64,000 bases of DNA from Candidatus Bipolaricaulaceae bacterium (GTDB lineage Bacteria; Bipolaricaulota; Bipolaricaulia; Bipolaricaulales; Bipolaricaulaceae): assembly GCA_049975705.1 (NCBI GenBank), contig JBNGCS010000007.1, forward strand, positions 1-64,000, in the 5' to 3' direction. The notes below the pieces were generated by a model. The model had not been told where the DNA came from, searched no databases, and saw only the letters and a list, made by a program, of their open reading frames with translations. Numbering within the stretch: position 1 is the stretch's first letter; the number at the start of each line of letters is the position of its first letter. Positions 1 to 64,000 of the stretch are shown piece by piece. The translations under genes were made by a program, and so were the position numbers.

Positions 1-688
1 GTCCACGGGCACGCTGACAGCACAGTTGTCAAGCACTACACTGTCCACTGAAGCGCGGCAACCCCACAGTTCTGGAAGCGCACGTAGAGCTGGAGCCGCT
101 GGGCTTTGCCTTTGCACCTCCTTCCCTGGCTGTGGATCCCCTTCGTGGGCGCCGTACCTTGGCGGCCGCTCTCCTGTCTGAGCCGCGGGTGGATGGCCGT
201 CAGGGGGGCGATCCTCCTCCGGCCGGAGATGTGAGCTGGAAACGGGAAGGGCCACCCGGTCACGTCCGTCAAGGTGGTGTATGGCCGTCGCCACCCCGTC
301 GGCTGGACTGACTAGGGGGTGAGCTGCCTGGCCAGTACCTGTTCAAACTCTTCGGGTTCACCTGTGGCTTGGTCTCTCGCCTCAGCCTGAGGGAGGACTT
401 CCTGGCTCATATGGAGCTGCGGGTTCATGGGCGCCTCCTGTTTCCGAAGGTGCCTGCAATCATCTGCTCGTTCCCCTGCGCGTCTCTCGCAGTCTTGTAT
501 GGAACCTGAGCAGCGGGGTGGCTGCGTCCGCTCCGTCGCAGTGTGCTGGCGTAGACTGGGTTGGGCTAGAGGTGTAGCCTTGCCTGCACGGGGCGGCAAG
601 TTGAGGGGGACTGGACCCCAGGGCATGTGCGCTTGCGGGATAGCGGGCTGGATCTCGCGGTGCCAGGCAGGCAGTGAAGGAGAGGGGC

Positions 689-1093
689 ATGGCGCTGCGG
701 CAGACGTACCTGAGCATGAAGAAGAGGCTTCCTCCCGATGCAGAAGCGGTGCTGGTCATGCGCGGGCGGGGCAACGACGAACTCGCCCCGTCCAAGGAGC
801 TGCTAGAAGAGTTCACCAAGCTGAAGGGGGAGTACACTCCGGATTCGGGGTACCCATCAGCTGTGCACTACGCGTGGGACAAGAGGGGCTACGAAGCGCG
901 CTTCCTGGCCCAGATCAGGGGAAGTGAGGCGGCAATGAAGCGACTGGCCGAGCTCGCCCAGCGGGCCAAGCGGAAAGACGTGTTCCTGATCTGTTACGAG
1001 GGGGAGGACAAGCCGTGCCACCGCAAGCTTCTCCTGCGGATCGCCGAGGAGGAACTCGGTGCGGAGGTCGACCTTTCCCCGTTCCGGCCGTAG
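689..1093 (+). CDS. DUF488-family protein (N-terminus possibly incomplete)
   Basis: ORF 674..1093; ATG at 689 preceded by AAGGAGAGG; C-terminal LICYEGEDKPCHRKLL resembles the conserved C-H-R motif of DUF488 proteins. Confidence 0.45.
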   Translation: MALRQTYLSMKKRLPPDAEAVLVMRGRGNDELAPSKELLEEFTKLKGEYTPDSGYPSAVHYAWDKRGYEARFLAQIRGSEAAMKRLAELAQRAKRKDVFLICYEGEDKPCHRKLLLRIAEEELGAEVDLSPFRP

Positions 1094-1330
1094 GGAGACG
1101 AGGCAACGCGGCCTAGATAAGGCTGCCGCCTCCGCGCGACTCCAGCGGTAGTCTTGCCATCCAATGGAGGTTTGCCGGCGGGGAACTGGGCGGCGGGATG
1201 GGCGCTTTCCCGGCCCCCGCTGCCCGGTAGAATCATTCAGCGTTGAAGTGCGCCTGTGGTTTCTGCGTCGGTGGCCGGGATGGGATCCGGTGCCCGGACC
1301 CCACTGCCGGCCTGCAGGTAAGGAGGGAAC

Positions 1331-2287
1331 GTGGATAACAAGCAGCAGGCCAGACTGCGCCCTCACCGGGTGGCCATCGTAGGTGTGGGCCGGGTCGGGT
1401 CCACCTATGCCTACTCCCTCCTCTTGCGGGGGGCGGTGGGCGAGATCGTGTTGGTGGACATCGATCGGCAGCGCACCGAGGGCGAGGCGATGGATCTGGG
1501 TCACGCCGCGCCGCTGGCCAACCCAGTTCACATCTGGACCGGAGACTACGACGACTGCCGTGCCGCTGATGTGGTGACGGTGGCCGCTGGTGTGGCTCAA
1601 CGGCCGGGCGAATCGCGCATGGAGTTGCTCCGCCGCAACGCGGCCGTATTCTCGGAGCTCATACCTCAGGTGGCCGGCCAGGGTGTGCTCCTGGTGGCCA
1701 CAAACCCTGTGGACGTCATGGCCCACATCGCCTGGAAGCTCTCCGGCCTGCCCGCCCATCGGGTCATCGGCTCGGGGACGGTGCTGGACACCGCTCGTTT
1801 CCGGCACCTGCTCAGCCGGTCGCTGGGCGTGGATCCGCGCAACGTCCATGCGTACATCATCGGAGAACATGGGGATTCTGAGGTCCCAGCGTGGAGCCGA
1901 ACCACGGTCGCCGGCGTGCCATTGGACGAGTTCTGCACACCCACGGGCTGCCCGTTTCCCCCGGTGGACCGGGAGGGGGTGTTCGCTGGCATCCGCGACG
2001 CCGCTCAGGAGATCATCTCCCGCAAAGGGGCCACCTACTACGCGGTGGCCGCGGCGCTGACCAGGATTACTGACGCCATCCTCCACGACCAGCATTCTGT
2101 TCTCTCCGTCTCCAAGCTCGCGCCGGAGGCGCTGGGACTGGGTTCCGTCTACCTCAGCCTCCCTGCTGTGGTGGGCAGGGAGGGGGCTGAACGGGTCATC
2201 TCCCTGCCCCTGTCAGACGACGAGCAGCGGGCGTTGGAACGCTCGGCTGCCCTCCTGAAGCAGGCGGTGGGAGACCTCGGCTACTGA
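1331..2287 (+). CDS. ldh: L-lactate dehydrogenase
   Basis: GTG start 6 nt after AAGGAGGG; Rossmann motif VAIVGVGRVG; catalytic-loop GEHGDS; overall LDH/MDH family layout. Confidence 0.85.
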   Translation: MDNKQQARLRPHRVAIVGVGRVGSTYAYSLLLRGAVGEIVLVDIDRQRTEGEAMDLGHAAPLANPVHIWTGDYDDCRAADVVTVAAGVAQRPGESRMELLRRNAAVFSELIPQVAGQGVLLVATNPVDVMAHIAWKLSGLPAHRVIGSGTVLDTARFRHLLSRSLGVDPRNVHAYIIGEHGDSEVPAWSRTTVAGVPLDEFCTPTGCPFPPVDREGVFAGIRDAAQEIISRKGATYYAVAAALTRITDAILHDQHSVLSVSKLAPEALGLGSVYLSLPAVVGREGAERVISLPLSDDEQRALERSAALLKQAVGDLGY

Positions 2288-2534
2288 GCCAGCGCGCGGA
2301 GTAAGTAGGGGAGCATCACAGCCAGAGGCGAAGCATTGTCGACTGCGGTTGTGGCTGTGCCCTTGCACCGGCACAGGCCCCTTGCTGCACCGCAGCCCAG
2401 TGCACGAATCAGCCGGTCCGCAGCCGTCGCAGTCCGATCTGGGCAGTCGCGCCTAACCTGGTATCAGGGGATGGACCATACCTCGATGTTGTCGAAAGCC
2501 ACGTGCATCGTGCTGTCCGGCCACGAGAACCCCT

Positions 2535-3092
2535 TCACGCCGATACGGCCCGCTGGATGCGACGCATCAGTCGTCTGGAACACCTGCTGTCCGTTGATGC
2601 TGAACACCAGGTTCGACCCATCGGCGACGACGGCCAGCCGGTTCGTTCCCGGCCCCTGTGGATCGCATCGTCTCCGTCAAATTGGTCAGTGAGGTTGGTC
2701 CACGTGCCCCCGGCGATCTTCCTCAGCCGGAACGTGCCGACCGGGCTGACGTAGAATTCGTAGTAGTTGTCCCAGTCGACGAACCGGAAGATGAGCCCGG
2801 CGGCAGATTTGTTGTCGGCGCCCGAGATGTGCTCCACATCAGCCTTCAGCTCGAAGTCGTCGAATTGGCCAGCATCGCTGCTATTCACTGTCCCGGAGTG
2901 ATCGGGCTGGCATTCAAGGTGGTACTTGCCGCCAGCGATCCACAGGCGGAAGGACGTGTAATCGCCGACCACCCACTTGTTTCCGTCTGCTTGCGAGAAC
3001 CGCTCCTCGTAAAGGAGTTGCGCTCCCGGAGGGCCGAACAGGGAACACCCACTGAGCAGCACCCCACCCAACAAGACAGCCCACAGCATCGC
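2535..3092 (-). CDS. secreted lipoprotein, DUF1080/LamG-like fold; C-terminus looks frame-disrupted
   Basis: Internal start MLWAVLLGGVLLSGC (lipobox LSGC); body resembles 3-keto-disaccharide-hydrolase-like beta-sandwich proteins; last ~50 aa low complexity. Confidence 0.4.
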   Translation of the reverse strand, partial: AMLWAVLLGGVLLSGCSLFGPPGAQLLYEERFSQADGNKWVVGDYTSFRLWIAGGKYHLECQPDHSGTVNSSDAGQFDDFELKADVEHISGADNKSAAGLIFRFVDWDNYYEFYVSPVGTFRLRKIAGGTWTNLTDQFDGDDAIHRGRERTGWPSSPMGRTWCSASTDSRCSRRLMRRIQRAVSA

Positions 3093-3302
3093 CTTGCGCG
3101 CGCCTACCTCCTCCAGAGCCGGTGGCCGCCATCTTACCGCGGCCGAACATCGCTGAGAACCGGGTGGGAACAAGTGGCTGCACTATTTGAGTTGCGGATA
3201 GCCCGGTCTGGGTACAAGAATCGATTGCTTCTAGGGGTTGGGGGAAGGAAGCCCCCCGGGCACCGCTCCCGATCGAGGGTGATATGCACTACACTGGGTT
3301 TC

Positions 3303-5309
3303 GTGGCGGCGAAAGCACTCTCGTGGCTAGCGGAGCTGAATCCCGCCCAGCGGGAGGCGGTGACCCATGGGGAGGGTCCGCTCCTGGTCATCGCCGGCGC
3401 GGGTACTGGTAAGACGCGCACCCTAGCCTACCGGGTGGCGTACCTTATCGCTGGAGGGGTTGCGCCGGAGCGGATCCTTCTGCTGACCTTCACCCGGCGT
3501 GCAGCGGAGGAGATGTTACGGCGTGCCGGGGGGGTGATTCGGCAGACGGCGGCAGTGCGCGAACAAGTGTGGGGGGGGACGTTCCACTCCATCGCCAACC
3601 GTCTCCTACGGGTCCACGCCGGTCGCATAGGGCTGAACCCAGAGTTCACCGTGCTCGATCAGGCCGATGCGGAAGACCTCATGGGCATGGTCCGTCACGA
3701 TCTTGGGCTGGCCTCGCGGGACAGGCGATTTCCCCGCAAGGGGACCTGTCTGGCCGTGTATTCCCGGACCGTGAACGGCACCGAAGGCCTGTCCGCGGTC
3801 CTGGCCCACCACTTCCCCTGGGTCGCGGGGTGGGAAGAGGAGCTTCACACGCTGTTTAGGCGCTATGTCGAGCGCAAGCAGCGGCTGAACGTCCTCGACT
3901 TCGACGACCTCCTCCTGTACTGGCGGGAAATGGTGTCCGACCCCCAGCTTGCCGGGCGGCTTTCCGACCTATTCGACCACATCCTCGTCGACGAATATCA
4001 GGACACGAACCGCTTGCAGGCCCTCATCCTGCAGGGGATGCGCACGGGGAGGGACAACTTGACGGTTGTAGGGGACGACGCCCAGAGCATCTACGCCTTC
4101 CGGGCGGCAACGGTGCGCAACATCCTCGACTTCCCCAGCCAGTTCCCCGGGACCCGCATCGTCACCCTGGAGGAGAATTACCGGTCCACGATGCCGATCC
4201 TCGAGACGGCCAACGCCCTTATCGCCGCCGCCCGGGAGCGGTATACGAAGAGCTTGTGGTCCCGCCGGCGGGCCGGGCTCCGCCCGGCCCTGGTTACCTG
4301 CTGGGATGAGGGGAGTCAAGACGACTTCGTGGTCAGTCAAGTTCTTGCCCTATACGAGGAGGGGATTCCCCTGCGGCGGCAGGCAGTCCTGTTCCGCGCT
4401 GCCCATCACTCTGCCTCTCTGGAGGTGGAGCTGGCCCGGCGGGGGATCGCCTTCCACAAGTACGGGGGACTCCGATTCGTGGAGACCGCGCATATCAAAG
4501 ACGCGCTCGCCTTCCTCCGGGTCGCGGAGAACCCGCGGGACGAGCTGGCCTGGTTCCGGGTGCTGCGCTTGCTGGAAGGTGTCGGGCCCGCCACCGCCTC
4601 CCGGGCGCTCGAGCACGTCTACGCGGCAGGGGGCGATCCCCGCCGCATCGGGCAGTTCCCCGGGCCGCGGGCTGCCCGGGGGGACCTGGCCCGGCTGGGC
4701 GACCTGTTCGGGAGGTTAGTGACAGAACCGCCGCTCCCCGCCCAACTGGAGCTGGTGCGCCGCTTCTACGAGCCGTTCGTGGAGCGGACCTACGACCATC
4801 CCCAGGCCAGGATTCGGGACCTGGAGAGCCTGGAGCAGATTGCGTCCGCCTATCGCTCGCGGCGCAGTTTCCTGGCGGATTTGCAGCTCGATCCGCCGCG
4901 GTCCACGGCCGACCTCGCCGGTCCGCCCCACGAGGACGACGACTGGCTGGTGCTGTCCACCATCCACTCGGCCAAGGGCTGTGAGTGGGATGCGGTGTAC
5001 GTCATCCACGCCGCCGACGGCTTCCTACCTGCGGACCTCTCTGCCGGATCCGCCGAGGATATCGAAGAGGAGCTCCGCTTGACCTACGTGGCCCTCACCC
5101 GGGCCCGGGACCGGCTGTTCGTCACCTGGCCTCTGCGCTACCACTACCGGCGGCGGAGGGCGTCCGACGACCATGGTTACGCACAACTGTGCCGGTTCTT
5201 CACGCATGAGGTGCGAGCCACGATGGACGAAATGTCAGCCGGAGCTGATCCTGAGTTCTGGCCGCCACAGCTGGACGTCCGGGAACGGATGCGGGCGATG
5301 TGGGACTGA
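3303..5309 (+). CDS. uvrD: UvrD/PcrA-family ATP-dependent DNA helicase
   Basis: Walker A AGAGTGKT, motifs TFHS, DEYQDT, VGDDAQSIY, YRS, ALTRAR; start set at GTG giving VAAKALSWLAELNPAQ (about 10 aa before the conserved LNP.Q motif); upstream ORF extension is low-complexity. Confidence 0.8.
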   Translation: MAAKALSWLAELNPAQREAVTHGEGPLLVIAGAGTGKTRTLAYRVAYLIAGGVAPERILLLTFTRRAAEEMLRRAGGVIRQTAAVREQVWGGTFHSIANRLLRVHAGRIGLNPEFTVLDQADAEDLMGMVRHDLGLASRDRRFPRKGTCLAVYSRTVNGTEGLSAVLAHHFPWVAGWEEELHTLFRRYVERKQRLNVLDFDDLLLYWREMVSDPQLAGRLSDLFDHILVDEYQDTNRLQALILQGMRTGRDNLTVVGDDAQSIYAFRAATVRNILDFPSQFPGTRIVTLEENYRSTMPILETANALIAAARERYTKSLWSRRRAGLRPALVTCWDEGSQDDFVVSQVLALYEEGIPLRRQAVLFRAAHHSASLEVELARRGIAFHKYGGLRFVETAHIKDALAFLRVAENPRDELAWFRVLRLLEGVGPATASRALEHVYAAGGDPRRIGQFPGPRAARGDLARLGDLFGRLVTEPPLPAQLELVRRFYEPFVERTYDHPQARIRDLESLEQIASAYRSRRSFLADLQLDPPRSTADLAGPPHEDDDWLVLSTIHSAKGCEWDAVYVIHAADGFLPADLSAGSAEDIEEELRLTYVALTRARDRLFVTWPLRYHYRRRRASDDHGYAQLCRFFTHEVRATMDEMSAGADPEFWPPQLDVRERMRAMWD

Positions 5310-5350
5310 CTTCTCGGCGTTGCCCTGCCCGTGAGGCTGGACCCGTCCCC

Positions 5351-6226
5351 TCACTTCTCGGGAGGCGCGACTGTGGCCACCTCCCACAGGAGGATCGTCT
5401 TGTCGCTTGAGCCAGAGGCGAGGATCTTCCCGTCCGGGCTGAACGCCACCGACTGCACATCCTTGCTGTGACCGACCAGGCTGCAAACGCCCGTTCTGCC
5501 TGCTACGTCCCAGAGGATGATCCGCCGGTCGGCGGACCCCGAGGCCAACAGTTCCCCGTCTGGCCGGAAGGCCACCGTCGTGACGCTCCATGTATGCCCG
5601 CTCAAGGTGTGCACCAGGCGGCCAGTGGAAACGTCCCATAGCTTCACGGATCCGTCGTTGGAACCCGAGGCCAGCAGGGAGCCACGGCCGTCGAAGGCCA
5701 CGCTGCGCACCTGGCCGGTGTGGCCGGTGAGCACGCGTACCACCTGGCCGGTGGCCACATTCCAGATCCAAATCGTGTGGTCATCACAGCCCGCCGCGAC
5801 CAGTCTGCCGTCCGGGCTGAACGCCACCGAGCGGACTGCGCCGCTGGGACCGGGCAGAGCTCGCCTCTGCCCACCCGTGGCCGGCCACAGTTCAACCGTC
5901 CCTTGAGCCGTGGCCAGCGCAAGCAGATCTCCGTTTGCGCTGACCGCCAGGGCCATGACCGCGCCGCCGCTGACGATCCGCTGCCGCTCCCGGCCGGATG
6001 CCACCTCCCACAGTCGCACCGTCTTGTCCTCGGATCCGGAGTACAGGATCGCCCCGTCGGGGCTGAATGCCACCGACCACACAGTGCCCGTGTGTCCCTC
6101 CAGGGCTCGATGGGGGAGTTCCGCCACCTCGGGCGGCTCCACCCGCTGTCCGAAGCCGACCAGGCCCAGTCCCACGGCGAACGCGGCCGCCCACCACCCA
6201 AACCTCCTCCCGCTGTCATTGCTCAT
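5351..6226 (-). CDS. WD40-repeat beta-propeller protein with N-terminal signal/TM segment
   Basis: Seven tandem repeats ending WD/WN (SGSEDKTVRLWEV, SGSNDGSVKLWDV etc.); ATG at 6226 preceded by GGAGGTG; hydrophobic N-terminus WWAAAFAVGLGLVGF. Confidence 0.75.
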   Translation of the reverse strand: MSNDSGRRFGWWAAAFAVGLGLVGFGQRVEPPEVAELPHRALEGHTGTVWSVAFSPDGAILYSGSEDKTVRLWEVASGRERQRIVSGGAVMALAVSANGDLLALATAQGTVELWPATGGQRRALPGPSGAVRSVAFSPDGRLVAAGCDDHTIWIWNVATGQVVRVLTGHTGQVRSVAFDGRGSLLASGSNDGSVKLWDVSTGRLVHTLSGHTWSVTTVAFRPDGELLASGSADRRIILWDVAGRTGVCSLVGHSKDVQSVAFSPDGKILASGSSDKTILLWEVATVAPPEK

Positions 6227-6381
6227 CGCCGCCCACCTCCAGGCCACATTCTGTACTCCATTCCACTCGGCCTGGGCAACTGCGTAGGTCTTTGCGGCAG
6301 AAACTAATCCTCCCCGCCGGGCGACTGGACCTGCCGGCGCCAGGGTCCCAGGCAGCCGTCCCCCCCCGCCGGCCAGGGTGC

Positions 6382-7554
6382 CTACAGGGTCAACCTAGCC
6401 AGCTGCTTTAGGACGCGGGCCCGGATGTCCTCTGGCGGGGGAAGGGATCCGACCAGACGCCCGGCATCGATGAGGGGCACCAGCAGGGGCGGCATCTCCT
6501 CCCCACACTGGGGGCAGGCGGGTGCGGGCTGCCCCACGAGCTGAACCCGCCCAGTCTGGCACTGCAGGCAGCGGAAGACCTGTTTGGCCCCCCCGCGCTT
6601 TCCCCGCTTGGCGAAGGGTTTTCCATCCACTTCCACGATGTCTAGGGCGAAGTTGATCACCGGAGCGGAGGCGATGGACGTGCCCACCCCGTAGCCAACC
6701 ACCAGGTCGCGGGTGCGCAGGATCTCCTGTTCGTCGACTCCCCCGGAGAGGAACAGCCCCACGTCGGAGCGGCCCCGCGCGTCCAGCTCCCATCGGACTT
6801 CCGCCAGGATCTCTCGCATATCGCCTCGGCGGGACGAAGGGGTGTCCAGGCGGACGGCGGCCAGGGCCTGCCCCAGGGACTCAGCCGCGCGCACCGCCTC
6901 GGTCTTCTCGTCGTACAAGGTGTCCACCAGGCACACCCGCGGTACGTCAGCGGGGACGTATCGGTGGAAGAGCTGGAACGCGACCGGTGGGTCCCCCACG
7001 GTGAGGATCAGAGCGTGGGGCATGGTGCCCACAGGCTCCAGCCCCAGCAGACGAGCGGATAGGACCACGGCCACCCCGTCACAGCCGCCCACGTAGGCGC
7101 TGCGATCGATCATCGGGGCCAGGCCGGGGTGCATGCGGCGGGCGCCAAAGGAGATCAGCTGCCGGTCGCCGGCGGCCAGGCGACAGCGGGCGGCCTTGGT
7201 GGCCACCCCTGAAGCCTGGCAGAGGAGGCCGAGCATGGCCGTCTCGTACTCGGCGAACGCGGTGTACTCCCCTTCCAGGCGGACCACGGGCTCCCCCAGC
7301 CGGAAGACGGTCCCCTCGGGCATGGCGTGGACCCGGCAGTCCGCCCCGGCCATCAGGTTGGCCAGCTCGTCTACGCCGGCCAGCACTGCCCACCGGTAGT
7401 CGTCCGGGAAGGAGCTGGCGGTCACCTCGGCCACCACCTGCCTGCGGATCCCCGCTGCCTTCAGTATCTCTACCGAGCGGGGGAAGTAGACGTCCACCAC
7501 CTGGAGGTCCTTGATCTCCTCGGGCGTGGCCATGTGGAATTCGCGTTTCATCAT
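6382..7554 (-). CDS. pncB: nicotinate phosphoribosyltransferase (archaeal/Thermus type) with C-terminal Zn-ribbon
   Basis: NAPRTase family similarity across 390 aa; CxxC...CxxC near C-terminus. Confidence 0.75.
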   Translation of the reverse strand: MMKREFHMATPEEIKDLQVVDVYFPRSVEILKAAGIRRQVVAEVTASSFPDDYRWAVLAGVDELANLMAGADCRVHAMPEGTVFRLGEPVVRLEGEYTAFAEYETAMLGLLCQASGVATKAARCRLAAGDRQLISFGARRMHPGLAPMIDRSAYVGGCDGVAVVLSARLLGLEPVGTMPHALILTVGDPPVAFQLFHRYVPADVPRVCLVDTLYDEKTEAVRAAESLGQALAAVRLDTPSSRRGDMREILAEVRWELDARGRSDVGLFLSGGVDEQEILRTRDLVVGYGVGTSIASAPVINFALDIVEVDGKPFAKRGKRGGAKQVFRCLQCQTGRVQLVGQPAPACPQCGEEMPPLLVPLIDAGRLVGSLPPPEDIRARVLKQLARLTL

Positions 7555-7590
7555 CCCTCCTTGGGCCTGGCGGCCGCCGGCCCGCGTCGG

Positions 7591-8130
7591 CTACACCACT
7601 TCCGCTCCCACCAGCCGCTGGATGTGCCGCAGGGCCCAGCTGTGGTCATCCTCTGACAGCCCGATGACCAGCCCTTGGGGCACCACCACTTGATAGCCGA
7701 GCTGGCCGGCGGTGAGCCCGGTGAGGAGCACGCACACTTCGGTGACCAGCCCGGTGAGGATCACCCGCGCCACGTTGTGTTGGCTCAGCTTCTGGTCTAG
7801 GTCCGTCTCCAAGAAGGCGTCGTAGTGCTGCTTGGCCACCAGCAGGTCGGCCGGCTCGGGCTGCAGCTGCTCGACGACTTCGCTGCCGGGGGTATCTCGG
7901 ACGGCATGGGCTGGCCAGTGGGCGAACTCAGGGTCGTCGGGGGCGTGCCGGTCGCACGCGTACACCACCGTGGCCCCGCTGGCCCGGGCTCGCTCCAGAA
8001 ACGCGGCGATCCGGGCGGCCAGTTCCGTCGCCCCCGGAACTGCCAACGGCGCACTGGGGAGGACGAAGTCGTTCAGCATGTCCAGCACCAGCACACCAGT
8101 CCGGTCGTCCAGGTACCTGTCGCTGTTCAC
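7591..8130 (-). CDS. pncA: isochorismatase-family hydrolase, probable nicotinamidase
   Basis: VLVLDMLNDF and ...VCVLLT motifs of cysteine-hydrolase/isochorismatase family; immediately upstream of pncB on same strand. Confidence 0.7.
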   Translation of the reverse strand: MNSDRYLDDRTGVLVLDMLNDFVLPSAPLAVPGATELAARIAAFLERARASGATVVYACDRHAPDDPEFAHWPAHAVRDTPGSEVVEQLQPEPADLLVAKQHYDAFLETDLDQKLSQHNVARVILTGLVTEVCVLLTGLTAGQLGYQVVVPQGLVIGLSEDDHSWALRHIQRLVGAEVV

Positions 8131-8244
8131 CTTGCATCACCGCCTCGCACCATGTGCACTGATCCTGGCCCAATCGCAGGCGGCGATCAAGCGGTGGAAA
8201 CCGGGGCCGGGGCGGCGGTGTACATTGGGCTGGAGGTGAGAGCC

Positions 8245-10329
8245 GTGCGGGCAGCAATGGTCGGGGTGTTCGGGTTGGTCTGTTCCTTGCTGGCGGCGGG
8301 AACAGCTTGGGCGGACGGCATCGTCATTCCCCAGACTCCTGGGGAATGGCTCACCATCGCCTACCACCACGTGCGGGTGGTAGCGGAGGATGGGTTGGTG
8401 ACTACGCACGTGGAACAAGCATTCCGCAACGACACGGAGGTCCCGCTGGGGGGAGACTACGTGTTCCCCTTGCCGCCTGGCGCCGTCGTCCACGATTTCG
8501 TCCTGTGGGTAGACGGCCGCCCGGTGGAGGGGAAGATTCTCCCCGCTGACCAGGCGCGTGAGATCTACCTGGCCTACCTGCGCCAGAACCGGGACCCGGC
8601 CCTGCTCGAGTACGTCGGGCGCGATGCTTTTCAGGCCCGCATCTTCCCCATCGCCCCCGGTCGAGTCTGCCGAGTCGAACTGGAGTACGTGGAGCTGGTG
8701 CCAGCGGAGCTGGGGCTCTACCGCTACCGCTATCCCCTGAACACCGAACGCTTCTCCGCCCGCCCCCTGGAAGAGGTGCGCATCGAAGTGAGCCTGCGGA
8801 CCAGCCGGCCGCTGGGCAGCGTGTTCTCCCCTTCCCACCCCCTGAGCCTGGACCGGCCGGATCCTCGGTCTGCGCGCGGCCTGTACGTGGCCAGGGAGGT
8901 GCTTCCAACTGACGATTTCCTCCTGTACTACGCCAGCACAGCCGACGCAGTGGGGACTGACCTCGTCGCCTATCGTTCAGGCCCTGAGGATGGGTGGTTC
9001 CTGTTGATGCTGTCCCCAACCGTGAGTGGGGCGCCGGCCCGACTTCCCAAGGACCTCATCCTAGTGGTGGACCGCTCCGGGTCCATGGCGGGGGAGAAGA
9101 TCGCCCAGGCCAAGGAGGCGACGAAGTTTATCTTGCAGAACCTGGCCCCGGAAGACCGGTTCGGCCTCATCGCGTTCAACGAGGAGGTCGAGCCGCTGAC
9201 TGAGGGGCTGGCCCGGGCTACTGTCGACCGAGTGGCCGCCGCCGTGGGCGCGGTGGCGGCCGTCTCCGCCGACGGATGGACGAACATCCACGCGGCACTG
9301 ACCACCGCCATGTCCTGGCTGTCTCCGGCAGATCGTCCTCAGTACGTGGTCTTCTTGACTGACGGACTCCCCACGGCCGGAGAGACGGAGACCGGGGCGA
9401 TTGTGGGCGATGTGACCGCGGCCAACTCAGCTGGGGCGAGGTTGTTCGCCTTCGGAGTCGGCTATGACGTCGACACGCACCTGCTCGACCTGTTGGCCGA
9501 ACGCAGCCGCGGCTCCAGCACCTACGTGCTACCGGGGGAGGACCTGGAGTACACGCTGGCCTCGTTCTACGAGCGGATTGCCGAGCCCGCCCTCTCCGAG
9601 CTGACCTTGGAGGTGCAGGGGGTGGACGTGTGGGATATGTACCCGCAGACCCTTCCCGACCTGTTCTACGGATCACAGATGGTCCTCGTGGGCCGCTACC
9701 ATGGCGTGGGGCCGGCCACTGTGACCCTGACCGGGCAGCGAGGGGGCGGGAAAGAGGTGTTCTCCTACAACTACGTGTTTCCCGAGCAGGCCGCTGAGGC
9801 CGACTTCCTTCCCCGCCTATGGGCAGCCCGGAAGATCGGTCATCTGCTGAACCGGGTCCGGCTCCAGGGGGAGTCCGAGGAGTTGGTCGCCCAGATCGTT
9901 GAGCTGGGCACCCGTTATGGGGTCGCCACCCCCTACACCTCCTTCTTGGTGGAGGAGGAGCAGCGATGGGCGATGCCCGCGGCCCCCACCGGCCAGTCCG
10001 CGGTCAAAGCGGCCCTGGCCACCCAGGCCCTGGCCGCCGCCGACGTGGTCCAAGAGTCTGCTGACGTGCGCACGGTGGCCGGCCGGGTGTTCGTCCTCCG
10101 GGCGGACGCGTGGATGGAGACCAGTTACCAGGAGGGGGACCCTGTCCTGGAAGTGGAGTATCTCAGCCCTGCCTACCTGCGGTTGCTGGAGATCGATCGG
10201 CAGGTGGCGCCCATCCTCGCGTTGGGGGAGGAGGTCCTGTTTCGCATGGGCGAGACCTATGTCCGCGTGGGCCCTAGCGGGCTAACCGAGCTGCCACCCG
10301 ACGTGGAGGCGCGCCTTAGCAGCCACTAG
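8245..10329 (+). CDS. secreted VIT (vault/inter-alpha-trypsin) + von Willebrand factor A domain protein
   Basis: GTG start 5 nt after GGAGGTGA; signal peptide MVGVFGLVCSLLAAGTAWA; vWA MIDAS motif LILVVDRSGSM; 5' part of track ORF 7825.. is shadow of pncA region. Confidence 0.75.
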   Translation: MRAAMVGVFGLVCSLLAAGTAWADGIVIPQTPGEWLTIAYHHVRVVAEDGLVTTHVEQAFRNDTEVPLGGDYVFPLPPGAVVHDFVLWVDGRPVEGKILPADQAREIYLAYLRQNRDPALLEYVGRDAFQARIFPIAPGRVCRVELEYVELVPAELGLYRYRYPLNTERFSARPLEEVRIEVSLRTSRPLGSVFSPSHPLSLDRPDPRSARGLYVAREVLPTDDFLLYYASTADAVGTDLVAYRSGPEDGWFLLMLSPTVSGAPARLPKDLILVVDRSGSMAGEKIAQAKEATKFILQNLAPEDRFGLIAFNEEVEPLTEGLARATVDRVAAAVGAVAAVSADGWTNIHAALTTAMSWLSPADRPQYVVFLTDGLPTAGETETGAIVGDVTAANSAGARLFAFGVGYDVDTHLLDLLAERSRGSSTYVLPGEDLEYTLASFYERIAEPALSELTLEVQGVDVWDMYPQTLPDLFYGSQMVLVGRYHGVGPATVTLTGQRGGGKEVFSYNYVFPEQAAEADFLPRLWAARKIGHLLNRVRLQGESEELVAQIVELGTRYGVATPYTSFLVEEEQRWAMPAAPTGQSAVKAALATQALAAADVVQESADVRTVAGRVFVLRADAWMETSYQEGDPVLEVEYLSPAYLRLLEIDRQVAPILALGEEVLFRMGETYVRVGPSGLTELPPDVEARLSSH

Positions 10330-10339
10330 GGAGGCCGGA

Positions 10340-10780
10340 TCAGTTGTCCGGCATGGCCAAGGCCTCGTATTCGTCCTCCAACAGGCGCTTGTGGCGGCGC
10401 TCCTCCTCGACGAGGGCGGAGAATATCTGGCTGGCCGGGCCTCCCAGGCGGCTCAGTCCCTCGTACAAGGCCACCGAGGCCTGTTCCCGCTTCATGGCAA
10501 CGGCCAGGGCTTCCGGCAGGCCCATGTCCGGACGAGCCTTCACCTCCACCAGCAGGTCGGACAGTTTGAGGTCCGGCGGGGCCGCCCCCTGGGCGATGAG
10601 CTCCTCGGGCTTGATGCGGGACAGCTTCTCCACGTGCCCGTGTTCCCATCCGGCCAGCTCCTGGAACAGCCGTCTCACCCCGGGGTCAGCGGCCTTTGCC
10701 GCCCAGTCTCGGTAGTAGCTCTCCGCCTCCTTCTCCTTGGCCACCGCGAACTCGAGCGCCTTGTTGAGCCCCTGTTGCAC
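10340..10780 (-). CDS. rubrerythrin-family ferritin-like diiron protein (no rubredoxin domain)
   Basis: Four-helix-bundle E..E..H motifs (EAESYY, AGWEHGH, EEERRHKRLLEDEYE); start reassigned to GTG 5 nt after GGAAGGAG; upstream 100 aa of track ORF are P/S/R-rich noise. Confidence 0.6.
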   Translation of the reverse strand: MQQGLNKALEFAVAKEKEAESYYRDWAAKAADPGVRRLFQELAGWEHGHVEKLSRIKPEELIAQGAAPPDLKLSDLLVEVKARPDMGLPEALAVAMKREQASVALYEGLSRLGGPASQIFSALVEEERRHKRLLEDEYEALAMPDN

Positions 10781-10907
10781 GATCGCTCCTTCCCACTCAA
10801 TTTCCTGGTCCGCTGTTTCGCTCACCGCTTGTGTTTCCGGCGACGGCGGTCCTCCAGCTCCGGATGAGGAAAAAGAGGGGGGACTTCGGTCCCCCCTCCG
10901 AAGCCGG

Positions 10908-11300
10908 TCAGGCGAGCTCCACGCGTCGTTCCGCCTCCCACAGCCCGTGGATGTTGCAGTAGGCCACCGCGTGCAGCGTCCCCGGTTCTGTCGTTTTGAA
11001 GGCAAATGTGACCTCATGATGGGTGTGAACTGGGCCCTCGTTGGGACCGGCCACCGCCTCGCCGTGGGCGGCGAATTGGAACTTGCCCAGTTCGTAGGCA
11101 AACTTGTGTCCGTCCGGGGAGAAATAGGCGGCGATCCACCGGATGTGGTGCTCGGTGGTGTTGGGATGGGCGACCGCCTTCCCCAGGCTCACCTTGACTG
11201 GGGTGAACTCGCCGGCCTTCACCCGGTCAGGACACTCGATGACCGGGACGTGCTTCTCCTTCTGCCAGTCGGCCGCTTGGATCTTCTCGCCGATGGACAC
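10908..11300 (-). CDS. superoxide reductase (1Fe-SOR, neelaredoxin/desulfoferrodoxin catalytic domain)
   Basis: GTG start after AAGGAGGTGA; HVPVIE and CNIHGLW iron-ligand motifs of SOR family; 130 aa. Confidence 0.8.
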   Translation of the reverse strand: MSIGEKIQAADWQKEKHVPVIECPDRVKAGEFTPVKVSLGKAVAHPNTTEHHIRWIAAYFSPDGHKFAYELGKFQFAAHGEAVAGPNEGPVHTHHEVTFAFKTTEPGTLHAVAYCNIHGLWEAERRVELA

Positions 11301-11982
11301 CTCGGGTCACCTCCTTGGCGTACAGCTTCCGGTGGCAGAACCACCAATCGTAGCACTCTACTGCGCCGGACTTGGCTTCCTCCAGCCGCTTGTGAGCACC
11401 TGACTCCGAGCCGGGCGGGGGCACAATGGCCCGGTCGCCGATGAGCTCGTTCTGGGGCCAGCCTGCAGGCAGGGCGACTTTCTCCCGGTCCGCAGTCTGC
11501 AGGGCCTGCAACAGCCGCAGTATCTCGTCCATGTTCCGGCCCACGTTCAACGGGTAGTAGATCATCGCCCTGACCTTGCCCTGGGGATCGATTATGAACA
11601 CCGCCCGGACGGTCTGGGCCTCAGCGGCCTCAGGGTGCAACATCCCGTACAGGGCGCCTATCTTCCCCGTGTTGTCGGCGATCACCGGAAACGGGATCTT
11701 CACGCCCAGCTCGTCCTCGATCCACTGCACCCACTTGATGTGGGAGTAGATTTGGTCGATGGACAGGCCAACCAGCTCGGCTCCAAGCTGTTTGAACTTC
11801 TCGCTCCGCTTGGCAAAGGCCACGAACTCCGTGGTGCACACCGGGGTGTAGTCGGCTGGGTGCGAGAACAGCACGACCCACTTGCCCGCGTAGTCCTTGG
11901 GGAAGTCCATGGGGCCGTGGGTGGTGCTGGCCCGAAAGGCCGGGGCCGGGTCTCCGATCAACGGCATCCGTCGCTCTTCCAC
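11227..11982 (-). CDS. 1-Cys peroxiredoxin (Prx6/AhpC-TSA family)
   Basis: PVCTTE peroxidatic-Cys motif, C-terminal CYDWWFC arm typical of archaeal-type Prx; GTG start 5 nt after AAGGAGG; overlaps SOR by 74 nt. Confidence 0.8.
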   Translation of the reverse strand: MEERRMPLIGDPAPAFRASTTHGPMDFPKDYAGKWVVLFSHPADYTPVCTTEFVAFAKRSEKFKQLGAELVGLSIDQIYSHIKWVQWIEDELGVKIPFPVIADNTGKIGALYGMLHPEAAEAQTVRAVFIIDPQGKVRAMIYYPLNVGRNMDEILRLLQALQTADREKVALPAGWPQNELIGDRAIVPPPGSESGAHKRLEEAKSGAVECYDWWFCHRKLYAKEVTRGVHRREDPSGRLAEGEARPGHRVS

Positions 11983-12006
11983 TTCTTCCTCCTTGTTGTC
12001 AAACCG

Positions 12007-12795
12007 TCACTTCAGCACACAAACGGCCGCCGGCTGGCGGAGCACCAGCGCCAGTGTCTCCGACACGGTGAACTCCAGCCGATCTCCGGCTGGGCCGATG
12101 AAGCCCACGGAAAGGTCCTGGCCGAGGACGATGGCCCCGGTGGGCCGTCCCACTGCCAACAGCACCCCGCCGCTCTCCAGAACCGGCGCCTTGTGCACGC
12201 CGTCCTGGACCACGGTCTGCAGGTGCTCGAGTTCGGTCCGGTTACCGCGGGGGTAGAGTCGCAGCAGGCGGTTGTAGCGGTCGGGGGCCAGGGCCAGGGC
12301 GTAGGGCCCGTGGAAGCCGGCCCGGTCCAGCGCGCTGATCGCTCTGATGATGTCCTCGGCCGCCTCGCCGGGTGCGTCCCACGCCGCCAGGGGCTGCTCG
12401 GCTGCGCCCGCGGCGGTGAGCAATCCCGGAGCTGCCTGTGTCCCCCAGAAGATCAGTTCGTCCTCCCGGCGGGCACACGTTCGGGCAGCCTGGACCGCTG
12501 GGGTGGTGTCCAGTGGTACCCCGTCGCGCTCGTGGGCCGCCAGGTCGCGCTTGGCCAGCGTGAATCCCGCCCGGACGGTGCTCACGGGGACCACTGCCCC
12601 GCTGACCAGCCCCTCATCGTCCTCGACATCCGGGAGCGGGACGGCCTTGAGGCCGAGACCGTACGGCCCCTCGACCTCCAGCAGCCGCCGTCCAGCCAGG
12701 ACGCCCTTGGCGGCTTCGATCACCGCCTGGTCCAACGCCGCCCAGCTCTCCGGGGCCAGGGGAGCGTCGCCGCGCGCCAAGTACTTGTTGGCCAT
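12007..12795 (-). CDS. family 1 encapsulin nanocompartment shell protein (linocin M18-like, HK97 fold)
   Basis: 262 aa; alignable along its length to T. maritima encapsulin (..LEVEGPYGLG.., ..GAIVLGQDLSVG.., C-terminal ..VCVLK); ATG 7 nt after GAGGAGG; 8 nt downstream of EncFtn stop. Confidence 0.85.
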   Translation of the reverse strand: MANKYLARGDAPLAPESWAALDQAVIEAAKGVLAGRRLLEVEGPYGLGLKAVPLPDVEDDEGLVSGAVVPVSTVRAGFTLAKRDLAAHERDGVPLDTTPAVQAARTCARREDELIFWGTQAAPGLLTAAGAAEQPLAAWDAPGEAAEDIIRAISALDRAGFHGPYALALAPDRYNRLLRLYPRGNRTELEHLQTVVQDGVHKAPVLESGGVLLAVGRPTGAIVLGQDLSVGFIGPAGDRLEFTVSETLALVLRQPAAVCVLK

Positions 12796-12806
12796 CTGTT
12801 GCCTCC

Positions 12807-13169
12807 TCAGTCGCGCAGCGACCCCAGCGTGGGCTCCTCGCCCGGGCCGCCCGCCTCGTTCGCAGTCTCCTGGCCGCCTTCGGCCAGCTCGTCCACCTCC
12901 TCGGCTCCCTGAGCGAGGTAGCTGTCTTCGTCACCGGTGAGGATCTGCAGCAGGCGGGTGAACTCCCCGACGTGTACCCTCTCCTCGTCGGCGATGTCAA
13001 CGAACACTTTCTTGGCCAGCGGGTGGTCCGTGGCCTCGGCGTGGGCCATGTACAGGTGGACTGCCTCCTCTTCAGCGGCGATGTCCAGCCGTATTGCCCT
13101 GATCAACTCCTGTTTGGTCAACTTGCGATCTGGAACCTTACCCGAGAACGGATTGAGGAACTCCGGCAT
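12807..13169 (-). CDS. encapsulated ferritin-like protein (EncFtn) cargo with C-terminal encapsulin targeting peptide
   Basis: 120 aa; EncFtn metal-site residues (AAEEEAVHLY.., DIADEERVHVGEF); acidic linker then C-terminal ..EEPTLGSLRD matching the (S/T)xGSLxx family-1 cargo-loading peptide; ATG after AAAGGAGGGGAG. Confidence 0.8.
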   Translation of the reverse strand: MPEFLNPFSGKVPDRKLTKQELIRAIRLDIAAEEEAVHLYMAHAEATDHPLAKKVFVDIADEERVHVGEFTRLLQILTGDEDSYLAQGAEEVDELAEGGQETANEAGGPGEEPTLGSLRD

Positions 13170-13181
13170 CTCCCCTCCTTT

Positions 13182-13685
13182 CTAGAAAGCGCGGCACTTG
13201 TTCCTAGCTGCCCCGCAAACCGGACAGAACTCCGGTGCTTCCCCGGCCACAGTGTAGCCGCACACCGGGCAGATGTACACGGTTCCCAGATCCACATCCT
13301 CCCCCGCTTGGGCCGCGTCTTTGGCCTCCCGGTACATGCGGGCGTGGATCTTCTCCGCTTCCATGGCGAAGTGGGTGGAGCGGGCCGCCCCGGGCACCCC
13401 CTGGAATTGGGCTGTGTTGTTGTAGACGGGGTACATCTCCTCCACCTCGAAGGACTCGCCATCGATGGCTACCTGCAGGTTCGCTGGTGTGCTCCGGATC
13501 ATGCCCAGCTCCCGGTAGTGGTTGGTGGCGTGTACCTGCTCCGCGTAGGCAATGGCACGGAACAGCCGGGCCAGGTTGAGTTTCCCCTCCCGCTCGGCCA
13601 CCTCGGCGAAGATCAGGTAGCGCATGTGGGCCTGTGCCTCCCCCGCAAACGCGGCCCGCAGGTTGTCCTCCGTCATCTTGGGCAT
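13182..13685 (-). CDS. rubrerythrin (diiron domain + C-terminal rubredoxin-like CxxC..CxxC domain)
   Basis: Start reassigned to ATG 5 nt after AAGGAGG (MPKMTEDNLRAAF..); ferritin-like E..E..H motifs; C-terminal CPVCGY...CPVCGA. Confidence 0.85.
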   Translation of the reverse strand: MPKMTEDNLRAAFAGEAQAHMRYLIFAEVAEREGKLNLARLFRAIAYAEQVHATNHYRELGMIRSTPANLQVAIDGESFEVEEMYPVYNNTAQFQGVPGAARSTHFAMEAEKIHARMYREAKDAAQAGEDVDLGTVYICPVCGYTVAGEAPEFCPVCGAARNKCRAF

Positions 13686-13803
13686 GGTACCTCCTTGCCT
13701 CCCAGGCGGTGGCCCGCCCCCGCAGCGACCCCAGGCCGGGTGGGGCGCTTGCGCTGCCCCGCCTTCCCGGATACTGGCGCCTCTAGGGGACGGTTTTTCA
13801 TCC

Positions 13804-14355
13804 CTACCGCAGGAACTTGGACACAAATGGGGACGTATCGCCGCGGCGCAGGAAATGGCCGGATGGCCCCTCGCCCAGGAACTCAGAAAACCACGACTCG
13901 TGCTCGATCTCCTCGTGAAGTATGGCTAGGGCCAGGTCATACGTGCGATGGTCCTTGCCACTGGTCAGGTTGCAGATGTCCGTATACCCCCGCACCGCGC
14001 ACCGCTCGGCCTCCACGAGCACCCGCAGGATTGCCCCAACGTCTTGGGGTTCCTGGGGCAGCTTGGCGGGTCTGCACGCCGACATGTTGTGGAACGAGAC
14101 CATGTCGTCCGGAAGCTTCCCTCCCAGCTCGTAGATCCGGGGCACCAGGGCCTCGAAGTGGTTGCGGTCCTCAATCCGTGCCGTCTCGGCGATCTCTTTG
14201 ACCGTCTCCCCCTCCATGCCGATCAGGTTCGACCGGAGGATTGTGTAGTAGTAGTAGGTGGTGAGTTCCGCCGCCGCGTTCTTCACCAGAAGCTCCAGGA
14301 GCCTATCCACATCCACCCCCGCCCGTTCCACCATCTCTCTTGCTACCCTTCCCAT
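13804..14355 (-). CDS. DPS-like (DPSL/thioferritin) ferritin-superfamily peroxide-resistance protein
   Basis: 183 aa starting MGRVAREMV (ATG 6 nt after GGAGG); near-colinear with Sulfolobus DPSL (TTYYYYTILR, GMEGE, EIAE.ARIEDRNHFE, RIYELGG, EAERCA, DPRTYDLA, ILHEEIEHE, GxPSGHF); start overlaps Fur stop by GGAGGTTAGCATG. Confidence 0.8.
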   Translation of the reverse strand: MGRVAREMVERAGVDVDRLLELLVKNAAAELTTYYYYTILRSNLIGMEGETVKEIAETARIEDRNHFEALVPRIYELGGKLPDDMVSFHNMSACRPAKLPQEPQDVGAILRVLVEAERCAVRGYTDICNLTSGKDHRTYDLALAILHEEIEHESWFSEFLGEGPSGHFLRRGDTSPFVSKFLR

Positions 14356-14356
14356 G

Positions 14357-14821
14357 CTAACCTCCGTCTCTCTCCGTCCCTTGGCAGGCTGGGCACAGAC
14401 CCTCGAACACCAGTTGGTGGGCCGCAACCTGAAACCCGCCATTCAGCTTCACCCGGTCCAGGTCATGGCGGTACGGAACGTCGATATCGTAGACCCGCCC
14501 GCAGCTCAAGCAGCGGAAGTGATAGTGGGGGGAAGTGTTGCCATCGAATCGATCTGGGCCGGCCCCGTGGAGTTCCAGCACAGCGCCCTCGCGGGCTAGC
14601 CCGCGCAGGGTACGGTACACGGTGGCCAGGCTGATGTCCTCACCTTTCTCCCGCAGCGCGTGATACATGGCCTCGGCCGTCGGGTGATCCTTCCGTTGCC
14701 GGAGGGCTTCCACGATTGCCCGCCTCTGCCTCGTCCACCGCCAGCTACTCACCTTGCTGTTCATGCTATTCATTCGCATTATACTCCATGGGCACGGCCG
14801 CGCAACCTCAACAGGTGACAC
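14357..14821 (-). CDS. Fur-family metalloregulator, PerR-like by context
   Basis: R.T.QR..IVEAL DNA-binding helix, HYHF...C..C and C..C structural Zn motifs; start ambiguous: GTG 14821 versus ATGs at 14779/14773/14764 lying inside/after a TATAAT box (possible leaderless start). Confidence 0.7.
   Translation of the reverse strand: MSPVEVARPCPWSIMRMNSMNSKVSSWRWTRQRRAIVEALRQRKDHPTAEAMYHALREKGEDISLATVYRTLRGLAREGAVLELHGAGPDRFDGNTSPHYHFRCLSCGRVYDIDVPYRHDLDRVKLNGGFQVAAHQLVFEGLCPACQGTERDGG
14775..14783 (-). promoter_or_regulatory. second copy of TATAATGCG box, inside/just before Fur-like gene N-terminus
   Basis: minus-strand GGAGTATAATGCGAATGAATAGCATG; ATG overlaps the box end, suggesting a leaderless or very short-leader transcript. 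Confidence 0.35.
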
Positions 14822-14824
14822 CTC

Positions 14825-16039
14825 TCAGCGGAGATGGTGATAGTCGCCGGCTGCAAGGCGGGCCAGTCTATCCTCCACCGGGGCGCCGGCTTTGATCAGC
14901 GACTCAGTCGGCGCAATTCCCTCGGGATCTCCCAACAGGATCGCCCCCACCAGGCGGCCATCTCGGACGACGAACTTGCGGTATACGCCCCGCTCAAGCT
15001 CGGCGGTGCGCACCTCGGCGCCCGGGCCCCCCTGCGGCTGGGTCTCCCCTAGGCAGGCCAAATCCACGCCGACCACCTTCAGCCGGTTGGCCACCACCGT
15101 GCCCTGATAGGGGGTGCTTTGGGGCTCGGCCATGTTCTGCGCGGCCAGCTCACCCTGCTCGCGGGCCGCGGGGATGATCCCGTATACTCGCCCTTGCCAC
15201 TCGGCCGCGTCGCCGCAGGCGTACACATCCGGCGCCGATGTCTGCAGGAAGTCATCCACCACGATGCCCCTGGCCGTGTGCAGACCGGCCTCGGCAGCCA
15301 GTACGGTCCGGGGGCGGACGCCGGCGGCCATCACCACCAGCTCGGCGGCCACCTGCTCTCCATCAGTCAGCCTTACCCCGCGCACCTCCTGGTCGCCCAT
15401 CAGCTCCTGACACTGAACCCCGGTCCGCACGTGTATGCCCATCTCCGTCACCACGCTCATCAAGGCCTGGGAGCCCTCGCGGTCCAGCTGTCGCGGCAGC
15501 AGCCAGGGGGCCAACTCCAATACAGTGACTGGTAGGTTCCATGCCCGCAGGGCCCGGGCCACTTCCAGGCCCAGCCACCCCCCGCCGACCACCGCGGCAG
15601 CACGCGCCCGGGGGGCTCGGGTGCGGATCCGGTGAGCGTCGGCCGCCGTGCGTAGGGTGAACACGCCTTCCAGGTGGGTGCCGGGGAGAGGGGGAACGGC
15701 GGCCTGGGCGCCGGTGGCGAGCAGCAGCCTATCGTATGGCAATTCCTCGCCGCTGCTCAAAGTGACCCGCCGGCGGGCGAGGTCCAGCGCCACCACCGCC
15801 CCGCCCGTCCGCAAGTCGATGTCTTGCCGCTCATACCAGCTGGTGTCGAATGGGGTGATGTCCGCCAGCTCAGCGGTGCCGGCGACCACGGAGATGAGCC
15901 CCGGGCGCAGGTAGTACGGGGTGGGCTCGGCCTCGGCCAGGGTCACCGCGGCTGCGGGCACCAACGCCCGCAGCTTGCGCGCGGCGGTCACCCCGGCCAG
16001 ACCGCCGCCGATCACCAAGAAGCGCGGGGCCTTAGCCAA
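14825..16039 (-). CDS. NAD(P)H:rubredoxin oxidoreductase (FAD/NAD(P)-binding pyridine nucleotide-disulfide oxidoreductase)
   Basis: Two GxGxxG/A dinucleotide folds ([19 protein letters not shown]); start placed at TTG 16039 ([13 protein letters not shown]) because upstream ATG lies inside the rubredoxin gene; 8-nt overlap with rubredoxin stop. Confidence 0.7.
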
Positions 16040-16193
16040 GCTTCTCGAACATGTCCTTGGGCGCCCCGCACTCGGGACACACCCAGGACTCAGGGAGGTC
16101 TTCAAATGACGTCCCCGGGTCGATGCCCTGGGAGGGGTCCCCCTTCTCAGGGTCGTACACCCAACCGCAGACGGCGCATTCCCACTTGTCCAC
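16032..16193 (-). CDS. rubredoxin (53 aa), not in the supplied ORF track
   Basis: Hand-translated: GTG start after GGAGGTGAGACGAC; [53 protein letters not shown]; two CxxCG knuckles with conserved W/Y/F core. Confidence 0.8.
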
Positions 16194-16221
16194 GTCGTCT
16201 CACCTCCAGATGAAAAGTCTC

Positions 16222-16230
16222 CGCATTATA
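16222..16230 (-). promoter_or_regulatory. TATAATGCG -10-like box 31 nt upstream of rubredoxin start
   Basis: minus-strand CTCGTTATAATGCGGAGAC...GGAGGTGAGACGACGTG; identical 9-mer also at 14775..14783. Confidence 0.4.
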
Positions 16231-16259
16231 ACGAGGGGCGCCGGCGGGAGCGCTCGAGC

Positions 16260-16289
16260 TTGACACCCGGGCACAACCGGGAGTAGAGT
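16260..16289 (+). promoter_or_regulatory. candidate sigma70 promoter for sugar ABC operon (TTGACA-N18-TAGAGT)
   Basis: TTGACA at 16260..16265, TAGAGT at 16284..16289; about 100 nt upstream of the substrate-binding protein start. Confidence 0.3.
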
Positions 16290-16388
16290 GTTTATCTGAG
16301 CAGTTTTGGTAAAGGGGGTGGTTAGTGAACATAGCGTAGTTATTCTGGAGGGAACAATAGGCGATGCGTGGACGTGTGAGGAGGTGAG

Positions 16389-17732
16389 ATGATGCGGAGA
16401 AAGTTGATATTGTTCCTGGCCCTTGTCCTGGTCGGAACGGCGCTGTTGGGCTTGGCAAAGACTAAAGTGACGTTCTGGACGACGTTGATCGAACCCAAGC
16501 GGATGCAAGTTCAGCAGGAGATTGCCGCCGACTTCATGGCTGAGCACCCCGACATCGAGGTGGAGGTGGTGCCGGTGGACGAGAACGAGTTGCCCACCCG
16601 CATTGCTGCCGCCTACGCTGCGGGCAACTTGCCGGACTTAGTGCGCGTCCCCCTGGACTACATCGCCGGCTGGGCCGAGGAGGGCATCCTGGACGTGGAG
16701 GGCGCCACCGCGCTCCTGGAGGAGATGGGCCTGGATACCTTTGCCGCCGGGGCCCTGGAGCTGGCCGAAGTGGACGGCGGCTTCGCCGGCATCCCGGTGG
16801 ACGGTTGGGGGCAGCTCTTGCTCTACCGGAGGGACCTGTTCGAGGAGTACGATCTGCCTCGGCCCGACGACTGGGCCTCCATTCTTCAGGCGGCCATGGT
16901 TCTCCACAACCCGCCCGACCTGTACGGTATCGAGGTGGGGACAGACCCCAATCAGGTATTCACTCAGCAGGTATTCGAGCACTTCGCGCTGTCCAACGGG
17001 GCGCGCCTGGTGAACGAGGCCGGCGAGATCGACCTCACCACCCCTGGGTTTGTCGCTGCCCTGCAGTACTACAAGCTTTTGGCCACCGAGTTCACCCCGC
17101 CGGGCAACATCTACTGGCTGCAGACCCGGGCGGACTTCCAAGCCGGCAAGGCAGCGATGATTGTCTGGTCACCGTACATCTTGGACGAGTTGGCGGGCCT
17201 GCGGGACTCCGTCCCGGTAACCGCCCAGTTCCCATCCGGGACCCCGCCACTGCATGAGCGGGTGGGGATCGTGACCGCCATCGCCGGCCCGGACGGCGAG
17301 CCCGCCCAGTACGGGTACGTCCTGTACACCGGGATCACCGTCGACGCCGACGTGGAGGCGGCCCAGGCGTTCGCCCGCTACATCGTCTCCGACGGCTACG
17401 CCAAGTGGCTGTCCATGGCCCCAGAGGGCATGTTCCCCATGCGCCCTGCCTACATCGACCAGTGGAAACGGCTGGAGATCGGCGTGGACCGTCGGCAGCC
17501 CATCACTGAGCTCTACCCGGCCGAGGTGATCGAGGCCATCGCCTCCGGCGTGGAGAAGCTCGACCGGTGGGGCTTCGCCGCGGGCAAGGGCCCGTGTATC
17601 AGCTCCATCTACGGGACCAAGGCGGTGATCGACATCCTCCGCCGCTACATGGACGGGGAGGTGGCCACTGCCGCGCAGGCGGCTCAGATGATCGAGGATC
17701 GGGTCCGCGCCCTGGAGGGCTGCGGGGGCTGA
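16389..17732 (+). CDS. ABC transporter substrate-binding protein (family 1, carbohydrate)
   Basis: ATG after GAGGAGGTGA; signal/lipoprotein-like N-terminus; SBP_bac_1-type sugar binding protein composition. Confidence 0.8.
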   Translation: MMRRKLILFLALVLVGTALLGLAKTKVTFWTTLIEPKRMQVQQEIAADFMAEHPDIEVEVVPVDENELPTRIAAAYAAGNLPDLVRVPLDYIAGWAEEGILDVEGATALLEEMGLDTFAAGALELAEVDGGFAGIPVDGWGQLLLYRRDLFEEYDLPRPDDWASILQAAMVLHNPPDLYGIEVGTDPNQVFTQQVFEHFALSNGARLVNEAGEIDLTTPGFVAALQYYKLLATEFTPPGNIYWLQTRADFQAGKAAMIVWSPYILDELAGLRDSVPVTAQFPSGTPPLHERVGIVTAIAGPDGEPAQYGYVLYTGITVDADVEAAQAFARYIVSDGYAKWLSMAPEGMFPMRPAYIDQWKRLEIGVDRRQPITELYPAEVIEAIASGVEKLDRWGFAAGKGPCISSIYGTKAVIDILRRYMDGEVATAAQAAQMIEDRVRALEGCGG

Positions 17733-17771
17733 CGCTTGGCTGAGGAGCTAAGGTAGGAAAGGGGCCAGCCG

Positions 17772-18686
17772 TTGCGCCCGCTTTCGCGAGGGAGCCTGAG
17801 GGCTCAGGAGCAGCGGCTGGCCTATCTATTTCTGGCCCTGCCCTTGGCAGTAGTCTGTCTTGTCATCATCTTCCCCACCTTGTGGAACGTGCTGCTCAGC
17901 TTCCATAATGTAGGATTGCGCCAGCTGCGAACGTTCTCCTTCTTCGACCCCAATTTCACCGTATCCAGCTATCACAAGGTGTTCTCCGACCCGGACTTCT
18001 CGCGTGCCCTGGTGGCCACCCTGCTGTACTCGTTCGGGGGCACCGGGGCCACGTTGCTGTTGGGGTTGGGGGCGGCGCTGCTTCTTGCCCCGGCGTTCCG
18101 GGGCCGGGGCGTGTTGCGGGGGACCTACCTCCTCCCCTACATCGCCCCCATCGTGGCGGTGACCTTCACCTGGCGGCTGCTCCTCGACCCTCGCGGGCCC
18201 ATCATGACCGCCCTGGTGAACGCGGGATGGCTGGAGCAACCCCTTTTCTTGTTGGGCCAGCGCCCCTGGGCCATGCTCACGTTGATCGTGTTCCAGGGGT
18301 GGCGGTACTTCCCCCTGGCCTTCCTGTTCATCTTGGCCCGCTTGCAGGCGGTCCCCGATGACCTGTACGAGGCAGCGGAGGTGGACGGGGCCACCCCGTT
18401 CCAGAGATTTTTCTACATCACTTTGCCCCAACTCAAGCTGGTGCTGGCCACCTTGGGATTCCTCCGCTTCATGTGGACGTTCAATAAGTTCGACGACGTG
18501 TACCTTCTCACCTCCGGGGCGGCCGGGACAAAGGTGCTGCCCGTGCTGGTGGTGGACTACCTGATCGGGGAGTTCGACATCGGGGCGGGCGCAGCGGCGG
18601 CCATGGCCCTATTCGGCTGCCTGGCCCTGCTGTTGTACCTGTACTTCCGAGTGATCATGCGCCGGGCCGAGCAGGTGGAGGCGTAG
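17772..18686 (+). CDS. sugar ABC transporter permease (MalF/UgpA-like)
   Basis: TTG start after AGGAAAGGGG; six TM segments; EAA-loop region EAAEVDGA. Confidence 0.8.
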   Translation: MRPLSRGSLRAQEQRLAYLFLALPLAVVCLVIIFPTLWNVLLSFHNVGLRQLRTFSFFDPNFTVSSYHKVFSDPDFSRALVATLLYSFGGTGATLLLGLGAALLLAPAFRGRGVLRGTYLLPYIAPIVAVTFTWRLLLDPRGPIMTALVNAGWLEQPLFLLGQRPWAMLTLIVFQGWRYFPLAFLFILARLQAVPDDLYEAAEVDGATPFQRFFYITLPQLKLVLATLGFLRFMWTFNKFDDVYLLTSGAAGTKVLPVLVVDYLIGEFDIGAGAAAAMALFGCLALLLYLYFRVIMRRAEQVEA

Positions 18687-18687
18687 G

Positions 18688-19533
18688 GTGAGGCTGCGGC
18701 TGGAATGGGGCGCCATCTGGCTCATGCGGGTGGTGGGGGGCGCGATCCTCACCGCCGCGGTGGCCTTCCCCTTCTACTGGATGGTGATCGCCTCCCTCAA
18801 ACCCCTCACCGTGCTACTGGCCAACCCCACGGACATCGGCATCAACCCCACGGAGATGACCTTCCGGGCCTACCCGCAGATCTGGCTGGGGTTCGATTTC
18901 CAGCGCTACTTCTTCAACAGCGCGTATGTCTCCCTGATGACAGTGCTGCTGTCGGTGTCCATGGCCACCCTGGGTGCGTACGCAGTCGCCCGGCTGCGGT
19001 TCCGCGGCCGCACCATGCTTTCCCGGAGCATTCTCCTCGTGTACATGTTCCCCGCCATCGCAGTGGCCGTGCCCATCTACGTGATCTTCAGCAAGCTGGG
19101 GCTGCGCAATAACCTCAACGGGTTGGTGATCTTCTACCTTGCCCAGACGTTCCCGGTGGCGCTGTACATGCTCCACTCCTACTTCAAGACGTTGCCGGCT
19201 GACCTGGAGGAGGCAGGCCTCATCGACGGCTGCTCGCGGCTGTCGGTGATCTGGCGCATTACCGTGCCCCTGTCCCTGCCGGCCATGATGTCGGTGGCGC
19301 TGTACACGTTCATGATCGCTTGGAACGAGTTCCTGTTCGCTTTCCTGTTTCTGGACTCGCCTGCGGCCTATACATTGCCCCGGGGCATCCAGCAGGTGGC
19401 TCACAACATCAACGTATCCCAGCAGCTCCTGATGGCCGGTTCGGTGATCGCCACCCTGCCGGTGGTCATCGTCTTCCTGGCCTTCGAGCGGTACCTGGTG
19501 CGGGGTCTGACCGCCGGCGGGGTCAAGGGCTGA
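18688..19533 (+). CDS. sugar ABC transporter permease (MalG/UgpE-like)
   Basis: GTG start 1 nt after previous stop; EAA loop EEAGLIDGCSR; six TM segments. Confidence 0.8.
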   Translation: MRLRLEWGAIWLMRVVGGAILTAAVAFPFYWMVIASLKPLTVLLANPTDIGINPTEMTFRAYPQIWLGFDFQRYFFNSAYVSLMTVLLSVSMATLGAYAVARLRFRGRTMLSRSILLVYMFPAIAVAVPIYVIFSKLGLRNNLNGLVIFYLAQTFPVALYMLHSYFKTLPADLEEAGLIDGCSRLSVIWRITVPLSLPAMMSVALYTFMIAWNEFLFAFLFLDSPAAYTLPRGIQQVAHNINVSQQLLMAGSVIATLPVVIVFLAFERYLVRGLTAGGVKG

Positions 19534-19543
19534 CCTCGACAGT

Positions 19544-20699
19544 GGACCTTCCTCAGGTGGCGGTGGTGGTGCCCACCTACTGGTGCGGCAGCCTGCCCGA
19601 CCGCGGGCCGTTCGACCATCCCACCCCCCTGAGCTCGCCGTCCCCCCTGGAGCGGCTGCTGGCAAGCTTGGCCATCCAGCGGGGCGTGGAGTTCCTGCTG
19701 GTGGTGTTAGTGGCCACCCACCCACCATGGGTTTCGCCGGAGGCGGAGAAGGAGGTGGGTCGGAACCTGGCCGGGTTCCGGGGGAACTGGCCGGTGGTCG
19801 TAGTCGGTCACCGGGAGGCAGCCTGGCTGCAGCGGTGGGCTGGCAGCTGGGGTTTCCCCCCCGGGGCGGTGGGGCTTGCTGGGTACGGACAGGTACGCAA
19901 TCTGCAGCTCCTCGTGCCCTACCTCCTCGGGGCGCAGGTGACGGTGGCCGTGGACGACGATGAGGTCCTGCCGCCTGAGTACCTAAGGCGGGCCACCGCC
20001 CACGTGGGGCGGCGGCTGGCCGGCCGGCCCATCCTCGGGGTGGGGGGCCTGTACCAGGACCCGCAAGGGGACGTTAGCCTCCCAGCGGGCGCGCCCACCG
20101 GCAACCCCTTCCTTGACAAGGCCCAGCTGATAAACGCCACCGTGGCCAGGCTCGCCGCTGGCCCGGGGCGGTTGGTCGATACCCCGCTGGCGTTTGGGGG
20201 GAACATGGTGTTTGGCAGGGAGCTGGTCTCCCAGGTCCCCTTTGACCCCTGGGTTGGCCGCGGGGAGGACATCGACTACGTGCTGTCGGCCCGCATCCGC
20301 GGCATCCGGTTCTGGCTGGACAAGCAGCTGATGGTGACCCACCTGCCTCCGGCTGCCTACCGGGCCTCTGCCTGCGCCATGCTCCGGCGGGACGTGTACC
20401 GGTTCCTGTACGAGAGGGCCAAGCTGAACGAGGCCTGCGCCCACGGGCTGGCCGGCGAGCTGGACTTGGAGCCCTACCCCGGACAGCTGCTGGGCGACCG
20501 GCTGGAGCTGCAGGCGGCGGCGCTGCGGGCGGTGTGCGGGGGAAGGCGCGCCGAGACCTTCGTCGGCGCTGCCCGCCGCCAGGCGGACAGGCGCAGCGGG
20601 GCTTACTTCCCCCTGCAGGAGCGCTGGACAGTCTTGCTCGCCACCGGGGGTGTGGATCGGCGGGCGCGTGGATTCGTGCGCGGATTGGCTGAGCGCTGA
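19544..20699 (+). CDS. glycosyltransferase family 2-like (GT-A fold)
   Basis: DxD-like VAVDDDE; GGNMVFGR...GEDIDY motif typical of GT2 catalytic core; start GTG shortly after permease stop (no clear RBS). Confidence 0.5.
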
Positions 20700-20820
20700 A
20701 GGCGGCCACCCGTCTTGTCCGGCGGTGTCCCCAGTCGGGTGTGTCGGTCCGTCAGTTCCTTGTGTCTGCTCAGCCAGTGCCTACAATACAGCTCCAAATG
20801 AGGTGTGTTGTCTGATCCCG

Positions 20821-22197
20821 ATGTCGCGTATTGGCATCTGTCATTTTCGCGTTGGGGAAACTGACGGGGTCTCCCTGGAGATCGAGAAGTGGCGGGCAGC
20901 GCTGGAGAGTTTGGGTCACACGGTGCTGCTTTGCGCCGGTCGGTGCGGCGACGGGGAGGCGTTCATCATCCCGGAGCTGTCCCTGGACCACCCTGAGGTG
21001 GCCAATATTCGGAACAACGCGTTCGGGGTATTCGCCGACTACCCGTCTGAGCAAGCGCTTCATGACCATATCGAGGAGCTGGCAGCGCGCATTGAGTATG
21101 GGCTGCGCCATTTTGTGGACGTCTACGATATCGACGTGCTGGTGGTGGAGAACCTCTGGTCGCTCTCCCCCCACTTGTCGGCCACCCTGGCCGTGTGGCG
21201 CACGGTGCGGGACCTGAACCTACCTGCCGTCGCCCACCATCACGACTTCTATTGGGAGAAGGAGGATTATCGCGGTCCCACCTGCCGGGTGGTCAAGCGG
21301 CTGTTGTCCACCATGTATCCGCCGCGTGACCCCCGGGTGGTACACGTGGTGATCAACAAACTCGCTCAGGCCCAGCTGGGCCGGCAGGGCATCCCCGCCT
21401 TGGTGATTCCCAACGTGTTGGACTTCCAGGCCCGCTGGCCGGTCGACGAGTACAACTGCGACCTGCGGGAGGCGTTGGGGCTCTCCCCGGGCGACGTGGT
21501 CTTGCTCCAGGCCACCCGGGTGGTGCGCCGCAAAGGCATTGAACTGGCTGTCGACCTGGCGGCGGCCTTGGCCCGCCGTAGGTTCCGGGCTTCCCTGCGG
21601 CGACGCGCGGCGGCGCGCGGGGCGGCAGGTGGCGGCCGGGTGGTGCTGGTACTGCCCAATTCGGTGGAGGACCCGGCGTATCGGGACCAGCTTGGGGCGC
21701 ACATTGAGCGGCGTCAGGTGGACGCTCGCTTCGTGTCCTCGCAGTTTGCCCACCAGCGGCGGCGCGAGAGGGGAAGCAAGGTCTACTCGTTTTGGGACAG
21801 CTATCTGCTGGCCGACCTGATGACCTACCCATCCTTGCAGGAGGGCTGGGGCAACCAGCTCCTGGAGGGGATGTGGGCGAGGCTGCCAGTGGCGCTATTC
21901 GAGTATCCTGTGTTCTGTTCAGACATCGCCCCGTTGGGCTTTGACTACGTGTCCCTGGGGCGGGAGGCCCGTCGGGGAGATGAGGGCCTGGTGTCCGTGC
22001 CACCTCCCATCGTGGACCATGCCGCTCGCCAGGCGGCCGACCTGTTGGGGGACTCCGAACGGTACCAGTGGATGGTGGAGCACAACTTCGCCCTGGCCAG
22101 CCGCCACTTCTCCATGGACCGGCTGCAGCAGCAGCTGGGCCAGGTGGTGGCCGCGGGATTGAGCTGTGCAGGGGGCACGGTTGCCCGCGCCCGTTGA
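20821..22197 (+). CDS. glycosyltransferase family 4 (retaining GT-B)
   Basis: ATG 20821 (MSRIGICHF..); C-terminal E-x7-E-like GT4 region; paralog of 30146..31393 (shared N-terminal G.TDGVSLE..KW motif). Confidence 0.7.
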   Translation: MSRIGICHFRVGETDGVSLEIEKWRAALESLGHTVLLCAGRCGDGEAFIIPELSLDHPEVANIRNNAFGVFADYPSEQALHDHIEELAARIEYGLRHFVDVYDIDVLVVENLWSLSPHLSATLAVWRTVRDLNLPAVAHHHDFYWEKEDYRGPTCRVVKRLLSTMYPPRDPRVVHVVINKLAQAQLGRQGIPALVIPNVLDFQARWPVDEYNCDLREALGLSPGDVVLLQATRVVRRKGIELAVDLAAALARRRFRASLRRRAAARGAAGGGRVVLVLPNSVEDPAYRDQLGAHIERRQVDARFVSSQFAHQRRRERGSKVYSFWDSYLLADLMTYPSLQEGWGNQLLEGMWARLPVALFEYPVFCSDIAPLGFDYVSLGREARRGDEGLVSVPPPIVDHAARQAADLLGDSERYQWMVEHNFALASRHFSMDRLQQQLGQVVAAGLSCAGGTVARAR

Positions 22198-23341
22198 GCT
22201 GGTGGTGGGGGTGTGCACCAAGGATTGCGCTTCCACGGTGGGGCATGTGCTGGAGGTGGTGGATCAGGGCCTGGCCGGCAGTTTCCCCGACCACCGGGCG
22301 CTGATTGTCGTTTCAGATGGCTTCTCACAAGATGGGACCCGCGAGGTGGCCGGCCGGACCCCGACTCGGGCCGAGAAGGTGGTGGAGGAGCAGCGAGGCC
22401 CGCCGGGCAAGGGAGTGGGGGTGCGGACGATCCTGGAGCTGGCCCAGCAGCGGGGCGCCCGGGCGGTGGCGCTGGTGGACGGGGATCTGTTGAGTGTCCA
22501 ACCCCACTGGGTTAAGCTGCTGCTGGAGCCGATTCTGACCGGAGGTCAGTTGGTGGTCCCGCTGTACTTGCGCCACCCCCACGACGGGGTGATCACCAAT
22601 CACGTGGTCTACCCACTGGTGAACGTGCTGTTCGGCTTGGGTGTGCGCCAGCCCATCGGGGGCGAATTCGGCTTATCCGGAGAGCTGGGGGCAAGGCTGC
22701 TGGATGACGCGGCCTTTCCGAACGAGTTTGGCATCGACGTGTTCATCACCGTCTCCGGCGCGGTCGCCGGCGGGCGGACGGTGCAAGCCGCGCTCGGCGT
22801 CAAGGCGCATGAATCGACCCAACGCTACGTCGACCCGGAGGCCCTGTTGGTGCCCATGTTCCATCAGGTGACCGGCACCCTGTTCCGGCTCGTCCATCAT
22901 TTCCGCGACCACGTCCGTCAGGTGCGGTCAGTACGGGCTGTGCCCCAGGTGGGCAAACTGCCGGCCGCGGACCTAACTCCGGTGCCGGTGGATCGGCCTC
23001 GGCTGCTGGCCCGGTTCCGCAGCCTGGTGGCCGAGCGGGTGACCGGCCGAGCCACGTTCCTGGGCAAGCTGGGCCCGGAGGTCGTCGCCTTGGGCAAGCA
23101 GCAGCCTGATCAGTTCAGCTTCCCGCTGCGGTTGTGGGCCGAGGGACTCTACCGGGCGGTGGCCGCCTTCGCGGCCGACCCCGGCGGGACGCTCCGGGTG
23201 TTGGAGGCGCTGTGGCAGGGTCGTTATCTGGGGTTTGTGTGCGAGACGGCCGGCCTGTCGGCCGAAGAGGCCGAGGCGCGCATCCAGGAGCAACTGGCGA
23301 CCTTCTGGGAGTTCAGGCCCAGCCTGGAGGAATTGTTGTGA
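22166..23341 (+). CDS. glycosyltransferase, GT-A fold (GT2-like)
   Basis: N-terminal ..LIVVSDGFSQDGTREV.. resembles GT2 nucleotide-binding region; stop overlaps next start (GTGA). Confidence 0.5.
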   Translation: MQGARLPAPVELVVGVCTKDCASTVGHVLEVVDQGLAGSFPDHRALIVVSDGFSQDGTREVAGRTPTRAEKVVEEQRGPPGKGVGVRTILELAQQRGARAVALVDGDLLSVQPHWVKLLLEPILTGGQLVVPLYLRHPHDGVITNHVVYPLVNVLFGLGVRQPIGGEFGLSGELGARLLDDAAFPNEFGIDVFITVSGAVAGGRTVQAALGVKAHESTQRYVDPEALLVPMFHQVTGTLFRLVHHFRDHVRQVRSVRAVPQVGKLPAADLTPVPVDRPRLLARFRSLVAERVTGRATFLGKLGPEVVALGKQQPDQFSFPLRLWAEGLYRAVAAFAADPGGTLRVLEALWQGRYLGFVCETAGLSAEEAEARIQEQLATFWEFRPSLEELL

Positions 23342-24243
23342 GGACCGTTGTCCTGGCCGGCGGCTTCGCCAAGCGGCTGTGGCCCATCACCCTCGACCGG
23401 CCCAAGCCTCTGCTCCCGGTGGCTGGCAAGCCTATCCTGGACTACATCATGGACCGCTATCCACTGTCGGACCCCCCCATCCTGTCGGTGAACCGCAGGT
23501 TTACGGAGGCCTTCTCCGGCTGGAGCCGGGCCAAGGGCCGGCAAGTGGAGCTGGTGGTGGAGGAGACCCGCAGTGAGGAGGAGAAGCTGGGGTCGGTGGG
23601 TGCGTTGGCCTACGTGATCGATCGGCTGTCCCTGGACGACGATCTGCTGGTCGTGGGGGGGGACAACCTATTCGACTTCGATCTGGGAGAGTTCGTGAAC
23701 AGCTTCCACGGCGAGACCCTGGTGGCCCTCTACGACCTGGGCGACCCAGCCCGGGCCCGCCGTCGTTATGGGGTGGCACTGGTGGAGGGCGGCCGGGTGA
23801 AGGGGTTCCAGGAGAAGCCCGATCACCCCCGCTCCCAGCTGGCGAGCACCGCCTGCTACGTATTCCCCCGCCAGGTGCTGCCGCTGATCCGCACGTTCCT
23901 CGCCCAGGCCGAGGCCGGCCAGGATGCCCCCGGCTACTTCCTGGAGTGGCTGCGCGCGCGAAAGCCAATCGACGCGTTCGTGTTCGGGGAGGGGTGGTTC
24001 GACGTCGGGGGGCGGTCGGCCTACATCGAGGCGAACCTCCACTATCACGGCGGCCGCAGTTGGGTCCACCCGCGGGCCCGACTGGAGGGTGCGTGTGTGG
24101 AGCGCTCGGTGGTGATCGGCCCTTGTCGGATCGAGGGCGCCCGCCTCACAGGCTGCGTGGTAGACGAGGACGCCCAGATTACGGGGGTGGACCTACGCGA
24201 CGCCCTGGTGGGACGGGGCAGCTGGCTGCGCGGCGATGACTGA
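23338..24243 (+). CDS. sugar-phosphate nucleotidyltransferase (NTP_transferase family) with C-terminal left-handed beta-helix
   Basis: GTG start VRTVVLAGGFAKRLWPITLDRPKPLLPVAGKPIL = canonical G-x-G-x-R-L...KPLL motif; hexapeptide-repeat-like C-terminus. Confidence 0.65.
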   Translation: MRTVVLAGGFAKRLWPITLDRPKPLLPVAGKPILDYIMDRYPLSDPPILSVNRRFTEAFSGWSRAKGRQVELVVEETRSEEEKLGSVGALAYVIDRLSLDDDLLVVGGDNLFDFDLGEFVNSFHGETLVALYDLGDPARARRRYGVALVEGGRVKGFQEKPDHPRSQLASTACYVFPRQVLPLIRTFLAQAEAGQDAPGYFLEWLRARKPIDAFVFGEGWFDVGGRSAYIEANLHYHGGRSWVHPRARLEGACVERSVVIGPCRIEGARLTGCVVDEDAQITGVDLRDALVGRGSWLRGDD

Positions 24244-24305
24244 CCTCACCCCGGCCTTGGCGTTGACAGTCAGGTGGTCTGCCTTGACAATGGATTATCC
24301 AATCT

Positions 24306-25031
24306 GTGAGGTGGTTGTGCGTGCGTAGTCTGTCAATCGTAGTCTTGGCCCTAGGACTGACCTTCTGCGGCCTGGCCCAACAAGCCGAGTCCCCGCCGGC
24401 AACGCCGGTGGCTGTGGTGAACGGCGAGGAGATCAGCCGCCAGGAGCTGAACCAGGCGACGAATCTCTCTCAGATCATCTTCAACATCTACCAGAGCTTC
24501 CCCTCCTTTGCCCAGACCCTGCTCACCACGGAGGAGGGAGAGGCGTTGCTGCGGCGCTATGAGCGCGACGTGCTGGACAGGATCGTCCTGCGGCGGCTCC
24601 AGCTGCAGCAGGCCCGGGCGCGGGGCATCGAGCCGGATCCGGACCGGGTCGATGAGCGGACCCAGCAGACCATGGACCGCATCCTCGAGCAGAATGATCT
24701 CACCCAGGAGCAGCTGACCGAGGTCCTCGCCCAGCAAGGGCGCACGGTGGAGAACTTCAGGGCGGACGTCGCCCGTCAGGTCCGGGAGCAGCTGCAGCTG
24801 GAGGAGCTGCGAGACCGGGTGACTGAACAGGCTACGGTGAGCGACCAGGAAATCCAGGACTACTACGCCGCCCACCCGGACCGGTTTACCGACGATGCAG
24901 GCAAGCAGCAGCCGCTTGAGGAAGGCCGAGACGAGATAACGTCTGTGTTGCTGGACGACAAGAAATCCCAACTGTGGGAGGAGTGGCTGGAGCAGATTCG
25001 CGAGGAGGCTGAGGTCACCGTCAACCTGTGA
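24306..25031 (+). CDS. SurA N-terminal-domain-like periplasmic chaperone/lipoprotein
   Basis: Signal peptide LSIVVLALGLTFCGLAQQ; coiled, acidic body similar to SurA_N/peptidyl-prolyl isomerase-associated chaperone domains. Confidence 0.5.
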   Translation: MRWLCVRSLSIVVLALGLTFCGLAQQAESPPATPVAVVNGEEISRQELNQATNLSQIIFNIYQSFPSFAQTLLTTEEGEALLRRYERDVLDRIVLRRLQLQQARARGIEPDPDRVDERTQQTMDRILEQNDLTQEQLTEVLAQQGRTVENFRADVARQVREQLQLEELRDRVTEQATVSDQEIQDYYAAHPDRFTDDAGKQQPLEEGRDEITSVLLDDKKSQLWEEWLEQIREEAEVTVNL

Positions 25032-25094
25032 GCAGGCCTGGACGAGGTGCGGCCTCAGGGGGCGGCGGGTCCTGGGGCCGCCAGCCGGGCGACT

Positions 25095-25559
25095 TCAGGT
25101 GTGGAATGCCTCGTACTGGTCGGCTTCCGAGGCCGGCTCTGTCTCCTCGGCCTCGCTGGGGAACTGGATGTCCTGGACGTAGACGTCCACATTGGCGACC
25201 TTGACGTTGGTCATCCCCTCGACTTCCTCGACCACCTTCTTCTGGATCTCCCGGGCTACATCGTGGAGGGGGCGCCCGTAGTGGAGTACCACGTGGAGCG
25301 TGAACTCCACGTCGGACTCGCCCAAGACCACGTCGATCCCCCGATTTCGTCCCCCGAAGATGCCCACCACGCCCCCGACCCGTCCGCCCCGCACCTCTTC
25401 CAGGTTGCGGACCTGGAACGCGGCATGTTCGGCCAGCGCGGTGAGCACCCCTTCGGAGACGTAGATCTTCCCGCGCTCGCCTGCGGTCTCGCTGTAGCGG
25501 CGGCGCTCGGCTGGACCTTTCTCCTGAGCTTCGCGGCCAACTTCCTGCTCGGCGTCCAT
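25095..25559 (-). CDS. Asp23/Gls24-family (alkaline shock protein 23) stress protein
   Basis: Internal ATG start MDAEQEV..; ..IYVSEGVLTALAEHAAFQV..GG..IGIFGG..VEFTLHVVLHYG.. typical Asp23 pattern. Confidence 0.7.
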   Translation of the reverse strand: MDAEQEVGREAQEKGPAERRRYSETAGERGKIYVSEGVLTALAEHAAFQVRNLEEVRGGRVGGVVGIFGGRNRGIDVVLGESDVEFTLHVVLHYGRPLHDVAREIQKKVVEEVEGMTNVKVANVDVYVQDIQFPSEAEETEPASEADQYEAFHT

Positions 25560-25618
25560 CGTACTCCCCCCTTTCCGGAGCATGATACCACGCCGGGGCG
25601 CACCAGCGCCCGCCGGGC

Positions 25619-28087
25619 TCACCCGACGCGGAAGCCCAGTCGCGCCCCAAGCTGTGCGAACGCTCGCATCCACCCCTGGGCAGCCTGGTCGCCGGCATCG
25701 GCTTGTGCCTCAACTTGCGGCCGGATTTGGCGGGACATTTCGTAGTACGTGTTTTGCACTTGCCAAAGGTCGACCTCGAACGGGAAATCCAGTGCGGCGG
25801 AGATGCGGTCCTTGACTTCAGTTATTCTGGCCGGCTCGGCCGCCGCCGCGGCCGCCCAGCGGGCGAGTCGCTGCAACGCTTGGGCCAGGGCGTGGCCCAG
25901 GGTCACCCGATCCAGGGCGAGGTTCCTGTCTTGTGCTTCCTCCACCAGCCCCCGGGCCGTGGGCAGGTCGGGGTCGTCGCGGGCCAAGGCTCGCTGTATC
26001 TGGCGGTTCAACACGAACTGGGCGGCTGCCCGTAGGGCTTCAGGGGCGGGGATCCCCAAGTCGGCGAGGAACAGAAGCAGCGAACTGTTCTCCTCGTAGA
26101 TGTGTTGGTACTCGGATTCCACCTGGGACAACGTGGCCGCCAGGATGCTGTCCACTGTCCGGCGCTGTTCGTCTCGAAACAGTGATCTCAACGAGTAACG
26201 CGGCGGGCCGAACCCACCATCCAGCGCGCGGAGCGTCTCGGGAAGGTCGCCGGCCAGGAATGGCCGGGTTAAGTCGGCAACCACCTGCCGGTACGCCTGG
26301 GGTCCTGGGTACTCCTTTACCCCACCCGACAGGTTGTGGTCCCCGAGGTGCAGGACTCCGAAGGCCAGCTCAGCTGTCTCCCAGGTGATCTGCGAAGTCA
26401 CCCGCGCGTGCCCCACGGCCAGCCGGGCCGGCCCCACCTCCCGCAGTTGGTGGTCCCCGCGGTCCACGGTGAAGCAGTACACCGAGTCCCGTTCTCCGTA
26501 GCCGTCGAACAGGGAGCTGATCGCATAGTGGGCGGCCACGTGTGGCAAGTCGACCCGGGCCGGCCGCACCTGGGTCTCGTAGATCTGGCGGCCGTCCGCG
26601 TGCTCGGGCAGGTTGCTCTTGGCCCGCTCCAGGCGGGCGAGGAACTCCGTCTCCAGCTGGTTGCCAAACAGCTCCTGGGCGAGCTGAAGGGCCCGGCCGG
26701 CGTAGCGGATGACCTGGACCGTCTCGATCCCGGACAGCTCGGCAAAGAACCAACCGCAGCTGGTGTACATCAGCATGGCGTGGCGCTGCATCTCCAACAG
26801 CTTGAGCGCGCGGACCTTGTCCGCGGGGGTCAGCTCCCGCGCGGCGTGCTGGGCCAACAGCTGGTCCGCGGACTGCGGCGAACGGGCAATGACAACGTGC
26901 CCGTAGTCGTCCCGCGCCGCCCACGGGTCCTTAAACAGCTCCCTGCCCGAGTCCGTGAACCGTACGGCCAGCGCGTCGCGGAGCCAGTCAAAAGCCTCCC
27001 GCAGAGGACCCCGCCAGGACTGATTCCACTCTGGCCGGCCCCCGCTGACACAGCCACAATCGGCCTGCCAGCGGTCTAGGCCGTGGGCACAGCTCCACGA
27101 AGTGTTCTCGGCGATCTCCACCTCCCACTGCGGGGGGTGACGGGCCAGGAACTCGCCGTAGTTGGTGAGCTCGACCTCCGACGCAGACGCCAGCGAGTGG
27201 AGGGCGTAGGCCAGGGCCATGTCCCCGTGGCGGTGGTGGTGTCCGTAGGACTCCCCGTCGGTAGCCAGGTGTACCAAGGACGCGGCATCCGCCTGGTTCG
27301 GAAAAGCGGACATCAGCCGCTGGGCGAACGCCTCCCCGCTCCTCAGCAGCCCCTCGAAGGCCACCGCTTGGGCCAGCGGACCGTGGTAGAAGAAGACCGT
27401 CAGCTCCCCGCCCGCGGGCAGCCGTACCCGGTACGGCCGGGTGGGGTCCACCCGCCCTCCGGAGACGTCCTGCCACTCGCCGCCGGCCAGGGGACGCACG
27501 CGAGCTGCTTGGTGCGGGGCGAGGATGGTGAACGTGATCCCCGCCTCGGCCAACGTCTCCAAGGTGGGGATGTCCACAGCGGTCTCGGGCAGCCACATCC
27601 CTTCGGGGGCCCGCCCGAACCGGCGGCGGAAGTCGGCCACCCCCCAGATCACCTGGGTGCGGCGGTCGCGTGAATTGGCCAGGGGCAGGATGATGTGGTT
27701 GTAGGGCTGGGCCAAGGCGTTCCCGTGGCCGGACAAGCGGTCACGGCTCCCCCGGTCGGCCTCCAGGATGCGGGCGTACACGTCCGGCCGCTTGCTCTCC
27801 AGCCAGCTCAGCAACGTGGGGCCGAAGTTGAAACTGATGTGGGCGTAGTTGTTGACGATGTCCGCAATGCGGCCTTCCTCGTCCAGGATGCGGGAGGCGG
27901 AGTTGGGGGCGTAGCACTCGGCCGTCACCCGCTCGTTCCAGTCGTGGAACGGGTAGGCCGAGTCCTGGACCTCCACCGCCTCCAGCCACGGGTTCTCCCG
28001 CGGCGGCTGGTAGAAATGGCCGTGAACGCACACGTAGCGGTCCGTCAACTCGTCCCCCCTGCTGCGTTCGTCGTGGTTCGCCGCCAC
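25619..28087 (-). CDS. glycoside hydrolase family 57 protein with C-terminal DUF3536-like extension
   Basis: N-terminal [19 protein letters not shown] and ..[13 protein letters not shown].. GH57 catalytic motifs; 822 aa. Confidence 0.8.
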
Positions 28088-29964
28088 TGGAGGAAAATGA
28101 TCCCCAACGGGGGCAGGGTGAGGTGAACGGAGCAGGGGCGGCCGTGGGCGCCGCTCGCCGTGGTCCAGCGGCCCCCCATGTTCCCCCAGCCGCTACCGCC
28201 GTATTCGCGAGCGTCGCTGTTCAGTACCTCGCTCCAGTGTCCGCTCCGGGGGACGCCCACCGGGTAGCCCTCGCGGGGCACCGGGGTGAAGTTGGCGGCC
28301 ACCAGCAGCAGCTGGTCGGGGGAAGTTCCGAACCGCAGGAAGGTCACTGCACTGGCGGCCGCGTCGTCGGCGTCCACCCACTGGAACCCCTCCGGCGAGA
28401 AGTCCAGCTCATACAAGGCTGGGTTCCCTTGGTGGAGGCGGTTGAGATCCTGGACCCATCTTCGCAGGCCCGCATGGTCGCGATCTTGGAGGAGCTCCCA
28501 CTCCAGCTCGCTGTCGTGCTGCCATTCCGACTGCTGGCCGAACTCCCCGCCCATGAACAGGAGTTTCTTCCCGGGCAGGGCGTACATGTACCCCAGGAGG
28601 AGCCGCAAGTTGGCCAGTCGACGCCATCGGTCCCAGGGCATCTTCTCCAGCAGCGACCGCTTGCCGTGCACCACCTCATCGTGGGACAGGGGGAGGACGA
28701 AGTTCTCCGATAAAGCATAGATCATCCGGAATGTGAGCTGATTATGGTGGTACTTGCGGTGGACGGGGTCCCGGCTCAAGTAGTCAAGCGTGTCATGCAT
28801 CCATCCCATGTCCCACTTCATCCCGAACCCCAGGCCGCCCGCATAGGTCGGCCGGGACACCTTGGGCCAGGCGGTGGACTCCTCGGCCACCGTCTGCACG
28901 TCAGGGAAGCGGCGGTAGACCTCTGTGTTCAGCTGTTTGAGGAACGAGATGGCCTCCAAGTTCTCGTTTCCTCCGTAATCGTTGGGGAGCCACTCCCCCT
29001 CTTGCCGCGAGTAGTCGAGGTAGAGCATGGAGGCCACCGCGTCCACCCGCAGCCCGTCGGCGTGGTACGTATCGAGCCAGAACAGTGCGGAGGAGAGCAG
29101 GAAAGACCGGACCTCCGGGCGGCCGTAGTTGAAGATGAAAGAATTCCAGTCAGGGTGGAAACCGCGGCGCGGGTCGGCGTGCTCGTACAGGTGGGTCCCG
29201 TCGAAGAAGCCCAGCCCGTGCTCGTCGGCCGGGAAGTGGGAGGGAACCCAGTCCAGGATGACCCCAATCCCGTGCTGGTGCAGGATGTCCACCAGGTACA
29301 TGAAGTCCTGCGGCGCGCCGTACCGCGACGTGGGGGCGAAGTAGCCGGTGGTCTGGTAACCCCACGAGCCGTAGAACGGGTGTTCCATGACTGGCAGGAA
29401 CTCCACGTGGGTGAACCCCATGTCCACCAGATACTCAGCCAGCCTCGGCGCCAGCTCCCGATAGGAGAGGAACCTCCCCCCTGCCCCCCGCTGCCAGGAG
29501 CCCAGGTGGACTTCGTAGATGGCCAGGGGGCCGGCAAGGGCGTTGCGTTGGCTGCGCCTTGCCATCCACGCCTGGTCTCCCCAACGGTAGTCCAAGTCCC
29601 ACACCACGGAAGCAGTGCCCGGCGCCCGCTGGTGGTAGTGGCCCACCGGGTCGGCCTTGTCTACTTGGTAGCCGGCGTAGCGGGATGAGATGTGATACTT
29701 GTACAGGGCCCCCTTGCCCGCTTCGGGGACGTGACCGGCCCAGATTCCCGACCTCCCCTGTGGCTCCAGCAGGTGGGCCCGCTTGTCCCAGCCGTTGAAG
29801 TCGCCGATCACCGAGACTCTCTCCGCATCCGGCGCCCACACGGCAAACTGCGTCCCGGCGTCCCGCGGCAACAGATGAGCTCCCAATACCTCGTGCAGCC
29901 GCAGGTGTGTTCCCTGGTTGAACAAGTACAGGTCGTCCGCGGTCAGCTGGCGATGCGCCGTCAT
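28045..29964 (-). CDS. glgB: 1,4-alpha-glucan branching enzyme (GH13)
   Basis: N-terminal CBM48-like region, GH13 conserved regions ([37 protein letters not shown]). Confidence 0.85.
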
Positions 29965-30145
29965 CTGCCCTCGCTCCCCGAACCCGGGGAAGCCCGCCGT
30001 CTGCGGCGTTCACCGTCGGCTCTGATCATCGGCCCAGTGTACCCAGTTCACTCGCGGTTGGGAAAGCGGGCACTGCAAGCGTTGCACGGTCGCTGCGGCG
30101 CTGGCTAGACTCAGTTCGACAGGCGGGGGGAGGAAAGGAGCGCGG

Positions 30146-31393
30146 TTGGAGAAGATTGGCTTTGTCTCCACTCGGTTGGCGGGGACCGACGGGGTCTCGC
30201 TGGAAGTCCGCAAGTGGGGCAACGTCCTGTCAGAGCAGGGATACGAGTTGACCTTCTTTGCCGGCGAGTGCGATTGGCCGGCCGACCGTTCCCGGGTGGT
30301 CCCGGAAGCCCACTTCCAGCATCCTCAAGTGCGCGCGGTCACCGAGGAGCTGTTCGGCCGCGAGACGCGGGGCCCGAGCACGTCCCGGCGCGTGGCGGCC
30401 CTCAAGGACCACCTCAAGGGGCACTTGCACAGCTTTGTCGCTGAGTTCGGCGTGGAGATCATGGTCGTGGAGAACGCCCTCTCCCTCCCGGTGAACGTCC
30501 CGCTGGGGCTGGCGCTGGCCGAGCTGATCGCCGAAACGGGCATCCCCACCATCGCCCACCACCACGATTTCTGGTGGGAGCGGCGACGGTTTGCCCTCAG
30601 CGCGGCCGGGGACTACCTGCGGGCGGCCTTCCCTCCGGTACTACCCTCGGTCCACCACGTGGTGATCAACTCATTCGGGGGGAGCCAGCTGGCGCTCCGC
30701 ACTGGGGCCACATCTGTGTTGATCCCCAACGTGATGGACTTTGAGACCCCGCTCCCGCCCCCGGACGCCCACACAATCAGGCTGCGTCCCGCGTTGGGAG
30801 TGCCCACGGGCACCTTCCTTCTCCTCCAGCCCACCCGAATCGTGCCCCGCAAGCGCATCGAGCTGGCCATGGAGCTGGTACGGCGGCTGGAACTTCCCTG
30901 CGTCCTGGTAGTCTCCCATTCGGCCGGCGACGAGGGGACGGCCTACAAGCGTCACCTGGAACGGTATGCAGATCTGCTTGGGGTGGACGTCATCTTCGCC
31001 CACGAGTTCATCGCTCACGGTCGCCGGACGACAGGAGGGAAGGAGTTGTTTTCGTTGGCCGATGCCTACCGCCAGGCGGACCTGGTGACCTATCCGTCCA
31101 CCGTGGAAGGGTTTGGCAACGCCTTCCTGGAGGCGGTCTACTACCGCCGCCCTTTGGTGATGAGTACCTACGAGATCTTCCAGACGGACATCGCCCCCAA
31201 GGGGTTTGAGGTGATCGAGTTCGGGGACTTCATCGGGGAGGACACCGTGCGGCGCGCCCGGGCAGTACTCGAGAATCCAGCGCTGGCCGAGGACTGGGTT
31301 GAGCACAACTACCAGGTCGCCCGGAGACACTATTCGTTTGCCGTCCTGGAGAAGTACCTAGCCGCCCTGATGGGCCGGGCCCGGCGCAGCTAG
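30146..31393 (+). CDS. glycosyltransferase family 4, paralog of 20821..22197
   Basis: TTG start 6 nt after AAAGGAG; MEKIGFVSTRLAGTDGVSLEVRKW..; GT4 C-terminal domain. Confidence 0.7.
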   Translation: MEKIGFVSTRLAGTDGVSLEVRKWGNVLSEQGYELTFFAGECDWPADRSRVVPEAHFQHPQVRAVTEELFGRETRGPSTSRRVAALKDHLKGHLHSFVAEFGVEIMVVENALSLPVNVPLGLALAELIAETGIPTIAHHHDFWWERRRFALSAAGDYLRAAFPPVLPSVHHVVINSFGGSQLALRTGATSVLIPNVMDFETPLPPPDAHTIRLRPALGVPTGTFLLLQPTRIVPRKRIELAMELVRRLELPCVLVVSHSAGDEGTAYKRHLERYADLLGVDVIFAHEFIAHGRRTTGGKELFSLADAYRQADLVTYPSTVEGFGNAFLEAVYYRRPLVMSTYEIFQTDIAPKGFEVIEFGDFIGEDTVRRARAVLENPALAEDWVEHNYQVARRHYSFAVLEKYLAALMGRARRS

Positions 31394-31397
31394 CCGG

Positions 31398-31601
31398 CTA
31401 CGCCCGCAGGGATACCACGGTCCGCCGCTCCTCGCTGTGCAGCTCGAGTTTCGCCTCCCGGGCCAGCCACCCCAGCGCCATGAGCACCAGCCGTTCGGGG
31501 CCCTCCACCTGGCGGATCACCTGGGACAGGGAACAGGGTCCCTGTTCGGTTAGGAACCGCCACACCCGGCCTGCCGCCTCGCCCACATCCGCCACGCCCA
31601 T
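31398..31601 (-). CDS. small winged helix-turn-helix protein (DUF2582-like)
   Basis: 67 aa MGVADVGEAAGRVWRFLTEQGPCSLSQVIRQ...ALGWLAREAKLEL matches the conserved pattern of a widespread ~70-aa wHTH family. Confidence 0.5.
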   Translation of the reverse strand: MGVADVGEAAGRVWRFLTEQGPCSLSQVIRQVEGPERLVLMALGWLAREAKLELHSEERRTVVSLRA

Positions 31602-31743
31602 CGCCCATCACCCCCCTGTGCCGGTGCACGATAGCCCCGTGCGCCTGCGCTGACAGGGTCTCCCGTTGGCCGACGGCCGCCCTAAGGTTAACATGGCCAT
31701 TCGTGCGCGACGTGCAGGGGGAGGGGAGGGGTCAAGGCCGGCC

Positions 31744-33873
31744 ATGACGCAAGTGGACTTGGTCTTCGGCGTGCACTGCCACCAGCCAGTGGGCAACTTC
31801 CCGGAAGTGGTGGAACGGGCGTGTGGAGATGCCTACCTGCCGCTGCTGACGGCCCTGGATCGCCACCCGGCGGTCAAGGCCGTGGTGCACATGACCGGAC
31901 CGCTGTGGGAGCACCTGGAGGCGCATCGCCCGGAGGTGCTGGCTCTGGTGGGGCGGTTGGTGGACCGCGGGCAGGTAGAGCTCCTCGGCGGCGGGTTCTA
32001 CGAGCCCATTTTGGCAGCCATTCCCCCGCAGGACGTCGCTGCCCAGCTGGCCCGGATGCGGGCGTACCTGAAGAGTCGGTTTGGCCAGGATCCCGTAGGG
32101 ATCTGGCTTGCCGAGCGGGTGTGGGAGCCGCATCTGCCCAGCCTCCTGTCCGAGTGTAATGTGCGCTACTTACCAGTGGATGACACGCACTTCCCCCGGG
32201 CTGGCCTATTGTCGGCCCAGATCAGCGGGTACTACCTCACTGAGGATCGCGGCTGCCCGGTGGGCGTGTTTCCCATCTCAGGCCGCTTGCGTTATCTCAT
32301 CCCCTTCCGCCCCTTGGACGAGGTGATGGCCTACTTCAGGGCGATTGCTGCGCAAGGGGGCTGGCCGCTGCTCGTGCTGGTGGACGGCGGGGAGAAGTTC
32401 GGGGTGTGGCCGGGGACCAAGCGGTGGGTGCACGATGAGGGCTGGCTGGAACAGTTCCTGCGAGCTCTGGTGGACAACGCCGCTTGGTTGGGGACCACCA
32501 CTCTGCGCGAGGCGTTCGCCGCTCGGGAACCCCTGGGGCGGGTCTACCTGCCCGCCACCTCGTACTTCGAGCTGGGAGAGTCGGCCCTGCCCGCGGCGGC
32601 TGAGCACCGAATGGAGGCGCTCAAGTCAGCGTTGGGCAGCCGTCTGGAGGAGTCTCGCCCCTTGCTCTCCGGTGGCTTCTGGCGCGGCTTTCTAACCAAG
32701 TACCCAGAGGCCAACTACCTGCACAAGCGGATGCTTCGGCTGAGCGAGCGAGCTTCGCGCGCCCCGGCGGGAGGGCGGCTGAGGGAGGAGCCGAGAAAGC
32801 ATCTCCTGCGCGCCCAGTGCAACGACGCCTACTGGCACGGCCTGTTCGGGGGAATCTACTTGCCGCACTTGCGAGATGCCCTGTGGCGGGAGCTGCTCTC
32901 CGCCCAGTGGCTGCTGGACCGGCTGGAGCGGGGGCAAGCGGCGTGGGGCGGCCTGTACAGCGGTGATCTGGACGTTGACGGGCACCGGGAGGTGGTGGCG
33001 GAAACGGAGAAGTGGAACGTGGTCCTGTCCCCCCGGTTCGGCAGTACGATCGTCGAGCTGAGCGACAAGACCATCCCCTACAACTTCCTCAACGTGGTGG
33101 CCCGCCGTCCGGAAGGTTACCATCGGTGCGTGCCCGCCGACGCGGGCGAGGAGGACGGTGCCCCGCGGAGCATCCACGAGATCACGGCGGCTAAGGTGCC
33201 GCACCTGGAAAGCTACCTGGTCTACGACCGTCATCCGCGCGCCGGGCTGGTGGACCATCTGTTCCGCCCCCAGGCCACCCTGGATCAGCGGGCAGCCGGA
33301 TCAGCAGCCGAGCTTGTAGACCTGCAGGGGGAGGCTTACGCGGCCGCAACCCAGGAGGGGGAGCGGGGGATCGCGGTGTCCCTCGCCTGGCAGGGCAGCG
33401 CCGGCGATGGGCGACTGCGGCTGGAGAAAATGGTCCGATTGTCCCCGGGCGGGCAGGGTGTCTGCGTGCGGGTGGGACTTGAGAACAGCGGTCCACGCGC
33501 GGTGCACCTCCTGTACGGGATGGAGTTCAACTTCGGGATGCTCGCCGGGGATGCCGCGGATCGCTACTTCCAGCTGCCCGGCCGCCGGCTGACCGACCCC
33601 CGGATGGCCAGCCGTGGTGAGGAGCGAGACGTGACCTGCCTCCGCCTGGTGAACGACTGGGAGGGCTGGGCCCTCGAGGTGCAGACCTCGCGCCCTGCCT
33701 TGCTGTGGCGCCACCCTGTTCACACGGTAAACAATTCCGAGGCCGGCTTCGAGCTGGTCTATCAGGCCTCCTGTGTGGTGCTGGCGTGGGAGCTGTGCCT
33801 GAGCCAGGGCGGCTGCTCCACGCTGGATCTGTCCCTCCGTACCACAGGCCGCCGGCGGGGAATTCACTGCTGA
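31744..33873 (+). CDS. GH57 alpha-amylase/4-alpha-glucanotransferase
   Basis: Start moved to MTQVDLVFGVHCHQPVGNF (GH57 signature); ..ERVWEPHLP.. and ..VDGGEKFGVWPGT.. motifs. Confidence 0.75.
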   Translation: MTQVDLVFGVHCHQPVGNFPEVVERACGDAYLPLLTALDRHPAVKAVVHMTGPLWEHLEAHRPEVLALVGRLVDRGQVELLGGGFYEPILAAIPPQDVAAQLARMRAYLKSRFGQDPVGIWLAERVWEPHLPSLLSECNVRYLPVDDTHFPRAGLLSAQISGYYLTEDRGCPVGVFPISGRLRYLIPFRPLDEVMAYFRAIAAQGGWPLLVLVDGGEKFGVWPGTKRWVHDEGWLEQFLRALVDNAAWLGTTTLREAFAAREPLGRVYLPATSYFELGESALPAAAEHRMEALKSALGSRLEESRPLLSGGFWRGFLTKYPEANYLHKRMLRLSERASRAPAGGRLREEPRKHLLRAQCNDAYWHGLFGGIYLPHLRDALWRELLSAQWLLDRLERGQAAWGGLYSGDLDVDGHREVVAETEKWNVVLSPRFGSTIVELSDKTIPYNFLNVVARRPEGYHRCVPADAGEEDGAPRSIHEITAAKVPHLESYLVYDRHPRAGLVDHLFRPQATLDQRAAGSAAELVDLQGEAYAAATQEGERGIAVSLAWQGSAGDGRLRLEKMVRLSPGGQGVCVRVGLENSGPRAVHLLYGMEFNFGMLAGDAADRYFQLPGRRLTDPRMASRGEERDVTCLRLVNDWEGWALEVQTSRPALLWRHPVHTVNNSEAGFELVYQASCVVLAWELCLSQGGCSTLDLSLRTTGRRRGIHC

Positions 33874-33964
33874 GTCCTGAGAGCGGTGCGCCCAACCGGT
33901 TTGAAGGAGAAGGGCAAGGTGATAGGCTGTTGGCACAGGTGGTGATCCCCAGGGGAGGGAAGAG

Positions 33965-35182
33965 ATGGGCAAGGTGTTGACCTTCGTGCTGGCTGGCGGG
34001 CGCGGCGAGCGACTGTGGCCGTTGACCCGGGACCGGGCGAAGCCGGCGGTGCGCCTTGGGGGTATCTACAGGATCATCGACACCCTCAGCAACTGTCTTA
34101 ATTCGGGGCTGCGTCAGGCATTCGTCCTCACCCAGTACAAGTCTCTGTCGCTGGCGCGGCACATCGACCTAGGTTGGAGCCTGTTCAGCTCGGCAGTCGG
34201 CGAGTTCATCGCCACCGTACCCCCACAGCAGCGCATCGCCAACCACTGGTGCCTGAGGACTGCCGACGCCATCTACCAGAATTGGTATTCGGTAGAGCGG
34301 CATTCGCTGTCCTGGGACCGGCCGGGCCTGATCCTGGCCGGCGACCACGTATACAAGATGGACTACCGGATCATGGTCTCAGCGCATCGGGAGCGGGACG
34401 CCGACCTCACCGTGGGGGTGGTCACGATGGATCGGCGCCAGGCGGCGGGCAAGCTGGGGGTGTTGGCGGTGGATCGAGATTGGCGGGTCCTCCAGTTTGA
34501 GGAGAAGCCGGGCCAGCCCACGCCGTCGCCGGAGGATCCCGGCAGCTGCCTGGCCTCCATGGGCATCTACGCCTTCAAGACCGATGTGCTGTGGACCAGG
34601 CTGCAGGAGCACGCCGACGATCCCCGGTCCGGTCACGACTTCGGCAGGGATGTGATCAACCGCATGGTGGGCGAGGACAAGGTGCTCGCCCTGCCGCTGG
34701 CGGCGGCCAGCCGGAATGACGTCCCCTACTGGCGCGACGTGGGCTCGCTGGACGCCTATTGGGACGCGCACATGGACTTGGTGGCCGTGATGCCCCAATT
34801 CAACCTCTACGACCGCCGCTGGCCGATTCACACTTACTACGCGCCCTGGCCCCCGGCGAAGACCGTCCACCGAGAGCCGGGTCGGACGGGGGAGGCCCTG
34901 GATTCCCTGCTATCCCCCGGCTGCATTGTGTCCGGGGGGCGGGTGGTGCGCTCTGTCCTGTCGCCCGGGGTGCGGGTGAACAGCTACGCCCTGGTGGAGG
35001 AGTCGGTGCTCCTCGACGACGTGGACGTAGGCCGGGGTGCCCGCATTCGGCGGGCCATCGTGGACAAAGGGGTCAACATCCCTGCCGGGGAGGAGATTGA
35101 GTACAGTAGGCCTCAGGACGAGCGCCGCTTCGACGTCTCCCCGGCGGGGGTGGTGGCCATTCCCAAGGAATACGCCTTCTGA
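33965..35182 (+). CDS. glgC: glucose-1-phosphate adenylyltransferase
   Basis: ATG after GGGGAGGGAAGAG; VLAGGRGERLWPLT..PAV..GG.YRIID; C-terminal left-handed beta-helix. Confidence 0.85.
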   Translation: MGKVLTFVLAGGRGERLWPLTRDRAKPAVRLGGIYRIIDTLSNCLNSGLRQAFVLTQYKSLSLARHIDLGWSLFSSAVGEFIATVPPQQRIANHWCLRTADAIYQNWYSVERHSLSWDRPGLILAGDHVYKMDYRIMVSAHRERDADLTVGVVTMDRRQAAGKLGVLAVDRDWRVLQFEEKPGQPTPSPEDPGSCLASMGIYAFKTDVLWTRLQEHADDPRSGHDFGRDVINRMVGEDKVLALPLAAASRNDVPYWRDVGSLDAYWDAHMDLVAVMPQFNLYDRRWPIHTYYAPWPPAKTVHREPGRTGEALDSLLSPGCIVSGGRVVRSVLSPGVRVNSYALVEESVLLDDVDVGRGARIRRAIVDKGVNIPAGEEIEYSRPQDERRFDVSPAGVVAIPKEYAF

Positions 35183-35191
35183 GGAGGACAG

Positions 35192-36211
35192 ATGCCAGAG
35201 CTTAGGCGGGAACCGATCATGGAGCGGTGGGTGATCATCGCCCCTGAGCGGGCCAAGCGCCCCTCAGATTACCGTTCCCAGAGTGCGGAGGAGGGGGAGG
35301 CTGATACGGCGAGCTGCCCGTTCTGCCCGGGCAACGAGCACATGACCCCTCCAGAGCTCTACCGGGTGGGGGGATCTGACTGGCAGGTGCGAGTGGTCCC
35401 CAACAAGTTCCCCGCCCTGGGGGACTATCCCGAGCTGGGCCGCGCCGCGGTGGGTGGTTTTTTCGACCGGATGAACGGCGTGGGGACCCATGAGGTGGTG
35501 GTGGAGACCCCGGACCACTGCCACGAGCTCCCGGACCTTCCGGTCGAGCACATCAAGGTGGTGGTGGACACGTACGTGCACCGCCTGCGCGAGCTGATGC
35601 ACAACTCCTGGTACCGCTACGTCCTGTTGTTCAAGAACCACGGCCGCGCGGCCGGCGCGTCGCTGGCCCATCCCCACGCCCAGATCATCGCCACCCCGGT
35701 GACACCGCGCCACGTGCGAGCTCACCTGCAAGCGGCCAAGGCTTACTACGAGCGGAAGGAACGGTGCATCTTCTGTGACATCCTGTTGCAGGAGCTCCGG
35801 CTGGGCGAGCGGGTGGTGGAGGAGGTCGACGGGTACGTGATCTGGGCGCCGTTCGCGTCGCGCTTCCCTTTCGAACTCCACATCTTCCCCCGCTACCACT
35901 CCCACGATTTCACCACCATGACCGAGCAGCAGAAGTGGGGCCTGGCGCGGGTGTTGAAGAAATCCCTGGGGCGGCTGAAGGCACTGTTGGGGGATCCGCC
36001 GTACAACTTCGTGCTTCAGAACGCCCCCAACCCGGTCCCCCGGCCCGGCAAGCCCGGCTACTGGGCCACGTTGCAGTACGACTACCATTGGCACTTGGAG
36101 ATCATCCCCCGCCTCACTCGGGTGGCAGGTTTCGAGTGGGGGACGGGCTTCTACATCAATCCCATGCCTCCCGAGGAGACGGCGGGCTACCTGCGGGAGG
36201 TCGACGCCTGA
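35192..36211 (+). CDS. galT: galactose-1-phosphate uridylyltransferase-family (HIT superfamily) nucleotidyltransferase
   Basis: CPFCPGNE Zn motif, HPHAQII (H-x-H-x-Q) active site; within the glgC block so substrate may be ADP/UDP-glucose rather than galactose. Confidence 0.7.
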   Translation: MPELRREPIMERWVIIAPERAKRPSDYRSQSAEEGEADTASCPFCPGNEHMTPPELYRVGGSDWQVRVVPNKFPALGDYPELGRAAVGGFFDRMNGVGTHEVVVETPDHCHELPDLPVEHIKVVVDTYVHRLRELMHNSWYRYVLLFKNHGRAAGASLAHPHAQIIATPVTPRHVRAHLQAAKAYYERKERCIFCDILLQELRLGERVVEEVDGYVIWAPFASRFPFELHIFPRYHSHDFTTMTEQQKWGLARVLKKSLGRLKALLGDPPYNFVLQNAPNPVPRPGKPGYWATLQYDYHWHLEIIPRLTRVAGFEWGTGFYINPMPPEETAGYLREVDA

Positions 36212-36221
36212 GGAGGTAGAC

Positions 36222-37220
36222 ATGCCGTACTACGGTGGACACGAATTGAGGCGGGTATACCAGGAGGCCAGTCGCCATAAGTTCGCGTTGGTGGCCAACA
36301 ACTTCGCCGAGTCGAACGTGCTGTTGGGCCTGCTGGCCGCCTACGAAGAGGCGGGCAGTGATCTGCTCCTCCAGGTCTCTCTGGGGGCGGCCAAGTTTGC
36401 CGGCGCTGGCAAACCCCTGGCGGGCCTGCGGGCCCTGGTCGCGTACGTGCGGGCAGTCGCCGCCGAGGCGGCCGTTGGGGTGTTCGTGAATCTGGACCAC
36501 ATCACGCCTGACCAAGTGGCCAACTTCGTACGTCCGGCCCTGGAGGAGGGGCTGTGTTCCTCGGTGATGATCGACGCCTCCGCCCTCCCGTTTGAGGAGA
36601 ACGTCGACGCCACCCGGGGGGTGGTGGAACTGGCTCGCCCCTATGGGGCTTTGGTGGAGGGGGAGCTGGGCAAGATCAAGGGGGTGGAGGACGAGATCGC
36701 CTCCGACGAGGCCTTCTACACCCAGCCCGAGGAGGCGGCTGAGTTCGTCCGGCGTACCAGGGTGGATCTCCTGGCCGTGTCGGTGGGCACTCAGCACGGC
36801 GTGTCCAAGGGGCGAGACCTGACCCTGCGGGTGGAGCTGGCCCGGGAGATCGACGACTGTTTGCGCCAGCAGGGGCACGAGGTGCCGCTGGTGCTGCACG
36901 GGGCATCGGGTCTGTCCGGCGACCAGGTACGTGCCCTGGTGGAGGCGGGGGTGGCCAAGGTGAACAAGGACACCACCTATCAATACGTGTTTGGCAACGC
37001 GGCCTGTCAGTTCTACGTGGAGAACCGGGAGGCAATCCTCCCCCCACCCGGGAGTCGGTTCGACCCCATCACCTTCGAGGCGCAGGGTGCTGACTGGTCA
37101 CCGGAAAAGAAGGTATTCGACCCCCGGGTGATGGGGAGGAAGGTGCAGGAGGCGATCCGTCAGGTGGCCGCGGACATGATCGGACAAGTCGGATCAGGAG
37201 GGAGGTCTCTCTATGCCTGA
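36222..37220 (+). CDS. fba: class II fructose-/ketose-bisphosphate aldolase
   Basis: ATG after TGAGGAGGTAGAC; class II aldolase metal-site pattern (..DH..LDH..HG.SG..); 332 aa. Confidence 0.8.
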   Translation: MPYYGGHELRRVYQEASRHKFALVANNFAESNVLLGLLAAYEEAGSDLLLQVSLGAAKFAGAGKPLAGLRALVAYVRAVAAEAAVGVFVNLDHITPDQVANFVRPALEEGLCSSVMIDASALPFEENVDATRGVVELARPYGALVEGELGKIKGVEDEIASDEAFYTQPEEAAEFVRRTRVDLLAVSVGTQHGVSKGRDLTLRVELAREIDDCLRQQGHEVPLVLHGASGLSGDQVRALVEAGVAKVNKDTTYQYVFGNAACQFYVENREAILPPPGSRFDPITFEAQGADWSPEKKVFDPRVMGRKVQEAIRQVAADMIGQVGSGGRSLYA

Positions 37221-38307
37221 AGTGAAGAGGATTGGAGTGCTCACCGGCGGGGGCGACTCTCCGGGCATCAACTCCGCCCTCCGCGCCATCGTCAGGCGGG
37301 CTAGGATCGCCGGGGTGGAGGTGGTGGGTTTCCGGGACGGTTGGCGGGGCCCCGCTGAAGACGACGGCCAGGTCCTGTCGCTCAAGCACGTCTCGGGGAT
37401 CCTGCACATGGGGGGAACCGTGCTGGGCACCTCGCGCACCAACCCGTTCACCAAGGTGGTGCGGGATGGGGAGCAGATCTGGGAGCCCACTGACAAGGTG
37501 GACCACATCGTGGCCACCCTGGAGCATCGCAAGCTGGATGCGCTGATCGCCATCGGGGGCGACGACACCCTGGGGGTCGCCCACCGGCTGGGCCAGCACG
37601 GGGTGCGCGCGGTGGGCATCCCCCAGACGATCGACAACGACATCGGGGGCACTGACTATGCCATCGGGTTCCACTCCGCGCTGGCCACCGTGACGGAAGC
37701 CCTGGACAAGCTCCACACCACCGCTCACGCCCACCATCGACTGCTGATTGTGGAGGTCATGGGCCGGGACTCCGGCTGGATCGCTGTTTGCGGCGGCCTG
37801 GCCGGCGGCGCGGACGTCATTCTCGTCCCCGAGGGTCCCCCCGAAGGGTCGTTCTCGGTGGACGACGTCCTGGAGGTGGTGGACAGGCGCCTGCAGCAGG
37901 GCCGGAGGTTCTCCATTGTGGTGGTGGCCGAGGGGGCCCGCCCACGCGAGCTGGGGGGACGGCAGGTGAGCCGCAGCGGCGTGGACCCATTTGGCCACGT
38001 GCAGCTGGGGGGTGTGGGGTACTGGCTGGCCGCGGAGTTGGAGAAGCGTGACCTTCCCCTCACCCCGCGGGTCACCGTGCTGGCCTACCTGCAACGGGGC
38101 GGCACCGCTACCCCGTTCGACCGCCTGCTGGCCACCCGGTTGGGGGCAGCTGCCGTGGAGTTCGCCATGGACGGGAAGTTCGACGTGTTGACCGGGTTGC
38201 ACGGTCAGCGAGTGGTCCCCGTTCCCCTGGCCGATGCCCTGGCCCAGTGTCCGAAGCCGGTGGATCCCGAGCTCCTTCGGGTGGCCCACAACATCGTGCT
38301 GACCTAG
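37213..38307 (+). CDS. pfkA: 6-phosphofructokinase
   Basis: RIGVLTGGGDSPGINSA, ..IGGDD.., ..MGRDSGWIA.. PFK motifs; ATG after GGAGG, overlaps fba end. Confidence 0.85.
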   Translation: MPEVKRIGVLTGGGDSPGINSALRAIVRRARIAGVEVVGFRDGWRGPAEDDGQVLSLKHVSGILHMGGTVLGTSRTNPFTKVVRDGEQIWEPTDKVDHIVATLEHRKLDALIAIGGDDTLGVAHRLGQHGVRAVGIPQTIDNDIGGTDYAIGFHSALATVTEALDKLHTTAHAHHRLLIVEVMGRDSGWIAVCGGLAGGADVILVPEGPPEGSFSVDDVLEVVDRRLQQGRRFSIVVVAEGARPRELGGRQVSRSGVDPFGHVQLGGVGYWLAAELEKRDLPLTPRVTVLAYLQRGGTATPFDRLLATRLGAAAVEFAMDGKFDVLTGLHGQRVVPVPLADALAQCPKPVDPELLRVAHNIVLT

Positions 38308-38315
38308 GAGGTCAG

Positions 38316-39461
38316 ATGGGACGAGTGTTGCTTCTGCTGCTGGCTGCGGTGAGCCTGGTCGCCGTGGGTGCTGCTCCGGGGGCGGATCTGTTCGCCCCCC
38401 TAGGCGACGTGTATCAAGTTATCCGCAGCTACTATTACCGGGCGCAGGAGGTGGAGGACAACGACCTCCTGCACGGGGCCCTACGGGGGATGATCGACGC
38501 CCTGGGCGACCCTTACTCCGCCTTCTTCGATCCCCAGGAGTATGCGCAATGGCAGGACAGTCTGGTGGGGGAGTATTCCGGGGTGGGGATGGAGATCACG
38601 GTGCGGGACGGCAAGGTCACCGTGGTCGCCCCGCTGCCGGGGACGCCGGCGGAGGAGGCGGGGATTCAAGCCGGAGACTGGATCAAGGCGGTGGACGGCC
38701 AGTCAACTGAGGGGTGGTCGCTCGAGCAGGCATCTCAGCAGATCCGTGGTCAGGAGGGCACGGTGGTGACCCTGACAGTGGAGCACCCCGACGGCACTGC
38801 ACAGGAGGTGGTCATCACCCGGGCGCGCATCCACGTTGACCCCGTGCGGGCCGAGTACCTGGAAGAGGAACAGGTCGGCTACGTGCGTCTCCTGCGTTTC
38901 GATTTCGACACCGCCGCCGAGCTGGGCAGGGCGCTGTACGGCTTTCCTCTGGACTCGCTGCGCGGGGTGGTCCTGGACCTGCGCAACAACCCAGGCGGGG
39001 TGTTGTCGGCGGCGGTGGCCGTGGCCAGCTACTTCGTGGACGAAGGGACCGTGGTGCAGACCAAGGGTGCCCACCCCGGCACCCGAACCTACGCCAGCAG
39101 CGGGAACAGTTTCCCCAACGTTCCCGTGGCCGTGCTGGTCAACCAGGGCACCGCCTCGGCCTCGGAGATCGTGGCCGGAGCGATTCAGGACCGTGGGGTG
39201 GGCGTGCTGGTAGGGCGCCCGACGTTCGGCAAGGGGCTGATCCAAGAGTTCGTCATGCGCCTGCCGGACGGATCGGCCGTCAAGCTGACCACGGGGGAGT
39301 ACTTCACTCCCGCGGGGAACCCCGTTCAGGATGTGGGCCTCGCCCCAGACATCCCGGTGGATGCGGAGGATTCCCCGTCTGCCGATCAGGACCCGGACCT
39401 GGCGGCGGCGCTGGCGTGGATCTCCAGCCGAGCCGGGCAGCCGGTCGGCGCGGGTGAGTGA
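38316..39461 (+). CDS. ctpA: carboxyl-terminal processing protease (S41, tail-specific protease) with PDZ domain
   Basis: ATG after AGGAGGT; signal peptide; PDZ (GIQAGDWIKAVDG), S41 catalytic region ..GTASASEI.. and ..GRPTFGKG.. Confidence 0.8.
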   Translation: MGRVLLLLLAAVSLVAVGAAPGADLFAPLGDVYQVIRSYYYRAQEVEDNDLLHGALRGMIDALGDPYSAFFDPQEYAQWQDSLVGEYSGVGMEITVRDGKVTVVAPLPGTPAEEAGIQAGDWIKAVDGQSTEGWSLEQASQQIRGQEGTVVTLTVEHPDGTAQEVVITRARIHVDPVRAEYLEEEQVGYVRLLRFDFDTAAELGRALYGFPLDSLRGVVLDLRNNPGGVLSAAVAVASYFVDEGTVVQTKGAHPGTRTYASSGNSFPNVPVAVLVNQGTASASEIVAGAIQDRGVGVLVGRPTFGKGLIQEFVMRLPDGSAVKLTTGEYFTPAGNPVQDVGLAPDIPVDAEDSPSADQDPDLAAALAWISSRAGQPVGAGE

Positions 39462-40465
39462 AGGCGGCGGTAGTTGGGGCGGGCAGTTGGGGCACCGCCT
39501 TCGCCCGACTGCTGGCCAGGGCCGGCCACCGGGTGGTCCTGTGGGCTCGGCGAGTGGAGTTGGCGGACCACCTGCGGGAGCGGGGGGAGAACCCTGACTA
39601 CCTCCCCGGGGTTCGCCTGCCGCCGGGGGTGGGGTGCACGGCGGAGCTGGGCGAAGCCCTGGCCGAGGCGGAGGTGGTCTTCCTGGCCGTGCCCAGCTTC
39701 GCCATGGCTGAGCTGGCAGCCAGGGTCGCCGGGCTGCTGCCGCCAGGGGTCCCGGCGGTACACCTGGCCAAGGGCCTGGAGCCGCAGACCGGGCGGCGGA
39801 TGTCGGAGATCCTGGGCGCGGCCCTGCCGGACCGGCCGCTGTTCGCCCTGTCGGGCCCCTCCCACGCCGAGGAGGTAGCACGCGATCATCCCACCGCGGT
39901 GGTCCTGGCCGGTCCCGAGCTCCGCTGGGGGCACCGGCTGCAGCACGATCTGATCACCGCTCGGTTTCGCGTCTACCTGTCAGACGATCTGGTGGGGGTG
40001 GAGTATTGCGGGGCGGTGAAAAACGTGCTGGCCGTGGGGACGGGGCTTGCTGATGGGCTGGGCTATGGAGACAACACCCGGGCTGCACTGATCACCCGCG
40101 GACTGGCGGAGATGGTGCGATTCGGCCGAGCGGTGGGAGCGCGCCCGGCCACCTTCTACGGCCTGGCTGGGCTCGGGGACCTGGTGGTGACCGCCACCAG
40201 CCCCCACTCCCGCAACCGCCAGGTTGGTCTCCGGGTCGGGCAGGGCGAACGGTTGGCGGACGTGCTGGCCGGGATGCGCATGGTGGCCGAAGGCGTCCAC
40301 ACCACGGAAATCCTCTACCGGAAGGCCAGTGAGCTGGGTGTGGAGATGCCTATCACCGCCGCGGTGTACCGGGTTCTGCACCTTGGCCAGGATCCCCGGG
40401 GGCAGATCGACCCGCTCATGCTCCGCTCGCCCAAGCGCGAGACCTCCGGGGGGCTGGAGGAGTAA
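39458..40465 (+). CDS. gpsA: NAD(P)H-dependent glycerol-3-phosphate dehydrogenase
   Basis: GTG start overlapping ctpA stop; VVGAGSWGTA Rossmann motif; GpsA C-terminal domain. Confidence 0.85.
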   Translation: MKAAVVGAGSWGTAFARLLARAGHRVVLWARRVELADHLRERGENPDYLPGVRLPPGVGCTAELGEALAEAEVVFLAVPSFAMAELAARVAGLLPPGVPAVHLAKGLEPQTGRRMSEILGAALPDRPLFALSGPSHAEEVARDHPTAVVLAGPELRWGHRLQHDLITARFRVYLSDDLVGVEYCGAVKNVLAVGTGLADGLGYGDNTRAALITRGLAEMVRFGRAVGARPATFYGLAGLGDLVVTATSPHSRNRQVGLRVGQGERLADVLAGMRMVAEGVHTTEILYRKASELGVEMPITAAVYRVLHLGQDPRGQIDPLMLRSPKRETSGGLEE

Positions 40466-40484
40466 CCGACCCCGGGCCCCAGCC

Positions 40485-43400
40485 CTACTCGCCCCCCGGC
40501 TGGGGCAGCTTGGCGGCAACCGGGAACCGAGTGACCAGCTCGCCCCATACCGTCAACGGCAGGCGGGCTCCTACCTCCAGCCGGGCAGGCAGATCCTTGT
40601 CGACAAGGAACCCCAGCGGCGTCCCCTCCGCAAGGCCGCGCCGCTCCAGCAGGGCCATGCCCACCTGACCATCTTCCAGCGGGGTGCAGCTGGTAACCCA
40701 GCCCAGCATGCGGCCAGATCGGTCCACCACCCCCGCCTCCGCGCGAATGGGTCGGCTTCCGGCGGGGATCCGGAACCGTACCACCTCCCGTTTCCACGCC
40801 TCCAGCGCGCGCAGGTACGCCTCCCGGCCGACGAAGAACGGCTTGTGGAGCTTGACGTAGGGGGCGAACCCTGCCTCGTGGGGGGCGATGTGGTGACGGC
40901 CGGCCAACTCGTGGCCAAACAGGGGTAGGCCCGCCTCGGTGCGGAGGGAGTCACGGGCGGCCAGCCCGCACGGTGCCACCTGGAAGGGCTCGCCCGCCTC
41001 CAGAATCCGCCCCCAGATCTCCTCTGCGTCCTGTGGGTGCACGTACAGCTCGTAGCCCAACCCCTCCCCTGTGTAGCCGGTGCGGGCGCACAGCACGTCC
41101 CGACCGCCCACCGAGAGCTCGAGGAACTCTGTGCGGCGCAGGGCACGCAGCCGGCGAGCATCCCGCGGGGACACCAGCCGCACCAGCACGGCCCGGGAGG
41201 CGGGCCCCTGCAGGGCGAGGTCGATCCGCGGGTCGGGGGCATGTGGTTCCTTGAGGTTGGCCAGGGTCACTTCCCCATCCGGCTCCACCCATGGCCGCTC
41301 GGGGTCCAGCAGAACTTGTCCGGAATTCACCGCGCACATCCAGTCCCAGTCCCTTGCCTCGTTGGCCGCGTTCACCACCACCAGGAACCGATCCCGGGCC
41401 CTGCGGTACACCATGAGGTCGTCGATCACTTCTCCGGCTGGAGTGAGCAGGAAACCGTACTGCGACTGTCCGGGGTGAAGCCAACCCGCGTAGTTGGTGG
41501 TTACCAGGTTGAGGAAGGACTCTGCGTAGCGGCCGGCGACCTCGAATATCCCCATGTGTCCCAAGTCGAACAGTCCGGCGCGCTGTCGCACCGCGCGGTG
41601 CTCGGCCAGGGCGGAGCTGTACCAAGCGGGCATCTGGTAGCCGGCGAACTGCACCAGCTTGGCCCCCAGCTGGCGGTGGATCTCCGTGAGGGGGGTGGTC
41701 TGCCCCTCCCGGCTGGGGGCGATGGGGGCACGCGCGTCCTTGGCCTCGGGCAAGGTAATGGCGTGTCCTCCCACGAAGTACGGCTTGCGGGGGGCGAACA
41801 GGTGTGGATGGTCTCGAAACACGGAGGCGGCGTCTCCGGCCACGCCGGCGAACAGGGCCTCCTGCCGGCGGGACTCAGTTTGATCTCCGTCCAGCTCGAC
41901 GTTCAGGTCGCCTTCACCTTCCAGGTGAAACGCCAACTCACCGGTGGACGCGTCGCCGGCTGCCATGGCGCTCACCACCGCCGGCCCCTGGACCTTGCGA
42001 TAGATGTCGCCATGATCGAACAGAACGTAGCCGTCGGCCAAGCCCGCCAGCCAACGGCGCAGCGGCTCGACTTGGCCGGGCGGGGCCAGAACGGCGAACC
42101 TCTCGCCGCCTTCAGGACCGTCCGGCAGCCGGCCCACGATCGCCTCCGCCACCACCTGAGCGTCGGCGTCGAAGAGGGCGGCCCGGCGGGCGCGCCCCAC
42201 GGTGAGGGACAGGATGTGGGCAGAGCTGGCCTCGTGTAGCAGGTGCCCCGCCCGTCCGCCCTGTACCAGCAGGGCTCCGCAGGGTGACGACGGGCCGCGC
42301 CCCACTGCGGCGGTCAGCCGACAGGGCGCGGCGGTCCTGTCCCGGGTCTGCCCGGTTCCTTGCCCGTCGACGTCCGCGCCCCGGCGGGCCAACCGGGCGA
42401 CCCGGGCCCGGGACTCGCTCAGCAGGCCCACGGGGACCTTGCCGCGGGATAGCGGGCCGGTGAGGCCCAGATAGCTGAAGGGGCGGATCTCGGTGAGCAC
42501 CCGGGCGGTGATTTCCGCGATCTCTTCCATCTCGGCCTTTCCCATTCCCCGCTGGGTCACCCAGGGCGTGCCGTAGCGGATGCCGCGGGCATCGGCGGCC
42601 GAGGTGTCCCCGGGGATGGTGTTCTTGTTCGCCACCAGGCCGACCAGGTCAAGCAGCCGGGCGGCGATCTCTCCCATCAGGGGCTGACCGTTCGGCGTGC
42701 GCACCTTGCGCAGATCGATGACCAGCAGGTGGGTGTCTGTCCCCCCGTAGCACAGCCGAAGACCCTGCTGTTGGAGGGCGTGGGCCAGGTGGCGGGCGTT
42801 GTCCACGATGCGGTGCTGGCAGGTCCGGAAACTCTCAGTCCTTGCGATCTGGAAAGCGCAGGCCATGGCCGCGAACTTGTTCACGTGGGGCCCCCCCTGC
42901 GCGCCCGGAAATACCGCCAGCTCGATCGCCTTGGCCAAGTCAGGGTCGCAGGTCAGGATCACCGCCCCCCGCGGCCCCGCCAGGGTCTTGTGGGTGGTGA
43001 ACATCACTACGTCGGCGTGGCCGACCGGGTTGGGATAGGCGCCGGCGGCTGCCATCCCGGCGGTGTGGGCGATGTCCGCCAGCAGCAACGCCCCGGCCGC
43101 GTCGGCGATCTCTCTGAAAGCCTCCCAGCTTGGGGCCCACGGGTAGGAAGTGTAGCCCGCCACGATCATCTTGGGCCGGTGTCGCTTGGCCAGATCGAGA
43201 ATCTGGTTGTAGTCGAGCCGTTCACTCCGGGGGTCCACGCTGTAGGGGACCACCTTGAACCGGCGGCCGGACTGGTGGAACGGGGAGCCGTGGGACAGAT
43301 GTCCCCCCTGGGTTAGGTCAAGGGCCATGAGCGTGTCCCCGGGGGACAGGAGGGCGTCGTAGATCGCCATGTTCGCCGCGGCGCCTGAGAGGGGCTGTAC

Positions 43401-43799
43401 GTTGGCGAATATCTCGTCTGGCCCCACCAGTTCGTTGGCGAAGCACTCCGCCGCCCGCCGACAGGCGAGCGATTCCAAGACGTCCGCCATCTCCACGCCC
43501 TTGTAGAAGCGGCGGTCGGCGTACCGCCGGAAATAGGCCAGCTGCTCGGGGAGGTCGACCAGCCGGCTCTCGGGCAGTCGGAGGGTCTCCTCCCGCGGGT
43601 ATCCCTCAGCGTAGATGGAGGTGAACACGGATTGGAGCGCCTCGCGGACGGCGACGGGAGTGAGGGATTCGGAGGGGATGAGGATGATCTTGTCTCGTTG
43701 GCGCCTCTCTTCGGCATTGATTAATTTCTGCAACTGGGCGTCCATCTCTGCCAGCGCCATGGTCCACAGCAGGCGTTCGTCCATTGAAGCTCCTTTCAC
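40485..43799 (-). CDS. tri-partite fusion: serine hydroxymethyltransferase (N) - unknown ~280-aa region - glycine-cleavage T-protein/aminomethyltransferase (C)
   Basis: One uninterrupted 1104-aa frame; aa 1..~440 carry SHMT motifs (LIPSESLT, EGYP, VQPLSGAAAN, TTHKTLAGPRG, PGAQGGP, VANKNTIP, RGIRYGTPWVTQRG); aa ~740..1104 align to GcvT (LFDLGHMG, EVIDDLMVYR, CARTGYTGEGLGYE, ARDSLRTEAG). Confidence 0.75.
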   Translation of the reverse strand: MKGASMDERLLWTMALAEMDAQLQKLINAEERRQRDKIILIPSESLTPVAVREALQSVFTSIYAEGYPREETLRLPESRLVDLPEQLAYFRRYADRRFYKGVEMADVLESLACRRAAECFANELVGPDEIFANVQPLSGAAANMAIYDALLSPGDTLMALDLTQGGHLSHGSPFHQSGRRFKVVPYSVDPRSERLDYNQILDLAKRHRPKMIVAGYTSYPWAPSWEAFREIADAAGALLLADIAHTAGMAAAGAYPNPVGHADVVMFTTHKTLAGPRGAVILTCDPDLAKAIELAVFPGAQGGPHVNKFAAMACAFQIARTESFRTCQHRIVDNARHLAHALQQQGLRLCYGGTDTHLLVIDLRKVRTPNGQPLMGEIAARLLDLVGLVANKNTIPGDTSAADARGIRYGTPWVTQRGMGKAEMEEIAEITARVLTEIRPFSYLGLTGPLSRGKVPVGLLSESRARVARLARRGADVDGQGTGQTRDRTAAPCRLTAAVGRGPSSPCGALLVQGGRAGHLLHEASSAHILSLTVGRARRAALFDADAQVVAEAIVGRLPDGPEGGERFAVLAPPGQVEPLRRWLAGLADGYVLFDHGDIYRKVQGPAVVSAMAAGDASTGELAFHLEGEGDLNVELDGDQTESRRQEALFAGVAGDAASVFRDHPHLFAPRKPYFVGGHAITLPEAKDARAPIAPSREGQTTPLTEIHRQLGAKLVQFAGYQMPAWYSSALAEHRAVRQRAGLFDLGHMGIFEVAGRYAESFLNLVTTNYAGWLHPGQSQYGFLLTPAGEVIDDLMVYRRARDRFLVVVNAANEARDWDWMCAVNSGQVLLDPERPWVEPDGEVTLANLKEPHAPDPRIDLALQGPASRAVLVRLVSPRDARRLRALRRTEFLELSVGGRDVLCARTGYTGEGLGYELYVHPQDAEEIWGRILEAGEPFQVAPCGLAARDSLRTEAGLPLFGHELAGRHHIAPHEAGFAPYVKLHKPFFVGREAYLRALEAWKREVVRFRIPAGSRPIRAEAGVVDRSGRMLGWVTSCTPLEDGQVGMALLERRGLAEGTPLGFLVDKDLPARLEVGARLPLTVWGELVTRFPVAAKLPQPGGE

Positions 43800-43811
43800 A
43801 CCGCAGCGATT

Positions 43812-44918
43812 TTACTTGGCCAACCGCAGCGGCCGCCATCGCCGGGGCATCAGCTGGATTCCGGGCCGGGCCAGCTCCACCGCCAGGTACATCCCCCCCG
43901 ACACCAGCGCGTGCCCCCCCAGGAGGAAGGGAATCGGGGCGCGGGCGCAGGCTTCCGCCAGCTCCCGTAGAAACGGGGTCTGCACCGCGTCTGTCTGTAG
44001 CAGATCGCAAGCGAACCTGTCGTCGGGCAGCGGCCACAGGCCCCGGGCGGCGAGTAGCACCCGAGTGTCCCACACCACGCCGTGGGCCAGCTTGGACAGC
44101 GTCTCCACCAGTCGGGAGGGCGGATCGACCAACGCGGTGAGCAAGGAGCGGACTTCCCCCCTGGCGGCCCGACCGGTGGCCTCCATGCCCCGCCCCTCAG
44201 ATATGAACCGCACGGGGCAGGCTGCCTCCTCCTCCAGCAGGCGCATCACGTGGCCGCCCACTCTGCCGGCAAGCAGCAACGCCCCCTCCGGGCGGGAGAG
44301 GGTCTCCACTAGGCTTTGGGCCCGCTGCCTGGGGACTCCGTCCAGCGCCCGGCGCAGCTCCTCCGGAAGTCCAGGCCGCAGCGCCAGCAGCTGCAGTTCC
44401 CCCGGCGTATCGATGTCCAGCTGAGTGCCCGACGTCCGGGGCAGTTCGTAGCAGGTGTAGCCCGCCTCCCACAGTCGCAGGCCCAACGGGTTGTCCCGCT
44501 CCAGTCCGCGGAACAGTGTGGAAGGCGCGGGGCAGATCAGGCCGAAATCCACGGAGTAGAAGTTGTTGAGAATGGCGTAGGGGGGGGCGCAGGGGGCCGC
44601 GCTGAACAGGCGGGCGAGTTCTTCCTCCTGCATGAGAAACGCGCTCCCGGCGGAGAAATAGGCCACCTGTTGTGCGCCGAACTCACTGCTGAGTTGGGCG
44701 AGGCGCCCCCCGAACGCCCACGGGCCGGCCGGGTCGGGTACCACTTCCACGCCGCCTACGTCTTCCCAGTCCACCGGGCAGCGGGTGGCGATGACCACGC
44801 GGTTCAGCTCAGTAATTGCTGACAGTCTCCGGGCTAGCGTCCGACCCGCTGCCGTCCGCGCCCGCGGCACCACGCCCGCCCCGCCGCGGTCGAACAGGAG
44901 GGCGAGCGTCCCGGCCAT
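43812..44918 (-). CDS. hypothetical protein (368 aa), last gene of rpsF-ssb-rpsR operon
   Basis: 4-nt gap after rpsR; no recognisable motifs; occupies position usually held by rplI. Confidence 0.45.
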   Translation of the reverse strand: MAGTLALLFDRGGAGVVPRARTAAGRTLARRLSAITELNRVVIATRCPVDWEDVGGVEVVPDPAGPWAFGGRLAQLSSEFGAQQVAYFSAGSAFLMQEEELARLFSAAPCAPPYAILNNFYSVDFGLICPAPSTLFRGLERDNPLGLRLWEAGYTCYELPRTSGTQLDIDTPGELQLLALRPGLPEELRRALDGVPRQRAQSLVETLSRPEGALLLAGRVGGHVMRLLEEEAACPVRFISEGRGMEATGRAARGEVRSLLTALVDPPSRLVETLSKLAHGVVWDTRVLLAARGLWPLPDDRFACDLLQTDAVQTPFLRELAEACARAPIPFLLGGHALVSGGMYLAVELARPGIQLMPRRWRPLRLAK

Positions 44919-44921
44919 TCC

Positions 44922-45143
44922 CTAAGGCCTGGTCTCGTAGGGGAGCAGGGCTACCTTGCGGGCACGATTGATCTCCCGGGCCAGCTTGCGTTGGTGTTTG
45001 GCGCACAGGCGGGTGATCCGGCGGGAGAGGATCTTCCCCCGGCGGTTCATGAACTGCTGGAGCGCATCCGGCTGCTTGTAGTCAAGCTTCAGGCCCTGGT
45101 GGCAGGCCCGGCAAACCCGTCTTCTCCTTTGGTACGCCATCAA
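44922..45143 (-). CDS. rpsR: 30S ribosomal protein S18
   Basis: CR.C.. N-terminus, ..LKLDYKQPD.L..F...RGKIL.RR.T.LCAKHQRKLAREI..AR. Confidence 0.85.
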   Translation of the reverse strand: MMAYQRRRRVCRACHQGLKLDYKQPDALQQFMNRRGKILSRRITRLCAKHQRKLAREINRARKVALLPYETRP

Positions 45144-45562
45144 AACGGAACCTCCTCTTCAGAGTTGAGGTCGGGCGTGCTCTCGGTGTCCTGTTCGGGT
45201 TGGCCCTCGTAGTCCGACGTCGACTGCGGCTTGGGCCCCAAGAAGTGGACGCTCTGGGCGTTCACCTCTGCGATCCGCCTTCGCTCCCCTCCTTGGGTCT
45301 CGAAAGAACGGAACCGCAGCCGTCCGTCCACCGCCACTAACCTCCCCTTTTGAAGGTATGTGGCACACATTTCAGCTTGTTTGCCCCAGGCGACCACGGG
45401 AATGAAATCGGCGTCCTCTTCCCATTCCCCGGAGTCAGGATTCAACCACCGACGGTTGACGGCCACCCGGAAGTTGACCACTGCCCGTCCAGATTGAGTG
45501 TATCTCAGCTCAGGATCGGCTGCCAATCGCCCGGTGAGGAGTACCCTATTGAGATCTGACAT
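45140..45562 (-). CDS. ssb: single-stranded DNA-binding protein
   Basis: OB-fold N-terminus MSDLNRVLLTGRLAADPELRYT.SG.AV..F..AV; acidic tail ending EEEVPF. Confidence 0.85.
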   Translation of the reverse strand: MSDLNRVLLTGRLAADPELRYTQSGRAVVNFRVAVNRRWLNPDSGEWEEDADFIPVVAWGKQAEMCATYLQKGRLVAVDGRLRFRSFETQGGERRRIAEVNAQSVHFLGPKPQSTSDYEGQPEQDTESTPDLNSEEEVPF

Positions 45563-45565
45563 ACC

Positions 45566-45901
45566 CTACCCTTGATCCAAGCGAACGACCTGATACCGGA
45601 GTATCTCGTCGTCCATGTTGAATCGGCTCTCCAGCCCCTTCAGCTGATCGCTCGCCAGCTCGAACGTGACCAGTACGTAGTACCCCTCCCTGAAGTGATC
45701 GATCTCGTAGGCCAAGATCCGCGACCCCCACTCGTCGACCCCCTGGACCTGTCCCCCCTGGGACTCGATGATCTGGTTCACCTTAGCCACCTTGTGCTGG
45801 CGCTGCTCCTCGTCCAGGTCGGGGCGCAGGATATAGAGCATCTCATAGCCGCGGACTTCTTCCGCCAAGTCGGTATCCTCCTTCTCAAACGATGTTCTCA
45901 A
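45566..45901 (-). CDS. rpsF: 30S ribosomal protein S6
   Basis: ..YEMLYILRPDL.EE.....V..V...I...GG.V...D.WG.R.LAY.I family pattern. Confidence 0.85.
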   Translation of the reverse strand: MRTSFEKEDTDLAEEVRGYEMLYILRPDLDEEQRQHKVAKVNQIIESQGGQVQGVDEWGSRILAYEIDHFREGYYVLVTFELASDQLKGLESRFNMDDEILRYQVVRLDQG

Positions 45902-45975
45902 CAGGTAATTTAGCGTGGACAGGACGGTCTGTCAACTGAGGGGGCGAGAAACGCCCATGGCAAAAGGCATACCTC

Positions 45976-46004
45976 TTGACATAGGATTCACAATCCACTA
46001 TAAT
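45976..46004 (+). promoter_or_regulatory. consensus sigma70 promoter TTGACA-N17-TATAAT upstream of HU
   Basis: TTGACA 45976..45981, 17-nt spacer, TATAAT 45999..46004; about 37 nt upstream of HU start codon. Confidence 0.55.
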
Positions 46005-46040
46005 TAGCCACACTTGGATCTAGGGAGGGGGTGTTGAAGC

Positions 46041-46364
46041 GTGAACAAAGGGGAAATGGTCGACCGCCTCGCTGTTCGGACTGGGCTGACGAAGAAGGAT
46101 GCCCGCAAGGCGCTGGACTCCATGATCGACATCATCACTGAGGCCATGACCAACAACGAGGAAGTGCTGCTCACTGGATTCGGCAAGTTCGAGGTACGGG
46201 CGCGGAAGCGTTCCCAGCGCATCAACCCGCAGACGCAGCGCCGAATCATGGTGCCGGAGAAGGTGGTGCCCGCGTTCAAGCCCGGCAAGAATCTCAAGGA
46301 GCTGGTGGGCAAGCGTCTGAAGGCGGTGACTGAGCGCGGTGAACTCAAGGTAAAGAAGTCATAG
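46041..46364 (+). CDS. hup: HU/IHF-family nucleoid protein with lysine-rich C-terminal extension
   Basis: GTG start after GGGAGGGGG; MNKGEMVDRLA..GLTKKDA..AL.....I..A......V.L.GFGKFEVR.R..R.G.NPQT.....VP...VP.FK.GK.L. Confidence 0.8.
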   Translation: MNKGEMVDRLAVRTGLTKKDARKALDSMIDIITEAMTNNEEVLLTGFGKFEVRARKRSQRINPQTQRRIMVPEKVVPAFKPGKNLKELVGKRLKAVTERGELKVKKS

Positions 46365-46406
46365 GCTCTGACCTCATCAACTGGACATAGGGGTTGAGAG
46401 GCTCTG

Positions 46407-46437
46407 GCGATGCGGGGCGGCTGGAACCGGCAGGGTG
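46407..46437 (+). terminator. candidate hairpin downstream of HU (GGCGGCTG-15nt-CAGCCGCC)
   Basis: perfect 8-bp GC-rich stem; weak U-tract (GAAUUUCGG) follows. Confidence 0.3.
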
Positions 46438-46553
46438 ACAGCCGCCCTGAATTTCGGTGCGAAACCGCGGCGATGGGAGCGAAGGACTTGCCTTCCGGGG
46501 CAAGTTGAGTGTTAGATCGGACCGACAATCTCTTCCCAGGAGGTGGTTTGGCG

Positions 46554-46679
46554 ATGAAGTGGGGAGGCTATCCGCAGAAGAAGGTGGAGAGGGTGCTGGG
46601 GTCCAAGTGGGCCTACTACCTGCTGGCGGTGCTGGGCGCGGCGTTGCTGATGGGTGCGTCGCACAAGTGGTCTCCGTAG
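46554..46679 (+). CDS. possible 41-aa single-TM small protein
   Basis: MKWGGYPQKKVERVLGSKWAYYLLAVLGAALLMGASHKWSP; ATG 8 nt after AGGAGGTG; below track length cut-off. Confidence 0.3.
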   Translation: MKWGGYPQKKVERVLGSKWAYYLLAVLGAALLMGASHKWSP

Positions 46680-46864
46680 GGTGAGGAAGACGACACGCGC
46701 GCGACACGCCTGCGAGACGGTCGACAGAGGTAGCTCGCCTTGCTACCAAGTATCCCGGCCAGGCTATATGTATGGGCTGTCTCGCTACTCGGCCTTGTTG
46801 CACTAGGATATTTCGGTTCACAGATTGAGTTTGAGGGGGAGGAGGTTCTCCTCTCCATCTTTTT

Positions 46865-48037
46865 TTGCTCGCGGTCGCAGTTTACGACATCTTCTCATCT
46901 CGCATCCCCGAGTTCCGCGGGGAGATCTCGGCAAGTGCGGCTCTGCTTGTCACAGGGCTGTTGGTCCTTGGCCGGCCCCTTGGGGTGGTGAGCGGCGCCG
47001 TCGGCACGCTCGTGTCAGAGCTCTACCTGCGTGCCCCGTTTGGACGCGGCAGATCCTTAGCCAAAGTGCAGGTTCTCACCTTCAACCTCGCTCAGATCGC
47101 ACTGACCCTCGGGGTTACCGCGTGGGTGCTCGGCTTCGCCGATGTGCCCATTGGAGGTCTTCGAGGGATAGGTGACTTCGGTCTAGCCTCTGGCATGTTC
47201 GCCTTGTTCGTCCTCCTCAACTCGTCGCTGGTTTCCGGGGTAGTCTCGTTGTCCACCGGCCAGCCGTTCCGATACCTCACAGCAGATTGGTTCCGCGATT
47301 TCGCCCTTCAGTATCTGATTCTTGGCCTTTCCACGCTGCTGTTGGTCGTGTTGTATTCCATCTCTCCCTGGCACATGCTGCTGGGCTTGACCCCGCTGGT
47401 ACTGGTGCACTTCTCCTTCAGGAGCTTCCTGCGCATCCGGGCCGAGGCCCAGCGGACGTTCGAGAAGGTGGTCACCCTGTTGGAGCAGCGGGATCCCTAT
47501 ACCGGTGCCCATTCCCAGGAGGTGGGCGAGCTGGCCGTGGAGGTGGCGCGGGAGCTGGGCCTGCGGGCCTCCCAGGCGGAGATGATCAAGTCCGTCGCCA
47601 GAGTCCACGATATCGGTAAGATTGCTGTTCCCGACAGTATTCTTCTCAAGCCTGGCAAGCTGGAGCCCCACGAATGGGAAATCATGAAGCGCCATACCGA
47701 GGTGGGGGCTGATCTGCTCAAGGGACTCGAGATCTACGGCCGGTATGCGGACGTCGTGCGCTACGAGCACGAGCACTGGGACGGGACGGGCTACCCTGAA
47801 GGACTGCGGGGTGAGGCCATCCCGCTGGCGGCCCGGGTCATCGCGGCGGCGGACGTGTATCACGCCCTGACTTCTGACCGTCCGTACCGGCCCGCCTACT
47901 CGGATGAGGAGGCCCAGGAGATCATCCGCAAGATGGCGGGGCGAGAACTGGACCCCAAAGTCCTGGGAGCGCTGCTGCGGGTCCTGGAGCGCAGACAGCA
48001 ACAGAGGGAGCAGACTGAGGGGGAAGCGGGTCAGTGA
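46865..48037 (+). CDS. HD-GYP domain phosphodiesterase with N-terminal multi-TM sensor (7TMR-HD-like)
   Basis: HD..(HDIGK).., ..HTEVGADLL.., ..HEHWDGTGYPEGL.. HD-GYP signature; N-terminal TM helices; start uncertain because of a T7 homopolymer at 46860..46866. Confidence 0.75.
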   Translation: MLAVAVYDIFSSRIPEFRGEISASAALLVTGLLVLGRPLGVVSGAVGTLVSELYLRAPFGRGRSLAKVQVLTFNLAQIALTLGVTAWVLGFADVPIGGLRGIGDFGLASGMFALFVLLNSSLVSGVVSLSTGQPFRYLTADWFRDFALQYLILGLSTLLLVVLYSISPWHMLLGLTPLVLVHFSFRSFLRIRAEAQRTFEKVVTLLEQRDPYTGAHSQEVGELAVEVARELGLRASQAEMIKSVARVHDIGKIAVPDSILLKPGKLEPHEWEIMKRHTEVGADLLKGLEIYGRYADVVRYEHEHWDGTGYPEGLRGEAIPLAARVIAAADVYHALTSDRPYRPAYSDEEAQEIIRKMAGRELDPKVLGALLRVLERRQQQREQTEGEAGQ

Positions 48038-48621
48038 TCCTGCTGTGGGGGGCGGTGATTGGTGTTGTCGCCGGCTGGCTCGCCGGCGGGCGCCTGCGCA
48101 ACCTGGGAGGTCTCCGGCTGCGTGGTGGCTGGTTGGTTGGGTTGGCGCTCCTCATTCAGCTGCTGATCTTCCCCTTGGGTGACCTCGGCCCGCTGGTGGT
48201 CCACGGGACGGTGCCGCTTCATCTCGCCTCCTACGGCGTGCTCGCCGCCTTCCTGGTCTGGAACGTGGCGCACTGGCCGATCGCAGTCATGGGGCTGGGG
48301 TTGATCGCCAATCTCGTGGTCATTGCCGCCAACGGCGGCTACATGCCGGCGGATCCGGCCGCATTGGCCCGCGCAGGGGTGGAGGCGGCGGTCGCCCTGC
48401 AGCAGGATGGGGTGGTGGCCAACGTTGTTCTTATGGGACCTGAGACCCACCTCAACTTCTTGGGTGACTGGCTCTTCCTTCCCCAGGCCGTCCCCCTGGC
48501 CACCGCGTTCAGCCTGGGAGATCTGGCCATTGGCCTGGGCCTGGCGTTGTTCTTCCCCTACGCGATGCGGGGCAAGCGGGTCGCGGATGGCGCGGCTGAC
48601 GACGGAGGCCGGGCAGCCTGA
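48034..48621 (+). CDS. integral membrane protein of unknown function
   Basis: ATGA overlap with HD-GYP stop; 4-5 predicted TM helices. Confidence 0.5.
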   Translation: MILLWGAVIGVVAGWLAGGRLRNLGGLRLRGGWLVGLALLIQLLIFPLGDLGPLVVHGTVPLHLASYGVLAAFLVWNVAHWPIAVMGLGLIANLVVIAANGGYMPADPAALARAGVEAAVALQQDGVVANVVLMGPETHLNFLGDWLFLPQAVPLATAFSLGDLAIGLGLALFFPYAMRGKRVADGAADDGGRAA

Positions 48622-48926
48622 GGCTTGCCGCAGGAGGAGTGGAGGGGAGCAGGGTTTCCCTTGCCCATGCCGATTCGAACGGCAGCCTTCTGGGCCGGGC
48701 GCAGTCCCGTCGGCAGGAGGGAACCGACGGACGCGGAGACCGACCTGTGGGGCTATAAACCCCCGTCTGGCTGGCACCCAGCCACGGACTAGCCGCCTCG
48801 CTGGGCGGCTCTGCTCCCCCCCGGCGTGCTGATGTGTCTCCGGCGGGCGGGGCTTTGGCTGACGAGCCTCTGCCCTTGGGCTGGCTTGTTGGCCGAATGG
48901 GGATTATAGCTGGGGGGGAGGTCCCG

Positions 48927-50222
48927 TCAAGGGTAAATCCGGTCCAGCGTTCTGGGGAATGGAATGGTCTCTCGGATGTGGCGCGTCCCCGCCAGCCAGG
49001 CCACCACGCGCTCCACACCCAGGCCGAAGCCGGAGTGCGGAACTGATCCCCACTTCCTCAGGTCCAAGTACCAGCGGTAGGGTTCTTGGGGAAGGTCGTA
49101 CTCGGCCAGCTGCCGGGTGAGCTCCTCCTCGCTGTCCACCCGCTGGGAGCCGCCGATGATCTCGCCGTAGGCTTCAGGAGCGATGAGGTCGGCACACAGG
49201 GCCACAGATGGATCGCCCGCGGGGCGCTTCATGTAGAAGGGTTTGGTGGCCGCGGGGAACTGTTCCACGAACACCGGACGCCCGAAGTGGTGTGACAGGG
49301 CGTCCTCCCCCGGGGCGCCGAAATCATCGCCGGGCTCCATGGGCACGCCGGCCTGGCGGACAATGTCCACCGCCTGGGCGTAGGTCACCCGGGCGAACGG
49401 CTCGGCAACCTGCTGGAGCAGTGTCTGAGGCTCGCGCCCCAGTTCCTCCAGCTCACGCCGGCAATCTTCGACGACGAACTGGACGATGTACCTCACCAAG
49501 TCCTCCTGGAGGGCGAGGTTCCCCTCGTGGTCCAAGAACGCCACCTCGGCTTCCGCCATCCAGAACTCCGTCAGGTGCCGGCGGGACTTGGACTTCTCCG
49601 CCCGAAACACCGGGCCGATCCAGTACACCTTCCCCAACGCCGCGCAGGTGGCTTCCAGGTACAGCTGGCCCGATTGGGACAGGTAAGCTGGTCGGCCGAA
49701 GTAGTCCAAGGTGAACAGGGTGGTAGTTCCCTCCACGGAGGTGCCCACCAGGATGGGGGCCTCGGTGGCCACAAAACCTCGCCGCCGGAAGAACTCCCGC
49801 ATGGCCCACAAGGTGGAGTCGCGCAGTCTGAGCAGGGGCATCTGCCCGCGCATCCGGATCCACAGATGGCGATGGTCCATGAGGAACCCCACCCCATGTT
49901 CTTTGAGCCCGATCGGAAACGGGGCATTCGGCACCTGAACCGGCTCGATTCGGTCCACGGCCAGCTCGTACCCGCCGGGCGCGCGGGGGTCGGCCCTCAC
50001 TTGTCCCCACATGCGTAGCGAAGATTCCTGGGGCAGGCGTTGGGCGAGCTCGAAGCTCTCCGGGTCCGCGTCGGGCGTGAGCACCCCCTGCACCAGACCT
50101 GTACCGTCTCGGACGATGACAAAACGGATCTTGCCGGAGGACCGCTTGTTGAATAGCCACCCCTGGACGAGCACACGCTCGCCCTGGTGAGCGCCCAAGT
50201 CCTCTACGTAAACCGGATCCAC
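48927..50222 (-). CDS. asnS: asparaginyl-tRNA synthetase
   Basis: Trimmed to GTG at 50222 (AGAGGGA upstream); near-colinear with Thermus-type AsnRS (..RVLVQGWLFNKRSSGKIRFVIVRDGTG.., class II motifs 2/3, C-terminal ..HSGFGLGVERVVAWL..IRE.IPFPR); 110-aa upstream extension in track is low complexity. Confidence 0.85.
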   Translation of the reverse strand: MDPVYVEDLGAHQGERVLVQGWLFNKRSSGKIRFVIVRDGTGLVQGVLTPDADPESFELAQRLPQESSLRMWGQVRADPRAPGGYELAVDRIEPVQVPNAPFPIGLKEHGVGFLMDHRHLWIRMRGQMPLLRLRDSTLWAMREFFRRRGFVATEAPILVGTSVEGTTTLFTLDYFGRPAYLSQSGQLYLEATCAALGKVYWIGPVFRAEKSKSRRHLTEFWMAEAEVAFLDHEGNLALQEDLVRYIVQFVVEDCRRELEELGREPQTLLQQVAEPFARVTYAQAVDIVRQAGVPMEPGDDFGAPGEDALSHHFGRPVFVEQFPAATKPFYMKRPAGDPSVALCADLIAPEAYGEIIGGSQRVDSEEELTRQLAEYDLPQEPYRWYLDLRKWGSVPHSGFGLGVERVVAWLAGTRHIRETIPFPRTLDRIYP

Positions 50223-50260
50223 CGCGTCCCTCTTCCTCGGCGCCGACTGCTGCCGGCCCG

Positions 50261-50713
50261 TCACTCGCGCTCCCAGACCACTCGTACGAGGGGCTCGCCC
50301 TCCGCTTGGTGGAAGCTGACCTCCCCCTTGTGCGCAGACTGGACCGCCTTCCCCAACCGCCGGGCCAGGTGCCCGGTGGTGGTGGCGATCTCCAGTTCTT
50401 CCCCCCGGGACTCGATCCACAGTATTCGGTTGAGGGGCCGCTGCTTCTGAGCTTCGCCCTCCTGATTGCGCACCAAGTTCATGATCTCCTCGCGGTGCGC
50501 CGGCCAATACCCGCCGCGCAGGTAGACGTATCCGCCGGGGTAGCGATCGAGCTCCCGGCGGCAAGCGGGGCAGATCGTTCGGTGGGCCTGTTGGGGCAGG
50601 GCATCGGAGCGCTGCCAGTGGCCGTCCCTGTATAGGAGCTCACACCGCTCGCAGACGGTGGGCTCGGGGTGCTTGCGCCCCTCGTAGTAGGGGTTCTCCG
50701 ATTCCCATCCCAC
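50261..50713 (-). CDS. hypothetical Zn-ribbon protein
   Basis: Two CxxC pairs (CERC, CPAC); start placed at GTG 50713 because the upstream part of track ORF overlaps acpP; no SD. Confidence 0.35.
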   Translation of the reverse strand: MGWESENPYYEGRKHPEPTVCERCELLYRDGHWQRSDALPQQAHRTICPACRRELDRYPGGYVYLRGGYWPAHREEIMNLVRNQEGEAQKQRPLNRILWIESRGEELEIATTTGHLARRLGKAVQSAHKGEVSFHQAEGEPLVRVVWERE

Positions 50714-50726
50714 CTGACCGCGGCGG

Positions 50727-50990
50727 TCATGCCGCACCCTTTTCCTCCTCCTTCTCCTGCACCAAGCGGTCGATGTAGGCAATGGCCTCGCCCACAGTCT
50801 GGATCTTCTCCGCGTCCTCATCGGGGATCTCGATGCCGAACTCGTCTTCGAACTCCATGATCAGCTCTACCGTGTCGAGCGAGTCGGCGCCCAAGTCGTC
50901 GATGAAGGAGGCCTCATCGGTTACCCCCTCCAGGTCGGCCATCAACTGCTCGGCGATGATCTCACGTACGCGATCTGCAATTTCGCTCAT
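50727..50990 (-). CDS. acpP: acyl carrier protein
   Basis: ..[30 protein letters not shown].. with phosphopantetheine Ser in DSLD. Confidence 0.85.
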
Positions 50991-51023
50991 TTTCCGTCCA
51001 CCTCCTGATGGGAAATTCCCTGC

Positions 51024-51743
51024 TCAGTCGCACGGGACAAGCCCCCCATCTACGTAGAAGACGTGCCCAGTTATATAAGAGGCCCTTGGGGAAAGCAAGA
51101 ACGCGATCAGCTCCCCCACCTCCTCCGGCTTGCCCGGACGTCCCAACGGGATGCGCGCCAAGTACTCCGCTCTCACCGTTTGCGGCAGTCCCTGGGTCAT
51201 CGGCGTGTCGATGAACCCGGGGGCGACCACGTTGACCCTTACTCCCCGCCCCCCGCCCTCCTGAGCCAGGGTGCGGGCCAGCCCGACCAGCCCTGCTTTG
51301 GCAGCTGCGTAGTTGGCTTGGCCGACGTTTCCGGTGAATCCCACCACGGACGAGACGAACACCATGCTCCCCCGGCGCGCCCTGACCATGTGCCGCAGCG
51401 CTTGACGGCCGCACAGATAGCCGCCGGTGAGGTGGGCGCGGATCACCTCTTCCCACTCCTGAGGTCGCATCCGGAGCACCAGCCGGTCCTGCGTGTGCCC
51501 GGCGGCGTGAACGAAGTGGTCCACTCGCCCGCCCCAGTCGACCGCCTCGGCGAATGCAGCCTGCACCTGGGCAGGATTTCCCACATCACAGGGCACGAAC
51601 TTGCCGGCCGCGCCCAGGACAGCGGCCGCCCGGCCGCCTCGGTCCGGATCCCGCCCCAGCACGACCACCTTGGCGCCGGCCCCCGCCAGTCGCCGGGCGG
51701 TGGCCAGCCCGATTCCCGAGGTGCCCCCGCTGATCACGGCCAC
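51024..51743 (-). CDS. fabG: 3-oxoacyl-[ACP] reductase
   Basis: SDR family: ..[12 protein letters not shown].., NAG, YAAAKAG. Confidence 0.85.
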
Positions 51744-51750
51744 TTGTCCT

Positions 51751-52635
51751 TCAAACGTCGCCCATCACCTCTCCCAAGGCGCGGAAGCGTACCTCCGGGC
51801 AGGTGGTGCTGCCAAGCCGGGTCAGCACCTGTCCTGGTCCCGCTTCCACTGCCTCCCGCACCCCGAGCTGGGGCAGGCACGCCAGGACGGATGTCCAGCG
51901 CACCGGCGAGGTCATCTGTCGGCAGAGCAGGCATAGGATGCGCTCAGGATCGTCCTCTGGCTGGCCAGTGGTGCTGGAGACGAAGGTCACCTTTGGGGGG
52001 GCGATGCTGACTCGTTGCAGGTACGTCGCCAGTGTGCTCTCCGCCTCCTGCACCCGCGGGGAGTGAAACGCCCCGGCTACCGGCAGCCGCCGTGGCCGTC
52101 CGCCCCGGTCTCGGGCCAGGGCGGCGGCCCGCTGCAAGGCCCCCAACTCGCCCGACAACACGGTCTGCCCGGGGGCGTTGTAGTTGGCCACGTGGCAGCC
52201 GGTCTGCTCGGCGATCTGCACGGCCGCCTCCGCCGACAGGCCCAGCAGGGCGATCATCCCGCCGGGTTGCTGCCGGGCCGCCTCGGCCATCGCCCGTCCC
52301 CGCACGGCCACCACCGTGAACGCTTCCTGCCATGGCAGAGAGTTGGCCGCGGCCAGGGCCGCGTACTCACCCAGGGAATGTCCGGCCACCGCCCGGGGCC
52401 GCCGGCCGGCCCGCTCCAGTGCCGCGCAGGCCAGCCTTTCCACCAGCAAGATGGCGGGCTGAGCGACTTGCGTGTCCTCCAAGGCCTCCGCCCGCTCCAG
52501 GATGATCTCCCGCAAGGGCAGGCCGCACGCTTCCTCCGCCTCCCGAACCAGTCCCTCTGCCCACGGGGCAGCCAGCAGCCTCTCACCCATGCCCGGCCTG
52601 TGTGAGCCCTGGCCGGGGAACAGAAACGCTACCAT
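51751..52635 (-). CDS. fabD: malonyl CoA-ACP transacylase
   Basis: ..FLFPGQGS.., GHSLGEY active-site Ser, ..[14 protein letters not shown].. Confidence 0.85.
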
Positions 52636-53612
52636 TTGATGATGGCCGTCCCGTAGCAGGCGCCCGCTCCGAACGCGGTCATGGCCACCACTTGGCCCGC
52701 CCGGAGCCGCCCCGCTCTGACCAGTTCGTCCAGGGCAATGGGAATGGATGCCGTGGAGGTGTTTGCCGCCCGGTCGATGTTCACCACCACCCGCTCACGG
52801 GGGATGGACAGCCGGCGGGCCAGCGGGTTGATGATCCTGAGGTTCGCCTGATGCGGGATTAGCCAATCGACGTCCCCCGGGGACAGTCCGCTGCGGCGCA
52901 GCGCCTCTCGGGTGGCTTGCTCCATCATGGGCACAGCTGTGCGGAATACCCCTTCTCCTTCCATCTTCAGGTAGTGCTGTTTGCGGCGCACCGTCTCAGC
53001 CGAAGTGGGCAGCCCTACGCCCCCCGCCTCGATAGTGAGCAGGTGAGCTTTGGACGGGTCGCCGTACAACGCCACGCCCAGGATGGCCGCCTCACCCGAC
53101 GATGGCTCGAGGAGCGCCGCTCCCGCCCCGTCGCCGAACAGCACACAGGTGCGTCGGTCCTCCCAATCCACGATCCGCGACAGGGCCTCCACCCCGATCA
53201 CCAGGGCAGAGCGGGCCAGGCCCGCCTCCAGGTAGCCTCCGGCCACGGCCACGCCATACACGAACCCGGCACAGCCCGCCTTGAGGTCGAAGAACGGGGC
53301 GTCGTGCTCCAGCCCCAGCCCTGCCGCGACGTAAGGCGCGGAGCCAGGGATGATCCGCTCAGGCACGTTGGTGGCCACCAGCAGCAGGTCCACCTCGCCC
53401 GGTTCCCGTCTCGCCGCCGCCAGGGCGGCCTGGCCGGCGCGGACGCCCATGTCCGCCGCCGCCGCGCCGTCGTCCAGCAGTCGCCGCTCCCTGATCCCCG
53501 TCCGCGAGCGGATCCACTCGTCGCTCGTGTCCACCATGTGGGCGAGGTTCTCGTTGGTAAGACGCCGCTCTGGCAAGAAGGCGCCGGTTCCGGTTACCCT
53601 AACTCTCAGCAC
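52629..53612 (-). CDS. fabH: 3-oxoacyl-[ACP] synthase III
   Basis: Start trimmed to GTG (MLRVRVTGTGAFLPE..); ..MVDTSDEWIRSRTGIRERR.., ..AGCAGFVYG.. catalytic Cys, ..HQAN.RI.., ..GN.S.ASIP.. Confidence 0.8.
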   Translation of the reverse strand: MLRVRVTGTGAFLPERRLTNENLAHMVDTSDEWIRSRTGIRERRLLDDGAAAADMGVRAGQAALAAARREPGEVDLLLVATNVPERIIPGSAPYVAAGLGLEHDAPFFDLKAGCAGFVYGVAVAGGYLEAGLARSALVIGVEALSRIVDWEDRRTCVLFGDGAGAALLEPSSGEAAILGVALYGDPSKAHLLTIEAGGVGLPTSAETVRRKQHYLKMEGEGVFRTAVPMMEQATREALRRSGLSPGDVDWLIPHQANLRIINPLARRLSIPRERVVVNIDRAANTSTASIPIALDELVRAGRLRAGQVVAMTAFGAGACYGTAIIKW

Positions 53613-54591
53613 CCTGGGAAAGTCCCTCGCGGATCCGGGCGACCAGGCCGGCCTGCGTCGCCCAGAACGTCCTCTCCACAGCCGCCTCCATAGCCCGGGC
53701 GGTGGACCGCCCATGGGCTAGCATGACCAGCCCCTGCACGCCCAGCAAGGGCGCCCCATTGTACCGATCGTAGCGCAGCTGACGGGCGACCTCGCGCAGA
53801 GAGCCGCGCAGCAGGCCTGCGCCCAACCGGCCCTGCAGGGATGCCGATGAGCGGCGCTTGAACGCTTCCCACACCGCCTCCGCCCCGCCCTCCAGGGCCT
53901 TGATCACCAGGTTGCCCGCGAACCCCCCCGTTACCACCACGTCGACTGGGCGGTGGATAAGCAGCTCGTGTGGTTCGACGTTTCCGGCGAACCCCGGTTC
54001 CTTCTCAAGCAGCTTGTGGGCCGCCCGTACCAGCTTGTCCCCCTTCAAGGCCTCGCTGCCGATGGAGAGGAGGCCGATGGTCGGTTCGGGGATCCCCAGC
54101 ACCTCTTGGGCGAACAGCCGGCCCATGTGGGCGAACTGGGCCAGGTGGGGTGGCTTGGGCTCGGCAGTTGCCCCGGCGTCGATGACAAGGGCCTGCTTGC
54201 CCGCCAGGGTGGGCAGTGAGGCACACAGCCCCGGCCGCTTGACGCCCGCCAGCCGCCCCAACACGGCGAGGGAGGCGGCCACCACTGCCCCGGTGTTTCC
54301 CGACGACAAGAACCCGTCGGCTTCCCCGCCCTTGACCATCTCCAGCCCGCGGACCACGGAGGTTCCCCGCTGCCGGATGGCCTGCACCGGGGGGGCTTCG
54401 GGCGCCACGAAACCCTCGCAGTCAACGATCTCTGCGGGGGCTTCTGGCGGGATGTGCGGCTCAATCAACCGGCGGCGCCCGACCAGAATCAGCTGGATGG
54501 GAAGGCGCTCGGCGGCGGCCAGCGCCCCAGCAGCGAGCTCCTCAGGGGGGCGGTCTGCGCCCATAACGTCCACAACGATACGCACGGCCAT
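53599..54591 (-). CDS. plsX: phosphate acyltransferase
   Basis: Start trimmed to ATG 54591 (MAVRIVVDVMGAD) because the longer track ORF runs across a tRNA gene; PlsX family throughout. Confidence 0.8.
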   Translation of the reverse strand: MAVRIVVDVMGADRPPEELAAGALAAAERLPIQLILVGRRRLIEPHIPPEAPAEIVDCEGFVAPEAPPVQAIRQRGTSVVRGLEMVKGGEADGFLSSGNTGAVVAASLAVLGRLAGVKRPGLCASLPTLAGKQALVIDAGATAEPKPPHLAQFAHMGRLFAQEVLGIPEPTIGLLSIGSEALKGDKLVRAAHKLLEKEPGFAGNVEPHELLIHRPVDVVVTGGFAGNLVIKALEGGAEAVWEAFKRRSSASLQGRLGAGLLRGSLREVARQLRYDRYNGAPLLGVQGLVMLAHGRSTARAMEAAVERTFWATQAGLVARIREGLSQGAES

Positions 54592-54602
54592 AAAAAAACT
54601 TG

Positions 54603-54688
54603 TGCCGAGGGTGGGACTTGAACCCACACGGGCACAATGGCCCACTGCCCCCTCAAGACAGCGCGTCTGCCAATTCCGCCACCTCGGC
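54603..54688 (-). tRNA. tRNA-Leu (anticodon GAG), long variable arm
   Basis: Hand-folded: acceptor GCCGAGG/CCTCGGC, D-arm GCG..CGC, anticodon stem CTGTC/GGCAG with loop TTGAGGG (GAG), extended variable arm, T-arm GTGGG-TTCAAGT-CCCAC; 86 nt; CCA not encoded. Confidence 0.8.
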
Positions 54689-54776
54689 CGGCGCGATGTT
54701 AGTCTTCGGTGCGGTTCACGTCAAGGCTTGCTTCATCCTGCCCCCTGGGATAGCTTGGGGTGTGGCGACCACTCCG

Positions 54777-55655
54777 GTGAGGTTCGGCGTCTATTCGGGG
54801 GACCCGTTGGCCGTGGAGCGGACTGTGGCCCAGCGGCTGCAGGCGCTGGGGGCGGTGGAGAGGATCGCCCTGTTCGGCGACGACGTTCCCGTAGGACAAG
54901 TGCTGTCGGAGCTGGGCACGGAGAACCTGTTCCAGCAGGACAAAGCGCTGGTCGTGCGGCGCGCCGACGCCCTGCTGGCCAAGGAGCAGCTGGCCGACGC
55001 CCTGGAGGACGGGCCTCCCCCGCACTGCGCGGTGTTCTTCCTCGGGGAGCGTCAGCGGGGGCGGCTTCCCCGCCTGGCGCAGGAGGCCAAGCACTTCCCC
55101 CTGCCCAGGGGCCGCGCCCTGCGGGCGCTGGCCGCGGACCTGTTGGAGGAGGCGGGGCTGCCGGCCCCACGCTTCCTGGTAGACATGTTGGCTGAGGCCG
55201 CGGGAGGGGACACCCTCCATCTGGCTCGAGAGGTGGAGAAACTCGTACTGTGGGAGGGGGAGCGGCTGGCCCGTTTCCAGGTCCCCCGGCTCCTGTTCTT
55301 CGCCGAGCCCAGGCCGTATGCCTTCCTGGACGCGGTGGGGGAGCGCGACCTGGCCACGGCCCTGGCCGAGCTGGGTCGTTTGCTGAGCTCGGGTTGGGAT
55401 CCCTTCCGGCTGTTCTTTGTGCTGGCCGCGCACCTCCGTGCGCTGCTCACCACCCTGGCGGCCGTGGCGGACGGGCGCACCCCGCCCGGGCCCGGCTGGC
55501 TTGCCCGCCGGCGCCTACACCAGGCCCAGCGCTACTCGGCGGCAGAGCTGGTGGGGCTGCTGGCGCGGCTTCAACAGCTGGACATGCTGATCAAGACCGG
55601 GCGATGCGCTCCGCGAGACGCCCTGTTTCAGTTCATCCTTGGCCTGGAACCCTAG
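54777..55655 (+). CDS. holA: DNA polymerase III delta subunit
   Basis: GTG start; family resemblance (..LVLWEGERLARF.., C-terminal helical domain ..ELVGLLARLQQLDMLIKTG..); N-terminal part of track ORF overlaps the tRNA and is discarded. Confidence 0.55.
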   Translation: MRFGVYSGDPLAVERTVAQRLQALGAVERIALFGDDVPVGQVLSELGTENLFQQDKALVVRRADALLAKEQLADALEDGPPPHCAVFFLGERQRGRLPRLAQEAKHFPLPRGRALRALAADLLEEAGLPAPRFLVDMLAEAAGGDTLHLAREVEKLVLWEGERLARFQVPRLLFFAEPRPYAFLDAVGERDLATALAELGRLLSSGWDPFRLFFVLAAHLRALLTTLAAVADGRTPPGPGWLARRRLHQAQRYSAAELVGLLARLQQLDMLIKTGRCAPRDALFQFILGLEP

Positions 55656-56988
55656 CCGGGACTCGCTCCCCGATCCCCGTGGTCTCCAACAGGAGGCGCG
55701 AGGCCACCAAGGCGCAGAAGAGCGACCCGGCCACCCCCAGCGCCAACGTGATGGCGAATCCCTCCACCGGCCCCGTGCCGAAGGTGAACAGTATCAAGGC
55801 GGTGATCAACGTGGTGAGGTTGGCGTCAACCAGCGCTGACATGGACTTGCCGAACCCGGAGACTACGGAGGCGCGCGCCGCCTTGCCGGTACGCCGCTCC
55901 TCTCTCACCCGCTCAAAGATGATCACGTTGGCGTCCACAGTCATGCCGATGGTGAGCACCAAACCGGCGATCCCCGGCAGGGTCAGCGTGGCCCCCAACG
56001 CCCGCAGGGCGGCGAACACGATGAGCATGTTCAAGATCAGGGCCGTGTCGGCCACCAGGCCCAGCCACCGGTAGTAGAAGACCATGTACAGCAGCACGAG
56101 GATGAAGCTGATGAGGACAGCCATCATCCCTCGGTTGCGGTAGTCGGCCCCCAGCGTAGGCCCCACGGTCTGCTCCTGCAGTACCGCCACTTCGGCGGGC
56201 AGGGCTCCGGCGCGAAGCACGACGGCGAGGAGTTTGGCCTCGTCGAACGTGAACCGGCCGGTGATGGTGGTCGAGTCCACCACCCCCCGCCAGCCCTGCT
56301 GGGCGGCCTGCTTGATGGATTCCGAGACCGTGGGGGCGGAATATACGACGTTGTCGAGCACGATTGCCAGCCGCTCACCCACCTGCAGGCGGCGCAACGC
56401 CTCTACGAACCGCTCAGCCCCTTCGCGGTTGAACTTCAGGGCGATGTACAGCCCCGGCTGGCGCGGGTCGGTCGACGTGCGGACCTCAGCGCTGTCGAGC
56501 ACCTCGCCGGTGAGCAAGGGGTCTCCCCGCACCAGGTAGTACTCGCTCTCGTCGTGGGCGGGCAGGATCTCCTGGGTGGGGTCAGTCCGCACCAAGTCCT
56601 CCGGGTTGGCGGCCGCCTCCACCACTTGGCGGAACTCCAACAGGGCGGTGCGGCCGATGAGCTGGCGGGCGTCCGCAGGGTCGGCGGCTCCGGGCACACT
56701 GACCTCGATGCGCCGCTGCCCCATGGGGCGAATCTCCACGTTGGCCAGGCCGTACTGGTCCACGCGCTGCTGCAGGATGGTGACAATCCGGTCCACCACC
56801 CCCTCGCGCTGCTCCTCGGTCATGTCCTCCAGGCCCTGAGCCTCCAGCACCAGCCGCACGCCCCCTTGGAGGTCCAGTCCCAGATTGACCACGTCCTGGA
56901 GCGGCCAGAACGGATACAGCAGCCCGACGGCAGCGAAGAACGCCGCGAGCACCGCCCCAAAGCGGATCCAGTCGTTGCGCCTCATCAT
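55633..56988 (-). CDS. secD: protein translocase subunit SecD
   Basis: N-terminal TM, periplasmic domain with GLDLQGG, C-terminal six-TM RND-like bundle; no adjacent secF. Confidence 0.8.
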   Translation of the reverse strand: MMRRNDWIRFGAVLAAFFAAVGLLYPFWPLQDVVNLGLDLQGGVRLVLEAQGLEDMTEEQREGVVDRIVTILQQRVDQYGLANVEIRPMGQRRIEVSVPGAADPADARQLIGRTALLEFRQVVEAAANPEDLVRTDPTQEILPAHDESEYYLVRGDPLLTGEVLDSAEVRTSTDPRQPGLYIALKFNREGAERFVEALRRLQVGERLAIVLDNVVYSAPTVSESIKQAAQQGWRGVVDSTTITGRFTFDEAKLLAVVLRAGALPAEVAVLQEQTVGPTLGADYRNRGMMAVLISFILVLLYMVFYYRWLGLVADTALILNMLIVFAALRALGATLTLPGIAGLVLTIGMTVDANVIIFERVREERRTGKAARASVVSGFGKSMSALVDANLTTLITALILFTFGTGPVEGFAITLALGVAGSLFCALVASRLLLETTGIGERVPARVPGQG

Positions 56989-57001
56989 TCCTCCTCGGGG
57001 G

Positions 57002-57304
57002 TCACTTCTTCGCCTTGTCCACCACGCTGGACTTGGAGACCCGCAGCTTCGCCCCCTCCTCCAGAGAAAGCACCACGGTGGTATCCTCGAGTTTCTCGAT
57101 CACCCCGTGGATCCCGCCGGCGGTCACCACCCGATCCCCCCGCTTCAGGGAGGAGACCAACTGTTGGTGCTCCTTCTGGCGCCGCCTCTGCGGCCTAATC
57201 AGGAGGAAGTAGAAGATGGCGGCGAACACGACCAACAGGATGACCAGGGAGACAATCGACTGGCCCGCCTCGGCGTTTCCGGCAACCTGAGCGTACGCGA
57301 TCAT
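57002..57304 (-). CDS. yajC: preprotein translocase subunit YajC
   Basis: single TM then ..QRRRQKEHQQLVSSLKRGDRVVTAGGIHGVIEKLED.. YajC signature. Confidence 0.85.
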   Translation of the reverse strand: MIAYAQVAGNAEAGQSIVSLVILLVVFAAIFYFLLIRPQRRRQKEHQQLVSSLKRGDRVVTAGGIHGVIEKLEDTTVVLSLEEGAKLRVSKSSVVDKAKK

Positions 57305-57366
57305 TACATCACCCCTTGCGTCTGCACCCCAAGGACCCCTGGGGATCCGTATTATCAGCCTTCATT

Positions 57367-57885
57367 CTAACCAATATCCCTTGCCTTCTCCTCCGCACCT
57401 CGAGGAGCGGCCCGCAGGGTACGCCATGTCCCCACTCCAACGAAGCCCAAGGCCAGCGCCCCCCAACCCGCGCTCCAAGCCCCCAGGGCGAAGCCCTCCA
57501 GGGATCGTCCCAGGGCCACGAGTTGATGCACAGCGGCGAAGAGGTCGAGCCACAGTATAGCGTAGAGGCCGGCTGCCAGCGACCGGCTGCGGCCCCGCAG
57601 GGCAGCGTCCAGGGCGATGGTCAGCGGGGGCACGGCCAGCCACGCCCCCAGGCCGGCCTCGGCGCCGGCCACCCCCAGGGCGAGGAAGAGCAGCGCGTGT
57701 CCGGGTAGGAGCCGCACCGGCGACCGTGATGGCAGGCCCGGACCGCGGGCCCGCCACAGGCCGTATCCCCACAACAAGAGCAAGGCGAGGCCCGCCCCGC
57801 CCCGCAGCTGCGGTGCCACCGGCGCCGTGGCCGCGCAGAGAAGCACTGCCACCAGGCTCAGCGGGAAGAATGTCGCCCACTTCAT
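57367..57885 (-). CDS. hypothetical membrane protein (172 aa)
   Basis: ATG overlaps mgtE stop (ATGA); hydrophobic MKWATFFPLSLVAVLL.. ; remainder of track ORF 57367..58407 is mgtE shadow. Confidence 0.4.
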   Translation of the reverse strand: MKWATFFPLSLVAVLLCAATAPVAPQLRGGAGLALLLLWGYGLWRARGPGLPSRSPVRLLPGHALLFLALGVAGAEAGLGAWLAVPPLTIALDAALRGRSRSLAAGLYAILWLDLFAAVHQLVALGRSLEGFALGAWSAGWGALALGFVGVGTWRTLRAAPRGAEEKARDIG

Positions 57886-59201
57886 AGCCGGTCGAGGAAC
57901 ACAGCGCCCAGGGCCAGCAGGAAGAAGAACCCCAGGGTGTCGGTCACCGTGGTGAGGAATATGGAGGAAGCCAACGCGGGGTCCAAGCGCAGGGACCGCA
58001 GCGTCAGCGGGATGACGGCCCCGGTCAACCCGGCGACGATCAGGTTGAGTACCATGGCCATAAACACCACCAACCCCAGGAAGCAGCTCCCCTTCCAGAT
58101 GTAAGCGACCGCCCCGGCCACCACTCCTACCGCCAAACCCTTGAACAGGCCGGTCAGCAACTCCTTCCCCAATAGCCGCCATTCCCTTCCCGGTGGAAGC
58201 TCCCCCAGCGCCATCGCCCGGATGACGATGGTGGCCGTCTGCATCCCAGTGTTTCCCCCCTGCCCCGCCACCACGGGCATGAACACGGCCAGCGCTGCCA
58301 CCTTGGCGATGGCCGATTCGAACACCCCCACCACAGAGGCGGCCAGCATGGCAGTGGCCAAGTTGACGTACAGCCACGGCAGTCGCAGCCGCAGGGAGTG
58401 GGTCCACGGTGTGTCCACCCGCTCCTCCAGCGGAGCCCCCGCCAATCGGTAGATGTCCTCCGTGTCCTCCTCACGGATCACGTCGATGACGTCGTCCACG
58501 GTGACGATGCCCAGCAGCCTGCCTGCACCGTCCACCACGGGAAGGGCGAGGAAGTTGTACTTGTCGAACGTGCGGGCCACCTCTTCCACGTCCTGGTCCG
58601 CCTGCAGGACCACCATGTCCGTGCGCATGAACTCGCCGACGGGGGTGTCCGGACGCGCGAACACGAGGTCCCGCAGGGACAAGACGCCGGTGAGTTTCCC
58701 CGCGTCGTCGACCACGTAGGCGTAGTACACGGTCTCCGTCTCTTCAGCCTTCTGTCGGAGGTAGTCGATGGCCTGCTGGCAGGTCAGATCCACCGGCAGG
58801 CCGACTACCTCGGGGGACATCAGTCCCCCGGCGGTGTCCGCAGGGTAGGCGAGGAGGTCGGCGAGCACCTTGGCGGTGCGAGACTCCAGGCGGCGTAGCA
58901 TATCCTGCACCGTTTCCCGGGGCAGCTCGGCCAACAAGTCAACCGCGTCGTCCGGGTCCATGCGGGAGAGGATCTGAACAGCTTCGTCGCGGTTCAGTTC
59001 GGCGAATAGGCGAGCGGCGTCTTCGGGGTCCATCTCCCCCAGCGGTCCGGCTGCGGCCCGCCGCAGGTACAGGCGGCGGAGCAGCTCAACTGCCTCCTCC
59101 TCGCGCAGGGCGGACAGTACCTCCGCCACCTCTGCGGGGTGTCGCTGGAGGAGGGTGTGAGCGTGGTGCCTCTTCCGACTCCCCTCACGCATGGCCCTCA
59201 C
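57882..59201 (-). CDS. mgtE: magnesium transporter MgtE
   Basis: N-domain, tandem CBS pairs, C-terminal five-TM domain with ..GNTGMQTATIVIRA.. and ..DTLGFFFLLAL.. Confidence 0.8.
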   Translation of the reverse strand: MRAMREGSRKRHHAHTLLQRHPAEVAEVLSALREEEAVELLRRLYLRRAAAGPLGEMDPEDAARLFAELNRDEAVQILSRMDPDDAVDLLAELPRETVQDMLRRLESRTAKVLADLLAYPADTAGGLMSPEVVGLPVDLTCQQAIDYLRQKAEETETVYYAYVVDDAGKLTGVLSLRDLVFARPDTPVGEFMRTDMVVLQADQDVEEVARTFDKYNFLALPVVDGAGRLLGIVTVDDVIDVIREEDTEDIYRLAGAPLEERVDTPWTHSLRLRLPWLYVNLATAMLAASVVGVFESAIAKVAALAVFMPVVAGQGGNTGMQTATIVIRAMALGELPPGREWRLLGKELLTGLFKGLAVGVVAGAVAYIWKGSCFLGLVVFMAMVLNLIVAGLTGAVIPLTLRSLRLDPALASSIFLTTVTDTLGFFFLLALGAVFLDRL

Positions 59202-59239
59202 TATACCTGCTCGGACAAGACGGGGCTACGGAAGACCAC

Positions 59240-59295
59240 TTGACGGGGGGCGGCGGCCATTCTAGAATTTAGCAGTCCGATATCGAGACTGCTAG
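59240..59295 (+). promoter_or_regulatory. promoter TTGACG-N17-TAGAAT plus CIRCE-like inverted repeat TTAGCAGTC-N9-GACTGCTAG upstream of clpC-like gene
   Basis: -35 59240..59245, -10 59263..59268, inverted repeat 59269..59295 starting at the -10/TSS; 25 nt upstream of start codon. Confidence 0.5.
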
Positions 59296-59319
59296 TAACC
59301 ATGGTGAGGTGAGCAGGCG

Positions 59320-61569
59320 ATGATCCGGTTCGACCGGTTGACTAAGGGGGCCCAAGAGGCTCTGCACAACGCCCAGGACCTCCTGGGGCAGCTGAAGCAC
59401 AACCAGCTCGACGTGGAGCACCTGCTCCGCGTTCTGGCTGGGCAACAGGGTGTGGGCCAAGAGATCCTCAAGGCGATGGAGGTGGACATTCCCAGGCTGC
59501 TTTGGGATCTGGACCGCCTGTTGGCCGGCCGCCCGCAGGTGGGCGGGTCGGCAGTGGGCACCATCTACATCACTCCGCGCCTGGACGAGGTCTTTCAGGC
59601 CGCCGAGGCGGAGGCGAAGCGGCTGCGTGACGAGTACGTGGGAGTGGACCACCTGTTCATCGCTATCACCCGGAACCCCGGCCCCGAGCTCAGCCGGGTC
59701 CTCGCCCGGCATGGCGTGGATCCCGACAAGGTCTATGCCGCCCTGCGCCGGGTCCGCGGGGAGCAGCGCGTGGACTCCCCGGCCTCCGAAGAACGCTATC
59801 AGATCCTCAAGAAGTACGGGGTGAACCTGACCGACATGGCCCGCCGGGGGGAACTCGATCCAGTCGTCGGCCGCCAGGAGGAACTGCAGCGGGTAATCCA
59901 GGTGCTTTTGCGTCGCCGGAAGAACAACCCCGTGCTGGTGGGGGAGCCCGGGGTGGGAAAGACGGCCATCGTGGAGGGGCTGGCCCAGCGGATCGCCGCC
60001 GGCGACGTGCCCCAGACGCTGCGGGACAAGGAGATCGTGGCCCTGGACATGGGCGCCATGGTGGCCGGCTCCAAGTTCCGGGGCGAGTTCGAGGACCGGG
60101 TGAAGGCAGTGCTGCGCGAAGTGGAGGCTTCTCAGGGCAAGGTTATCCTGTTCATCGACGAGTTCCACACCGTGGTGGGGGCCGGCGCGGCGGAGGGGGC
60201 GATCGACGCCTCGAACCTGTTGAAGGAGCCGTTGGCCCGCGGGCGGCTGCGCCTGATCGGGGCCACCACCCTCGATGAGTACCGCAAGCACGTGGAGAAG
60301 GATGCTGCCTTGGAACGGCGGCTGGCCCAGGTGTACGTGCGGGAGCCCACCCAAGAAGAGACCGTGGACATCCTGCGCGGCCTGGCCGACAAGCTGGGGA
60401 AGCATCACCGGGTGCGGATCGCCGAGGAGGCCCTCCGGGCCGCCGCCCGGCTGGCGGAGCGGTACATCGCCGAGCGCTTCCTTCCGGACAAGGCGGTGGA
60501 CTTGGTGGACGAGGCCGCAGCGCGCCTCCGGGCTGCCCGGCCGGATGAGGAGGAACTGGAAGTGACGCCGGAGGCGATCGCCGAGGTGGTCCATCTGTGG
60601 ACCGGCATTCCTGTCCGGCGGCTGCTGGAGGAAGAGCGGCAGCGCCTGGCTCACCTGGAGGAAGTGCTGCACGGCCGGGTGGTGGACCAGGAAGAGGCCG
60701 TGAACGCGGTGGCGGAAGCGGTACGCCGCGCCCGGGCCGGCTTGGCCGACCCCCGGCGCCCCATCGGGAGCTTCCTGTTCCTGGGGCCGACCGGGGTGGG
60801 GAAGACCGAGTTGGCCAAGGCGCTTGCCGAAGCCCTGTTCGGGGACGAGCGGGCGTTGCTCCGGGTGGACATGTCCGAGTACATGGAGCGGCACACAGTG
60901 GCCCGGCTCATCGGGGCGCCGCCCGGCTACGTGGGCTACGAGGAGGCCGGGCAGCTCACCGAGGCCGTCCGGCGGCGGCCGTATCAGGTGATCTTGCTGG
61001 ACGAGGTGGAGAAAGCACACTTGGAGGTCATGAACATCCTGCTCCAGCTGCTGGACGACGGCCGGCTCACCGATGGGCATGGGCGCACGGTCGACTTCCG
61101 GCACACCATGGTCATCATGACCTCAAATGTGGGCTCGGAGCAATTCCAGACCCAGCCTTCGTTCGAGGCCGCGGAGCGGGAGGTGCGGCAGGCCCTCCGC
61201 CGCACGTTCCGCCCTGAGCTGCTGGGGCGGCTGGACGAGGTGGTGGTGTTTCGGCCACTCCCTCCCCAGGCGGTGCGGGAGATTGCCCGCCGCAAGATCG
61301 CGTTGCTCGGCCGGCGGCTGGCCGAGCACGGCGTGGGGCTGGAGGTCACCGAGCCCGCGCTGGAGTGGCTGGTCCGCCAGGGGTATGACGCCCATTACGG
61401 AGCTCGCCCCATGGAGCGGACGATCCGTCGACAGGTGGAGTCCCCGTTGGCGCGGATGCTGGTGGAGGGCCAACTGGCAGCCGGAGCGCGGGTCCAGGTG
61501 AACGCCACCCCAGACGGGATTGCGATCGTCCCGCTAGGCGAGCGCCAGGAGGCCCAAGCTAGCCAGTAG
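59320..61569 (+). CDS. clpC: Clp/Hsp100 AAA+ ATPase, ClpA/ClpC type (two NBDs, short middle region)
   Basis: ATG after GGTGAGGTGA; double N-domain repeat; NBD1 [11 protein letters not shown]2 GPTGVGKT, sensor/ClpB_D2-small; no long M-domain coiled coil. Confidence 0.85.
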
Positions 61570-61995
61570 CACCACCACCCCGGCGATGCACACCCCCAAG
61601 GCGATGAGCGTGAACGCCCGCCGCCTGGGGACGGCCAGCAACGTGGCCACCAGCGCCCCGGTCCAGGCACCGGTGGCCGGCAATGGCACGGCCACGATCA
61701 CAATCAGCGCCACGTCGCCCCAGCGAGCGTAGCGGCGGGCGTGGCGGCGGCGTTGCCAGCCCAGGAAGCGGCGGGCGGCCTGCCCACCTCGCCCCGGCAG
61801 CCGCCCGACCAGGGGCAGGAGGCGTCCTAAGCCCCAGAGAAGGAAGGGGACCGGCAGCAGATTGGCCACCACCGGCACCAGGTAGGCCAGCGGGGCAGGC
61901 ACGCCCATGGTCAGGGCCAACGGCAGCCCCCCGCGGAGCTCCGAGATCGGGGCCGCCGACAGGAGGACCACCTTCCAGATCCCTTCCCAACCCAT
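61534..61995 (-). CDS. small multidrug-export-like membrane protein (COG2426 family)
   Basis: four TM helices, conserved ..ELRGGLPLAL.. start motif of that family. Confidence 0.5.
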   Translation of the reverse strand: MGWEGIWKVVLLSAAPISELRGGLPLALTMGVPAPLAYLVPVVANLLPVPFLLWGLGRLLPLVGRLPGRGGQAARRFLGWQRRRHARRYARWGDVALIVIVAVPLPATGAWTGALVATLLAVPRRRAFTLIALGVCIAGVVVLLASLGLLALA

Positions 61996-62049
61996 GAGAG
62001 CTGTATTCTACTCGGGCCGGATGCAACCTGAGCCCCAGCCTGGGTGGGG

Positions 62050-63502
62050 CTACTTGAACGGGTCCCAGCGGACGGTGAGCCGCTCGTACCCCGGCGGGAA
62101 ATCCTTGCGGAAACTGCGGTAGTACAACAGCTCCTTGGGGGAGTTGAAAGGGATGCCCCCGCTGCTCCTCGGGTGCTTGGCCAGCTCCTGCTCGCTCACC
62201 TTCCCGGCGGTGAGCTCGGTCATCAGGTCATCCACCCCACTTCCCCGGGAGAACCGGAGCTTGGGGCGGCCGGCGATCTCCTTGGGCAGGAGGTCCCGAA
62301 ACGCCTCCCGCAGGATCCACTTCTCCACCGACTCCTCGGCCCCGTGGACCTTGAGGTCGAACGGGATGGCTTCGCTCAGGGCCACCACGGAACCGTCCAG
62401 GAACGGCGCCCGGTAGTTGACCGAGTTGGCCAACCAGCCCCGGTCCAGCCGGCGCAGAGCCGTGTTGTAGGCGATCTCCACCAGCCGTTGGGCCACCTGC
62501 TCGCGCTCCTCCGCCGGGACCTGGCGAAGCTCGCGGAAGTAGCCACCGAACAGCTCGTCCGCCCCTTCGCCGACCAGCACGCAGTTGGTGTGCCGGGCGG
62601 CCAGCTTCGAGGTGTAGTAGTTGGCGATGAAGCCCGATATGCAGTCCTCGTCGAACGATTCCAGGTACCACACGGCGCGGGATGAGGCGGGCGATGTCCT
62701 GGTCGGTGATCTTGTACACGTGATGTTCCAGGCCCAGGTAGCCAGCCATCAGCTTGGCGTAGCCGAGGTCCTGGCTCGGATAGCGCTTGATGGAGGCGCT
62801 GAACAGCTTCAGCTTGGCGTTGAATTGCCGGGCCACTGCAGCCACGATGGAGCTGTCCAGTCCTCCGCTGAGGGCCACCCCCTCCACTGCGCCGTCGGCC
62901 ATCTGCTTCTCCACCGCCTCGATCGCCTGCTCACGCAGCAGCTTGGCCGCCTCGGCTGGGGTGTGAAATTCAGGGACGGCCCGACTGGGTCGGGGGAACG
63001 GTTGCAGCCCTCCCCGGGTGGAAAATAGGTGCCCGGGCGGCAGCTCGCGCACTTCAGGAAGCACGTCCACCAACGCCTTGGCCTCCGAGGCGAAGTACAG
63101 CCGGCCGTCGCGCGTGCCGTAGACCAGCGGGCGCGCTCCCACGTGGTCCCGGGCCAGGATGGCCTCCCCTTCTGTGAGGACCGCGCAGGCATAGCTCCCG
63201 TCCATGTGGCTGAACCCTTCCGTCCCGCGTTCGCGGTACAGCTGCCGCGCCAACGAGACGTTGGTCACCTCGTACGGGCGCGGATTGAACAGCTCACCGT
63301 CCAGCAGCACGAACGGCTCCCGTTCGCCGCTGAAGGCAAAGGTCGCCTGGTAGGAAGTGTTGAGCTCGCCGCAGCCCACCGCAGCGTAGGGCAGGTTCCG
63401 GACGATGGAGTTGTCCGGCCCCCGGTGCCTGAGCGCGTTGAGCATCTTGCCCACCTGTCTGGGGCGGGCCTCCTTCCCCACGATACCCGCAATTGCCGCC
63501 AC
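62050..63502 (-). pseudogene. asnB: asparagine synthetase (AsnB-like), frameshifted and lacking the N-terminal Cys nucleophile
   Basis: Two track ORFs (62228..63502, 62050..62673) are N and C halves of AsnB (LSGGLDSS, ..LESFDEDCIS.., ..GEGADELFGGY..); +1 frame change in CCCGCGCCGTGTGG at about 62665..62680; predicted N-terminus V/M-AAIAGIV instead of M-CGIxG. Confidence 0.6.
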
Positions 63503-63638
63503 TAGTCACTCCTCCCTGTTGGTCAACCGGTGTGTGCAGTCTCGGCTGGCGAGGGATAATTCACCTTAGGCCATCCGGGGGAGGCTTTCAACTGCGGTCG
63601 CTAGTCCTGGCGGGGCGGTGCTTTCCGCCTGTGCCCGC

Positions 63639-64000
63639 TTACCTTTCTGCTTCCTGCTCCGAGGCGCCCGTGTCACCCCGGGCCGCTTCGGTGGCCAGTT
63701 CGTGGGCCATGGCCAGGGGTGCGGGGTAGGAGGTCGACTCGGTCATTCCCAGCACCAGCTCCACGGCAGTGGCCAGGTCGGACCGGTGCCCGGGGGAGAC
63801 GAACAGCGTGCGGTTCCTCCCGGTACGGATTGCGGCTCCCACGGTATCCCCCTCCAGCACCACCGGGCGCCATTCGCCGATTGCCTGTCCGGCGGCGTTC
63901 ACCTCCCCACACAGCCGGCGTTTGGCCACTCCCACCGTGGGGCGATCGAGCACCACCCCCAGGTGGGTGGCGATCCCCGTCCGCCTCGGGTGGAGGATGC
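63639..64000 (-). CDS. nfi: endonuclease V (partial, continues beyond window end)
   Basis: ..TVGVAKRRLCGE.. and ..LFVSPGHR.. match EndoV conserved core; ORF open to the window edge. Confidence 0.6.
   Translation of the reverse strand, partial: ILHPRRTGIATHLGVVLDRPTVGVAKRRLCGEVNAAGQAIGEWRPVVLEGDTVGAAIRTGRNRTLFVSPGHRSDLATAVELVLGMTESTSYPAPLAMAHELATEAARGDTGASEQEAER

Follow-up and report, generated by a model that had tools for sequence, protein, structure and literature searches.

Among solved structures, the closest relatives of the ferritin-like encapsulin cargo (EncFtn) considered here are M. xanthus EncC (7s8t) and a P. furiosus protein (5n5e), and those of its shell protein (Enc) include M. 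xanthus EncA (2e-41) and the T. maritima encapsulin (3e-25). In P. furiosus a functional link between rubrerythrin (Rbr) and encapsulin has been reported (10.1101/2025.03.19.643997). Linkage of encapsulin to oxidative-stress genes is found in numerous further anaerobes, yet it is barely mentioned in the searchable literature; the components are known, and their linkage looks undescribed there.

Gene content and layout of the island

The locus lies in a 64-kb stretch of DNA (the window) of an uncultured anaerobe from the candidate phylum Bipolaricaulota, where ten open reading frames run head to tail on the minus strand at 10340-16193, as originally observed. Neither flank is related to it: the left one is a convergent VIT-VWA gene with its end at 10329, the right one a divergent operon for ABC sugar uptake that begins at 16389. 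The features, all on the minus strand, are the following (paired values are NCBIfam score/cut-off):

16222..16230, minus: P1, promoter-like -10 and discriminator TATAATGCG, 29 nt upstream of the rubredoxin start
16032..16193, minus: rubredoxin (Rd), 53 aa, CxxC...CxxC, PF00301 89 bits
14825..16039, minus: NROR-like NAD(P)H:rubredoxin oxidoreductase flavoprotein, 404 aa from TTG 16039, Pyr_redox_2 214 bits
14760..14806, minus: P2, promoter-like TTGCGC-16 nt-TATAAT plus operator-like block, from sequence conservation
14357..14764, minus: Fur-family regulator, PerR-like, 135 aa from ATG 14764, PF01475 93 bits
13804..14355, minus: DPSL, Dps-like dodecameric iron cage protein, 183 aa, NF009990 321/158, NF040955 301/250
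13686..13803, minus: GC-rich DPSL-Rbr spacer, 118 nt, ribosome-binding site (RBS) AAGGAGG at its 3' end
13182..13685, minus: rubrerythrin, P. furiosus type, 167 aa, diiron plus C-terminal rubredoxin-like domain, PF02915 87 bits
12807..13169, minus: EncFtn, encapsulated ferritin-like cargo, 120 aa, NF058679 125.6/90
12007..12795, minus: family 1 encapsulin shell protein, 262 aa, PF04454 231 bits
11227..11982, minus: peroxiredoxin (Prx), archaeal ApTPx/PhPrx type, 251 aa from GTG 11982, NF009668 348.7/211 over residues 2-220
10908..11300, minus: 1Fe superoxide reductase (SOR), neelaredoxin type, 130 aa, GTG start, PF01880 116.8 bits
10874..10899, minus: intrinsic terminator, 11-bp G+C-rich stem, 4-nt loop, UUUUU, from a pattern scan
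10340..10780, minus: gene 10, rubrerythrin-domain-only diiron four-helix protein, TM1526-like, 146 aa from GTG 10780, PF02915 51 bits

The ten gene identities of the original prediction all hold: every family assignment clears the Pfam gathering scores, and none failed at the HMM step. Curated NCBIfam cut-offs are also cleared by six of the ten proteins (Rd, DPSL, EncFtn, encapsulin, Prx and the SOR domain), NROR, Rbr, the regulator and gene 10 having been placed without one. The label "1-Cys peroxiredoxin" has to be dropped, since the protein is of the archaeal type with C-terminal CxDWWFC cysteines and is no plain 1-Cys enzyme.

The junctions had been described as tiny or overlapping, which is true of six of the nine: Rd and NROR overlap by 8 nt (if NROR starts at TTG 16039), DPSL starts 1 nt past the regulator stop with its RBS (GGAGG) inside the end of the regulator gene, the Rbr-EncFtn, EncFtn-Enc and Enc-Prx gaps are 12, 11 and 24 nt, and Prx and SOR overlap by 74 nt. 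The other three are wider: 60 nt between NROR and the regulator (measured to the conserved ATG 14764), 118 nt between DPSL and Rbr, and 127 nt, with the terminator within, between SOR and gene 10. With two promoter-like sites, the 118-nt spacer and a strong terminator before gene 10, the picture of one tightly packed unit does not stand.

The 9-mer of P1 occurs exactly twice in the 64 kb (0.03 expected), once in each promoter-like site, and the whole window has only four TATAAT hexamers. An RBS, GGAGGTGA, lies between P1 and Rd, and the L169 locus of a relative has TATAAT at the equivalent position. A good -35 element was looked for at P1 and none was found; P1 and P2 have in common only the -10 and the discriminator. 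Rd scores 93 against NF045768 (cut-off 90) and is 81-85% identical to its counterparts in loci L168 and L169. NROR, which directly follows Rd in the window, L168, L169 and L138, carries a Rubredoxin_C domain (49.5 bits), has 1xhc and 3klj as its closest solved relatives and reaches none of the NCBIfam equivalog cut-offs. The proposed NAD(P)H-NROR-Rd-SOR/Rbr reading is upheld.

Solved relatives of DPSL are 7stw (E=9e-76), the S. solfataricus DPSL 2clb (E=5e-60) and 2vzb (E=2e-14). Two iron cages, DPSL and EncFtn/encapsulin, are indeed present. In the spacer that follows it, TATAAT was sought and is absent, and the long predicted hairpin is no better than those of shuffled sequence (z -1.48); a promoter or weak terminator could be hidden there. 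Rbr has a RUBY_RBDX domain (36.5 bits) and matches the sequences of 3mps and 1nnq (the latter identical to 9qg1) at E=7e-69 over residues 4-164.

Prx aligns with 6itz and 2cv4 (E about 1e-77) up to CYDWWFCxKKL. Homology stops at 11323, leaving a 31-codon tail (11230-11322): all seven relatives stop 0-4 codons after CH(K/R)KL, and in the window KL is followed at once by TAC (Tyr). The 74-nt overlap with SOR exists in the sequence but, on this comparison, is a read-through tail from a lost Prx stop codon. Just ahead of the SOR GTG stands AAGGAGGTGA, and the SOR domain scores 114.3/61.9 against TIGR00332. The terminator begins 9 nt past the SOR stop and folds at -24.8 kcal/mol (z -3.07 against shuffles). 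Behind it, gene 10 has an RBS (AGGAG) and no loading peptide, matches TM1526 only (1vjx, E=4e-5), and has a 72% identical orthologue near the island of L171.

The island in related genomes and the encapsulin cassette

Eight of the genes (Rd, NROR, regulator, DPSL, Rbr, Prx, SOR and the diiron protein) belong by orthology to an island that seven other Bipolaricaulota loci also carry, with the shared order (Rd-NROR)-regulator-(DPSL)-Rbr-Prx-(ferritin)-SOR:

L168: Rd-NROR-FUR-DPSL-Cytb5-Rbr-Prx-Ftn-SOR
L169: Rd-NROR-FUR-Rbr-Prx-Ftn-SOR
L167: FUR-DPSL-Rbr-FtnL-Prx-SOR
L166: FUR-Rbr-Prx-Ftn-SOR
L170-L172: similar to L166-L169

Identities to the window proteins are 75-85% for Rd, 57-72% for Prx, 72-75% for Rbr, 85-88% for DPSL and, in five of the seven relatives, 52-80% for SOR; L171 and L172 have instead a 2Fe-type desulfoferrodoxin, 38-40% identical to the window SOR. 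At the site of the 118-nt spacer, four of the seven carry a small cytochrome-b5-like gene. Judged by these orthologies, the island is inherited within the phylum.

The encapsulin pair has a different history. Within 10 kb of the seven relative islands there is no Linocin_M18 domain, and EncFtn-Enc is absent there. In the window the pair separates the ancestral Prx ribosome-binding site from the start codon of Prx and lies exactly between the two: the spacer from Rbr to EncFtn, TAGAAAGGAGGGGAGATG, is the same as that from Rbr to Prx in relatives (L169: TGAAAGGAGGGGAGGATG), and a second RBS follows Enc, ahead of the Prx N-terminus MEERRMPLIGD (GTG 11982), which agrees with the MQERxLPLIGD of relatives. 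As read from these junctions, the pair is, in this lineage, a secondary and clean insertion into an older operon. Of the eight Bipolaricaulota island types sampled, a single one has the pair, which makes it dispensable for the island. A classical ferritin lies between Prx and SOR in five of the seven relatives and is missing from the 64-kb window; since the L170 island has neither ferritin nor encapsulin, "replacement of ferritin" is no strict swap.

The source is a metagenome-assembled genome, and an assembly chimera could produce such an arrangement. This is scarcely credible here: independent Logan assemblies from two runs (L081 and L082) show Rbr joined to EncFtn and Enc to Prx in the same way in a diverged relative (Enc 84% and Rbr 73% identical), the junction sequences run on into the orthologous spacers of relatives, and GC3 is uniform across island and flanks. 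The encapsulin itself fills the NF041155 model (223.9/100, positions 1-261 of 261) and is 100% identical to an NCBI protein named for a Candidatus Bipolaricaulaceae bacterium, in accord with the anaerobic high-GC host that had been predicted.

A genuine insertion may still be an accident, that is, a horizontally acquired cassette that landed among genes to which it has no functional connection. In its favour, the pair is missing from the seven other islands, and its nearest relatives, mostly from Anaerolineae (about 63% identity), are in another phylum, at only 60-65% identity; in methanogens, moreover, the pair stands alone in 42 loci. This explanation is nevertheless improbable. Strand, spacing and ribosome-binding sites are preserved and both reading frames are intact, the cassette has the GC3 of host genes, and it is kept in a relative at 84% protein identity although the adjoining Prx gene has decayed there. 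In a census of 90 de-duplicated non-archaeal loci, scored for eight partner families, 60 have at least one partner on the same strand, linking the cassette to SOR, Rbr, Rd, NROR and PerR in varying gene orders; 13 have six or more of the eight, and L138 alone has them all. SOR is the commonest partner (51/90), and of the 34 genome loci with enough upstream DNA, 19 have it immediately upstream of EncFtn. The same families surround homologous encapsulins in dozens of independent loci; the clustering is far beyond chance.

In Anaerolineae the cassette lies, as a rule, within clusters that are headed by PerR and made up of these families. SOR is 53-71% identical in loci of this type, while the "DPSL" and "Prx" matches are only 34-41% identical and belong to other subfamilies (an ordinary ferritin/Dps and a selenocysteine Prx), which makes this a recurrence of families and not of orthologues. 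The arrangement is absent from textbooks, as had been said, but not unique, being common in genomes of the Anaerolineae type.

Adjacency alone, together with the known multi-cargo encapsulins of M. xanthus (EncB, EncC), might suggest that SOR, Rbr, Prx, DPSL and gene 10 are packaged too, but this is very unlikely. EncFtn, with its C-terminal loading peptide TLGSLRD (encoded at 12810-12830), is the only reading frame in the window with such a C-terminus, and the motif is found in 115 of 130 EncFtn homologues against none of the partner homologues (SOR 0/51, Rbr 0/27, Prx 0/14, DPSL 0/13, gene 10 0/13).

The regulator and its putative control region

The regulator start at ATG 14764 is conserved and NCBI's own call (P0241) is likewise 135 aa, longer frames being possible from 14779 or 14821; orthologues in Bipolaricaulota/Acetothermia genomes are 55-68% identical. 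At P2 the promoter-like site is followed by a 15-nt operator-like block, AATGAATAGCATGAA, which overlaps the regulator start codon and is kept, as TTAWAATGCRAATGMWWATCATGAA, ahead of the orthologous regulator in the seven other Bipolaricaulota loci, the sequence further upstream having diverged. All eight loci, the window among them, keep a promoter along with the block. A weight matrix, built without L172, finds exactly one site in each of the eight loci, that of L172 included. The window copy is the most degenerate, with two mismatches to the ATGAT-N-ATCAT core. The leading perR of Anaerolineae-type loci has a PerR box of the B. subtilis type overlapping its promoter, and in one PerR-EncFtn-Enc operon among them this box is perfect.

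Is the regulator a peroxide sensor, or an iron-sensing Fur that responds to iron level and switches what is mainly an iron-storage and iron-homeostasis unit, in which the ROS enzymes are passengers? For the latter speak the two or three iron-cage genes in the operon, the NCBI name "Fur family transcriptional regulator" and the recognition helix ATVYRTL, with Arg, as in Fur, where Bacillus-type PerR has Asn. The window, moreover, contains no PerR box within three mismatches; it contains no Fur box within three mismatches either. Among NCBIfam models, two for PerR score highest (99.5 and 93.6 bits), both below their cut-offs and both above the Fur models (71.7 at most). B. subtilis PerR is the best match among solved relatives, and its ligands H37, D85, H91, H93 and D104 and four cysteines are all kept; both discriminating regulatory-site carboxylates are Asp (PerR/Irr) and not Glu (Fur/Zur/Mur/Nur). 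Arg and Asp occur together in all 118 homologues with a locatable helix motif among the best 120, so Arg is no Fur marker in this clade. Finally, the B. anaerobius orthologue is annotated PerR by one source, and superoxide and peroxide enzymes dominate the operon in all eight Bipolaricaulota loci. An iron-sensing Fur is thus unlikely, though less remote than the alternatives weighed above, and a PerR-like repressor is preferred.

That the island stands "under one Fur-family regulator" holds as to the regulator's family; its single control is inferential and finds no support for Rd-NROR or gene 10. Only one operator-like motif is conserved, that at the promoter of the regulator itself, and it therefore reaches the genes from the regulator through SOR at most.

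Proposed model

Transcription from P1 would yield Rd-NROR, and P2 would give a regulator-DPSL-Rbr-EncFtn-Enc-Prx-SOR transcript with a leader of a few bases that ends at the terminator after SOR; gene 10 would depend on read-through or on an unrecognised promoter of its own. The metal-loaded PerR-like repressor would bind the conserved block over its own start site until metal-catalysed oxidation by H2O2 released it and de-repressed the operon. Electrons would then pass from NAD(P)H through NROR and Rd to SOR, which turns superoxide into H2O2, and to Rbr, which reduces H2O2 to water, while Prx would clear peroxides with a reductant encoded elsewhere. Fe2+ shed by damaged Fe-S enzymes would be oxidised and stored by DPSL (the small cage) and by EncFtn in its shell (the large cage), and with Fe2+ locked away the second Fenton reactant would be gone. 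EncFtn would be the only cargo, the redox enzymes working outside the shell.

Taken together, these comparisons indicate that the island is probably the Bipolaricaulota version of an anaerobe oxidative-stress operon with an inserted EncFtn cassette, in which a peroxide-sensing repressor would couple ROS removal to iron sequestration, a functional link, already proposed in the original prediction, that comparative genomics strongly backs.

Gene families, cargo and transcription units

Ten consecutive open reading frames occupy the minus strand between two sets of genes unrelated to them, a convergent gene for a VIT-VWA protein that ends at 10329 and a divergent ABC sugar-uptake operon that starts at 16389. 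The original prediction had described a ten-gene oxidative-stress island here, and this observation is confirmed: all ten products have Pfam matches to the families then named, and six of them also score above NCBIfam curated cut-offs. The genes and sites to which the text refers are the following:

10340-16193 (-): the island, in the order rubredoxin (Rd), NROR, regulator, DPSL, rubrerythrin (Rbr), EncFtn, Enc, peroxiredoxin (Prx), superoxide reductase (SOR), gene 10
16222-16230: P1, promoter-like site before Rd
14760-14806: P2, promoter-like site before the regulator
12807-13169 (-): EncFtn, the cargo
12007-12795 (-): Enc, the family 1 encapsulin shell protein
11227-11325 (-): end of the Prx frame

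The NCBIfam assignments are those of Rd (NF045768, score 93, cut-off 90), DPSL (NF009990, 321 against 158; NF040955, 301 against 250), SOR, Prx, EncFtn (NF058679, 125.6 against 90) and Enc, which lies directly downstream of EncFtn. The cysteines near the ferroxidase site of DPSL align with those of 7stw, and together with these scores they place the protein in the 'thioferritin' group. SOR matches the neelaredoxin domain (TIGR00332, 114.3 against 61.9) over residues 8-129 of 130 and is of the 1Fe type, without the N-terminal desulforedoxin domain, and the two-domain dfx_rbo model stays below its cut-off. Prx (NF009668, 348.7 against 211) is of the archaeal type (ApTPx/PhPrx), with the peroxidatic cysteine in PVCTTE and a C-terminal CxDWWFC in the alignment to 6itz. 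Enc covers the full NF041155 model (223.9 against 100) and matches PF04454 with 231.2 bits, so that it belongs to the HK97-fold family 1 encapsulins (Linocin_M18 / encap_f1).

The flavoprotein NROR is without a curated equivalog in NCBIfam, and its assignment combines a Rubredoxin_C domain (Pfam, 49.5 against a threshold of 25.9), the adjacency to Rd and its top two solved relatives, 1xhc and 3klj, the NROR proteins of P. furiosus and C. acetobutylicum. Rbr has the Pfam domains PF02915 and PF21349 and aligns at E=7e-69 with the P. furiosus rubrerythrin sequence common to 1nnq, 2hr5 and 9qg1 (PF1283-type), and its score of 95.3 lies below the cut-off of 200 of the NCBIfam rubrerythrin equivalog. 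Gene 10 encodes a protein with a rubrerythrin domain only, whose sole solved relative is T. maritima TM1526 (E=4e-5). The GC3 of the island (0.77-0.88) is similar to that of the flanking genes, and the composition of the window carries no detectable sign of recent foreign origin.

The Rfam scan of the island gave no match, and the sole match in the window at the gathering threshold is one tRNA gene at 54603-54688 (-). Elsewhere in the window (6382-8130, minus strand) an isochorismatase-family (nicotinamidase-like) gene adjoins a gene for a quinolinate/nicotinate-type phosphoribosyltransferase, which suggests an NAD salvage pair; beside it lie genes for a WD40-repeat protein (5351-6247) and a UvrD-type helicase (2658-5309).

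The C-terminus of EncFtn (...EEPTLGSLRD) carries the loading peptide TLGSLRD and is the only such open reading frame end in the window. Among related loci the loading motif is present in 115 of 130 EncFtn proteins and in none of the homologues of SOR (0/51), Rbr (0/27), Prx (0/14), ferritin/DPSL (0/13) or gene 10 (0/13). The notion that redox enzymes are additional cargo of the shell was rejected on these grounds, both for the window and for the related loci; by this motif, EncFtn is the only predicted cargo and the redox enzymes would act outside the shell.

The spacing of the genes is as follows.

Junctions between successive genes of the island
Rd/NROR: 8-nt overlap
NROR to regulator: 60-nt gap, with a promoter-like site
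Regulator to DPSL: 1 nt
DPSL to Rbr: 118 nt, GC-rich spacer
Rbr to EncFtn: 12 nt
EncFtn to Enc: 11 nt
Enc to Prx: 24 nt
Prx/SOR: 74-nt overlap
SOR to gene 10: 127 nt, intrinsic terminator at its beginning

Six of these junctions are tiny or overlapping, as had been claimed of the whole island, and three (60, 118 and 127 nt) are not. The picture of one tight operon was thus overstated, given the promoter-like site in the 60-nt gap, the 118-nt spacer and the terminator 3' of SOR, which has the textbook form of an 11-bp G+C stem followed by UUUUU (dG -24.8 kcal/mol, z -3.07). The hairpin predicted in the 118-nt spacer is no better than that of shuffled sequence (z -1.48).

The hexamer TATAAT occurs four times in the 64-kb window, and two of the copies (16230-16225 and 14783-14778) shortly precede Rd and the regulator, respectively, both extending to the 9-mer TATAATGCG, for which 0.03 copies are expected. 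The other two copies are located at 45999 (+) and 48903-48908 (-); in this genome (66% G+C), -10 hexamers without a mismatch are very rare. Apart from TATAATGCG, P1 has nothing in common with P2, and a repeat search across the island returned chance GC-rich matches only and no operator in common. Control of the whole island by a single regulator, as first proposed, was also an overstatement. The likely units are Rd-NROR transcribed from P1, with possible read-through, and the regulator through SOR transcribed from P2 and ended by the terminator; gene 10 is likely a loosely attached third unit.

The 74-nt overlap of Prx and SOR is present in the sequence, but it corresponds to read-through, with a tail of 31 residues outside the Prx family. 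Residue 220 (...CYDWWFCHRKL) is where the family model of Prx and the sequences of solved archaeal Prx proteins end, and all seven Bipolaricaulota orthologues stop 0-4 codons after KL. At 11227-11325 the window has lost this stop codon and reads TAC (Tyr) immediately after KL, and the frame therefore extends 31 codons into SOR. The TAC may be real or may be a single-base error in the metagenome-assembled genome. The start of SOR is sound, since its GTG stands behind AAGGAGGTGA and its N-terminus resembles those of its homologues.

The regulator and its candidate operator

The regulator has the Fur fold (Pfam PF01475, 93.2 bits) and its best solved relative is the PerR of B. subtilis. In the alignment to 2fe3, its CxxC...CxxC corresponds to the Cys4 zinc site of that protein (C96, C99, C136, C139), and H37, D85, H91, H93 and D104 are all conserved, with Asp and not Glu. 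An Asp at the last regulatory position marks PerR and Irr, and a Glu marks Fur, Zur, Mur and Nur (PMC8638967). The second feature that singles out PerR is an Asn in the DNA-binding helix H4 (PMC8638967), where the regulator reads ATVYRTL, with Arg. Among its top 120 homologues, the 118 with a locatable motif all combine this Arg with the PerR-type Asp; they form a consistent Arg-plus-Asp clade, and the Asn/Arg position was consequently dropped as a separator of PerR from Fur within it. The best scores against the curated PerR equivalogs are 99.5 (cut-off 180) and 93.6 (cut-off 200), for which reason the protein is filed as PerR-like and not as a member of a curated equivalog. In accordance with its clade, the window has no match within three mismatches to the Bacillus-type PerR box (TTATAATNATTATAA), and the Fur-box scan of the window gave no match either. 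The leading PerR of the Anaerolineae-type loci has the Asn, and in these loci the TTGACA-N17-TAnAAT promoter coincides in part with a PerR box that has 0-2 mismatches; L007/L088 contain a PerR-EncFtn-Enc operon with a perfect box.

With PerR regulons such as that of B. subtilis PerR, the window has in common a Fur-family regulator with a Cys4 zinc site and a predicted His3Asp2 peroxide-sensing site, its position at the head of peroxide- and iron-detoxifying genes and an operator-like element over its own promoter. It differs from them in the Arg of the recognition helix, the absence of a Bacillus-type box and the presence of an encapsulin in the presumed regulon. In clostridia and sulfate reducers, PerR controls rbr, sor, rd and nror genes.

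In all eight Bipolaricaulota loci the regulator is preceded by the block TTAWAAT-GCRAATGMWWATCATGAA, that is, a -10 element plus 19 nt including the start codon, and the sequence 5' of this block varies freely among them. A conserved palindrome-like element, (A)ATGAT-N-ATCAT(GA), overlaps the start codon, and AATGAATAGCATGAA is the candidate operator block for the regulator. A weight matrix built from seven sites, with the metagenome locus L172 left out of the training, finds exactly one site per locus, L172 included, and one in the 64-kb window (14774-14760), whose copy is the most degenerate. The conserved block would be an autoregulatory operator centred on ATGAT-N-ATCAT, and the 13 nt between the -10 element and the ATG would leave a leader of only a few bases. 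The 5-1-5 core ATGATNATCAT has 11 matches in the window against 5.2 expected, is not enriched beyond the P2 site and otherwise falls in distant coding regions, so that no wider regulon was drawn.

A Fur-family gene is also found directly 5' of DPSL in Anaerolineae (L160) and TA06 (L163). In the Anaerolineae genome it is preceded, at 7240-7320 of L160, by a TTGACA promoter and then by GATAATGATTATA, a Fur/PerR-box-like palindrome that would fit autoregulation of the Fur-DPSL pair. DPSL itself (window 13804-14355; proteins P0122-P0240) is unusually conserved, with 4861 matches at E<=1e-40 and 82-88% identity to entries from Methanofollis, Bathyarchaeia, TA06, WOR-3, Planctomycetota, Deltaproteobacteria and Promethearchaeota.

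Insertion of the cassette into a Bipolaricaulota operon

The search for relatives of the island was anchored on the regulator, its least conserved gene, the orthologues of which (55-68% identity) reside in genomes named Bipolaricaulota or Acetothermia.

Islands of Bipolaricaulota relatives (FUR, regulator; Cytb5, cytochrome-b5-like gene)
L168, Acetothermia 64_32-like: Rd-NROR-FUR-DPSL-Cytb5-Rbr-Prx-ferritin-SOR
L169, Bipolaricaulaceae: Rd-NROR-FUR-Rbr-Prx-ferritin-SOR
L167, Ca. Bipolaricaulis anaerobius: FUR-DPSL-Rbr-ferritin-like-Prx-SOR
L166, Bipolaricaulota sp. J31: FUR-Rbr-Prx-ferritin-SOR
L170, metagenome contig: FUR-DPSL-Cytb5-Rbr-Prx-SOR
L171 and L172, metagenome-assembled genome and metagenome contig: FUR-DPSL-Cytb5-Rbr-Prx-ferritin-...-SOR

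Across the seven loci, identity to the proteins of the window is 75-85% for Rd, 52-64% for NROR, 57-65% for the regulator, 85-88% for DPSL, 72-75% for Rbr and 57-72% for Prx. SOR is 52-80% identical in five loci, whereas its counterpart in L171 and L172 is a 2Fe-type desulfoferrodoxin with 38-40% identity, and gene 10 has a 72% identical orthologue in L171. None of the seven relatives has an encapsulin within 10 kb of its island. The small cytochrome-b5-like gene lies between DPSL and Rbr in four of them (L168 11010-11231; L170 11001-11252; L171 10905-11177; L172 2927-3211), in the place of the 118-nt spacer of the window, and L171 and L172 have a hybrid-cluster protein (Prismane) gene upstream of SOR.

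The EncFtn-Enc pair of the window is located between Rbr and Prx, and both of its borders can be read. The spacer that follows the Rbr stop, TAGAAAGGAGGGGAG-ATG, is the Rbr-Prx spacer of the relatives (TGAAAGGAGGGGAGG-ATG in L169) and now serves EncFtn; after the Enc stop there is a second AAGGAGG, and then a Prx start, MEERRMPLIGD, that matches the MQERxLPLIGD of the relatives. Judged from these junctions and the gene orders, the island is ancestral and the EncFtn-Enc cassette is a clean in-operon insertion into a phylum-wide operon. Such a junction pair might also arise if the assembly were chimeric. This explanation was rejected, since two independent Logan assemblies of the closest relative (L081, L082) have both insertion junctions as in the window, with identities of 84% for Enc, 88% for EncFtn and 73% for Rbr; the insertion thus predates the split of the two lineages. 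In the same assemblies the Prx that follows Enc (L081 1667-2031, and likewise L082) is a 55-residue remnant with an internal deletion, followed in L081 by a truncated rubredoxin-like start (MEKWVCTV...), which indicates that the island is decaying or rearranged there, with Rbr-EncFtn-Enc intact.

A classical ferritin of 163-166 residues is encoded between Prx and SOR in five of the seven relatives and is absent from the island and from all 64 kb of the window. The idea that the encapsulin was exchanged for this ferritin at one spot had to be softened, because the ferritin of the relatives stands between Prx and SOR and not between Rbr and Prx, and because L170 has neither of the two.

Recurrence of the linkage, known systems and proposed mechanism

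The nearest encapsulins (57-65% identical) belong mostly to Anaerolineae, other Chloroflexota and methanogens. The ten proteins of the window were compared by tblastn with 77 loci from metagenomes and 80 from genomes, the latter limited to one per species. The 42 methanogen loci contain the EncFtn-Enc pair alone. Of the 38 bacterial genome loci, 25 have SOR on the strand of the pair; in 34 the upstream DNA is long enough to judge the neighbouring gene, and SOR directly precedes EncFtn in 19 of these. Removal of duplicates left 90 non-archaeal loci, which were scored for eight partner families: 60 have at least one, 13 have six or more, and one, L138, has all eight, in the order PerR-Rd-NROR-Prx-Rbr-SOR-ferritin-EncFtn-Enc-diiron protein on one strand, with assignments confirmed by Pfam.

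PerR-led EncFtn-Enc clusters of Anaerolineae-type genomes and metagenome contigs were found in L138, L126, L142, L150, L025, L042, L063, L064, L085, L095, L113, L119 and L131. These Anaerolineae-type clusters resemble the window in family content and differ from it in gene order, with the regulator first and SOR adjoining EncFtn. Moreover, their PerR is Bacillus-like, with the Asn and the PerR box that the window lacks, their Prx belongs to another subfamily and is often a selenoprotein, an ordinary ferritin/Dps (PF00210) takes the place of DPSL, and additional genes encode a ferredoxin, DJ-1 and a flavodiiron protein. The recurrence is therefore best described as one of families, as judged from these assignments, and the uniqueness first attributed to the arrangement does not hold; the original interpretation stands in substance and is overstated on this point, as it is on operon tightness and single-regulator control. 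The presence of the same cassette in functionally equivalent clusters of two phyla, in different orders, argues strongly for selection on the linkage.

In related encapsulin clusters the codon of the peroxidatic cysteine of Prx is TGA (FTFV-TGA-PTE) in 12 of 19 cases and TGT or TGC in the other seven (L138 6058-6759; also L001, L002, L025, L042, L063/L122/L123, L064, L126, L142 and L150); those with TGA probably encode PrxU-type peroxiredoxins with selenocysteine. The extra genes of L138 (8136-8399, 9168-9380 and 11602-12816) encode a DJ-1/PfpI protein, a small 4Fe-4S ferredoxin immediately 5' of EncFtn and a flavodiiron protein 3' of the diiron protein. The ferredoxin recalls, by analogy, those of IMEF encapsulin operons; none of the three proteins has a homologue in the window.

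The components of the window have precedents in several known systems. Genes for all four members of the anaerobe NAD(P)H-NROR-rubredoxin-SOR/rubrerythrin pathway (P. furiosus, Clostridium acetobutylicum) are present, but in the window they are clustered with those for a regulator, two iron cages and Prx. In P. furiosus, SOR, Rd and Rbr are adjacent, with NROR elsewhere. As in the EncFtn (Flp) family 1 systems of T. maritima, R. rubrum, H. ochraceum and M. xanthus (EncA/B/C), the cassette consists of two genes with the cargo upstream of the shell, a C-terminal loading peptide on the cargo and ExxH ferroxidase motifs; in contrast to the two-gene EncFtn operons, it is enclosed by the other genes of a probable oxidative-stress transcription unit of seven genes. 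A 2021 census of encapsulin operons is silent on superoxide reductase, rubredoxin and peroxiredoxin, and describes archaeal Flp-fusion encapsulins as often accompanied by ferritin-like proteins or rubrerythrins (PMC8346489), and a 2024 review of EncFtn does not discuss gene neighbourhoods (PMC11202242). In the literature searched, 'encapsulin' and 'superoxide reductase' appear together only in a 2025 preprint on P. furiosus (10.1101/2025.03.19.643997). Each component, PerR-type oxidative-stress clusters and two-gene EncFtn operons are already known, and no description of the union of such a cluster with an EncFtn encapsulin could be found in that literature.

The preprint reports OSIT, in which encapsulin particles are found inside oxygen-induced rubrerythrin tubules (10.1101/2025.03.19.643997). 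The P. furiosus system has the same Rbr subtype as the window (the 1nnq/9qg1 sequence), and in both it is paired with a ferritin-like/encapsulin system for iron mineralisation, a role that is predicted for the window. The Rbr gene of the window is immediately upstream of EncFtn-Enc, whereas the Rbr and Enc locus numbers of P. furiosus are distant (PF1283 and PF1192; 10.1101/2025.03.19.643997). Its ferritin-like domain is fused to the shell protein, while the window has separate EncFtn and Enc genes. Given that preprint and the common Rbr subtype, the Rbr-EncFtn-Enc adjacency is worth testing. A proximity of the DPSL and NROR genes of P. furiosus to its encapsulin gene plays no part in the argument, as a search for literature support for it found nothing usable, and Pyrococcus is not among the best 120 protein matches of DPSL.

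Beyond the observed gene content, orthology, insertion, signals and cargo specificity, family knowledge allows the steps of a mechanism to be proposed. Electrons would flow from NAD(P)H through NROR to Rd, and from Rd both to SOR, which would convert superoxide to H2O2, and to Rbr, which would reduce H2O2 to water, a pathway summarised for P. furiosus (10.1101/2025.03.19.643997). Prx would remove peroxide with a thiol reductant encoded outside the window, and DPSL and the encapsulated EncFtn would oxidise and store Fe2+, so that H2O2 and Fe2+ are kept apart. The PerR-like repressor would keep P2 shut until H2O2 oxidises its metal site. It is conceivable, if improbable, by analogy with P. furiosus, that Rbr and the EncFtn encapsulin are physical partners in bacteria as well, with O2-triggered assembly of Rbr around or beside iron-loaded shells and SOR-derived H2O2 as the mineralisation oxidant, in a PerR-type-controlled 'anti-Fenton organelle' of anaerobes. 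Under the same low joint expectation, this partnership would be the counterpart of the oxygen-induced tubular compartment of P. furiosus, and the cassette would have been fixed directly behind a PF1283-type Rbr gene for this reason.

The island is not a new kind of system, as its components and its logic (the removal of reactive oxygen species and of Fe2+) are established; what the present analysis adds is the anatomy of the insertion, the recurrence of the linkage in Anaerolineae-type genomes and the candidate operator. EncFtn encapsulins are well described structurally, and when they act in cells, and with which partners, is largely a matter of conjecture. The window and its relatives give a concrete comparative-genomic answer for anaerobes: the cassette travels with SOR, rubrerythrin, rubredoxin, NROR, peroxiredoxin, Dps/ferritin and a PerR-type repressor, the comparison points to a specific regulator and a candidate operator, and rubrerythrin stands out as a possible partner of the encapsulin, in line with the P. 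furiosus preprint. In one lineage, the cassette was spliced into an existing operon of these very genes, in a version without the classical ferritin usual in its relatives, which supports the idea that the encapsulin is a stress-induced iron sink, equivalent to a ferritin.

Follow-up and report, generated by a model that had tools for sequence, protein, structure and literature searches.

The question raised by this locus is whether two adjacent genes from a Candidatus Bipolaricaulaceae bacterium encode an encapsulin shell and its cargo, and what such a compartment would do among the redox and iron genes that surround it. The window, meaning the whole stretch of DNA that was analyzed, is 64 kb long. 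An earlier note on this DNA had proposed a family-1 encapsulin shell with an EncFtn cargo that carries a C-terminal targeting peptide. Both open reading frames are present where the note placed them, on the minus strand, and they encode proteins of 262 and 120 amino acids. The features of the pair are as follows.

12007..12795, minus strand: family 1 encapsulin shell protein, 262 aa, predicted HK97 fold (Pfam, NCBIfam, PDB, AF2/Foldseek)
12796..12806, minus strand: intergenic spacer of 11 nt (GGAGGCAACAG) with a GGAGG RBS at 12802-12806 (read from the sequence)
12807..13169, minus strand: EncFtn/Flp ferritin-like cargo, 120 aa, with E33, Y40, E63 and H66 as the putative ferroxidase center (NCBIfam, PDB, conservation)
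12810..12839, minus strand: C-terminal targeting peptide EEPTLGSLRD, residues 111-120 of the cargo (conservation, published tags)
12840..12881, minus strand: flexible acidic/Gly-rich linker, residues 97-110 of the cargo (EGGQETANEAGGPG; low column identity, indels)

The GGAGG element immediately follows the cargo stop codon, and the distance from that stop codon to the shell ATG is 11 nt rather than the 8 nt given previously. Of the related loci, 41 include upstream sequence, and in each of them the cargo gene immediately precedes the shell gene.

The shell protein scores far above curated cutoffs with encapsulin models. Pfam Linocin_M18 (PF04454) matches residues 4-249 with E=1.5e-68 and 231.2 bits (cutoff 24.3), and the NCBIfam equivalog model NF041155 (encap_f1) matches residues 6-261 of 262 with 223.9 bits (cutoff 100). 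A phmmer comparison with the PDB recovered 37 distinct solved encapsulin sequences, with full-length matches over residues 4-262. The end-to-end alignment with the Thermotoga maritima shell that the earlier note described is borne out (residues 4-262 against 2-264 of PDB 3dkt, E=2.9e-25, 31% identity; the T. maritima sequence used was verified to be identical to 3dkt_A). However, T. maritima does not supply the nearest characterized relative. The best solved match is EncA of Myxococcus xanthus (PDB 4pt2), which also aligns end to end, with E=2.4e-41 and about 33% identity.

An AF2 model of the shell built from a 120-sequence alignment has a pLDDT of 85 and a pTM of 0.80; a model based on only 23 sequences reached a pLDDT of 47.7 and was discarded. 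When the retained model was compared with the PDB by Foldseek, encapsulins accounted for 50 of the top 50 matches (TM 0.73-0.86), with TM values of 0.85 to EncA and 0.79 to the T. maritima shell. By sequence and by predicted structure, 12007..12795 is thus assigned to the family 1 (classical) encapsulin shells, with an HK97-type fold along its full length. NCBI gives the identical protein from a Candidatus Bipolaricaulaceae MAG the name "family 1 encapsulin nanocompartment shell protein". The shell of the nearest relative is 84% identical, and the gene order rubrerythrin (Rbr), EncFtn, shell, peroxiredoxin (Prx) is common to both loci. The nearest named shell relatives come almost exclusively from Anaerolineae, at no more than 65% identity. 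With lateral transfer from Anaerolineae and mis-binning in mind, GC content was followed along the operon and is without anomaly there.

The cargo is matched over residues 1-118 by the NCBIfam model NF058679 (EncB_fam) with 125.6 bits (cutoff 90). By comparison, NF058678 (EncB) gives 34.8 bits, far under its cutoff of 210, which assigns the protein to the EncB family in the broad sense and not to the EncB orthologues. TIGR04535 (ferrit_encaps) also remains under its cutoff (87.7 bits against 125). In the PDB, the cargo matches M. xanthus EncC (7s8t, E=5.7e-16) and Pyrococcus furiosus EncFtn (5n5e, E=1e-12), and EncFtn of Rhodospirillum rubrum is absent from its matches at E<=1e-3. This absence, coupled with the TIGR04535 score, places the cargo in an EncB/EncC-like branch.

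The metal-binding residues claimed for the cargo are well supported, as none of the 117 homologues departs from E33, Y40, E63 or H66. Their spacing is that of E32, Y39, E62 and H65 in R. rubrum EncFtn, where mutation of these residues lowers or abolishes ferroxidase activity (PMC11202242). The description of the cargo as a four-helix protein does not hold, since an EncFtn monomer is, by homology, a half-ferritin of two long helices and not a four-helix bundle. Its length of about 100 aa is correct for the structured part (about 95 aa), but the whole protein has 120 aa. Its deposited name is just "ferritin family protein", and rubrerythrin, CoQ7 or Mn catalase are the labels of many homologues. 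These labels fit a known pattern of mis-annotation that can be corrected.

Read from the sequence, the cargo ends in ...GGPGEEPTLGSLRD, followed by TGA. Mean column identity falls from 0.90 in the core of the protein to 0.54 over residues 97-112, where there are indels and columns down to 0.21, and it is 0.88 over residues 113-119. The motif G[ST]L lies within the last 14 residues in 108 of the 120 closest cargo homologues, with the core T-[ILV]-G-S-L-[KR]. Among 117 homologues, T114 and G116 are 100% conserved, S117 97% and L118 94%, and K/R at position 119 is conserved as well. Among the plausible ORFs in the 64 kb window, a GSL-type C-terminus was found in the cargo alone, so the proposal that the neighbouring iron and ROS proteins lack such a peptide holds for them and for the window as a whole. 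The conservation of the tail, the frequency of G[ST]L and its uniqueness in the window together exceed what chance would produce. Neither of the outcomes that the earlier note named as refuting its proposal occurred, since the shell ORF does match encapsulin HMMs and the GSL motif is present in orthologous cargo genes.

The peptide EEPTLGSLRD matches published EncFtn targeting peptides, which include SLGIGSLK, RLTVGSL and PLTVGSL (PMC11202242). The likeness to the family-1 cargo-loading peptide L-x-V-G-S-L extends to the linker and the [ILV]-G-S-L-[KR] core, but not to the first hydrophobic anchor. The cargo has P113 in that place, and its homologues mostly have T, A or P, which leaves two of the three hydrophobic anchors of [LF]-x-[VI]-G-[ST]-[LI], the consensus that follows a disordered linker of 10-40 aa. 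P113 makes it unlikely that the tag occupies pocket P1 as in EncA. The EncA residues that touch the EncC tag are R28, R34, D38, D213 and D243 (PMC10402063), and these align to K30, R36, E40, D198 and D227 of the shell. Across 120 shell homologues, neither R36 nor D227 varies. Judged by this alignment, the tag-binding site in the cleft between N-helix and P-domain appears to be kept in the shell.

The pair is part of a nine-gene cluster, whose order is rubredoxin (Rd), NROR, PerR-like regulator, DPS-like, rubrerythrin, EncFtn, shell, peroxiredoxin and superoxide reductase (SOR). The features outside the pair are listed below in order of transcription.

16032..16193, minus strand: rubredoxin, first gene of the operon (Pfam Rubredoxin, 2e-25)
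14825..16105, minus strand: ORF for NAD(P)H:rubredoxin oxidoreductase, NROR (Pyr_redox_2, 3e-63; Rubredoxin_C, 4e-13), whose true start is probably near 16039
14357..14821, minus strand: Fur-family regulator (Pfam FUR, 1.7e-26)
13804..14355, minus strand: DPS-like (DPSL) mini-ferritin (NCBIfam PRK13456, 321 bits, and Arch_DPS, 300 bits; Pfam Ferritin)
13182..13685, minus strand: rubrerythrin with a C-terminal rubredoxin-like domain (Pfam Rubrerythrin, 5.4e-25; RUBY_RBDX, 3.1e-9)
11227..11982, minus strand: peroxiredoxin, the next gene after the shell (NCBIfam PRK13189, 348.7 bits, cutoff 211)
10908..11300, minus strand: superoxide reductase of the neelaredoxin type, last gene of the operon (Pfam Desulfoferrodox, 6.9e-34)
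10874..10899, minus strand: hairpin resembling an intrinsic terminator, with an 11 bp stem (8 G-C pairs) and a T-run behind it, close after the stop codon of SOR

The SOR gene starts with GTG, preceded by the RBS AAGGAGGTGA, and the hairpin behind it likely marks the end of the operon. The genes are tightly spaced and, by analogy with characterized homologues, all nine appear to be co-transcribed. For the Fur-family regulator, PerR models are the best of NCBIfam, at 99 and 93 bits, which are below their cutoffs of 180 and 200. The region upstream of the rubredoxin gene (16194-16388) contains only TATAAT/TTATAAT, which resembles half of a PerR box, and a weak 11-nt palindrome; no full PerR box or operator was found in this interval, and a promoter scan of the minus strand produced nothing convincing. 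Gene content suggests that this PerR-like protein may control the operon. SOR, Rbr, Prx, Rd and PerR recur beside the cargo and shell pair in many Anaerolineae loci. All of the flanking genes encode redox or iron proteins, a VWA protein or an ABC solute-binding protein.

Two iron-sequestering cages, the DPS-like protein and the encapsulin, reside here beside the SOR/Rbr/Prx/rubredoxin detoxification chain of an anaerobe.

The cargo and shell pair very probably constitutes a classical family 1 encapsulin nanocompartment that mineralizes iron. Direct support lies in the families to which the two proteins belong, in the catalytic residues, in the conserved tag and its contact residues, in the conserved adjacency of the genes and in their context. 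From characterized homologues we infer assembly, encapsulation, decamer formation, ferroxidase activity and mineral storage. The 262-aa HK97-fold protein would self-assemble into an icosahedral shell. EncFtn would, by homology to the decameric EncC and P. furiosus EncFtn, form ring-shaped decamers in which ferroxidase centers span the dimer interface (E33, E63 and H66, with Y40 nearby), and its flexible linker terminates in the peptide T-L-G-S-L-R. Fe2+ is expected to pass through the shell pores and to be oxidized by EncFtn, with an inert ferric mineral laid down in the lumen. Iron stored as ferric mineral in the lumen would keep Fe2+ from H2O2, and hence from Fenton chemistry. Given the linkage with ROS-defense genes, the compartment is most likely the iron-sequestering arm of an anaerobe's oxygen/ROS defense operon.

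Because encapsulins and phage capsids have the HK97 fold in common, the 262-aa protein might be a degenerate prophage capsid with a ferritin-like neighbour by coincidence, and there is a weak match to Pfam Major_capside, below threshold (18.7 bits, cutoff 26.8). However, the cutoff of the encap_f1 equivalog is greatly exceeded, encapsulins make up the whole of the top 50 structural matches, adjacency to the cargo gene is preserved in every informative locus, the tag and the residues that contact it are conserved, and the neighbours include no phage genes such as those for terminase, portal or protease. These observations effectively refute the prophage reading, which retains a negligible probability. 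A second alternative is that the shell holds further tagged cargo encoded elsewhere in the genome, with EncFtn as the main but not the sole cargo. EncA, to which the shell is closest by sequence and by predicted structure, takes up several cargos whose genes are dispersed (EncB, EncC and EncD; PMC11126975, PMC11202242), and the DNA inspected represents 64 kb of the genome. Evidence to the contrary is that EncFtn is the only plausible product with a GSL-type tag in the window, that all of the co-operonic iron and ROS proteins lack one, and that the genes found between SOR and EncFtn in related loci (DJ-1/PfpI, ferritin-like, ferredoxin) lack one too. Additional cargo is rather unlikely. The earlier designation of EncFtn as the sole dedicated cargo stands within the 64 kb window; for the genome it goes beyond the evidence, since cargo genes can lie elsewhere, as do those for EncB, EncC and EncD in M. 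xanthus.

The main role of the compartment could instead be a physical partnership with the rubrerythrin/rubredoxin system of the operon, rather than stand-alone iron storage. In one form of this proposal, rubrerythrin assemblies enclose the particles, as in P. furiosus, where a preprint describes rubrerythrin tubules that form upon oxidation and surround EncFtn-encapsulin particles (10.1101/2025.03.19.643997); in the other, electrons from NROR and rubredoxin release the stored iron. The rubrerythrin gene, whose product has a rubredoxin-like domain, is 12 nt upstream of the cargo gene, rubrerythrin adjoins EncFtn in one related locus (L030) and shares a cluster with it in a dozen more, and both Rd and NROR genes are in the operon. 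However, ROS-defense genes are commonly linked, which does not require their products to form a complex, the rubrerythrin lacks a targeting peptide, and the immediate upstream neighbour of the pair in most related loci is SOR, not Rbr. A compartment that is chiefly such a partner is very improbable. Nearly as doubtful is the broader idea that the embedding of EncFtn and shell in an Rd/NROR/PerR/DPS-like/Rbr/Prx/SOR operon, here and with variations in many Anaerolineae loci, reflects a physical or electron-transfer partnership beyond co-regulation. Such a partnership would consist of rubrerythrin assemblies that enclose particles under oxidative stress, or of rubredoxin acting as the reductant that remobilizes iron. 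An iron-mineralizing nanocompartment in a defense operon remains the preferred reading.

Operons of encapsulin and EncFtn are already known, this one is of the ordinary kind, and its first identification is correct. A literature search found no report of an encapsulin in Bipolaricaulota/Acetothermia. The significance is modest and amounts to little beyond correct annotation, although the operon illustrates clearly how an anaerobe places DPS-like and encapsulin cages beside its SOR/Rbr/Prx/rubredoxin chain.

Among known systems, M. xanthus EncA with EncB and EncC (PDB 4pt2, 7s20, 7s2t, 7s8t) provides the best solved match for both proteins. The EncC tag RLTVGSLRR has the core T-[VL]-G-S-L-R in common with the tag described here, and at the five polar positions where EncA contacts the tag the shell has either the same residue or a conservative replacement (K30, R36, E40, D198, D227). 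However, the first hydrophobic residue of the tag, which fills pocket P1 of EncA in M. xanthus, is Pro here, and the M. xanthus cargos are dispersed, whereas the single cargo gene in this window adjoins the shell gene. The shell is also about 25 residues shorter than EncA, which adopts T=3 when loaded. Approximately 15 of the missing residues lie between query residues 58 and 70, a stretch that we take to be the E-loop. The shell is nearest in sequence to formers of T=3 or T=4 particles (EncA and Q. thermotolerans), but its length is that of T=1 shells. Given these mixed signals, and because the T number is unreadable from primary sequence (PMC8802124), we assign none to the shell. One rather remote possibility is that the clade with a short E-loop and a two-anchor tag has a T number or a mode of tag binding unlike those of characterized shells.

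The T. maritima encapsulin with Flp (PDB 3dkt, 7kq5, 7k5w) is also from an anaerobe. It resembles the present system in shell length (265 versus 262 aa, aligned end to end) and in operon order, with the Flp cargo gene directly upstream. Its shell is more distant than EncA, and its tag is of the GGDLGIRKL type, whereas the tag here is of the GSL type. We presume that the residue called W90 in PMC8610991 is W87 of the 3DKT sequence. This flavin-stacking Trp aligns to R83 of the shell, which is invariant in 120 homologues; thus, flavin binding of the T. maritima type is not expected. The shell from a Thermotogota locus (L037) has no match in the PDB at 1e-30.

For the cargo, the mechanism proposed here is likened to that of R. 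rubrum and Haliangium ochraceum EncFtn, a decamer that has a Tyr close to its Glu/Glu/His ferroxidase center and ends in a ...IGSLK tag (PMC11202242). The spacing of these residues in the R. rubrum protein is identical. The EncFtn domain of P. furiosus (PDB 2e0z, 5n5e) is the second-best solved match of the cargo, and its setting, the oxidative-stress response of an anaerobe, is similar to the one seen here. In P. furiosus, however, the cargo is fused to the N-terminus of the shell and needs no tag, whereas the Bipolaricaulaceae locus has separate genes and a C-terminal tag.

The window encodes a family 1 encapsulin shell and, just upstream of it, an encapsulated ferritin-like protein (EncFtn). 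This identification is right but ordinary. Both proteins are picked up by curated HMMs, and the public name of the shell is already the correct one. Identical proteins are found in NCBI, on an 87 kb contig from a MAG labelled "Candidatus Bipolaricaulaceae bacterium"; there the shell is called "family 1 encapsulin nanocompartment shell protein" and the cargo "ferritin family protein."

Both ORFs begin with ATG and lie at the coordinates given in the earlier note, on the minus strand. In minus-strand order, from rubredoxin (Rd) to superoxide reductase (SOR), the genes of the region are:

16032..16193, minus strand, rubredoxin
14825..~16039, minus strand, NAD(P)H:rubredoxin oxidoreductase (NROR)
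14357..14821, minus strand, Fur-family regulator
13804..14355, minus strand, DPS-like protein
13182..13685, minus strand, rubrerythrin (Rbr) with rubredoxin-like domain
12807..13169, minus strand, EncFtn (120 aa)
12007..12795, minus strand, shell (262 aa)
11227..11982, minus strand, peroxiredoxin (Prx)
10908..11300, minus strand, superoxide reductase

The cargo gene ends, on the coding strand, in GAG GAG CCC ACG CTG GGG TCG CTG CGC GAC TGA. Between this TGA and the shell ATG lies the spacer GGAGGCAACAG, which is 11 nt long, not 8 nt as previously given, and has GGAGG, a ribosome-binding site, at its start. The end of the Rbr gene is 12 nt from the cargo ATG, and that spacer contains AAGGAGG. 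Because short spacers bearing ribosome-binding sites occupy all junctions that were read, and a strong hairpin with a T-run follows SOR (10899-10874), it is reasonable to infer that the nine genes form one operon. GC content is even throughout the region, and a second rubrerythrin-like gene (10340..10780) lies past the terminator. PerR models are the top matches of the Fur-family regulator, yet score under their cutoffs; no convincing PerR operator was found upstream of the operon.

The operon carries two unlike iron-sequestering cages, the DPS-like mini-ferritin (13804-14355) and encapsulin/EncFtn (12007-13169), with the Rbr gene between them. The Prx ORF extends 74 nt beyond the SOR start codon (GTG at 11300; minus strand, 11227-11300), and covers the ribosome-binding site of SOR, AAGGAGGTGA. 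The match to the Prx family profile stops near residue 220 of this 251-residue ORF, and the last ~31 residues may be nonfunctional read-through, a real C-terminal extension or the product of an assembly frameshift.

Elsewhere in the window, a single 1104-aa ORF (40485-43799, minus strand) contains serine hydroxymethyltransferase (SHMT; 89-430) and glycine-cleavage T-protein (aminomethyltransferase, GcvT; 705-978) domains separated by ~270 residues without an assigned domain; it is a possible fusion of SHMT and GcvT. A 298-aa bacterial WD40 beta-propeller protein with five strong repeats (5351-6247, minus strand) is encoded next to a nicotinate/quinolinate phosphoribosyltransferase-like gene. 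A glycogen/alpha-glucan cluster (25619-33873) encodes a GH57 protein with DUF3536, a GlgB-type branching enzyme and a GH57 amylase/4-alpha-glucanotransferase.

The encapsulin assignment of the shell is borne out by Pfam Linocin_M18 (E=1.5e-68, residues 4-249) and by the NCBIfam equivalog "family 1 encapsulin nanocompartment shell protein" (223.9 bits, cutoff 100, residues 6-261). Among PDB sequences, the shell matches 37 distinct encapsulin chains over nearly its full length, led by M. xanthus EncA (E=2.4e-41) and the Q. thermotolerans T=4 shell (E=1.8e-37). The previously proposed full-length alignment with the T. maritima shell holds (residues 4-262 vs 2-264, E=2.9e-25 in the PDB search; 31% identity by direct BLASTP with a sequence checked as identical to 3dkt_A). 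However, the T. maritima shell is more distant than EncA, and thus is not the nearest characterised relative. An AF2 model of the shell reached pLDDT 85 and pTM 0.80 with 120 homologues in the alignment, versus pLDDT 47.7 with 23. With the AF2 shell model, the top 50 Foldseek matches in the PDB are encapsulin shells only (TM 0.85 to EncA, 0.79 to T. maritima).

The cargo scores 125.6 bits (cutoff 90, residues 1-118) against the NCBIfam model [quoted passage not shown] and 87.7 bits, under the cutoff of 125, against the older TIGR04535. Its Pfam matches, Rubrerythrin, COQ7 and Mn_catalase, are the misleading annotations that encapsulin ferritin-like cargos receive according to Andreas and Giessen (PMC8346489). 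Among solved structures, M. xanthus EncC (7s8t, E=5.7e-16, residues 5-113) comes closest to the cargo, followed by the EncFtn domain of P. furiosus (5n5e, E=1e-12). E33, Y40, E63 and H66 are spaced like E32, Y39, E62 and H65 of the R. rubrum ferroxidase centre (PMC11202242), and none of the four varies among 117 full-length homologues. The description "four-helix protein" was loose. EncFtn monomers have two long helices plus short ones and make a four-helix ferritin-like unit only as dimers (PMC11202242), and by homology the same is predicted for this cargo.

The C-terminal peptide (EEPTLGSLRD, residues 111-120) is conserved and follows a variable linker. In the 117-homologue alignment, mean column identity falls from 0.90 in the core (residues 14-96) to 0.54 in the linker (97-112), which has indels and single columns down to 0.21. 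It recovers to 0.88 over residues 113-119, where T114 and G116 never vary, S117 is 97% and L118 94% conserved, and 119 is K or R. The motif is also retained among orthologous cargos: G[ST]L occurs within the last 14 residues of 108 of the 120 closest homologues, and the other 12 are truncated entries or have GSM, GSF, GAL or GPL. Tags described for other EncFtn proteins are SLGIGSLK (R. rubrum, H. ochraceum), RLTVGSL (EncC) and PLTVGSL (M. xanthus EncB), with the consensus [LF]-x-[VI]-G-[ST]-[LI] (PMC11202242). The tail P-T-L-G-S-L-R-D retains the final two hydrophobic anchors and the basic residue, but not the first anchor: this cargo has Pro at that position, and most members of the clade have T, A or P. 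In EncA, the first tag Leu occupies a separate pocket, P1, called unusual among encapsulins by the authors (PMC10402063). The missing anchor is probably a small variation rather than a motif failure. The five EncA side chains reported to make ionic or hydrogen-bond contacts to the tag, R28, R34, D38, D213 and D243 (PMC10402063; the PDB chain index is one higher than the numbering of that paper), align to shell K30, R36, E40, D198 and D227 in the PDB sequence search; R36 and D227 are invariant in 120 shell homologues.

As previously stated, none of the neighbouring Rbr, DPS-like, Prx and SOR proteins has a tag-like tail, and neither does the second rubrerythrin-like protein. Scanning all stop-to-stop ORFs of at least 50 aa in the window for [ILVM]-G-[STA]-[LMIF] within 20 residues of the C-terminus yielded EncFtn and six others (51-160 aa), whose tails are unlike T-[ILV]-G-S-L-[KR] and most of which are short Arg/Gly/Pro-rich reading frames. 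EncFtn thus appears to be the sole dedicated cargo within the 64 kb window. The claim does not extend to the whole genome, because M. xanthus has a multi-cargo system with dispersed genes (PMC11126975, PMC11202242).

A scan of species-representative genomes for shell relatives returned 44 loci, nearly all in Anaerolineae/Chloroflexota MAGs (shell identity <=63%), with a few in Thermotogota, Armatimonadota, Clostridia and one Methanomicrobiales bin. By tblastn with the window's proteins, EncFtn immediately precedes the shell gene in each of the 41 loci with upstream sequence, and in about 20 loci SOR in turn precedes EncFtn. A more complete PerR-Rd-(NROR)-Prx-Rbr-SOR block is present in about ten, with 1.5-1.9 kb between SOR and EncFtn encoding a DJ-1/PfpI protein, a 165-aa ferritin-like protein and sometimes a small ferredoxin (4Fe-4S in L042). 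These extra genes occur in Anaerolineae loci L012, L018, L022, L023, L042, L043 and L044, where none of the interval's proteins ends in a targeting peptide. The closest relative, on two short Logan contigs (shell 84% identical), has an unannotated ORF followed by EncFtn, shell and Prx. Besides it, the nearest shell relatives are almost all from Anaerolineae, at <=65% identity; the scan returned no Bipolaricaulota locus, and a literature search turned up no encapsulin report for this phylum. Lateral transfer or mis-binning of the locus is possible.

The best-supported reading of the locus is a textbook EncFtn-encapsulin iron compartment. C-terminal tags would tether EncFtn decamers to the shell interior, where incoming Fe2+ would be oxidised and a ferric mineral laid down in the lumen. 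This would rid an anaerobe of Fenton-active iron during O2 or H2O2 stress, while SOR, Rbr and Prx, fed by NROR and Rd, would remove superoxide and peroxide.

The flavin-stacking Trp of T. maritima, W87 in 3DKT and presumably the "W90" of PMC8610991, aligns by BLASTP to shell R83. This Arg is invariant in homologues, and the flavin site is not conserved in this shell. By sequence, and by predicted structure too, this shell falls among T=3/T=4 formers. EncA has about 15 residues more between query residues 58 and 70, a stretch that we take to be the E-loop, and T=1 shells have the length seen here. According to the literature, the T number of a shell cannot be deduced from its sequence (PMC8802124).

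Only three features are mildly out of the ordinary: the lineage of the host, the tag with two anchors, and the close integration into an anaerobe's ROS-defence operon beside Rbr. The last is of interest only in light of a recent preprint on P. furiosus, in which rubrerythrin tubules are reported to enclose encapsulin particles (10.1101/2025.03.19.643997).

Follow-up and report, generated by a model that had tools for sequence, protein, structure and literature searches.

A conserved fusion of serine hydroxymethyltransferase with a GcvT-type aminomethyltransferase in Candidatus Bipolaricaulota, with a decayed GcvT duplicate between the two enzymes

In plant mitochondria, glycine decarboxylase and serine hydroxymethyltransferase (SHMT) are coupled non-covalently via methylene-THF during photorespiration (2 Gly -> Ser + CO2 + NH3). 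The two plant enzymes are separate proteins, whereas in the locus described here the T component and SHMT belong to one polypeptide. GcvT-fold folate modules that are covalently joined to another catalytic module, and that pass a C1 unit to THF, are found in dimethylglycine oxidase/dehydrogenase, sarcosine oxidase alpha and TMAO demethylase, and in this respect these enzymes resemble the fusion. The difference is that in dimethylglycine oxidase-type enzymes the partner domain makes the C1 donor for the GcvT domain, whereas in the fusion the donor is expected to be a separate H-protein, and the partner domain SHMT itself uses THF or methylene-THF, unlike in the oxidases. These enzymes were recovered as weaker structural and sequence matches, and a membership of the fusion in any of their families was rejected, as the scores lie far under the cutoffs of those families.

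The window, i.e. the whole analysed stretch of 64,000 nt (contig JBNGCS010000007.1 of a Candidatus Bipolaricaulaceae bacterium, GCA_049975705.1, positions 1 to 64,000), contains a stop-free minus-strand frame at 40485..43799 that the ORF list gives as 1104 codons from a GTG. The preliminary description had taken this frame as a protein of 1104 residues with a complete SHMT at the N-terminus, a complete T-protein fold at the C-terminus and about 280 unassignable residues between them. The frame exists, but its length needs correction: the true start is almost certainly the ATG at 43784, because AAGGAG precedes it by 5 nt and the GTG of the mechanical ORF (43799) falls within the ribosome-binding region of this ATG. 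The NCBI gene model (P0001) is identical to the resulting product, both having 1099 residues. This is one gene for a single polypeptide, consisting of a complete SHMT, a middle region of about 200 residues and a complete GcvT, with the following features:

40485..43784, minus strand: fusion gene glyA::gcvT'::gcvT, 1099 aa, 119.6 kDa; ATG at 43784, stop at 40485-40487
43790..43795, minus strand: Shine-Dalgarno AAGGAG, read directly from the sequence
42378..43784, minus strand: SHMT module, residues 1-469; PLP lysine K266 in a TTHKT motif
43518..43595, minus strand: fusion-type SHMT insert of 26 residues (64-89) after the YAEGYP motif, with invariant R87 and Y88
42378..42485, minus strand: SHMT C-terminal extension, residues 434-469, beta-hairpin and helix
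42327..42377, minus strand: variable linker, residues 470-486; AF2 pLDDT <50 at residues 472-481; 15% pairwise identity
41769..42326, minus strand: middle module GcvT', residues 487-672; duplicated GcvT folate-binding domain in truncated and degenerate form, with a KPYFVG motif at its end
41982..42053, minus strand: invariant motif of the middle module (W578, Y586, F589, D590, D593, K597, G600, P601; consensus WLxGLADGYVLFDxxDIFRKVQGP)
40830..41702, minus strand: T-protein folate-binding domains, residues 695-985; catalytic Asp D789; Pfam GCV_T 263.9 bits
40515..40829, minus strand: T-protein C-terminal beta-barrel, residues 986-1090

This is a genuine, conserved gene. GC1 is high, GC2 low and GC3 high (0.80-0.90) in all 100-codon windows of the frame, the middle included. 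It had been considered that the middle might be the shadow of another gene, but the overlapping plus-strand ORFs at 41037..42239 and 42729..43316 have GC1>GC3, the mirror image expected of antisense frames, and are themselves shadows of the fusion. Among 80 related loci, the same single ORF runs without interruption in 64, contig ends truncate it in 14 others, one (L005) appears interrupted, and the long-form L077 is intact; the uninterrupted ORFs come from independent assemblies of many studies, on contigs of up to 1.7 Mb. Together with the codon-position pattern, this bears out the earlier view that the frame is not a chance product of high-GC DNA. A search with a middle-specific probe gave matches in 369 species-level genomes, and full-length homologs occur in >120 clusters at 90% identity. 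The fusion can be called unusual, as was originally proposed, only in comparison with textbook organisms: it is the norm in Ca. Bipolaricaulota and common in some Anaerolineae, and it is already present in public records under the partial name “serine hydroxymethyltransferase”.

Both flanking enzymes were correctly identified at the outset. Pfam recognizes SHMT (E=1.9e-114) and GCV_T (E=1.7e-78) in the fusion protein, and GCV_T_C weakly. The SHMT module has a complete fold-type-I PLP fold and scores above the curated cutoffs (PF00464, 382.8 bits vs 27; NCBIfam NF000586, 417 bits vs 335). K266 and eight further key residues align to Geobacillus stearothermophilus SHMT (GlyA; PDB 2VMV, 1KKJ), likewise a full-length fold-type-I PLP enzyme with the same checked residues, and none of these nine active-site and folate-site residues (Lys, Tyr, Glu, His, Asp, Asn and Arg) varies among the 80 homologs, which makes it most likely that this module is catalytically competent. 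In comparison with stand-alone GlyA, the fusion SHMT has the 26-residue insert, the C-terminal hairpin-helix and about 630 further, covalently linked residues. By sequence comparison, the insert is absent from G. stearothermophilus SHMT and from one neighbouring stand-alone Chloroflexi SHMT, and it is found alike in the short fusions of the Bipolaricaulota type and in the long fusions described below. The extension, for which AF2 predicts strands at residues 434-439 and 444-450 and a helix at 452-469, is not matched by canonical SHMTs.

As to the T module, its closest relatives by sequence and structure are canonical GcvT proteins of known structure (B. subtilis 1YX2, T. maritima 1WOO, human 1WSR, E. 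coli 3A8I), with a PDB match to 1YX2 at E=3e-60. The three-domain fold includes the C-terminal barrel and superimposes on a canonical T-protein over 348/371 residues at 2.0 A rmsd. The THF-contact residues of human T-protein are M56, D101, Y197 and E204, together with the GcvT-specific R233 (PMC9551070); in the T module, these THF-contact residues are M744, D789, Y904, E912 and R944, all invariant in 80/80 homologs. Canonical GcvT differs in not being fused to SHMT and in lacking an insert of about 20 residues that follows the NAAN helix in the T module, relative to B. subtilis GcvT. The Pfam score far exceeds its cutoff of 25.6 bits, whereas the scores for the NCBIfam GcvT models lie below theirs (NF001567, 281.7 vs 300; TIGR00528, 225.9 vs 235.85; NF010093, 207.2 vs 459), and the narrow misses with NF001567 and TIGR00528 are plausibly caused by this insert. 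Judged by these residues and by its fold, the T module is most likely a catalytically competent glycine-cleavage aminomethyltransferase.

What had been described as an unassignable stretch with an unknown extra domain resolves into the SHMT extension up to about residue 469, the linker (470-486) and a GcvT-like remnant (487-672) before the T-protein begins at about residue 695. BLASTP with the middle sequence of the window alone found nothing (E=0.2), and on its own this module reaches 23.5 bits with Pfam GCV_T, just below the 25.6 cutoff, at profile positions 46-147 of 255. By hhalign, the middle matches the C-terminal T module with 99.8% probability (E=2e-29), and with 97.1% (E=5e-11) if only short forms are used. 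AF2 predicts a folded module with pLDDT of about 88-97 in its core, in which the order of the secondary-structure elements mirrors that of the T module, and a tree that includes two canonical T-proteins groups the middle modules with the T modules as sisters (bootstrap 94/100). The link to a complete domain is provided by SHMT-GcvT-GcvT proteins of about 1225 residues from Anaerolineae/Chloroflexi (P0069, P0103, and a 1202-aa gene in L081), which belong to the same family (46-51% identity end to end) and share the SHMT insert and the invariant middle motif; L081, at least, also has the same upstream partner gene. Their middle matches Pfam GCV_T as a full domain (E=4e-49, positions 2-237), also without barrel, whereas the middle in the window is about one third of the domain plus a divergent tail.

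The loss of residues appears to have been gradual. In long-form middle modules, the Asp and the GcvT Arg are kept in 13/13 cases, M in 9/13, Y in 6/13 and E in 8/13, and P0091 has an intermediate form. In the Bipolaricaulota copy, the first ~45 and last ~100 GCV_T profile positions are lost, so that the folate-binding domain is incomplete, the C-terminal barrel is lacking as well, and the stretches bearing four of the five THF-contact residues (M, Y, E and R) are gone. At the position of the catalytic Asp, the short forms mostly have Glu (52/67), less often Pro (7), Ala (3) or Asp (2). On the basis of these profile matches and the model, the middle is best described as a decayed, inactive-looking internal duplicate of the GcvT folate-binding domain. 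A precedent exists in Iba57/YgfZ, GcvT-fold proteins without THF binding (PMC9551070), which like the middle module have kept the fold and lost the canonical THF-contact residues. What is left is nevertheless not uniformly free to vary: pairwise identity is 53% in the core (residues 487-606), 51% in the T barrel and 15-20% in the linkers, whereas the tail (607-660) is only 20% conserved. The eight residues of the middle motif are invariant columns in alignments of 16 and of 80 sequences, and the motif is absent from canonical T-proteins; the peptide FAVLAPPGQVEPLRRWLAGLADGYVLFDHGDIYRK, which had already been quoted from this region, is present and contains this most conserved motif of the module.

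Upstream of the fusion, an uncharacterised gene and a ribosomal protein gene cluster follow on the same strand:

43812..44918, minus strand: partner gene, 368-aa uncharacterised two-domain protein, stop 27 nt before the fusion ATG
44922-45143, minus strand: rpsR-like ORF, 73 aa, S18 assignment from reading its sequence
45140-45562, minus strand: ssb, Pfam SSB
about 45569-45931, minus strand: rpsF, Pfam Ribosomal_S6

The partner gene is directly upstream of the fusion in 73/74 informative loci. Its product in the window matches no Pfam or NCBIfam model even at E<=10, and weak NTP_transf_3 (PF12804) matches occur in just 6/73 family members, the best at 3e-4. The AF2 model (pLDDT 95) has a CofC/FbiD/MobA-like N-domain with a nucleotidyltransferase (GT-A-like) fold; none of the first ~69 positions is invariant, and D124, D142, D168 and D170 (in D-I-D-T-P) are, which we presume could correspond to the metal-binding aspartates of nucleotidyltransferases. 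As Chloroflexi homologs of the partner adjoin stand-alone SHMT genes without fused GcvT, the partner appears to go with SHMT rather than with the T module. The genes rpsF, ssb and rpsR-like (44922..45931) are separated by few-nt gaps and lie immediately upstream of the partner, no terminator-like site was found between the genes of this string, and promoter-like sites are present at 45935-45907 (TTGACA; this site overlaps the start of the mechanical rpsF ORF) and at 45526-45497 inside ssb. The five genes from rpsF to the fusion are probably one transcription unit, and such a position would fit a constitutive expression of the fusion.

For the cellular role, Ca. Bipolaricaulis anaerobius Ran1, with its closed genome, is informative. 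In its published gene table, BARAN1_v2_0410 “glyA/gcvT” is the sole entry for EC 2.1.2.1 and EC 2.1.2.10, gcvH/PA/PB are 0562-0564, and these genes as well as lpd, fhs and folD are encoded apart from glyA/gcvT. In the window, gcvH, gcvP and lpd were not found among the scanned subset of ORFs. Judging from this one table of a related genome, the fusion may be the sole SHMT and the sole T-protein of the cell. We consider it likely that the gene encodes a three-module protein of about 120 kDa, with an active SHMT, a decayed and non-catalytic GcvT' and an active T-protein, that serves as housekeeping SHMT and as T component of glycine cleavage. The ancestor would have been an SHMT-GcvT-GcvT protein in which the two GcvT modules arose by tandem duplication, a state that may survive in the long Anaerolineae proteins. 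In Bipolaricaulota, the internal copy would then have shrunk and lost most THF-binding residues while keeping its conserved core, which might now hold the two enzymes together as a rigid scaffold or serve as their interface. The T component would be served by H, P and L proteins encoded elsewhere, and the fusion would set the two methylene-THF-handling sites close together at 1:1 stoichiometry. Both enzyme activities are plausible on this basis, as are the scaffold role and some channelling. In the direction from glycine to serine, or in a reductive glycine pathway, SHMT could receive or share the methylene-THF that the T module makes or uses, whereas in the catabolic direction both modules would supply one methylene-THF pool.

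Which other explanations are conceivable for this architecture? Rather unlikely is the idea that there is no channelling at all, and that a “Rosetta-stone” fusion has been kept for co-expression and fixed stoichiometry, with the middle as a leftover tolerated as spacer. When serine and glycine are broken down to formate, the direction proposed for Ran1, both modules only make methylene-THF, so that nothing would pass between them and a kinetic advantage is not self-evident. The stepwise decay of the middle and its poorly conserved tail also agree with a spacer. However, the core matches the T barrel in conservation and has invariant residues that canonical T-proteins lack, the pTM of 0.87 over the chain of 1100 residues suggests a fixed arrangement of the predicted modules, and the fusion-specific SHMT elements 64-89 and 434-469 look like added interfaces. 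The AF2 model is monomeric, although a dimer would be expected for an SHMT.

Rather doubtful is a second possibility, namely that the middle is a docking or regulatory domain and not an inert scaffold, with a folate polyglutamate tail, the H-protein or the 368-aa protein as ligand or partner. The polar and aromatic character of the invariant motif, the acidic residue at the catalytic position in most short forms, the retention of Asp and Arg in all long forms and the adjoining partner gene would be compatible with binding, but the short forms are without four of five THF-contact positions, and of the folate-binding domain they have lost both the N-terminal and the C-terminal third. A more far-reaching version, in which fusion and partner constitute an unrecognised serine/glycine one-carbon machine, appears improbable. 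GcvT' would there be a shared folate tunnel or docking platform that passes methylene-THF between the T-protein and SHMT sites, and the partner, with its CofC-like N-domain and its C-domain, an obligatory new subunit, an activator or a cofactor-modifying enzyme for SHMT in Bipolaricaulota and Chloroflexi.

It is very improbable that the C-terminal module is a THF-dependent (amino)methyl or methylene transferase with another donor, possibly made or presented by the partner, in an unrecognised pathway other than glycine cleavage. The scores below the NCBIfam equivalog cutoffs, the lineage-specific insert, which is common to the middle module, and the almost invariant operon partner could be taken in this sense, and the GcvT family does include non-T-proteins (DmdA, LigM, Tdm, SoxA) that were seen among the weaker matches. 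On the other hand, genuine T-proteins are nearest to the module in both sequence and fold, no variation is seen at the five THF-contact positions, the GcvT-specific Arg among them, and the partner also accompanies SHMT genes that have no fused GcvT. Ran1 needs a T-protein to go with its gcvH-gcvPA-gcvPB, and as its gene table lists no second gcvT, the fusion is the only candidate. The weakest explanation, that glyA, an unknown gene and gcvT were falsely joined by assembly or frameshift, or that the middle is an other-strand shadow, could draw on the long accidental frames of ~70% GC DNA, the several ORFs of 130-400 aa on the other strand and the interruption at L005, but it is effectively refuted for this family by the independent assemblies, the antisense-type pattern of the plus-strand ORFs and a middle core that is conserved at the protein level and folds confidently in AF2.

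The housekeeping fusion of SHMT and T component that we favour would thus be a natural one-carbon enzyme fusion. Its architecture is unstudied, but the enzymology is of an ordinary sort, and the system as such is not of a new kind.

That a complete serine hydroxymethyltransferase (SHMT) and a complete glycine-cleavage T-protein (GcvT) share a single stop-free frame, as the preliminary description had proposed, is borne out by Pfam, NCBIfam and codon-position GC content, and the core interpretation as a genuine SHMT/T-protein fusion is supported. The frame and the two SHMT features discussed below are located as follows:

40485..43799, minus strand: stop-free frame, 1104 codons counted from GTG
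43518..43595, minus strand: 26-residue insert after YAEGYP (residues 64-89), with R87 and Y88 invariant
42378..42485, minus strand: C-terminal hairpin-helix extension of the SHMT module in the AlphaFold2 model (residues 434-469)

AAGGAG precedes an ATG at 43784 by 5 nt, and this ribosome-binding region contains the GTG of position 43799; the real product therefore has 1099 aa (119.6 kDa), which is identical to the NCBI model (P0001) and defines the residue numbering used throughout. Pfam detects SHMT (E=1.9e-114), GCV_T (E=1.7e-78) and, weakly, GCV_T_C, and the NCBIfam result agrees with these domains. In this genome of about 70% GC, a coding-type codon-position pattern continues unbroken over every 100-codon window, the middle included (GC3 0.80-0.90, GC2 0.40-0.63). 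The possibility of an opposite-strand shadow was checked as well: the plus-strand ORFs that overlap the fusion have GC1>GC3, the mirror image expected of antisense shadows, and this is what they are.

Both terminal modules carry the residues of functional enzymes. Nine key residues of the SHMT module, including the PLP lysine K266, align to Geobacillus stearothermophilus SHMT and are invariant in 80/80 homologs. The same invariance (80/80) holds for M744, D789, Y904, E912 and R944 of the T module, which are the equivalents of the tetrahydrofolate (THF) contacts M56, D101, Y197, E204 and R233 of human GcvT (PMC9551070). The T module scores narrowly below the NCBIfam GcvT cutoffs (281.7 vs 300; 225.9 vs 235.85), probably due to its insert of about 20 residues. 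As to the SHMT module, the 26-residue insert and the hairpin-helix extension are absent from G. stearothermophilus SHMT and also from a stand-alone canonical Chloroflexi SHMT that is 44% identical, and both elements are candidate interfaces between the modules. The extension is partly matched by the 496-aa NCBIfam SHMT model PRK13580 (300 bits, with the cutoff at 735), a hint that a long-SHMT relative exists as a stand-alone protein.

What is the region between the two enzymes? It had been described as an unknown domain, and it can now be resolved as a degenerate GcvT duplicate by profile comparison, by the Pfam GCV_T domain of longer relatives, and by AlphaFold2. A Pfam scan of residues 461-695 by themselves yields GCV_T below the threshold (23.5 bits, profile positions 46-147 of 255), and pairwise BLASTP of the middle region in the window against its own T module found no relationship (E=0.2). 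The relationship is detected by profile methods only: when the profile of the middle is aligned to that of the C-terminal GcvT region, the probability is 99.8% (E=2e-29), and 97.1% (E=5e-11) with short Bipolaricaulota-type sequences only. The long proteins of the Anaerolineae type have a complete GCV_T folate-binding domain at this place (E=4e-49, positions 2-237), and SHMT-GcvT-GcvT is therefore the ancestral architecture. In the AlphaFold2 model (80-sequence alignment, pLDDT 87.7, pTM 0.87), residues 487-631 are folded, with block-mean pLDDT values of about 88-97 in the core (~500-600), and strands and helices follow each other as they do in the T module; disorder is confined to the linker (472-481), residues 294-297 and the C-terminal tail.

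A small neighbor-joining tree, in which the T-proteins of B. subtilis and T. maritima are the only two outgroups, resolves the long-form middle modules as the sister clade of the T modules, to the exclusion of the outgroups (94/100 bootstrap). As the middle and T modules also have extra residues in common at the site of the T module's insert relative to B. subtilis GcvT, these sequence comparisons point to an internal tandem duplication as the origin of the two GcvT modules. The catalytic Asp and the GcvT Arg are present in 13/13 long-form middle modules, the Met in 9/13, the Tyr in 6/13 and the Glu in 8/13. In short forms, the position of the catalytic Asp is occupied by Glu in 52/67 sequences and otherwise by Pro, Ala or rarely Asp, and the segments bearing the other four THF-contact residues are absent. 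Judged from these residues, the middle module is decaying. Among short forms, identity is 53% in the middle core (residues 487-606), 51% in the T barrel and 15-20% in the linkers, and eight residues of the core are invariant (W578, Y586, F589, D590, D593, K597, G600 and P601). We infer that the middle module is a pseudo-enzyme domain that is retained for a structural or docking role. An intermediate form exists in the homolog alignment (P0091, 1111 aa), in which the middle region opens like that of the long forms (GYPHYFW...) and the second GcvT domain lacks its N-terminal ~45 residues and its central part. This suggests more than one independent reduction of the middle module.

A search for orthologous fusions in a 5.8-billion-protein collection clustered at 90% identity revealed more than 120 clusters of full-length homologs. 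Those with 52-70% identity have 1052-1122 aa, with Ca. Bipolaricaulota/Acetothermia as the source wherever one is named, and those with 46-47% identity have about 1220-1236 aa and are named from Anaerolineae; a probe of the middle region only matches 369 species-representative genomes. Of 80 loci fetched from other genomes, 64 contain an uninterrupted SHMT-through-T-protein ORF, contig ends truncate 14 more, L077 has an intact long form of 1243 aa, and L005 may carry a frameshift. The fusion is no artefact, and throughout the candidate phylum these enzymes take the fused form as standard. In L005 (7768-10504, UBA3574 Acetothermia MAG), the sole interrupted copy seen among the fetched loci, the SHMT ORF stops at 10164 and the middle-region match runs to 10504, which is probably a frameshift or an assembly error in this MAG. 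Bipolaricaulota-type fusions are also found in many MAGs whose records bear the title "uncultured Thermotogae/Thermotogaceae bacterium" or "Thermotoga sp." (L002, L016, L021, L029, L038-L042 and others), and in one titled "Neomarinimicrobiota". These record titles are probably coarse or outdated taxonomic labels and do not reflect a true occurrence in Thermotogae.

The genomic surroundings of the fusion in the window are the following:

33965..40465, plus strand: housekeeping run converging on the fusion's 3' end (GlgC/GlmU-like nucleotidyltransferase, GalT, class-II FBP aldolase, PFK, S41 (Ctp-type) PDZ protease, GpsA)
43812..44918, minus strand: 368-aa "hypothetical protein" (partner), directly upstream of the fusion
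44922..45931, minus strand: rpsF, ssb and a 73-aa S18-like ORF, packed a few nt apart, immediately upstream of partner and fusion
54602..54688, minus strand: tRNA-Leu(GAG), with no other RNA gene of the window detected by Rfam

Only 20 nt separate the end of gpsA (40465) from the stop codon of the fusion at 40485. On the minus strand, rpsF, ssb, the rpsR-like ORF, the 368-aa ORF and the fusion follow each other with gaps from a few nt to 27 nt, and due to this tight packing the one-carbon genes seem to be carried along in a ribosomal-protein/ssb transcription unit. Neither a convincing terminator nor a convincing promoter was found between rpsF and the fusion, and a scan of the whole window at Rfam gathering thresholds for riboswitches or other RNA control returned only the one tRNA. 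This tRNA overlaps the mechanical ORFs 53599..54645 (minus) and 54594..55652 (plus), and the true starts of these two ORFs must accordingly be internal to the mechanical frames. Neither gcvH, gcvP, lpd, folD nor fhs was found among 20 neighboring or size-matched ORFs of the window.

The partner is encoded on the same strand and directly upstream of the fusion in 73/74 loci that include upstream sequence. It has no Pfam and no NCBIfam match. Its family comprises 915 representative clusters (50% identity), and the 150 best-scoring members listed are mostly full-length proteins of ~370 aa, with some shorter fragments. The polar motifs NN..S.D, DN, D.D.P, GR, E.RG, D.R, R...D and GGH..VSGG are invariant in this family. 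The AF2 model (pLDDT 95) has two domains, an N-domain with a CofC/FbiD/MobA-like fold and a C-domain without match. In a Chloroflexi locus (L081, 6001-10854), a 39%-identical homolog is encoded directly upstream of a 1202-aa SHMT-GcvT fusion, and more distant homologs adjoin canonical SHMT genes that stand alone, or lie in their vicinity, with rpsF and ssb coming next; other homologs have no SHMT nearby. A specific tie of the partner to the GcvT part can be rejected, as homologs adjoin stand-alone SHMT genes in other Chloroflexi; it is thus SHMT to which the partner is linked, and this link is older or wider than the fusion. The partner-SHMT pairing is retained where its arrangement relative to the rps genes differs, and a functional link to SHMT, not GcvT, is suggested by this. 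Chloroflexi loci with the partner homolog beside a stand-alone SHMT and then rpsF-ssb(-rpsR) include L088 (5001-8376), L087 (5001-10411) and L089 (5001-10661), and the hibernation factor gene hpf often precedes the partner-SHMT pair in Chloroflexi loci.

For Ca. Bipolaricaulis anaerobius Ran1, whose genome is closed, BARAN1_v2_0410 ("glyA/gcvT") is the sole gene listed for EC 2.1.2.10 and EC 2.1.2.1, with gcvH/gcvPA/gcvPB at 0562-0564 and lpd, fhs and folD elsewhere (Hao et al. 2018, PMC6092417, supplementary gene table). The fusion has therefore been tacitly annotated, and never discussed or characterized; full-text searches retrieved no paper describing an SHMT-GcvT fusion, this label being the sole trace, and the KB1 paper contains nothing relevant to it. 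Most likely, the fusion acts as the cell's SHMT and as the T component of the glycine cleavage system (GCS), both being predicted activities, with the H, P and L proteins encoded separately. Methylene-THF would be exchanged or shared by the two sites in the glycine-to-serine or reductive-glycine direction, and proximity could thus help, with channelling as a putative effect. In the catabolic direction, both sites would only produce methylene-THF, and the fusion may bring no advantage other than stoichiometry and co-expression. NCBI names mention only "serine hydroxymethyltransferase" (Bipolaricaulota) or only "GcvT" (Anaerolineae), and pathway-inference pipelines can therefore report a GCS without T-protein, or a genome without SHMT, phylum-wide.

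The fusion is already in public annotation, where it is under-described, and its enzymology is ordinary; new are the architecture, the pseudo-domain and the conserved uncharacterized partner. The partner is a concrete target for function discovery, being a large family with no Pfam/NCBIfam model, a confident two-domain structure, polar motifs that are invariant and a recurrent genomic link to SHMT. The series from the full tandem GcvT of Anaerolineae via P0091 to the truncated remnant of Bipolaricaulota would represent a clear case in which one copy of a duplicated enzyme domain has become a conserved pseudo-enzyme scaffold. Synthetic formate/CO2 assimilation has the reductive glycine pathway as one of its main routes, and the flux of this pathway depends on the sharing of methylene-THF by GCS and SHMT; this natural covalent T-protein-SHMT unit, which comes from a thermophile, offers a ready-made way to see if proximity is of benefit.
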